A stretch of 24,000 nucleotides of DNA from Metabacillus kandeliae (GTDB lineage: Bacteria > Bacillota > Bacilli > Bacillales > Bacillaceae), in NCBI RefSeq assembly GCF_021166585.1, contig NZ_JAJOZE010000001.1, positions 1,195,304 through 1,219,303 on the forward strand, in the 5' to 3' direction. A model generated the notes under the pieces. That model saw only the letters and a program-made list of their open reading frames with translations, was not told the origin of the DNA and did no database searches. Made by a program: the position numbers and the translations under genes. The first letter of the stretch is position 1; each line of letters begins with the position of its first letter. Of the stretch, positions 1 through 24,000 are shown piece after piece.

Positions 1-131
1 GTTCTGTCTCTTTTATTGCCCATTATTTAAATGAACAAACAGTTATTTATTCAGTAAAGGTTAATTTTCCTTTGAAAGCGGTTAAGGTAAATGTTTTCGG
101 ATAATAAATCATTGCCTCTTCAGCTGCTCAC

Positions 132-162
132 AAAAAAGGAAATAAAGCTGTTCGGCATTTCC
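132..162 (-). terminator. Weak hairpin plus T-run downstream of dprA; possible terminator
   Basis: The minus strand reads GGAAAT, a 13-nt loop, ATTTCC, then TTTTTT. The stem is only 6 bp and AT-rich. Confidence 0.3.
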
Positions 163-190
163 GGCTGTTTCTGTTGTTAAATCTCCACTA

Positions 191-219
191 TTATTAAATA
201 TCTAAACATCATTTGTCAA
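191..219 (-). promoter_or_regulatory. Putative sigma-A-type promoter overlapping the dprA stop codon
   Basis: Minus strand: TTGACA (219-214), 17-nt spacer, TAATAA (196-191). Confidence 0.35.
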
Positions 220-1139
220 ACAGTAAATTGCCTGAAGCTGCCTTTCTTCTCCAAAAAGGGAAATTCATCATCCACATCAGATGCTTTCATAACGAGCTTT
301 GCACCGTCCTGTATGAGCTTGTTAACCCCTTTAGATTGCTCAAGATGAATCGGTCCGGGAACGGCGAAAACTTCTCTTCCCTCCTCAAGAGCCTGATGAG
401 CAGTAATGAGCGACCCGCTGGAAAGCTTGGCCTGAATAACAAGAGTGCCGTAAGAAAGTCCAGCTATAATACGGTTTCTGGCAGGAAAGTGCCATCTTTC
501 CGGCGCTGTTTCAGGGGCGTACTCTGATAAGAGAAGATGCTCTTTCATCATCGATTTGGCAAGCTTCCTGCTTGATGCAGGATATAAATGCCAAAAGCCT
601 CCTCCAATAACGCCGATCCCCCTTCCTCCAGTGCCAATTGCAAGCTCATGGGCCATGGCATCAATTCCTTTGGCAAGGCCGCTTACAATCACCCATCCTG
701 ACTCTGTGAGAGCCGGAACAAGCAGTTCTGCCGCTTTCCTACCTTCTTCAGTCGGAACCCTTGTGCCAACAATGCTGATTTTCTTCCGGCAGCTCAGTAA
801 TTCTCTTTTCCCTGCCCCATATAACACAGGAGGGCAGTGGTAGATCTTCTTCAGCAAAGAAGGATAATCAGGATCAGCCAAAGTGACAGCAAAAATTCCT
901 TTTTGCTCGTATTCTGAAAAGCATGCATCAATATTTTCTGAATGCAGGTCATTTAAAAAGGAAGGAATTTGTTTTTTATTTAAAATGCGGTTGAAGAAAA
1001 GATCATTTTCCTTCAGGGAAAAGAGAGATTGGAGAAGAGGATCAAGGAGTAAGAGGGAGTGAATGGATTTGGCTGTCATTCCTCTGCACCTGGAGAGGCG
1101 GAGCAGAGATTGCCTGAAGGTTTTCAATACAGTGTTCAT
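216..1139 (-). CDS. dprA: DNA-processing protein DprA/Smf
   Basis: 307-aa ORF with DprA core motifs (ISIVGTR, SGLAKGIDAMAHE, GVIGGG, RNRIIAGLS, SGSLITA, EGREVFAVPG). It lies directly downstream of sucCD, as smf does in B. subtilis. Confidence 0.9.
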   Translation of the reverse strand: MNTVLKTFRQSLLRLSRCRGMTAKSIHSLLLLDPLLQSLFSLKENDLFFNRILNKKQIPSFLNDLHSENIDACFSEYEQKGIFAVTLADPDYPSLLKKIYHCPPVLYGAGKRELLSCRKKISIVGTRVPTEEGRKAAELLVPALTESGWVIVSGLAKGIDAMAHELAIGTGGRGIGVIGGGFWHLYPASSRKLAKSMMKEHLLLSEYAPETAPERWHFPARNRIIAGLSYGTLVIQAKLSSGSLITAHQALEEGREVFAVPGPIHLEQSKGVNKLIQDGAKLVMKASDVDDEFPFLEKKGSFRQFTV

Positions 1140-1175
1140 TCCTTTCTAAGTCAGGGGTTTTAAAATAAGAGGGAT

Positions 1176-1209
1176 AAAAGAAGGAAAGGAACGGGTATAG
1201 ACCCGTCCC
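1176..1209 (-). terminator. Rho-independent terminator after sucD
   Basis: Minus strand: GGGACGGGT-ctat-ACCCGTTCC, a 9-bp stem with one G-U, followed by TTTCCTTCTTTT. The non-Watson-Crick pair is a wobble only on the minus strand. Confidence 0.7.
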
Positions 1210-1219
1210 TTCTATTATA

Positions 1220-2122
1220 TTAGTGCGTTTTGCATTTATCGTAGATACCTTGTTCCTTCAATACAGAGATAAGTGTTTCTCCCATAACTGATGGAGTTTC
1301 TGCTACTTTAATGCCGCACTCGTTCATTGTTTTAATTTTTTCAGCAGCTGTGCCTTTTCCGCCGGAAATAATCGCGCCTGCATGACCCATGCGCTTTCCT
1401 GGAGGTGCAGTTTGCCCTCCGATAAAGCCTACAACAGGCTTTGTCATGTTGTCACGCACCCATTGTGCTGCTTCTTCTTCAGCTGTACCGCCGATTTCAC
1501 CGATCATAATGACCGCATACGTGTCAGGATCTTCATTAAACGCTTTTAGAACATCAATGAAGTTCGTTCCGTTTACAGGGTCTCCGCCGATTCCGACAGC
1601 TGTAGACTGGCCGACTCCTGACTGTGAAAGCTGATGAACGGCTTCATATGTAAGCGTTCCGGATCGGGAAACAACGCCAACATGGCCTTTTGTATGAATG
1701 TAGCCCGGCATGATGCCGATTTTGCACTCATCAGGCGTAATAACGCCAGGACAGTTCGGTCCTACGAGCCTTGTTTTCTTGCCTTCCATGAAACGCTTAA
1801 CTTTTACCATATCCAGTACTGGAATATGCTCTGTAATGCAAATGACAAGGTCCAGTTCCGCATCAACTGCTTCAATGATCGCATCAGCAGCAAACGGAGC
1901 AGGAACATAAATGACAGATGCTGTAGCACCAGTAGTTTTGACAGCTTCCTGTACTGTATTGAATACAGGAACGCCTTCCACCTCTGTACCGCCTTTGCCC
2001 GGAGTAGTTCCTCCCACAATTTTCGTGCCGTATTCAAGCATTTGCTTTGTGTGGAACAAAGCAGTAGAACCAGTAATACCCTGTACCAATACTTTTGTAT
2101 CTTTGTTAATAAATACGCTCAT
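1220..2122 (-). CDS. sucD: Succinyl-CoA synthetase alpha subunit
   Basis: 300 aa. N-terminus [18 protein letters not shown], catalytic-His region [12 protein letters not shown]. An AGGGGA RBS sits 5 nt upstream. Confidence 0.97.
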
Positions 2123-2140
2123 TTGTGTCCCCTGCCTTTC

Positions 2141-3301
2141 TTACTTCACTAAAGAAACGATTTTTTCAGCACCGTCAGCCATTGATTCAGCGGACGTGAT
2201 GTTCAAACCGGATTCGTTAAGAATTTTTTTGCCGAGCTCCACATTTGTCCCTTCCAAGCGGACAACAAGCGGGATTTCAAGACCAACCTGTTTTGTTGCT
2301 TCTACTACACCAGATGCAATGATATCGCACTTCATGATTCCGCCGAAAATATTAACGAAAATTCCTTTAACATTTTGGTCGGAAAGAATGATTTTGAAAG
2401 CTTCTGTTACTTTCTCTGCTGTAGCGCCGCCCCCAACATCAAGGAAGTTGGCCGGATCTCCGCCGTAAAATTTAATGATATCCATCGTTGCCATAGCAAG
2501 GCCGGCACCATTAACCATACAGCCGATATTTCCATCAAGGGAAATGTAGCTCAAGTCATATTTGGACGCTTCAATTTCTTTAGCATCCTCTTCTTCAAGA
2601 TCGCGGTACTCCAAAACGTCTTTTTGGCGGTACAGCGCGTTTGCATCAAAGTTTAATTTCGCATCAAGAGCCATTACTTTGCCGTCGCCAGTAACAACGA
2701 GCGGATTAATTTCAGCGATAGAGCAGTCTTTTTCAATAAATGCCGTGTAAAGGCTCAGCATGAATTTCGCAGCCTGTCCGATCAGTTCGCGCGGAATGTT
2801 AATGTTAAATGCAATTCTTCTGGCTTGATACGGCTGCAGTCCGATCGCCGGATCAATATTTTCGCGGAAGATTTTTTCAGGTGTTTTCTCCGCAACTTCT
2901 TCAATTTCTGTACCGCCTTCTTCAGATGCCATTAAAACAACACTTGAAGTAGCACGGTCTAAAACTAGGCCAATATAATATTCTTTTTTAATATCGCATC
3001 CTTCTTCAACAAGAAGACGCTTTACTTCCTTGCCCTCAGGGCCTGTCTGGTGGGTGATGAGTGTTTTGCCTAAAATCTCTTCGGCATATGTACGCACATC
3101 ATCAAGATTTTTTGCTACTTTTACCCCGCCGGCTTTGCCGCGTCCGCCTGCATGGATCTGCGCTTTAACAACGGTTACGCTTGTGCCGAGCGATTTTGCT
3201 GCCTCAACAGCTTCATCTACTGTAAAAGCCACTTTACCATTTGGTACAGCAACCCCGTATTTTCTGAGGATTTCTTTCCCCTGGTACTCATGGATATTCA
3301 T
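2141..3301 (-). CDS. sucC: Succinyl-CoA synthetase beta subunit (ATP-grasp)
   Basis: Starts [17 protein letters not shown]. The ATG at 3301 is preceded by TAGGAGGA with a 6-7 nt spacer. The track start at 3349 adds 16 non-conserved residues and has no RBS. Confidence 0.97.
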
Positions 3302-3482
3302 TTCCCATCCTCCTAACCTATGTATCGGAAAATTAGACTGCGCTTTCATTTTATAGAATAGTTGATTCCTTGTCTAGCATTCCGCAAAAAATAGTAAAAT
3401 GCTTCTAAGTATTCTCAATTTTCAAAGAAGATCATTTTATTGCGAACATAAAATCTGAACAATATGGAGCCCGCCATTTTCT

Positions 3483-3743
3483 TCACGGCAGGCTGTTTTC
3501 CATTTTATAAATAAACGCAAATATTTCCGCTACAGCCTGATACAGCTCTTCCGGAATTTCCTCTTGTATTTCGAGCTTTTCCAGCAGGGTGACAAGCGAA
3601 GGATCTTCCTGAACCGGCACAGCATGCTCCATGGCCTTTTCAATAATCGCTTCTGCTACAAGCCCTGATCCTTTGGCAGCCACTGCCGGCGCTTTGTCCC
3701 TGCCTTCTGCATATTTCAGCGCCACTGCTTTTTTTAGGTTCAT
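3483..3743 (-). CDS. ylqH: Stand-alone FlhB C-terminal (FlhB-CC / EscU-YscU-like) domain protein
   Basis: 86 aa. AVALKYAEGRDKAPAVAAKGSGLVAEAI...VPV.ED..L...L......IPEELYQAVAEIFAFIY matches my recollection of the Salmonella FlhB segment after the NPTH cleavage site (YAVALQY..APKVVAKG..LA..IR..A....VP....P.LAR.LY....IP..LY.AVAEVLA). Its start overlaps the ylqG stop (ATGA). Confidence 0.85.
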   Translation of the reverse strand: MNLKKAVALKYAEGRDKAPAVAAKGSGLVAEAIIEKAMEHAVPVQEDPSLVTLLEKLEIQEEIPEELYQAVAEIFAFIYKMENSLP

Positions 3744-5281
3744 ATTTTCAAATCCACTCCTTTATGCAGGGATGCTTCTGCTGCTTCAGAAACAGCGCTT
3801 TGAAACGTTTTGACAGCAGAACCGGAAACTATTTTTACATAGGACAGGGAAAGCCCCAGGCTTGTTAAATGCTGTTTCAGTTCATCTGCAAGGACCGCAG
3901 AAACCCGGTCCAGACCAGGCGTATCATTGTGGACGCTGATGGATATAACCTTATTGACAATGGCAATATCTACAGCTGTTTCTTTTAATCTATCAAGCTC
4001 TGCGAAAAGAAGAATGCGGCAAAAAGCCGGATCAATTTTTCCGCCGGTCTTTTTTCTCATCTCCCATTTAACAGTAAGATCGCTTTTTAAAGCTGGATCC
4101 TGGATCGGAATCTGCAGCCATTGCGTCATCAGGGGTCCATTTTCCTGCTGAAGAATGGAGAATCCATTCAGCCTGTGGACAAGCTGATCGGCTTTGTCCT
4201 TTACATCCATGTTTTCCGATATTTTTGCAGCTTCTATCAGGAGCGGCTTCAATGCTCCGCTCTTAGCTGTTTCCGGCTGGATCCCATTTTTCAGCAGGTT
4301 CAGCATCATTGCCTCTTCTTTTCTTCCAAGCAAGCGGGATACATGTGTAAAAAGTTCTTTTACAAGTGTTCCGGACGCCAGGGAAGGCAGGGAAGAATCT
4401 CCCTTTTTTTCGTTTTGTCCGGCTGCTTCTGCCTGTACAGCAGCAGCTGGAAGCTTCACAGCATCTGAAGTGTTTCCTGCAGGCGGAGTGCGTTCGATAT
4501 TCCGGGTGACAGCCGCTTGAGTATTCTCCTGTTTTGGAGCAGCTCCAGGGGCTGCAGGCGCCTCTTGTTCGGCCTTTCTTCCGGCCGTGCTTTCCAATTG
4601 CACAAATTCCGAAGTACTCTTTCTATCGGAATTTTTCATAAAAGCAGCAGGAGTTAAAATTTCTTTAATAGCAGACCGGAGTCTCCCCTCTACATTGCTA
4701 TCGCCTTCACTGTTTGGCAAAGAATGATAGAGATCTGATAATTTTTTCAGCATCGGCTCTTCATCCATCGCTTCCAGCAGCGAACGGAACACGCCTTCCT
4801 CAGCAGGAAGCTGAAGCTTAAACCCCAATTCAACTGCTTTGAATGCATTCTCTCTTTTTTCAGACGGAAGCTTTAAAATCCATGCTGCAGCACTCTTTAC
4901 TTCGTCACTCCTGAGGGGCAGATTGTTTTTAAGAAGCCATTCTGCAATTCTTTCAGAAGAGGGGTTTTTCGGAACTTTCTCTGCGGCAAGTACAGCAGAT
5001 GCCAGTTCTTTATCAGAAGCCTCCCCAGTCAATTCCTTTATCACTTTATAAACAGGTGCTTCGCCCGGCCTTTGCTCTGCGATCTTCAGCAAATATTGAT
5101 GGTTAAGCTTCAGGGGAGATTCTACTTTCGCAGTCAGTGTCTCCTGTCCTATTTGAAGAAGAGCTGTTTGATCGGGGAACAGCTTCAGCACCTTTCCAGG
5201 CAATAGGCCTCCCTTTTCTGAAGGGGTCTGCACAGCCGCGTCTATTCTAATCGGCAGGCGCAAGCTCTCAATCCCATTCAT
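3740..5281 (-). CDS. ylqG: FliK-like (flagellar hook-length-control-like) protein of unknown function
   Basis: 513 aa. Central Ala/Pro/Gln/Glu-rich low-complexity linker (EQEAPAAPGAAPKQENTQAAV...AAAVQAEAAGQNEKK). The C-terminal segment AVDIAIVNKVISISVHNDTPGLDRVSAVLADELKQHLTSLGLSLSYVKIV fits the alternating pattern of the FliK C-terminal (Flg_hook) domain. Position between rnhB and ylqH matches B. subtilis ylqG. Confidence 0.7.
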   Translation of the reverse strand: MNGIESLRLPIRIDAAVQTPSEKGGLLPGKVLKLFPDQTALLQIGQETLTAKVESPLKLNHQYLLKIAEQRPGEAPVYKVIKELTGEASDKELASAVLAAEKVPKNPSSERIAEWLLKNNLPLRSDEVKSAAAWILKLPSEKRENAFKAVELGFKLQLPAEEGVFRSLLEAMDEEPMLKKLSDLYHSLPNSEGDSNVEGRLRSAIKEILTPAAFMKNSDRKSTSEFVQLESTAGRKAEQEAPAAPGAAPKQENTQAAVTRNIERTPPAGNTSDAVKLPAAAVQAEAAGQNEKKGDSSLPSLASGTLVKELFTHVSRLLGRKEEAMMLNLLKNGIQPETAKSGALKPLLIEAAKISENMDVKDKADQLVHRLNGFSILQQENGPLMTQWLQIPIQDPALKSDLTVKWEMRKKTGGKIDPAFCRILLFAELDRLKETAVDIAIVNKVISISVHNDTPGLDRVSAVLADELKQHLTSLGLSLSYVKIVSGSAVKTFQSAVSEAAEASLHKGVDLKI

Positions 5282-5289
5282 CGTGTCAT

Positions 5290-6075
5290 TTAAGCCTCCT
5301 TTTCCTCTGCATACAGCCTGACTGGAGCAAAGCTTCTCCTGTGATGGACAGTAATCCCGTACTGGGCAATGGCAGACAGATGTTCTTTCGTTCCGTAACC
5401 CATATGATTCTGGAAGCCATACTCGGGGTATTTCATCGCGATTTCCTCCATTAGGCGGTCCCGTGTTACCTTTGCCAGTACTGAGGCAGCAGCAATGGAT
5501 ATGCTTCTTGCATCACCTTTTATTAATGATTCCTGCTTCATTTCAGCCGGAAGCTCCATGGCATCTATCAAAAGCATATCCGGCTCCTTATTCAAATGGC
5601 GCACTGCCTGCATCATTGCGCTTTTGGCAGCCTGATAAATATTGATTTCATCGATTTCTCTCTCAGAAACCACACCAATGCCGTATGCTTCTGCTTCCCG
5701 GACAATGATGTCATAAAATTGCTCTCTTTTAGCTTTTGCGAGCTGTTTTGAATCTGTCAGTCCAAAGAGGACAAAATCTTTCGGCAGAATGACAGCAGCT
5801 GCAACAACTGGGCCTGCAATCGGTCCCCTTCCCGCTTCATCAATGCCTGCAATATGCAGGAACCCTTTTTCTCTCGCTTCTTTTTCAAAAACAGACATCT
5901 GTTCAAACTGCTGCTTCCATTTTTGCTCCTGCTTATGCAGCCTGATCCAGCCCTTTGCAAGCTGCTGAACAGCCTTCCGTTCGTCCTTCAGGCAATCCTG
6001 AATAAGAGGATCGCTTATTGAAGAAACATTTTTTAATAATTCTTTCAGTTCTTTGGCTGTTGCCCTGTTTTTCAT
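5290..6075 (-). CDS. rnhB: Ribonuclease HII
   Basis: 261 aa with RNase HII motifs (IAGIDEAGRGPIAGPVVAAAV, DSKQL, IDAMELP, GDARSISIAAASVLAKV). Confidence 0.95.
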   Translation of the reverse strand: MKNRATAKELKELLKNVSSISDPLIQDCLKDERKAVQQLAKGWIRLHKQEQKWKQQFEQMSVFEKEAREKGFLHIAGIDEAGRGPIAGPVVAAAVILPKDFVLFGLTDSKQLAKAKREQFYDIIVREAEAYGIGVVSEREIDEINIYQAAKSAMMQAVRHLNKEPDMLLIDAMELPAEMKQESLIKGDARSISIAAASVLAKVTRDRLMEEIAMKYPEYGFQNHMGYGTKEHLSAIAQYGITVHHRRSFAPVRLYAEEKEA

Positions 6076-6133
6076 GTATTCTACCTACTTTATCGTCAAT
6101 TTCATATGTTTTCTGAAGAGCTCTATTTTAAAG

Positions 6134-6162
6134 CATATATGTATCTATTGCTATTATGTCAA
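6134..6162 (-). promoter_or_regulatory. Putative sigma-A promoter for rnhB-ylqG-ylqH
   Basis: Minus strand: TTGACA (6162-6157), 17 nt, TATATG (6139-6134), about 60 nt upstream of the rnhB ATG. Confidence 0.4.
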
Positions 6163-6219
6163 GATCAGGCAAGGTGAATAAATCCGTGTTAGGTTTAATG
6201 GCTCTCATAAATTTGGCTG

Positions 6220-6346
6220 TTGATTTCCGTTGCAGGCGTCCGCTTTCCGCGGGGCGGGCGGTGAGCCTCCTCTGCGCTTAAGCGCATGCGGGGTCTCACC
6301 TGTCCCGCTGCTCCCGCAGGAGTCTCCCGCCTGGAACGTAGATCAA
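6220..6346. repeat. Family B: 127-bp GC-rich imperfect long-hairpin (palindromic) intergenic element
   Basis: Terminal arms TTGATTTCCGTT / AACGTAGATCAA. Inner pairings CAGGCG/CGCCTG, GCGGGG/TCCCGC, GGTGAGCCTCC/GGGGTCTCACC. Apex is the 14-bp perfect palindrome TGCGCTTAAGCGCA (6273-6286). Its 25-nt left terminus recurs at 18964 and, inverted, at 22428. Confidence 0.75.
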
Positions 6347-6444
6347 TGCATAATAATCAACATTCTTCTTTAATATAGGTTTTTTAAAAGAATGACTACC
6401 AGCTGTCCACTGCAGAAGCAGTTCAGTCAGAAGTCCCACCCACC

Positions 6445-6470
6445 AAAAAAGGCGTCTCAAAAGAGACACC
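6445..6470 (-). terminator. Rho-independent terminator after rbgA
   Basis: Minus strand: GGTGTCTC-tttt-GAGACGCC, 8 bp with one G-U, followed by TTTTTT. It lies about 50 nt after the rbgA stop. Confidence 0.75.
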
Positions 6471-6521
6471 TTCATACATTATTCAAAGCCTTCCCGGCTA
6501 AAGGTTTACTGCCCTGCAGCA

Positions 6522-7385
6522 TTATATCTCTGCAGAAACAGGCTCCGGAGCTTCAAATGTCAGCGGTCCAAGTTTAACCGTGCGCATCTCACGAAGAATC
6601 AGCTCAGCTGTTTTATCGTAGTCAATATAGCCGCCAGACATCATGCAGCCCCTTCTCTTGCCGATTTCGTCAAAAAGCAGGACAATATCCTCCGGGATTT
6701 CTTCAAGCCCGTAGCGGTCCTTGAGACGCTCTGGGTAGTGCTCCTTTAAAAAGCGGAGAGCAAAAACGGTAATATCCTGGAGATTCAGAATGGTGTCCTT
6801 TATCGCTCCTGTTGCAGCGAGCTTATATCCGACCATTTCGTCCTCGAATTTAGGCCACAGTATTCCCGGTGTATCCAGTAGCTCCATTTCTTTCCCTACC
6901 TTCACCCATTGCTGGGCTTTTGTTACACCAGGCCTGTCTCCTGTCTGGGCAATGTTCTTTTTCGCAAGCCTGTTAATCAGCGTTGATTTTCCAACATTCG
7001 GGATTCCGATAATAAGAGCGCGCACAGCTCTTGGACGGATCCCTTTTGCTGCCATTTTATCAAACTTTTCTTTCAGAATCAGCTTGCAGGCCGGGAGAAT
7101 ATCCTTTATGCCTGTACCTGATTGCGAATCAATCGGAAGAGCGGTAATGCCTTTGTTTTTAAAGTATTTCATCCACTCTTTTGTTACAGTCTTGTCTGCC
7201 ATATCTGCTTTATTTAATAGAACAAGCCGCGGCTTGTTATTTACTATTTCATCAATCATCGGGTTTCTTGACGAAAGCGGCACTCTTGCATCTACCAATT
7301 CCAGAACAATATCTATCAGCTTCAGTTTTTCCGTAACCTGTCTTCTCGCTTTGGCCATATGGCCCGGAAACCATTGAATGGTCAC
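6522..7385 (-). CDS. rbgA: Ribosome biogenesis GTPase A (YlqF)
   Basis: Circularly permuted GTPase (LNKADM ... [14 protein letters not shown] ... [10 protein letters not shown]). A GTG at 7385 gives [13 protein letters not shown], the B. subtilis N-terminus as I recall it, with GAAGGTG 6 nt upstream. The track start (GTG at 7394) lies inside that RBS. Confidence 0.93.
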
Positions 7386-7486
7386 AGTCAACACCTTCTT
7401 TCTGCTGCCGATCCCGGCTTTTTTCTTAATCTTTATTATTTCTCATTTCTTATGACAAAAACTAAGAAAAGAGCCTGAATAGACGT

Positions 7487-7518
7487 ATAAAAAAGAGCTT
7501 GTTATGATAACAAGCTCT
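7487..7518 (-). terminator. Rho-independent (bidirectional-looking) terminator after rplS
   Basis: AGAGCTTGTT-atgat-AACAAGCTCT, a perfect 10-bp stem. The minus strand follows with TTTTTTAT; the plus strand follows with TTCTTGCTTTT. Confidence 0.75.
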
Positions 7519-7527
7519 TTCTTGCTT

Positions 7528-7872
7528 TTATCGGATTTCTTTAATACGTGCTTTTTTACCGCGCAGCTCACGCAAGTAGTAAAGCTTCGCACGGCGTACT
7601 TTACCGCGGCGAATTACTTCAAGCTTCGCAATTTTCGGTGTATGCACTGGGAATGCACGCTCAACTCCAACTCCGTAAGAAACTTTACGGACTGTGAATG
7701 TTTCGCTGATTCCACCGCCACGACGCTTAATCACAACACCTTCGTATACCTGTACACGTTCGCGTGTTCCCTCAACAACTTTAACGTGAACACGGACAGT
7801 ATCACCAGGACGGAAAGTAGGAAGATCGCTTCTTAGCTGTTCTTTTGTGATATCTTCGATTAATTTTTGCAT
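7528..7872 (-). CDS. rplS: 50S ribosomal protein L19
   Basis: Starts [18 protein letters not shown] at the ATG at 7872, with an AAGGAG RBS upstream. The track start at 7902 is an upstream in-frame extension. Confidence 0.97.
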
Positions 7873-7990
7873 CGTTTTCAACTCCTTCCAACAGATGCTC
7901 ATTACATTACTTTACATTCATGCAGCGGAACATCTTTTTAAAAGATTTGCACTGGATTTAAACCCATACTGCAAACCACAAGAGACATCA
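7873..7990 (-). promoter_or_regulatory. Probable rplS 5' leader (L19 leader-type autoregulatory RNA)
   Basis: About 120-nt 5' UTR between a candidate promoter and the rplS RBS. It has small stems (TTGCA..TGCAA, ATCTTT..AAAGAT). An L19 leader motif is described upstream of rplS in Bacilli. No covariance-model check was possible. Confidence 0.4.
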
Positions 7991-7996
7991 TACCAT

Positions 7997-8025
7997 ATCA
8001 TAATGCCGGCTGCAATAGAGGACAA
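7997..8025 (-). promoter_or_regulatory. Putative internal promoter upstream of rplS
   Basis: Minus strand: TTGTCC (8025-8020), 17 nt, TATGAT (8002-7997), just downstream of the trmD stop. Confidence 0.4.
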
Positions 8026-8042
8026 GCTATCTTTTCAACTAT

Positions 8043-8783
8043 TTATTTATTTTCTTCTGCCTTTATTTCATCAAGCCATCTTTTTTGTTTTTCGTCTAAA
8101 GGATAGCTGTCCAAAAGATCCGGGCGGCGCAAAAAAGTCCTTCTGAGTGACTCCTTCATGCGCCATTCGTCAATTAATCTGTGATTGCCTGAAAGCAATG
8201 TCTCCGGGACCTTTAACCCTTTGTACTCGGCAGGCCTCGTATAATGGGGGTGCTCAAGCAGGCCTGAACTGAAAGAGTCGAGAACAGGTGAATCTTCATT
8301 TCCAAGAACCCCTGGAAGGAGCCTTACTACACTGTCTGCGATCACCATTGAGGCAAGCTCTCCGCCAGTCAGGACAAAATCTCCGATTGAAATCTCATCT
8401 GTTGCCAAATGCTCCCTGATCCGCTCATCATAGCCTTCGTAGTGGCCGCTGATCAGAACAAGATGCTCTTCTTTTGACAGCTCTTCCGCAAGGCCCTGCG
8501 AGTACCGTTCACCCTGCGGGCACACGAGGATAATCCGCGGCTTGGCTGCAGCTTCTTCTTTAATGGCGTTCACTGCATCAAATACAGGCTGAGGCTTCAG
8601 AACCATCCCTGCTCCGCCTCCATACGGATAATCATCGACTGTCTGATGCTTTCCTTCTGCATAATCCCTGAAATTGACCACACGGAAATCAACAGCCTGT
8701 TTTTCCTGTGCCTTTTTCATAATGGAGGAACCGAGCACACCGCTGAACATTTCAGGAAAAAGAGTCAGAAAATCAATTTTCAT
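8043..8783 (-). CDS. trmD: tRNA (guanine37-N1)-methyltransferase
   Basis: 246 aa: [13 protein letters not shown]..., SPOUT/TrmD motifs ([33 protein letters not shown]). ATGA overlap with the rimM stop. Confidence 0.97.
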
Positions 8784-9304
8784 TCATCCAGCAATCCTTC
8801 CATCAAGTTGATGATAATGGTTTTCTCTTTAATATCGACTTTTTTAACAATCGAATCTATGTACGGGATCAGAGCATCCTTTTTTCTGTTCCGCTTAACT
8901 ACCCAGACATCATTTGCCCCGGGAGTCAAAATCTCCCTGACGGTTCCAATTTCTTCGCCGTCCTCTGTCAGCACCTTGCAGCCGATGATTTCGTGAAAAT
9001 AGAACTCATCATCCTGCAGGCTTTGAAGCTCGGATTCAGGCACTTTTATAATCGAACCCTTCAAATGCTCTACCTCATTAATTGAGTGGAATTCTTCGAA
9101 GGTCAGCAAATCAAAGGACTTATGGGAACGATGCGAAGCAATCACAACTTCAAGGGGATTCTGTGATTTTTCTTCAAAAATAAATAGTTTTTTTCCTTTT
9201 TGATAGCGTTCAGATGCAAAGTCAGTAATAGAAACAACTCTGACTTCGCCTCGCACGCCATGCGTGTTGACGATTTTGCCAACATTAAACCATTTTTCTG
9301 CCAT
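8780..9304 (-). CDS. rimM: 16S rRNA processing protein RimM
   Basis: The ATG at 9304 gives [23 protein letters not shown], preceded by GAGGTG and a 6-nt spacer. The track start at 9313 is the GTG inside that RBS. Confidence 0.93.
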
Positions 9305-9314
9305 TCTTTTCACC

Positions 9315-9695
9315 TCAGCGTATTTCTGTCACAATGCCGTCTGTAATCAGTATGGTCCGGTCCTCCAGGAATTCCTCCCAGTTATCGCCGACCTTTACCT
9401 CAACAAGCGCTTGAACTTCTCTTTCCTTTAATTCGCTGCCAAGGGGCAGGGTATGCACCTGCTCTATTTGAAAACTGAGTATTTTCAGCTTATCTTTGCG
9501 TTTTTCAATTTCTTTCTTGTACTGCTGCCGCATTTCATTGCTGATAATCGTCTTTTCCAGCTTTTTCAGCTGAAATGTAAGCTGATCGCATTCTCTTTGA
9601 GCCTGTTCCATTTTTGCCGTAAAGCTTTCTAAAAGAGACTGTTTGCTTTTTTCCGTCAGTATTTGTTTCACAGAGACTTGCTGCAAAATTTTCAT
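9315..9695 (-). CDS. ylqD: YlqD family protein (unknown function)
   Basis: The ATG at 9695 gives [19 protein letters not shown], preceded by AAGGGTGG and a 6-nt spacer. The track start at 9719 is a TTG with no RBS. Coiled-coil-like middle region; position between ylqC and rimM as in B. subtilis. Confidence 0.8.
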
Positions 9696-9796
9696 TGCAA
9701 CCCACCCTTTCCTATTCAAAAGGCTGCTTGTCTTTCATATGGCTGCACAGAGCACCAGAACGGACAGCCGTTCGCTTCTGCTTTAGCATTATTGCC

Positions 9797-9805
9797 ATTT
9801 TAGCA
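9797..9805 (-). promoter_or_regulatory. Putative extended -10 promoter element for ylqD-rimM-trmD
   Basis: Minus strand TGCTAAAAT (TGn + TAAAAT) about 100 nt upstream of ylqD. No convincing -35. It lies between the family A array and ylqD. Confidence 0.35.
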
Positions 9806-9845
9806 TGTTTTTTAACAAAAGGGGCTGCAATAAAACGGAACTGAA

Positions 9846-9966
9846 GAAAAGCGCAAGCCGCTCGTTCAGCCCCGACAAGCGCTGGAGGAAAATCACGAAA
9901 AGTCTGATCTTTGACTTTTGGGGATTTTTCGAAGCGACTCGAGGGGCTAGCGGCTGGAGCTGGACA
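9846..9966. repeat. Family A long-hairpin repeat, unit A1 (121 bp, complete)
   Basis: GAAAAGCGCAAGCCGCTCGTTCAGCCCCGACAAGCGCTGGAGG...CGAAAAGTC-loop-GACTTTTGG...CGAAGCGACTCGAGGGGCTAGCGGCTGGAGCTGGACA. Same consensus as the units at 12552-12923. Confidence 0.85.
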
Positions 9967-9970
9967 ATTA

Positions 9971-10068
9971 GAAAAGCGCAAGCCGCTCGTTTAGCCCCGA
10001 CAAGCGCTGGAGGAAAAAACCGAAAAGTCTTGTTCTTAGACTTTTGGGTTAACGGCTAGAGCTGGATA
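9971..10068. repeat. Family A repeat, unit A2 (98 bp; about 23-bp deletion in the 3' arm)
   Basis: Starts 125 bp after A1 with the same 5' arm and core hairpin (CCGAAAAGTC-ttgttctta-GACTTTTGG). The 3' arm is collapsed to TTAACGGCTAGAGCTGGATA. Confidence 0.8.
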
Positions 10069-10120
10069 CTTCAACTTCTGAAATCAGCTATCTAAGAAGA
10101 GCTATCCATTTTGATCTTAT

Positions 10121-10153
10121 AAAAAAAAGGGGAGGTTTCCCCCGCCCTTTTTT
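10121..10153 (-). terminator. Bidirectional-looking intrinsic terminator after ylqC (khpA)
   Basis: A8, then GGGGAGG-ttt-CCCCCGCCC, then T6. Only a short GGGG/CCCC core pairs cleanly. It starts 5 nt after the khpA stop. Confidence 0.55.
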
Positions 10154-10157
10154 CAAG

Positions 10158-10397
10158 TTAATCGTTTATTTCAAGCAAAATACGCTTTGATGACTGTGAT
10201 CCTGCCGCGTAGACAACAGTCCGGATTGCTTTTGCAACCCTTCCCTGTTTGCCAATAACTTTGCCGATATCTGTTTTGTTTACAGTCAGCTGATAGGCGA
10301 TCTGATGATCGCGGTCTTCTGCTGTTACTTTCACGTCTTCGGGGAAATCAACAAGGGCTCTGACAATCGTCTCGATTAACTGTTGAATGTTTTCCAT
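10158..10397 (-). CDS. khpA: KH-domain RNA-binding protein (YlqC/KhpA)
   Basis: 79 aa with the KH GXXG motif region (DIGKVIGKQGRVAKAIRTVV). Immediately downstream of rpsP. Confidence 0.9.
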   Translation of the reverse strand: MENIQQLIETIVRALVDFPEDVKVTAEDRDHQIAYQLTVNKTDIGKVIGKQGRVAKAIRTVVYAAGSQSSKRILLEIND

Positions 10398-10403
10398 TCA
10401 GTT

Positions 10404-10676
<273 letters not shown>

Positions 10677-10710
10677 TTAAAGCACCTCCGAGAATAGTTC
10701 ACAAGATAGT

Positions 10711-10739
10711 ATATTATCAATGTTATCTTTGTTTGTAAA
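10711..10739 (-). promoter_or_regulatory. Putative sigma-A promoter for rpsP-khpA
   Basis: Minus strand: TTTACA (10739-10734), 17 nt, TAATAT (10716-10711). Confidence 0.5.
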
Positions 10740-10766
10740 GTGTTTTTTCTTAACACACTAAAAATG

Positions 10767-12110
10767 TTACATAAAAGGGAATTTCATAGGACCTTTTTTC
10801 TTGCCTTTGGTCATATTTGTCATCTGTTTCATCATTTTTTTCATGTCTTCAAACTGCTTTAAAAGACGGTTGACTTCAGGAACGGTTGTCCCGCTTCCCT
10901 TTGCAATCCGCTTTCTTCTGCCCGCATTGATGATCTCTGGTTTTTCTTTTTCTGTTTTAGTCATCGAACGGATGATGGCCTCCACGTGGCTGATCTGCTT
11001 TTCATCAACCTGAACGTTTTTCAGACCCTTCATCTTGCCTGCTCCAGGAAACATGCCAAGCAGCTCATCAAGCGGCCCCATGCTTTTCACCTGTCCCAGC
11101 TGTTCGAGGAAATCATCAAAGGTAAAGCTCATTGTGCGCATTTTTTGTTCCAGCTCTTTCGCTTTGTCTGCATCGACATTGGCCTGTGCTTTTTCAATAA
11201 GAGTCAGCACATCGCCCATCCCAAGAATTCTGGAAGCCATTCTTTCTGGATGGAAAGGCTCGATTGCATCAAGCTTTTCACCGAGGCCGGCAAATTTAAC
11301 AGGAGTTCCTGTTACCGCACGGATTGACAGAGCTGCACCGCCCCGTGTATCTCCGTCAAGCTTTGTTAAAATGGCTCCTGTGAGGCCGAGCTGTTCATTA
11401 AAGCTCTGCGCAACATTCACAGCATCCTGTCCTGTCATGGCATCGACTACAAGGAAAATCTCGTCAGGGCTTGCCACTTCTTTCACCTGCTTCAATTCGT
11501 CCATTAAATCTTCATCAATATGAAGACGTCCGGCCGTATCGATCAGCACGTAGTCGCAATGCTCTTCCTTTGCCTTTTCAATCGCCTGCCTGGCTATTTC
11601 AACAGGGCTTACCTGGTCGCCAAGAGAAAAAACCGGCATATTTAATTGCTTTCCGAGCGTTTCCAGCTGTTTAATGGCCGCAGGACGGTATATATCCGCT
11701 GCGACAAGCATCGGCTGGCGATTATGCTTTTTGCGGAGCAAATTCGCAAGCTTGCCGGAAGTGGTTGTTTTACCTGCACCTTGCAGACCGACCATCATGA
11801 TGACAGTAGGCGGCCTTTTCGCCGTTGCAATCTGGCTCTGCTCTCCGCCCATCAGCTGGGTGAGTTCATCCTGAACCACCTTGATGACCTGCTGTCCCGG
11901 CGTCAGGCTTTTCATGACTTCCTGGCCAACTGCCCGTTCGCTTACACGCTTGACAAAATCCTTTACCACTTTAAAGTTAACGTCTGCTTCAAGAAGGGCT
12001 AGGCGCACTTCGCGCATCATTTCCTTTACATCCGCTTCGTTTACTTTGCCTTTGCCCCGGATTTTGCTAATGGTATTCTGCAGTCTTTCGGACAATCCTT
12101 CAAATGCCAC
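10767..12110 (-). CDS. ffh: Signal recognition particle protein Ffh
   Basis: 447 aa, GTG start. SRP54 N/G/M domains (GLQGAGKTTTSGKLA, DTAGRL, TKLDGDTRGGAALS, Met-rich C-terminus). Confidence 0.97.
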   Translation of the reverse strand: MAFEGLSERLQNTISKIRGKGKVNEADVKEMMREVRLALLEADVNFKVVKDFVKRVSERAVGQEVMKSLTPGQQVIKVVQDELTQLMGGEQSQIATAKRPPTVIMMVGLQGAGKTTTSGKLANLLRKKHNRQPMLVAADIYRPAAIKQLETLGKQLNMPVFSLGDQVSPVEIARQAIEKAKEEHCDYVLIDTAGRLHIDEDLMDELKQVKEVASPDEIFLVVDAMTGQDAVNVAQSFNEQLGLTGAILTKLDGDTRGGAALSIRAVTGTPVKFAGLGEKLDAIEPFHPERMASRILGMGDVLTLIEKAQANVDADKAKELEQKMRTMSFTFDDFLEQLGQVKSMGPLDELLGMFPGAGKMKGLKNVQVDEKQISHVEAIIRSMTKTEKEKPEIINAGRRKRIAKGSGTTVPEVNRLLKQFEDMKKMMKQMTNMTKGKKKGPMKFPFM

Positions 12111-12124
12111 CCGGCATCGCCTCC

Positions 12125-12457
12125 CTAATCCAATTTCTCAAGCGCTTCAAGCAGAGTCAGCGTCTGAACTTTTTTATCAGATGCTTCAGCAAGAGACTTA
12201 AGCTGTTCTATAAGAAGAGAGCGCTCCTGAAATTTTTGAAGCAATAGAAGCTTTTGCTCATATTGTTCCAGCATTGCTTCCGTCCGTTTTATATTATCAT
12301 AGACAGCCTGCCGGCTAACATTGTATTCTTCAGCAATTTCACCCAGTGAGTAATCGTCCAGATAATAATAAGACATATAGCTTTTTTGCTTCGGGGTGAG
12401 AAGCGACTGATAAAAATCAAAGAGATAATTCATTCTCATTGTCTTTTCCAATATCAA
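12125..12457 (-). CDS. ylxM: YlxM/UPF0122 putative helix-turn-helix protein co-transcribed with ffh
   Basis: 110 aa. [53 protein letters not shown] closely matches my recollection of B. subtilis YlxM. TTG start at 12457, 7 nt after GAGGGGGA. Confidence 0.9.
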
Positions 12458-12502
12458 AGCATCTTCCCCCTCATGTTAAGTGAATTGCCTTTACAAATCC
12501 AT

Positions 12503-12531
12503 AGTCTACTCTCTCCCAAAACACATGTCAA
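12503..12531 (-). promoter_or_regulatory. Putative sigma-A promoter for ylxM-ffh
   Basis: Minus strand: TTGACA (12531-12526), 17 nt, TAGACT (12508-12503). The -35 is one arm of the inverted repeat GTCAAG-T7-CTTGAC (12527-12545). The family A array begins 7 bp beyond that repeat. Confidence 0.5.
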
Positions 12532-12551
12532 GTTTTTTTCTTGACGACCAA

Positions 12552-12672
12552 GAAAAGCGCAAGCGGTTCGTTCAGCCCCGACAAGCGCTGGAGGAAAATC
12601 CCGAAAAGTCCGGTCTTAGACTTTTTGGGATTTTCCGAAGCGACTCGAGGGGCTAGCCGCTGGAGCTGGACA
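12552..12672. repeat. Family A long-hairpin repeat, unit B1 (121 bp)
   Basis: Same consensus as A1. Core stem GGAAAATCCCGAAAAGTC / GACTTTTTGGGATTTTCC pairs over 18 bp with one G-T. Confidence 0.9.
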
Positions 12673-12676
12673 CACA

Positions 12677-12796
12677 GAAAAGCGGAAGCGGCTCGTTCAG
12701 CCCCGACAAGCGCTGGAGCAAAAATCCGAAAAGTCCGGTTTTGACTTTTTGGATTTTTGTGAAGCGACTCGAGGGGCTAGCCGCTGGAGCTGGACA
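12677..12796. repeat. Family A repeat, unit B2 (120 bp)
   Basis: Starts 125 bp after B1, after a 4-nt linker CACA. Near-identical arms; core AAAAATCCGAAAAGTC / GACTTTTTGGATTTTT. Confidence 0.9.
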
Positions 12797-12800
12797 CACA

Positions 12801-12923
12801 GAAAAGCGGAGGCCGCTCGTTCAGCCCCGACAAGCATAAGACGATCAGCCGGGGAAAGGCGATTTTTCCTTTCCCTGGCTGATCGGCTTATGACCTCGAG
12901 GGGCTAGCGGCAAGAGCTGGACA
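12801..12923. repeat. Family A repeat, unit B3 (123 bp; outer arms conserved, apical module replaced)
   Basis: The outer arms GGCCGCTCGTTCAGCCCCGACAAGC ... CTCGAGGGGCTAGCGGC are retained. The interior is an unrelated 24-bp hairpin, ATAAGACGATCAGCCGGGGAAAGG-cgattttt-CCTTTCCCTGGCTGATCGGCTTAT. Confidence 0.85.
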
Positions 12924-12927
12924 CCAT

Positions 12928-13010
12928 GAAAAGCGCAAGCGGCTCGTTCAGCCCAGATACCCACATACAAGAAAAAACCGAAAGTCCAGTCTCAGACATT
13001 TCGGTTTTTC
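12928..13010. repeat. Family A repeat, unit B4 (degenerate terminal unit whose core hairpin is the ftsY terminator)
   Basis: The first 27 nt (GAAAAGCGCAAGCGGCTCGTTCAGCCC) match the unit 5' arm. At the same register (about +50 nt), CCGAAAGTCCAGTCTCAGACATTTCGG aligns with the core CCGAAAAGTCCGGTCTTAGACTTTTTGG of B1. Confidence 0.7.
12971..13010 (-). terminator. Rho-independent (bidirectional-looking) terminator after ftsY
   Basis: Minus strand: AAAAACCGAAA(T)GTC-tgagactg-GACTTTCGGTTTTTT. The GC core is CCGAAA.GTC/GACTTTCGG with a T6 tail. It ends 8 nt after the ftsY stop. Confidence 0.8.
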
Positions 13011-13017
13011 AAGCTTC

Positions 13018-14001
13018 CTAAGCTTTCTCTATAAGATCTGCAAACAGTCCATACACATATTGTTCTGCCTGGAATGGCTGAAGATCGTCCATCTTTTCGC
13101 CGAGGCCGACCAGCTTGACCGGCAGCTTTAATTCATTTCTGATTGCCAGCACAATTCCGCCTTTTGCTGTTCCGTCAAGCTTTGTGAGCACAATGCCCGT
13201 AACATTTGTTACTTCTGAAAATTGCTTTGCCTGTGCCATGGCATTTTGGCCTGTTGTCGCATCAAGGACAAGCAGCACCTCATGCGGAGCGCCAGGCAAT
13301 TCTTTTTCAATGACCCGCTTTACTTTTTCGAGTTCTTTCATCAAATTCACTTTATTCTGAAGTCTACCGGCTGTATCGCACAGGAGAATATCTGCTTTGC
13401 GCGCTTTTGCTGACTGTACAGCATCATACATGACAGCTGCGGGATCTGATCCTGCTGAGTGCTTGATCACGTCCACTCCTGCTCTTTCGCCCCATACTTC
13501 AAGCTGTTCAATCGCACCGGCACGGAAAGTGTCTCCTGCGGCAAGAACGACCTTTTTTCCTTCTGACTTAAATTGATGAGCGAGTTTTCCGATCGTGGTT
13601 GTTTTGCCGACGCCGTTTACTCCTACGAACAAAATGATATTCAGCCTGCCTTCTTCAATGTTAAGCTTTGAAGAATCTTCTTGGCCGCCTTCATAAATCT
13701 CCACCAATTTCTCCGAGATAACATCTCTGACTTCTTCCGGATCCTGAATATTTTTCCGCTTCACTTCATCTCTCAGTTCATCAATCAGAAGCATAACGGT
13801 ATTAAAGCCGACGTCAGCGCTGATCAGCAATTCTTCGAGATCTTCAAAAAACTCTTCGTCTACTTTTCTGTAACGGGAGACAAGATCATTTACTCTTTCA
13901 GAAAAGTTGTTTCTCGTTTTACTGAGACCATCCCGGAATTTAGAAGATACAGAGTCTGTTTGCTTTGTAAGGTTTTCTTTTAATTTTTTAAAAAAGCTCA
14001 T
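13018..14001 (-). CDS. ftsY: Signal recognition particle receptor FtsY
   Basis: 327 aa. SRP GTPase NG domain (GVNGVGKTTTIGKLA, DTAGRLQNK, TKLDGTAKGG). Confidence 0.97.
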   Translation of the reverse strand: MSFFKKLKENLTKQTDSVSSKFRDGLSKTRNNFSERVNDLVSRYRKVDEEFFEDLEELLISADVGFNTVMLLIDELRDEVKRKNIQDPEEVRDVISEKLVEIYEGGQEDSSKLNIEEGRLNIILFVGVNGVGKTTTIGKLAHQFKSEGKKVVLAAGDTFRAGAIEQLEVWGERAGVDVIKHSAGSDPAAVMYDAVQSAKARKADILLCDTAGRLQNKVNLMKELEKVKRVIEKELPGAPHEVLLVLDATTGQNAMAQAKQFSEVTNVTGIVLTKLDGTAKGGIVLAIRNELKLPVKLVGLGEKMDDLQPFQAEQYVYGLFADLIEKA

Positions 14002-14019
14002 CTTTTCTGTCCTTTCTGG

Positions 14020-17000
14020 CTAGGCGTTAATCATTTCTTTCGTTTCTTCCATCCTCACTGATACAAGCTTGGACACACCGGATTCCTGCATGGTGACGCC
14101 GTACAGCACATCAGCTTCCTCCATTGTTCCTTTGCGGTGTGTGATGACAATAAACTGCGTTTCCCGGCTGAACTGCTTTAAATACTGGGCAAATCTGTGA
14201 ACGTTCGCTTCATCGAGTGCTGCTTCCACTTCATCCAGTATACAAAACGGCACAGGCCGTACTTTCAATATGGAGAAAAGCAGCGCAATCGCTGTCAGCG
14301 CTCTTTCTCCCCCTGATAGCAATCCAAGGTTCTGCAGCTTCTTGCCTGGAGGCTGTGCGACTATATCCACGCCGGTATTTAAAAGATCGGCTGGATCAGT
14401 TAATCTGAGCTCTGCCCTTCCTCCTCCAAAAAGCGCTTGAAAAACAGTTTCAAAATGCGAGCGGATTTGGTTGAAGGTTGTAATGAAACGGCGCTTCATT
14501 TCCTCATCCATCTCATCTATCACAAGGTGAAGCGTTTGTTTTGCTTCAAGCAAGTCAGTCTGCTGCCCTGATAAGAACCCGTATCTCTCTGAAACCCGTT
14601 CATACTCATCAATAGCGCCGAGGTTCACAGTGCCAAGCTCCTCAATTGCGCGCTTGATCAGCTTCACTTTTTTCTCTGCATCCTTTGCTGGGATGCTTAA
14701 TGTGTATTTTTCCTTTGCCCCTTCAAATGAAAGCAAATATTCCTCTCTCAAATGATTCAGGCGGTTATCCAGCTCTACATCAAGCCTGTTCAGCCTGACT
14801 TCTTCACTCCGCAGCGCGTCCTGGCGCACTTTCCAGATCCGGTTCAGCTCTTTCAGTTCAAGCTCCATCTCCTCAAGCTTCGCCTGGCATTCCTGCCTGT
14901 CTTTTCTTCCATTTGCGATCAGTTCAATCTTCCTTTGCTTATCTTGCTGCTTTTGAACAGCCGCTTCTTCCAGCTGCTCCTCGCCTGAGGAATTGGACGT
15001 CGCCTCGCTTGCTAAAAATGAAAGATCTTCTTTCGTTTCCGAAAGCCTCGCCGCATTTTCTGCCAGTTCATTAGTCATTCTTTCCATTTTTTCTGTTTGA
15101 TTTTCAAGTGCCTGCTGCTTGCCGGCCAGAATAACTTTCAAATCTGTGATAGCCTGCTGCAATTCCTCTTTTGAACTTTGCTGAGATGTTTTCCAGGCAG
15201 TGCGGGTCTTTATCTCTTCATCTAAGACGCTGAGCTTGGAATGAATATCTTCCGTTTTTTTCTTCAGACCTTGTATTCTTTCCGTCATCTGTGACGCTTC
15301 TTCTTCATAAGCGGATTTCTCCGTATCATAAAGCGCCAGGTGGTTATTGATCGTTTTTTCGTTCCATTCCAGCTCTTTACGCTCAGTCTTTACAGCGTTT
15401 TCTTCATTGCGGAGCTTTTCCCCTTTTTGACGGAGTTCCTCCAGCTGTTTTTCCTGCTGAACAATCTGTTCTTTTAATTTTTTTACATTCCCCTCAAGCT
15501 CTGCTGTTTTCTGTTCCATTTCGGCAAGCTGCTGTGCAGCTGTATCAAGCTCGCGGTTTCTCCCGATCAGAGAATTGTTTTTTTGCTTCACTGCGCCGCC
15601 TGTCATCGATCCGCCTGCATTCACGATGTCGCCTTCGAGTGTGACAAGGCGATAGCGGTAGCTGATCAGCTTTGCCAGCTCATTTGCACCTTTTAAATCA
15701 CTTGTCACAATAACTGTGCCAAGCAGATTGCCGATAATATGGCTGTATTCAGGGCTGTATTTCACTAGCTCTGAGGCGATGCCGATAAATGCAGGATGCG
15801 TTTCAATCAATTTCCGGTCAGAATCAGACAATTTTCTGTTTTTAATAACACTCAGCGGCAAAAAGGTCGCCCTGCCATAGGAATTCTTTTTTAGAAAGGC
15901 AATAGCGCTTCTTGCGGCTCCTTCATTTTCTGTCACGATATGCTGGGCAGAGGCTCCAAGAGATATTTCAATCGCTGTTTCATATTTCTTTTCTGCTGTA
16001 AGGAGCTCTGCAATGGCTCCATGAATGCCTTCCATGCGGTCCCGCACTTTTAATATTTCTTTGACCCCCTGGTAAAACCCGGCATAATCTCCCTGCATGG
16101 CTTCAAGCATTTCCTTTCTTGCTTTTGCCTGCTGAAGAAACTGGTAAGCCTGATAGAGGGCAGTCTCCCTTTTGCGGTATGTGTTCTGGGAGTTTTCAAG
16201 TTTCGCCTGGATATCTCTAAAACTCGCAATATATTCTGAAAGCTGCTGATCAATGACCGAATGCCTGGCATCCAATTTGGTTTTCTGTTCTTCCAGCTGC
16301 TTTCTTTCAGATAAGTATTTCGTATTTGAGTCAGCCATCCTGTTTGTCCGCCTTGTCTGCTGCCTCATTTGATCTTCTATATAAGAGATCTCGTTTCTGG
16401 CAGAGGTCTGGCTGTTTAACAGCTCAAAATACTCGCTTTTCAGCCGCTCAATTTCTTCCTCAATGTTAAAATCGTGGGATTTAAAAGCCGCCTCTTTCTC
16501 CTTCAGCTGTTTCCTTAACTCTTTTACTGCACTTGTTAAATCAGCGAGCTGGGCTTCAAGCTCAATTTTTTCTTTCTTTTGAAGCGCCGTTTTTTCTCCC
16601 AGCTCAATAATCAGCTTTTCAAGCTGCTCTCTGTTCTGCTGGGCATTTTTCTTCCGTTCTTTTAAAACTTCTTTTCTGCCTTCGAGCTTTTCAAGTTCTT
16701 CGCTCGCAAGCAGAAGTGCCTGCTGAAGATCATGAATGGACTCATCCATGTATTGAAGCCTGCTTTTTGTTTCTTGAATCTCCTCTTCTTTTCGCTTGAC
16801 GCCTTCTGAAAATTCCTCGTCCCGAAGCTTTCCTTTTTCAACGCTGTCTGATAGCTCTTCCCATTTTTTATGGAGCTCTTCAATTTCGTGGACGGTAAGC
16901 GCAACCTCGATTTGCTCAAGCTCTTCTTTTTTCTCCAGGTAGTCTTTGGCCATGGATGCCTGGATTTTCAGCGGCTCTACCTGGCCCTGCAGCTCATGCA

Positions 17001-17583
17001 GAATATCTTCTACTCTGTTCAGGTTGTCCTGCGTTTCTGTCAGCTTGGACTCTGCCTTTTTTTTGCGGTTTTTATACTTCAATACGCCTGCCGCTTCTTC
17101 AAAAATGCTTCTTCTTTCTTCCGCTTTGCTGCTGAGGATTTCCTCCACTTTGCCCTGGCTGATGATAGAAAAGGCTTCTTTCCCAAGCCCGGAATCAAGA
17201 AACAGGTCAATAATATCCTTCAGCCTGCATGACTGGCCATTGATATAAAATTCACTGTCACCTGACCGGTAAACCCTTCTCGTTACACCGACTTCGTGAT
17301 AATCAATGGGCAGAAACTGATCACTGTTATCGAGTGTTAATGTAACTTCTGCAATATTTAATCCTTTTCGGGAATCGCTTCCCGCAAAGATGATATCTTC
17401 CATTTTGGCGCCGCGCAGTGATTTGGCAGACTGCTCGCCAAGAACCCACCTGACTGCATCCGTAATATTGCTTTTCCCGCTTCCATTGGGACCCACTACT
17501 GCGGTTACCCCTTGCACAAAATCAACACTCACCCGCTCTGCGAATGATTTAAACCCTAAGATGTCAAGACGTTTGAGGAACAT
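14020..17583 (-). CDS. smc: Chromosome condensation/segregation protein SMC
   Basis: About 1187 aa. Walker A GPNGSGKSN, long coiled coils, hinge (GIHGAIAELL...), signature LSGGERALTAIALLF, Walker B FCILDEVEAALD. The second ATG (17583) gives MFLKRLD with AAGGAGG 6 nt upstream. Confidence 0.97.
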   Translation of the reverse strand: MFLKRLDILGFKSFAERVSVDFVQGVTAVVGPNGSGKSNITDAVRWVLGEQSAKSLRGAKMEDIIFAGSDSRKGLNIAEVTLTLDNSDQFLPIDYHEVGVTRRVYRSGDSEFYINGQSCRLKDIIDLFLDSGLGKEAFSIISQGKVEEILSSKAEERRSIFEEAAGVLKYKNRKKKAESKLTETQDNLNRVEDILHELQGQVEPLKIQASMAKDYLEKKEELEQIEVALTVHEIEELHKKWEELSDSVEKGKLRDEEFSEGVKRKEEEIQETKSRLQYMDESIHDLQQALLLASEELEKLEGRKEVLKERKKNAQQNREQLEKLIIELGEKTALQKKEKIELEAQLADLTSAVKELRKQLKEKEAAFKSHDFNIEEEIERLKSEYFELLNSQTSARNEISYIEDQMRQQTRRTNRMADSNTKYLSERKQLEEQKTKLDARHSVIDQQLSEYIASFRDIQAKLENSQNTYRKRETALYQAYQFLQQAKARKEMLEAMQGDYAGFYQGVKEILKVRDRMEGIHGAIAELLTAEKKYETAIEISLGASAQHIVTENEGAARSAIAFLKKNSYGRATFLPLSVIKNRKLSDSDRKLIETHPAFIGIASELVKYSPEYSHIIGNLLGTVIVTSDLKGANELAKLISYRYRLVTLEGDIVNAGGSMTGGAVKQKNNSLIGRNRELDTAAQQLAEMEQKTAELEGNVKKLKEQIVQQEKQLEELRQKGEKLRNEENAVKTERKELEWNEKTINNHLALYDTEKSAYEEEASQMTERIQGLKKKTEDIHSKLSVLDEEIKTRTAWKTSQQSSKEELQQAITDLKVILAGKQQALENQTEKMERMTNELAENAARLSETKEDLSFLASEATSNSSGEEQLEEAAVQKQQDKQRKIELIANGRKDRQECQAKLEEMELELKELNRIWKVRQDALRSEEVRLNRLDVELDNRLNHLREEYLLSFEGAKEKYTLSIPAKDAEKKVKLIKRAIEELGTVNLGAIDEYERVSERYGFLSGQQTDLLEAKQTLHLVIDEMDEEMKRRFITTFNQIRSHFETVFQALFGGGRAELRLTDPADLLNTGVDIVAQPPGKKLQNLGLLSGGERALTAIALLFSILKVRPVPFCILDEVEAALDEANVHRFAQYLKQFSRETQFIVITHRKGTMEEADVLYGVTMQESGVSKLVSVRMEETKEMINA

Positions 17584-17617
17584 CATGATCCTCCTTACTT
17601 TCTATAAATTCTTAAAT

Positions 17618-17626
17618 ATTTTATCA
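17618..17626 (-). promoter_or_regulatory. Putative extended -10 element upstream of smc
   Basis: Minus strand TGATAAAAT about 35 nt upstream of the smc start. TTGCCT is the nearest -35-like hexamer but the spacing is off. Confidence 0.3.
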
Positions 17627-17821
17627 TATTTCTGAAGCTGAACAGGCAAGGGAATAAAAGAAAACCTTTGTTTTCTGCCCTTTTCATTAAACTTTGCTTT
17701 CTATTGAATCCCGCTTGCCAAACCATCTTGGTCCGTGATGGGCAAGGCGCTTTTTTGCCTATTAAAAAAAGCTGATCCCAAAAGCTTATCAGGCCTTTGG
17801 TAATCAGCTCTAAAAATTCAG

Positions 17822-18559
17822 CTATTTAGGCTGAAGCACGGTTAGCGCCTCTTGTGCTGCATGCTGTTCTGCCTCTTTTTTGGAGCGTCCCACTCCTGTT
17901 CCAAGTATGGATCCATGCAGTGAAACAGTTGCGACAAACTCCCTGCTGTGTGCAGGGCCTTTTTCCTGAAGTATTTTGTACTCCAGCGGCCCCTTTCCAT
18001 CGCGCTGAACCAGTTCTTGAAGCTGGCTTTTAAAATCCATCACATGAGAAAAAGCACCTTCGTTGATTTTTGGAAAAACGGCTTTTTCCAAAAAGGAAAC
18101 GACCGGCTGAAGACCCTGATCCAAATACAGAGCACCGATAAAAGCTTCGAAAACATCCGCGAGCAAGGCTGGCCTTGCTCTTCCTCCTGTCATTTCTTCG
18201 CCTTTTCCGAGCAGAATATAATTCCCGAAAGAAAGCTCGTTGGCAAAAGAAACAAGGGAAGGCTCGCATACGATGGCTGCCCTGAGCTTCGTTAAATCTC
18301 CTTCGCTCATGGTCGGATACTTGGCGTAAAGGTATTGCGATACGGTCAGCTCCAGTACAGCGTCTCCTAAAAATTCAAGCCTCTCATTATCCTCATAAGG
18401 CTTTTTCCGATGCTCATTCACATACGATGAATGGGTAAAAGCTTGATGAAGCAGCTTTTCATTTTGAAAATGAATATCCATCATCTTCTGAAACTGTTTG
18501 AATTCCTCGGCCTTCTTCAAAAAAGCCCTTCTCTCTTTAAAATTCGTATGCTTTTGCAT
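17822..18559 (-). CDS. rnc: Ribonuclease III
   Basis: RNase III signature [13 protein letters not shown] and a C-terminal dsRBD (GPAHSREF...[16 protein letters not shown]). The ATG at 18559 ([11 protein letters not shown]) follows GGAGG plus 5 nt. The track start at 18574 overlaps that RBS. Confidence 0.95.
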
Positions 18560-18616
18560 AACAACCTCCATCATCTACCCAGCACAAGTTTGTCTCTATT
18601 TTTTAATTCCTTGATA

Positions 18617-18647
18617 AAAGGGATAAAGCCCCGCAAGAATACGGGAC
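18617..18647 (-). terminator. Possible weak terminator after acpP
   Basis: Minus strand: GTCCCG-tattcttg-CGGGGC, 6 bp with one G-U, followed by TTTATCCCTTTT. Confidence 0.35.
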
Positions 18648-18659
18648 TTCATTCTGCCA

Positions 18660-18893
18660 TTATTGTTGGCTTTGTATGTAGTTAACAGCGTCACCGACTG
18701 TTGCGATTTTTTCTGCTTCTTCATCAGAAATTTCCATATCGAATTCGTCTTCAAGCTCCATTACAAGCTCAACTACATCAAGGGAATCAGCGCCAAGATC
18801 ATCCTTAAATGATGCCTCAGGTTTCACTTGAGCTTCTTCCACACCAAGACGATCAATAACGATCTTAGTCACACGTTCTAGTACGTCTGCCAT
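18660..18893 (-). CDS. acpP: Acyl carrier protein
   Basis: 77 aa with the phosphopantetheine-attachment motif [16 protein letters not shown]. Confidence 0.97.
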
Positions 18894-18916
18894 AGCAATT
18901 CACCTCCCCTCAAAGT

Positions 18917-18922
18917 ATTATA
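18917..18922 (-). promoter_or_regulatory. Candidate -10 hexamer for an acpP-proximal promoter
   Basis: Perfect TATAAT on the minus strand about 24 nt upstream of the acpP ATG. No good -35 at 17-nt spacing (TGGTTT). Confidence 0.3.
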
Positions 18923-18963
18923 GTTGATCTTATCTAAAAAAACCAGTTCCCCTTGTAAAAATG

Positions 18964-18988
18964 TTGTTTTCCGTTTCAGGCGTCCGCT
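18964..18988 (+). repeat. Family B terminal-motif fragment (solo left end)
   Basis: TTGTTTTCCGTTTCAGGCGTCCGCT versus 6220-6244 TTGATTTCCGTTGCAGGCGTCCGCT: 23 of 25 identical by eye. Similarity ends after CCGCT. Confidence 0.6.
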
Positions 18989-19020
18989 ATAGTCAGGAAT
19001 AAAAAGGAAGACAGAAGCTT

Positions 19021-19761
19021 CTACATGACCATTCCGCCATCTACATGCAGCGTTTGTCCTGTCATGTAGCGGCTTTTCTCAGAGGCTAAAAACGTTACAA
19101 TATCTGCGACATCCTGCGGATCTCCCAGTTTGCCAAGAGGGATCTGCTTCAGCATGTCATCCTTAACGGAATCCTCAAGCTTATCTGTCATTTCAGTTGT
19201 AATAAATCCAGGTGCCACAGCATTGACCGTAATATTTCTGGAAGAAAGCTCTTTTGCCGTGGTTTTCGTCAGACCGATGACTCCTGCTTTTGCAGCAACA
19301 TAATTTGCCTGCCCAGCGTTCCCGCTGACACCTACAATTGAAGCAATGTTAATGATTCTGCCTGCCCGCTGCTTCATCATTTGTCTTGTCACTGCCTTTG
19401 TGCAGAGAAAAACACCCTTTAGATTCGTATTAATAACATCATTCCACTCATCTTCTTTCATCCGCATGAGCAGATTATCGCGCGTAATCCCAGCATTGTT
19501 GACAAGAATATCAATTCCGCCAAAACGGTCTGTTACTTCCTTCAGCATGTCCTTCACAGCTTCACTGTCTGACACATCAGCTTTAACTGAGAAAGCTTCA
19601 CCGCCCGCAGCCTTGATCATCTCAACTGTTTCGTTTGCTTTCGCTTCACTGCCCGCATAATTTACTGCTACCTTTGCTCCGTGCTTTGCCAGGTCAAGAG
19701 CAATCGCCCTTCCGATTCCTCTTGAGCCTCCTGTTACAAGCGCAATTTTATTTTCCAGCAT
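19021..19761 (-). CDS. fabG: 3-oxoacyl-ACP reductase
   Basis: 246-aa SDR: [17 protein letters not shown], catalytic YVAAKAG. Confidence 0.95.
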
Positions 19762-19764
19762 CGC

Positions 19765-20706
19765 TTATTCTCCCTTCAAAGCAGTTACTGCAGCTTCAAT
19801 TGACTCCATATCAGAAACAGAGATCGTTTGAACACTGCGGTCGATTTTTCTTACTAATCCTGACAGCACTTTTCCTGGTCCGATTTCCACAAAAACAGTG
19901 ACCCCTGCATCAATCAGCGTACGGATGGACTGTTCCCAGCGCACAGGGGAATAGAGCTGTTCAATCAGCTTCTGCTTGATTTCCCCGGCATCTGTTACAG
20001 GCTTTCCTGACACGTTGCTGATGACTGGAACGGCTGCATTTCTAATCTCGCATTCATCAAGAATCCTGCCGAGTTTTTCAGCTGCAGGCTTCATCAGTTC
20101 AGAATGAAAAGGACCGCTGACATTTAGAGGAATAGCTCTTTTCGCGCCTTTTTCCTTTGCAAGCTCTGACGCCTTTTTAACGCCTTCTGCCGTACCGGAA
20201 ATCACGATTTGGCCAGGACAGTTCAGATTTGCCAGCTGTACAGAATTTCCGCCTTCTGATACTTCTTTTACAACTGCTTCCAATGCATCTGCTTCCATAC
20301 CCATAACAGCAGCCATTGCACCGGCTCCAGCAGGCACTGCTTCATCCATAAATTCGCCGCGTTTTCTGACAGCATGAACGCCATCCTCAAATGACAGCAC
20401 ATCTGCCGCAACTAATGCCGTATATTCTCCAAGGCTGTGGCCTGCGGTGTAATCCGGCTTGATGCCGGCTTTTTCGAATGCTTTTAAAACAGCAATGCTT
20501 GATGTCAGAAGTGCCGGCTGTGCATTATATGTAATCGTTAACTCTTCTTCAGGGCCGTTGAACATGAGAGCTTTCAAATCCAGCCCTAATTTTTCATCAG
20601 CCTTGTCTATAATCGCTTTTGCATCAGCAGAGTGTTCATATACTTCCTTGCCCATGCCGATGGTCTGAGATCCCTGTCCGGGGAATAAAAAAGCTATTTT
20701 GCTCAT
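19765..20706 (-). CDS. fabD: Malonyl-CoA:ACP transacylase
   Basis: 313 aa: FLFPGQGSQ, active-site GHSLGEY. Confidence 0.95.
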   Translation of the reverse strand: MSKIAFLFPGQGSQTIGMGKEVYEHSADAKAIIDKADEKLGLDLKALMFNGPEEELTITYNAQPALLTSSIAVLKAFEKAGIKPDYTAGHSLGEYTALVAADVLSFEDGVHAVRKRGEFMDEAVPAGAGAMAAVMGMEADALEAVVKEVSEGGNSVQLANLNCPGQIVISGTAEGVKKASELAKEKGAKRAIPLNVSGPFHSELMKPAAEKLGRILDECEIRNAAVPVISNVSGKPVTDAGEIKQKLIEQLYSPVRWEQSIRTLIDAGVTVFVEIGPGKVLSGLVRKIDRSVQTISVSDMESIEAAVTALKGE

Positions 20707-20717
20707 TTTCTGGTCTC

Positions 20718-21719
20718 CTATCTATTTTCTTGTTTTCTATTTTGTTCGATGGTTTCAAAAATGGTTTGAGCCACAGAGAACTGGACCATTTCTCTCGTCT
20801 GCCTCACTGCATTGTAAACCGCATTGGCATCAGAGGAACCGTGAGCTTTGATGACTGGCGCCTTCAGACCAAATAGGCCTGCACCGCCATACTCTGAATA
20901 GTCCATCACCTGCTTGATTCCTTTCAGCTGCGGTTTCAGAACCGCAGCGGCAAGCTTTGACTTCAGGTTTTTCGTAAGGGCGCCCTTCAGCATCCCGAAA
21001 ACGGAAAGAGCTGTGCCTTCGATCGTTTTCAGCGTCACATTCCCTGTAAATCCGTCAGTTACCACAACGTCTGCAGCGCCTTCCAATAAGTCTCTGGCTT
21101 CCACATTGCCGATAAAATTTAAGCCTGACTGCTTTAGAAGAAGGAAGGCCTGCTTTGTCAGTTCATTTCCTTTTTTCTCTTCTGTACCGACGTTCAAAAG
21201 GCCGATTCGGGGGGAAGAAACGCCCCTTACTTTTTCAGCGTAAATCGAACCCATGATGCCGTATTGAAGCAAATGTTCCGGTTTAGCATCAATATTCGCT
21301 CCAACATCAAGCATTAAAAAGCCTTTTCCGTCCATTGTCGGAAGCGTCGGCGCGAGAGCAGGCCTCTCTATTCCTTCAATTCTTCCGACAAGGAGCAGTC
21401 CCGCTGTCATTAAAGCCCCTGTATTTCCTGCTGCAATACAGGCATCTGCTCTTCCTTCCTTTACTTCATTGGCCATCATGACCATTGAGGCATTCTTTTT
21501 TCTTCTAACGGCCCGGACCGGTTCGTCGTCAGGCTCAATGATTTCATCAGTATGTATCACTTTAATTCTGTCATTTGCTTTTAAATGCCGGTTAATTTCT
21601 TCTTCTTTTCCAACAAGGGTAATTTCAAGATCTGAAAAAGCTTCTGCTGCTTTTATTGCGCCTTCCACAATTGCTTGCGGGGCATTGTCTCCCCCCATTG
21701 CGTCCATTACAATTTTCAT
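20718..21719 (-). CDS. plsX: Phosphate acyltransferase PlsX
   Basis: 333 aa: [19 protein letters not shown] motifs. Confidence 0.95.
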
Positions 21720-21743
21720 TTTGCTTCAGCCCTTCATTTATCG

Positions 21744-22304
21744 TTAGTAAGATCGGTACATTTCAAAAACACCTGAGAAGACAAGCTCCTGTCCAACATA
21801 GCTGTTCACTTCAACTGTTGTGCGGCCTTTGCTCTTGTCAACCTGCTTCACCTTTGCTTTTGCCACAACCCGCTCACTTTCTTTGACCTGCCTGGCAAAA
21901 ACAATATTGGCTTTTGCCGTCAGAGCAAGTTCATTATCAATCACCGCAACAGCCAGCGAGTTCGCCTGTGCAAACAAGTGATGGCCCCTCGCGATCTGGT
22001 TTCTTTTAAAAACATGTTCCTTTTTGATTTCCATGATTGAAATTGCAGAACGGTCAAGCTCGAGATCGATGATATCCCCGATCACTTCCTCAATTGGAAG
22101 AGATTTGATTTCATCCTCCATTGAAGCCTCTGCTACGTGCTTAATCCGCTCTCTTAACTCCGGGATGCTTAGTTCCATGCGGTCAAGGCGAATCGTCTGA
22201 ATGCTGACCTCGAATTTTTCTGCCAGCTCTTCATCCGTAATAAAGGGTGTAGCCAATATCGTTTCCTTCAGCAATGATTGACGGTCTTTTTTATTTCTCT
22301 TCAT
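21744..22304 (-). CDS. fapR: Fatty acid/phospholipid synthesis transcriptional repressor FapR
   Basis: 186 aa. N-terminal HTH ([22 protein letters not shown]) and a C-terminal hot-dog/thioesterase-like domain. First gene of the fapR-plsX-fabD-fabG cluster. Confidence 0.92.
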
Positions 22305-22327
22305 CCTTTAGGACACCTTCCGAACTC

Positions 22328-22344
22328 TTAAGACTAGGTACTAA
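22328..22344 (-). promoter_or_regulatory. Probable FapR operator (autoregulation of the fapR operon)
   Basis: Minus strand TTAGTACCTAGTCTTAA, a 17-bp imperfect inverted repeat. It matches the FapR box as I recall it (TTAGTACC-N-...-TAA) and lies 4 nt downstream of the candidate -10. Confidence 0.55.
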
Positions 22345-22348
22345 AGGT

Positions 22349-22377
22349 AGTATATAGTCTCTTTGGCAGGAGTGCAA
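22349..22377 (-). promoter_or_regulatory. Putative fapR promoter
   Basis: Minus strand: TTGCAC (22377-22372), 17 nt, TATACT (22354-22349). Confidence 0.4.
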
Positions 22378-22414
22378 GCAGCAGCGCCCGCGGTTTTTAA
22401 AAAACTGAAAGGCT

Positions 22415-22452
22415 GCGTCCGCAAAAAAGCGGACGCCTGCACAGGAAATCAG
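22415..22452 (-). repeat. Inverted family B terminal motif folded into a short hairpin downstream of recG
   Basis: The reverse complement of 22428-22452, CTGATTTCCTGTGCAGGCGTCCGCT, matches the family B left end at 22 of 25 positions by eye. GCGTCCGC-6 nt-GCGGACGC forms a perfect 8-bp stem (22415-22436). The minus strand has a T6 loop and TTTTTT only 10 nt after the stem, so this is not a canonical terminator. Confidence 0.55.
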
Positions 22453-22491
22453 CCTTCATGTTCAGCTGTTAGTCAAAGGAGCAACTCCGGT

Positions 22492-24000
22492 TTAATCGAG
22501 CTTTTCGCCTTCCAAAACCCCGGTGTTTTTCAAGTACTCCCGTAAGGCGGCATACTGTTCTTCTTCCCAAAATGCCCTTGATTCAACCAGCTTTTGGGCA
22601 TCATTTCTTGCCGTTTCAAGCGCCCGGTAGTCATGAACCATATCCGCGACTTTAAATTCAGGCAAGCCGCTCTGCTTTCTGCCGAAAAAGTCACCAGGGC
22701 CTCTGAGTTCAAGATCCTTTTCAGAAACAACGAAGCCATCGTTTGTTTCTGTCATAATTTTCATCCGTTCCTTCCCTGTCTCTGATTTAGGATCAGCAAG
22801 AAGAACACAGTACGACTGGCTTGAACCCCTTCCGACGCGGCCTCTCAGCTGGTGCAGCTGAGAAAGTCCGAACCTGTCGGCATCATAGATGACCATAATG
22901 CTTGCATTCGGCACATTCACTCCCACTTCAACAACTGTTGTGGAAACGAGAATATCAACATCGCCGCTGCTGAATTCTCTCATGATATGGTCTTTTTCAT
23001 CGCTTGGCAGCCTTCCATGCATCAGCCCGACAGACGCTTTGCCCTGAAAATGATGGAAAAGCATCGCATGCACATCAAGTGCATTCTGAACATCAAGCTT
23101 ATCTGACTCCTCGATAAGCGGACAGATCACATATGCCTGCCTGCCTGCTTTTATTTCCTTCTCGATAAAATCCAGTATCCGGTGCAGGAGCTCGTGCTTC
23201 ACCCAATAGGTTTCTATTTTCTTTCTTCCAGCAGGCAGTTCATCAATAATTGAAACATCCATTTCCCCGAATACTGTGATAGCAAGCGTTCTAGGGATCG
23301 GAGTGGCCGTCATAAACAATACGTCCGGATTTTCCCCTTTTTCCCGTAAAATCTTTCTTTGGCCTACTCCAAAACGATGCTGCTCATCCGTAATGACAAG
23401 ACCTAATTTTTGAAAGTTCACATCATCCTGAATCAAGGCATGTGTCCCTACTAAAATATGAATATCTCCTTTTTCCAGCCTTTCAAGCAGCTCTCTCCGC
23501 CTTTTGCCTTTTACAGAGCCTGTCAGCAGCTCAACCTTTGCCCCTGTTCCTTCAAAAAGCCCTGCAAGGGAAACAGCGTGCTGTTCTGCTAGAATTTCAG
23601 TCGGGACCATTAAGGCTGACTGGCAGCCTGAGAGGTGCGCCGCATACATGGCAATGGACGCCACAACGGTTTTTCCTGACCCCACGTCACCCTGCAGAAG
23701 ACGGTTCATTCTGTATGGTGATTTCAAATCATTCAGGATTTCGCCGACCGTCCTTTGCTGGGCATTAGTTAATGGGAACGGCAGCAATTTTATATATTGA
23801 TTAAGCAAGCTTTCCGAGTAAGAATGAATAACACCTTTTGACTGTTCCCGCTGAATTTTCCGCAAGCTCTGCATTTTCAGCTGAAACAGCAGAAATTCCT
23901 CATAAACAAACCTGCGTCTCGCCTGCTTTAATTCTTCGCGGTCTGCCGGGAGATGGACCGTTCGCAATGCAGACTGCCTTTTCATGAGCCGGTACTCATC
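22492..24000 (-). CDS. recG: ATP-dependent DNA helicase RecG (C-terminal ~500 aa; N-terminus beyond the window edge)
   Basis: SF2 helicase motifs ([35 protein letters not shown]). The reading frame stays open upstream of the track Met at 23985 through position 24000. Confidence 0.95.

What the first reader, a model, noticed from the sequence alone, without database searches (positions are those of the whole stretch)
12552..13010. Four tandem ~125-bp long-hairpin units fill the ftsY-ylxM intergenic region
Units begin at 12552, 12677, 12801 and 12928, a period of 124-127 bp. They are head-to-tail in one orientation, joined by 4-nt linkers (CACA, CACA, CCAT). Folded by hand, each complete unit gives one imperfect hairpin of roughly 55 bp:
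- AGCGGCT/AGCCGCT (7 bp), then a 5-nt bulge
- AGCCCC/GGGGCT
- an internal loop, then AGCGCT/AGCGACT
- an internal loop, then a 16-18 bp A/T-rich apical stem, CCGAAAAGTC-loop-GACTTTTTGG

The array makes this gap 560 bp, far more than one terminator plus one promoter needs. It is GC-rich relative to the other spacers. It lies exactly between the ftsY terminator and the -35 of the candidate ylxM promoter. I do not recognise the sequence as a named family, though its size and architecture resemble ERIC, BOX and MITE-type elements. It could be a structured RNA, a transcription insulator, a protein or nuclease (for example RNase III) substrate, or a selfish palindromic element.
Basis: seen in the sequence. 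Interest (0 to 1): 0.7.

Follow-up and report, generated by a model that had tools for sequence, protein, structure and literature searches.

The report
Hairpin repeat array beside ftsY terminator
The ftsY-ylxM gap holds three and a half head-to-tail copies of a ~125-base hairpin-forming repeat that is scattered through many Bacillaceae genera, sits next to gene terminators, and matches no Rfam family or paper searched here; it is most likely a selfish palindromic element like ERIC or REP/BIME.

Summary
Window 12551-12926 holds three complete ~125-nt units. A fourth, 12927-13010, keeps only the left arm joined to the ftsY terminator hairpin. The genes lie on the minus strand and the units on the plus strand.

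The unit ("H") belongs to a dispersed family. One 27-nt left-arm pattern hit 57 loci in Rossellomorea, Fictibacillus, Mesobacillus, Cytobacillus, Lysinibacillus, Ureibacillus, Jeotgalibacillus and others. The window comes from Metabacillus sp. GX 13764.

Across 49 units the long hairpin is 94.7% paired, with 174 compensatory cells against 44 in shuffles. A 5-nt bulge and an internal loop stay invariant, while the apical hairpin varies.

Arrays of one to four units always start in the same phase. They usually end in an extra or truncated left arm that faces a native terminator hairpin. Copy number differs between Metabacillus species and between two M. idriensis strains.

There is no Rfam hit, no matching sequence string in papers, no coding signal and no nearby transposase. 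Orientation shows no bias to gene direction or GC skew.

Best reading: a non-autonomous palindromic repeat of the ERIC/REPIN/BIME type, a new member of a known kind. Its mobilising mechanism and any RNA role remain inferred.

The parts
12551..12675 (+). H unit 1. It is complete: left arm, AAAAGTC-type apical hairpin, right arm and a 4-nt linker.
   Evidence: -62.3 kcal/mol, z -6.2; covariance model 106.6 bits
12676..12799 (+). H unit 2. It is complete and belongs to the same subfamily as unit 1 (91-93% identical).
   Evidence: -59.8 kcal/mol; 113.5 bits
12800..12926 (+). H unit 3. It is complete. The arms are conserved, but the centre belongs to the GCATAAG...CTTATGA subfamily that is common in other genera.
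   Evidence: I1, 25-nt arms; -69.9 kcal/mol, z -8.5; alignments; 122.3 bits
12927..13010 (+). H unit 4. It is truncated: the left arm (12927-12958) is followed by the ftsY terminator hairpin (12972-13009), and there is no right arm.
   Evidence: left arm, 2 mismatches; nhmmer model positions 1-82; 14 bits, E 0.06; hairpin -14.3 kcal/mol
9845..9969 (+). Second array, unit V1. It is complete and about 91% identical to unit 1 by my reading of the alignment. The middle pair of the outer stem is swapped G-C to C-G relative to units 1 and 2.
   Evidence: 106.9 bits
9970..10069 (+). Second array, unit V2. It has a left arm, an apical hairpin and a right arm with an internal deletion.
   Evidence: 47.6 bits
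12503..12531 (-). Promoter-like site for ylxM (TTGACA-17-TAGACT). The array starts 21 nt upstream of the -35 hexamer, just beyond an A-tract.
   Evidence: The sequence and the array boundary are conserved in M. idriensis and M. dongyingensis.
13018..14001 (-). ftsY gene. Its stop codon lies 8 nt from the terminator hairpin that ends the array.
   Evidence: the orthologue carries SRP54_N and SRP54 domains
12125..12457 (-). ylxM gene (UPF0122 family)
   Evidence: 100% identical to Metabacillus sp. GX 13764 YlxM
10121..10155 (-). ylqC terminator hairpin (AAAAAAAAGGGGAGG-TTTC-CCCCGCCCTTTTTT). It lies about 55 nt to the right of the second array.
   Evidence: conserved in Metabacillus sp. RGM 3146
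6216..6348 (-). A copy of a second palindromic repeat family, 'X'. It is not part of the array. In other genera X carries an H unit at its apex.
   Evidence: -68.6 kcal/mol, z -5.1

Best explanation
The region is a head-to-tail array of a non-coding, non-autonomous palindromic repeat, here called H. H is about 120 nt plus a 4-nt linker, and it belongs to a family spread over many Bacillaceae genera.

**Anatomy of a unit**
- A conserved left arm: GAAAAGCGgAgGCgGCTCGTTCAGCCCCGACAAGC.
- A variable, self-complementary centre.
- A conserved right arm: GACCTCGAGGGGCTAGCCGCnnnAGCTGGACA.

**Shown**
- The whole unit folds as one long hairpin, and the stems covary.
- A 5-nt bulge and an asymmetric internal loop are sequence-invariant.
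- Arrays always begin in the same phase.
- Arrays usually end in an extra or truncated left arm.
- That end faces a native terminator-type hairpin.
- Copy number changes between species and between strains.
- Units of different subfamilies sit side by side in one array.

**Inferred**
- H is a selfish or neutral element of the ERIC/REPIN/BIME kind.
- It is moved or copied by a factor acting in trans, and that factor recognises the invariant bulge and loop of the folded strand.
- It lands on the A-tract side of terminator hairpins or next to an existing copy.
- Arrays then expand and contract by slippage or unequal exchange between left arms.

**In this window**
- H is a passenger parked between the ftsY terminator and the ylxM promoter.
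- On the sense (minus) strand each unit reads as a long hairpin followed by CUUUUCU.
- Its most probable side effect is therefore to add back-up termination or roadblock hairpins. These would insulate ylxM-ffh from ftsY read-through.
For: **Family and distribution**
- A 27-nt left-arm pattern hits 57 loci in about 12 genera.
- An nhmmer profile finds 113 copies in arrays of one to four units with a ~126-nt period.

**Structure**
- 49 units are 94.7% paired in the hairpin I specified.
- 174 cells carry changes on both sides, against 44 +/- 5 in shuffles (0 of 500 reach the observed value).
- Slid controls are only 33-54% paired.
- The covariance model scores M. idriensis units that were not in the training set at 50-70 bits, against 34-41 bits for the sequence-only nhmmer profile.
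- G-U wobbles outnumber A-C by 104 to 15 cells, and by 19 to 9 pairs. This favours folding of the plus strand.

**Dynamics at the two window sites in related genomes**

| Genome | ftsY-ylxM spacer | ylqC-ylqD spacer |
|---|---|---|
| Window | 560 bp, 3.6 units | 1.8 units |
| M. idriensis, two strains | 459 and 665 bp; 1 against 3 full units | 91 bp, no H |
| M. dongyingensis | 183 bp, a 23-nt left-arm remnant only | about 92 bp, no H |
| Metabacillus sp. RGM 3146 | 147 bp, no H | similar length to the window's, no H |

**Further signs of turnover**
- The X repeat occurs both empty and carrying H, and H sits in it in both orientations.
- The orthologous sigF-like 3' site holds 1, 2, 3 or 4 units in four species.
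- Unit 3 shares its arms with units 1 and 2 but has an unrelated centre. The array is therefore not a simple local duplication.

**Polarity**
- 3'-truncated or extra left arms close about 35 arrays, whereas only 3 arrays have 5'-truncated units.
- The right flank holds the stronger hairpin: mean -14.8 against -8.6 kcal/mol, in 24 of 30 arrays, Wilcoxon p = 1.4e-4.
- Divergent-promoter spacers are rare, 3 of 48.

**Not coding, not a known RNA**
- No Pfam family is matched.
- No Rfam family is matched.
Against: - No transposase or other candidate mobilising gene lies near the copies examined.
- No autonomous relative was found.
- Target-site duplications are inconsistent. GGTC in X and ATAT in L026 fit a duplication, and several other sites do not.
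- The arms are more than 90% conserved across genera. The right arm was not part of the search pattern, yet its unpaired loop is invariant. That much conservation is unusual for junk DNA and would equally fit a cellular function.
- In 16 arrays the unit starts 0-5 nt after a same-strand stop codon. These copies lie inside a 3' UTR in the orientation that the G-U bias favours.
- No transcript data are available.
Confidence: 0.55

Rival explanations
1. H is a cis-acting structured RNA module of mRNA 3' ends. It would act as a stabiliser against 3' exonucleases, as an RNase III or RNase Y processing site, or as a terminator or insulator, and it would be kept by selection. Mobility would be incidental.
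For: - The stems show strong covariation while the unpaired nucleotides are invariant.
- G-U wobbles outnumber A-C by 104 to 15, which indicates that one strand folds.
- 16 arrays begin 0-5 nt after a same-strand stop codon and lie upstream of the native terminator. They are therefore transcribed in the plus orientation.
- On the opposite strand each unit is a hairpin followed by CUUUUCU. Part of unit 3 is flagged as terminator-like.
Against: - Orientation relative to co-directional neighbours is even, 19 against 17.
- In this window both arrays are antisense to the operon and lie beyond the terminators.
- No promoter of the element's own is present.
- Unit number varies from 0 to 4 at orthologous sites, and between strains. 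This argues that the units are dispensable.
- Truncated and chimeric units are common.
Confidence: 0.22
2. H is an array of double-stranded DNA binding sites for a host protein. The protein could be a nucleoid-associated or topoisomerase-type factor, as with IHF and gyrase at BIMEs, or a dimeric regulator. The invariant 'loops' would in fact be operator-like palindromes.
For: - The invariant right-arm segment contains two perfect dsDNA palindromes, CCTCGAGG and GGCTAGCC. The first lies in the part that is unpaired in the hairpin model (read directly from the alignment).
- The location is intergenic and close to terminators.
- The arms are conserved across genera.
Against: - Compensatory changes along about 45 bp of stem and the G-T against A-C asymmetry are not expected for a duplex binding site.
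- The variable centre keeps its self-complementarity while its sequence changes completely.
Confidence: 0.1
3. The array is a purely local tandem duplication (a minisatellite) of the ftsY terminator region, with no wider meaning.
For: - Units 1 and 2 are 91-93% identical.
- Their apical hairpin resembles the ftsY terminator hairpin in unit 4.
Against: - The same unit occurs in a second spacer of the window.
- It also occurs at 57 or more loci in about 12 genera.
- Unit 3 has a centre typical of other genera.
Confidence: 0.02
4. Arrays are integrated multimers made by a fixed-origin, variable-end copying process. That process could be rolling-circle (HUH-type) synthesis or target-primed synthesis from a ~126-nt circular or RNA intermediate that homes to terminator hairpins.
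For: - Arrays start at a constant phase and end at variable points 13-95 nt into the next unit.
- 3'-truncated ends far outnumber 5'-truncated ones, about 35 to 3.
- Arrays keep a constant polarity towards a hairpin.
Against: - No HUH, Rep or reverse-transcriptase gene was seen near the copies examined.
- Orientation shows no bias to the replication strand, 21 against 29 by GC skew.
- No free-standing multimer contigs turned up: the metagenome scan gave only 4 hits.
- The extra left arms are diverged rather than cleanly cut. Secondary deletion explains that equally well.
Confidence: 0.06

Closest known systems
ERIC / IRU (enterobacterial repetitive intergenic consensus)
   Same: - It is an imperfect palindrome of about 126 bp.
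- It lies in intergenic regions near gene ends.
- Its sequence is conserved across several genera.
- Variants exist with different internal segments.
- No transposase is encoded.
   Different: - There is no sequence similarity. The ERIC core primers (recalled from memory) have at least 7 of 22 mismatches, which is chance level.
- The host range is Bacillaceae, not Enterobacteriaceae or Vibrio.
- H forms phased head-to-tail arrays and has a fixed polarity towards terminator hairpins.
REP / BIME-2 clusters and REPINs (with RAYT transposases)
   Same: - Two inverted ~35-nt arms fold into a hairpin, as a REP doublet does.
- Whole hairpin units are reiterated in tandem at gene 3' ends.
- Copy number varies between strains.
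   Different: - There is no conserved GTAG or CGTC tag. GTAG occurs at the right-arm end in about 11 of 49 units.
- The arms are not themselves small palindromes.
- No RAYT-like gene was seen within 8 kb of the copies examined.
- The spacer between the arms is long (50-57 nt) and is itself a variable hairpin.
BOX and SPRITE elements of Streptococcus pneumoniae
   Same: - The build is modular, with conserved ends and a variable or reiterated middle.
- The predicted hairpins are stable.
- SPRITE is terminator-like, and H on one strand is a hairpin followed by a U-tract.
   Different: - In BOX only the internal boxB module is reiterated. In H the whole unit is repeated.
- There is no sequence similarity to the BOX A core.
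- The hosts are different.
Correia / NEMIS (Neisseria) and bcr1 (Bacillus cereus group) MITEs
   Same: - They are non-coding elements of 100-160 bp with inverted ends.
- They are co-transcribed with neighbouring genes.
- Compensatory changes keep a hairpin (bcr1; PMC3184786).
- Correia RNA is an RNase III substrate.
   Different: - Those families have clear target-site duplications (TA, or 5 bp for bcr1). For H the duplications are inconsistent.
- bcr1 is restricted to the B. cereus group (PMC3184786), and the pattern scan returned no locus titled as a B. cereus-group species.
- Neither family is known for phased tandem arrays that end in a half unit.
Integron attC sites
   Same: - They are an imperfect hairpin folded from one strand.
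- They have conserved basal arms, extrahelical bases, an unpaired central spacer and a variable terminal structure.
   Different: - No RYYYAAC or GTTRRRY core sites are present (GTTCAGC and GCTGAAC fail at the fourth base).
- There are no cassettes between units.
- No integrase lies nearby.

Membership tests
Rfam structured RNA families (release 15) | A match to any of the 4227 covariance models | tested here: not met
   No hit at gathering thresholds in the window or in five related loci. At E <= 10 only sub-threshold eukaryotic miRNA-hairpin and lncRNA matches appear.
REP / BIME / REPIN | A conserved GTAG or CGTC tetranucleotide at one end of each palindromic unit | tested here: not met
   The positions before AGCTGGA vary (GGAG, GTAG, GCAG, AGAG and others). 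GTAG occurs in about 11 of 49 units.
REP / BIME / REPIN | Short inverted units (20-40 nt) pair up to form a hairpin, and hairpins are clustered in tandem | tested here: inconclusive
   The ~35-nt arms are inverted repeats and whole hairpins are tandemly reiterated. However, the arms are not REP-type mini-palindromes, and the 50-57-nt centre is much longer than a REPIN spacer.
REP / BIME / REPIN | An associated RAYT (Y1 transposase) gene flanked by the repeats | tested here: inconclusive
   The ORFs between or beside inverted copies in L045 and L011 are ordinary genes (LysR-type regulator, glutamate dehydrogenase, HIT protein). Whole genomes could not be scanned.
ERIC / IRU | The ERIC consensus core sequence | tested here: not met
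   The best matches to the ERIC1R and ERIC2 primer cores (recalled from memory) have at least 6-7 of 22 mismatches. That is no better in the arrays than elsewhere in the window.
ERIC / IRU | An imperfect palindrome of about 127 bp in intergenic regions of several genera | tested here: met
   Units are 118-122 nt plus a linker, lie in intergenic regions and occur in about 12 genera.
Classical MITE | Terminal inverted repeats | tested here: met
   The left and right arms pair over P1-P3 in 96-100% of cells.
Classical MITE | Target-site duplication of fixed length | tested here: inconclusive
   Comparing filled with empty X sites gives GGTC on both sides for one orientation. For the other orientation the phase is ambiguous. 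ATAT in L026 and ATA in L040 are possible duplications, and none is evident in L023, L055 or L057.
Classical MITE | A related autonomous IS with the same ends | not testable with these tools
   None was seen in the 8-kb loci. ISfinder and Dfam are not available here.
IS200/IS605-type single-strand elements (PATE-like) | Orientation bias with respect to the replication fork (active strand on the lagging-strand template) | tested here: not met
   The H plus strand lies on the G-rich strand in 21 strand-specific locus sets and on the C-rich strand in 29, with 7 ambiguous.
Integron attC | R''/R' core sites (RYYYAAC / GTTRRRY), with gene cassettes between sites | tested here: not met
   The unit sequence has no such cores at the base of the hairpin. 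Units are contiguous, separated by 4 nt.
Intrinsic terminator / SPRITE-like terminator element | A GC-rich stem directly followed by a U-tract on the transcribed strand | tested here: inconclusive
   On the minus strand every unit ends ...GCGCTTTTCT, but only a 3-bp helix (P1) adjoins the U-tract. The consensus scan flags only unit 3's left-arm region and the small apical stems.
CRISPR array | Short repeats separated by unique spacers of similar length | tested here: not met
   Units abut one another. The 'variable' part is itself a hairpin that recurs in other units and other genomes.

The most novel reading that the evidence does not exclude
H may be more than an ERIC-like passenger. It could be a hairpin-homing element with its own kind of propagation. 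Copying would start at a fixed site, the 5' edge of the left arm, and stop at variable points. Landing would always be on the A-tract side of a terminator hairpin or of a previous copy, and would need no nearby transposase. That would make it a terminator-targeting, rolling-circle or template-switch type of mobile DNA not yet described in Firmicutes.

Alternatively, the invariant bulge (CGTTC) and internal loop (GACAAG / ACCTCGA) could be the docking site of a conserved host factor. H would then be a bona fide 3'-end RNA or DNA module shared by many Bacillaceae.
Probability: 0.15. Interest if true: 0.7.

Novelty: new member of a known kind. Interest (0 to 1): 0.45.

Why it matters
- Outside the B. 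cereus group (bcr1-18), the reviews consulted here list no interspersed repeat families for Bacillaceae (PMC3184786, PMC3733652). H, and the X element it nests in, would add a multi-genus family with unusually clean structural signals.
- It causes practical problems. It breaks short-read assemblies and creates spurious ORFs. It also changes the length of spacers next to essential genes (ftsY, ffh, rpsP operon) between strains, so it could serve as a typing marker.
- Its strict polarity towards terminator hairpins, together with its sequence-invariant unpaired nucleotides, gives a concrete handle for finding whatever protein moves or binds such elements. That question is still open for ERIC-type repeats.
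- If it does reinforce termination, it would be an example of mobile DNA supplying insulators between operons.

Tried and rejected
- **Rfam.** Gathering thresholds on the window, permissive thresholds on the region, and gathering thresholds on five related loci gave nothing relevant.
- **Literature.**
  - Six arm-sequence strings on both strands matched no paper.
  - Keyword searches for Bacillaceae repeats and for RAYT/REPIN gave nothing pertinent.
  - The reviews of small bacterial repeats list only the bcr families for Bacillus.
- **Phage or plasmid origin.** There was no phage hit and only one plasmid or chromid hit, in Cytobacillus spongiae.
- **Coding potential.** The 67-aa ORF across units 1-2 and the 89-aa ORF over the second array have no Pfam family. 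The unit period is not a multiple of three.
- **Linked transposase.** ORFs between and beside copies in L045 and L011 are ordinary genes.
- **Replication-strand bias.** There is none.
- **Bias to gene direction.** There is none, 19 against 17.
- **GAAAAG as a duplicated target rather than part of the element.** This fits the sigF-like site in L038 and L043. It fails for H inserted into X in the reverse orientation, where the empty site has no GAAAAG.
- **Inversion as the origin of the two H orientations inside X.** Rejected. X keeps its own central motif in place beside the reversed H, so these are separate insertions 8 nt apart.
- **RNAalifold's own consensus.** It mis-paired the basal arms because of alignment gaps, so I specified the hairpin by hand and tested it.
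- **Exact-protein look-up of FtsY.** Not on record.
- **Metagenome scan.** It gave only 4 contigs, which I did not examine.
- **ERIC/BOX cores, CRISPR and attC.** All rejected (and direct reading of the sequence).
Full report

Yes.

- Tandem Repeats Finder reports a period-124 array at 12551-12835, score 479.
- The repeat finder places four in-register copies at 12551, 12676, 12800 and 12927, with spacings of 125, 124 and 127.
- The sequence shows the junctions GGACA-CACA-GAAAAG (twice) and GGACA-CCAT-GAAAAG.
- Two 29-30-nt cores of the unit never occur in shuffled versions of the window.
- Each complete unit folds into a single long imperfect hairpin of -59.8 to -69.9 kcal/mol. The z-scores are -6.2 to -8.5, and none of 200 shuffles folds as well.
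- The ORF list puts all the genes on the minus strand: ftsY at 13018-14001, ylxM at 12125-12457, ffh at 10767-12110 and smc at 14020-17586 (translations). The gap is 560 bp, and the units are antisense to the operon.
- GC is 0.52-0.55 in the array, against 0.35-0.49 nearby.
- A promoter-like site (TTGACA-17-TAGACT, minus strand, 12531-12503) lies 21 nt from the first unit.

- The A/T-rich apical stem belongs only to units 1 and 2. Unit 3 has a different stem with 25-nt arms.
- Unit 4 is a left arm joined to the ftsY terminator hairpin at 12972-13009. The covariance model gives it only 14 bits.
- The array is not alone. A second array of 1.8 units lies on the same strand at 9845-10069, between ylqC and ylqD.

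**2. A dispersed family, not a local oddity**

- A degenerate 27-nt pattern that fits all six left arms in the window was scanned against one genome per prokaryotic species. It hit 57 loci in Rossellomorea, Fictibacillus, Mesobacillus, Cytobacillus, Lysinibacillus, Ureibacillus, Jeotgalibacillus, Robertmurraya, Pseudoneobacillus, Mangrovibacillus and unnamed Bacillus species.
- A profile built from 49 full units found 113 copies in those loci. They are typically in head-to-tail arrays of one to four units with a ~126-nt period.
- The window itself comes from Metabacillus sp. GX 13764, whose YlxM is 100% identical.
- The family is essentially chromosomal. There was no phage hit and one hit on a 690-kb Cytobacillus replicon. 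A metagenome scan gave only four contigs.

**3. Anatomy and the structure test**

The alignment shows three parts:

- a conserved left arm, GAAAAGCGgAgGCgGCTCGTTCAGCCCCGACAAGC;
- a conserved right arm, GACCTCGAGGGGCTAGCCGCnnnAGCTGGA. It was not part of the search pattern, so its conservation is an unbiased observation;
- a centre that changes completely between subfamilies yet stays self-complementary.

I wrote the long hairpin as six stem segments (36 pairs, which the pair-counting tool groups into five helices) and counted pairs on the MAFFT alignment.

| Measure | Observed | Control |
|---|---|---|
| Cells paired | 94.7% | 83.1% in shuffles |
| Cells with changes on both sides | 174 | 44 +/- 5 in shuffles |
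| Pairs with at least one double change | 20 of 36 | 13.3 in shuffles |
| Shuffles reaching the observed values | 0 of 500 | |
| Pairing with partners slid by 1-3 columns | | 33-54% |

- The window itself contains a compensatory swap. Units 1 and 2 have AGCGGCT/AGCCGCT, while V1 has AGCCGCT/AGCGGCT and unit 3 the same C-G swap (GGCCGCT/AGCGGC, outermost pair not formed).
- The 5-nt bulge (CGTTC) and the asymmetric internal loop (GACAAG opposite ACCTCGA) are invariant.
- G-U wobbles outnumber A-C by 104 to 15 cells, and occur at 19 pairs against 9. The strand written here as plus is therefore the one whose folding is preserved. Much of this signal is inherited rather than independent.
- A covariance model built from the alignment recovers the four full window units at 107-122 bits and V2 at 48 bits. 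It finds nothing else in the window.
- The model scores M. idriensis units, which were not in the training set, at 50-70 bits. The sequence-only nhmmer profile gives them 34-41 bits.

**4. Context rules**

*Position relative to genes.* I called flanking ORFs naively, as stretches of at least 110 codons.

| H relative to its two neighbours | Arrays |
|---|---|
| Co-oriented with both | 19 |
| Antisense to both (as in the window) | 17 |
| Between convergent genes | 9 |
| Between divergent genes | 3 |

- H therefore avoids promoter-only spacers but has no preferred orientation to transcription.
- It has no preferred orientation to the replication strand either: 21 against 29 by GC skew.

*A local polarity.*

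- Arrays start at model position 1-3 almost without exception.
- About 35 arrays end in a 3'-truncated unit or in an extra, diverged left arm. Only three arrays have 5'-truncated units.
- In the 30 arrays outside the X context, the strongest hairpin within ~100 nt to the right of the array averages -14.8 kcal/mol. To the left it averages -8.6 kcal/mol. The right side is stronger in 24 of 30 (Wilcoxon p = 1.4e-4).
- I then dropped the cases where that hairpin could be H's own centre. By my count from the same table, the right side is still stronger in 17 of 21.
- Many of these right-hand hairpins are textbook bidirectional terminators.
- Sixteen arrays begin 0-5 nt after the stop codon of a same-strand gene. 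The genes differ (MreB-like, a sigF-like sigma factor and others). In these cases the array sits between the stop codon and the terminator.
- In the window the mirror arrangement holds. The order is promoter, array, extra left arm, terminator, then the ftsY stop on the other strand. The second array likewise has the ylqC terminator on its right.

**5. Dynamics**

Orthologous spacers were fetched through YlxM homologues and read directly.

| Genome | ftsY-ylxM spacer | ylqC-ylqD spacer |
|---|---|---|
| Window (Metabacillus sp. GX 13764) | 560 bp, 3.6 units | 1.8 units |
| M. idriensis, two strains | 459 and 665 bp; one against three full units of a divergent subfamily | 91 bp, no H |
| M. dongyingensis | 183 bp; only a 23-nt left-arm remnant beside its native terminator | about 92 bp, no H |
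| Metabacillus sp. RGM 3146 | 147 bp, no H | similar length to the window's, no H |

- The promoter-side boundary of the ftsY-ylxM array is the same in the window, M. idriensis and M. dongyingensis. It lies just upstream of AAGAAAAAAACTTGACA.
- A sigF-like 3' site carries 1, 2, 3 or 4 units in four species.
- Within the window array, unit 3 shares its arms with units 1 and 2 but carries the centre typical of Rossellomorea-type copies. V1 in the other spacer is about 91% identical to unit 1 by my reading of the alignment. The array is therefore a mosaic, not a simple local duplication.
- A short-read contig from another sample that encodes the same YlxM and YlqC (the latter matched exactly) starts and ends inside the two arrays.

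**6. Nesting in a second repeat**

- In Rossellomorea and related genomes, H sits at the apex of a larger palindromic repeat, X (GTTGATT...AATCAAC).
- X occurs both with and without H.
- The empty apex reads GAAAAGC-TGGACA, which is the two H termini fused.
- In one class of filled sites, H plus a 4-nt linker follows that motif.
- In the other class, H is inserted 8 nt further on and in the opposite orientation, flanked by GGTC on both sides.
- These are separate insertions, not an inversion, because X keeps its own motif in place.
- The window carries one empty X copy at 6216-6348 on the minus strand.
- X has no Rfam match either.

**7. What it most likely is and does**

Shown:

- a conserved single-strand hairpin with invariant unpaired nucleotides;
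- phased arrays with a half unit at one end;
- a fixed polarity towards terminator hairpins;
- gain, loss and copy-number change at orthologous sites;
- no coding capacity;
- no linked transposase in the loci examined.

Inferred:

- H is a non-autonomous palindromic repeat of the ERIC/REPIN/BIME kind.
- It is propagated in trans by a factor that reads the bulge and loop of the folded strand.
- It lands on the A-tract side of a terminator or next to an earlier copy.
- Arrays then breathe by slippage or unequal exchange between left arms.

On the sense (minus) strand of this window every unit is a long hairpin followed by CUUUUCU. The array therefore probably acts, incidentally, as a run of back-up terminators or roadblocks between ftsY and the ylxM promoter. 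The consensus scan supports this only weakly. I put 0.55 on this reading.

**8. Rivals**

| Reading | Confidence | Main points |
|---|---|---|
| Selected 3'-end RNA module | 0.22 | For: covariation, the G-U bias and the 16 copies lying in 3' UTRs. Against: even orientation, unit number varying 0-4 between strains, and the window's own copies lying antisense beyond the terminators. |
| Duplex protein-binding site | 0.10 | For: the dsDNA palindromes CCTCGAGG and GGCTAGCC in the invariant right arm. Against: stem covariation. |
| Fixed-origin, variable-end copying | 0.06 | For: the asymmetry of array ends. Against: no enzyme or intermediate to support it. |
| Purely local minisatellite | 0.02 | Refuted. 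|

**9. Comparison with known families**

- ERIC is closest in form: about 126 bp, an imperfect palindrome, conserved across genera. There is no sequence similarity and the hosts differ.
- BIME-2 and REPIN clusters are closest in array architecture. However, the GTAG/CGTC tag is absent and no RAYT gene was seen.
- The attC-like anatomy is only an analogy, because the core sites and cassettes are missing.
- No orientation bias of the IS200/IS605 kind exists.
- The reviews consulted list only the bcr families for Bacillus.
- ISfinder and Dfam could not be consulted.
- The 190-bp repeat of B. subtilis that I recall from the 1997 genome paper could not be compared here. That lead remains untested.

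**10. Verdict**

This is a genuine, well-structured and apparently unnamed repeat family. It is a new member of a known kind. It is moderately interesting for its clean covariation, its invariant loops and its polarity towards terminators. Its mechanism of spread and any cellular role remain open.

Noticed in passing
window 9845-10069 (+): A second H array lies between ylqC and ylqD, 2.5 kb from the reported one and on the same strand. It has one full unit and one unit with an internally deleted right arm.
   Followed up: yes
window 6216-6348 (-): A copy of a different palindromic repeat family, 'X' (...GGAGACTCCTGCGGGAGCAGCGGGACAGGTGAGACCCCGC...CCGCGGAAAGCGGACGCCTGCAACGGAAATCAAC). It lies downstream of the terminator of the gene at 6522-7394. 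It folds at -68.6 kcal/mol (z -5.1) and has no Rfam match. Its apex contains the fused termini of H.
   Followed up: partly
L003, L005, L013, L015, L017, L031, L032, L035, L041, L042, L051, L056: In Rossellomorea and related genomes, H is nested at the apex of X in either orientation. X also occurs empty in the same genomes. Near-identical X-H composites sit on different contigs of one genome (Bacillus sp. NTK074B), which suggests recent amplification of the composite.
   Followed up: partly
L058 (Logan SRR30650715 contig, 2535 bp): A short-read contig encoding the same YlxM-Ffh-RpsP-YlqC block (YlqC matched exactly; YlxM is on record from Logan) begins about 99 nt upstream of ylxM and ends about 137 nt past ylqC. 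Both ends fall inside the two H arrays, so the repeat breaks assemblies.
   Followed up: partly
L061 3528-4020 against L062 3322-4020; L063 3804-4020: Two M. idriensis assemblies differ at the ftsY-ylxM spacer, with one against three full units of a divergent H subfamily (459 against 665 bp). M. dongyingensis keeps only a 23-nt left-arm remnant next to its native ftsY terminator.
   Followed up: yes
right arm of every unit, e.g. window 12642-12660: The invariant right-arm segment CCTCGAGGGGCTAGCC holds two perfect double-strand palindromes: CCTCGAGG, which contains an XhoI site, and GGCTAGCC, which contains an NheI site. The left arm carries GGCT-CGTTC-AGCC, the second palindrome split by the bulge, so it can form a small local hairpin as an alternative fold.
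   Followed up: no
L024 5576-5693, L029 2581-2701, L038 2830-2947: These are chimeric units. A canonical left arm is combined with the right arm of another subfamily (CTCGAGCCTCTAAGCCCT), which breaks helix P3. This suggests recombination between neighbouring units of different subfamilies.
   Followed up: no
window 12541-12744 (+) and 9712-9981 (-): ORFs of 67 and 89 codons run through the repeat units. They match no Pfam family and are almost certainly spurious, but automatic annotation could call them as hypothetical proteins.
   Followed up: yes
L047 (Rossellomorea sp. FM04394), 251-6245: Three separate H arrays with nine hits in all lie within 6 kb, all on the same strand. This echoes the two same-strand arrays 2.5 kb apart in the window and may indicate local spread. 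I did not test it statistically.
   Followed up: no
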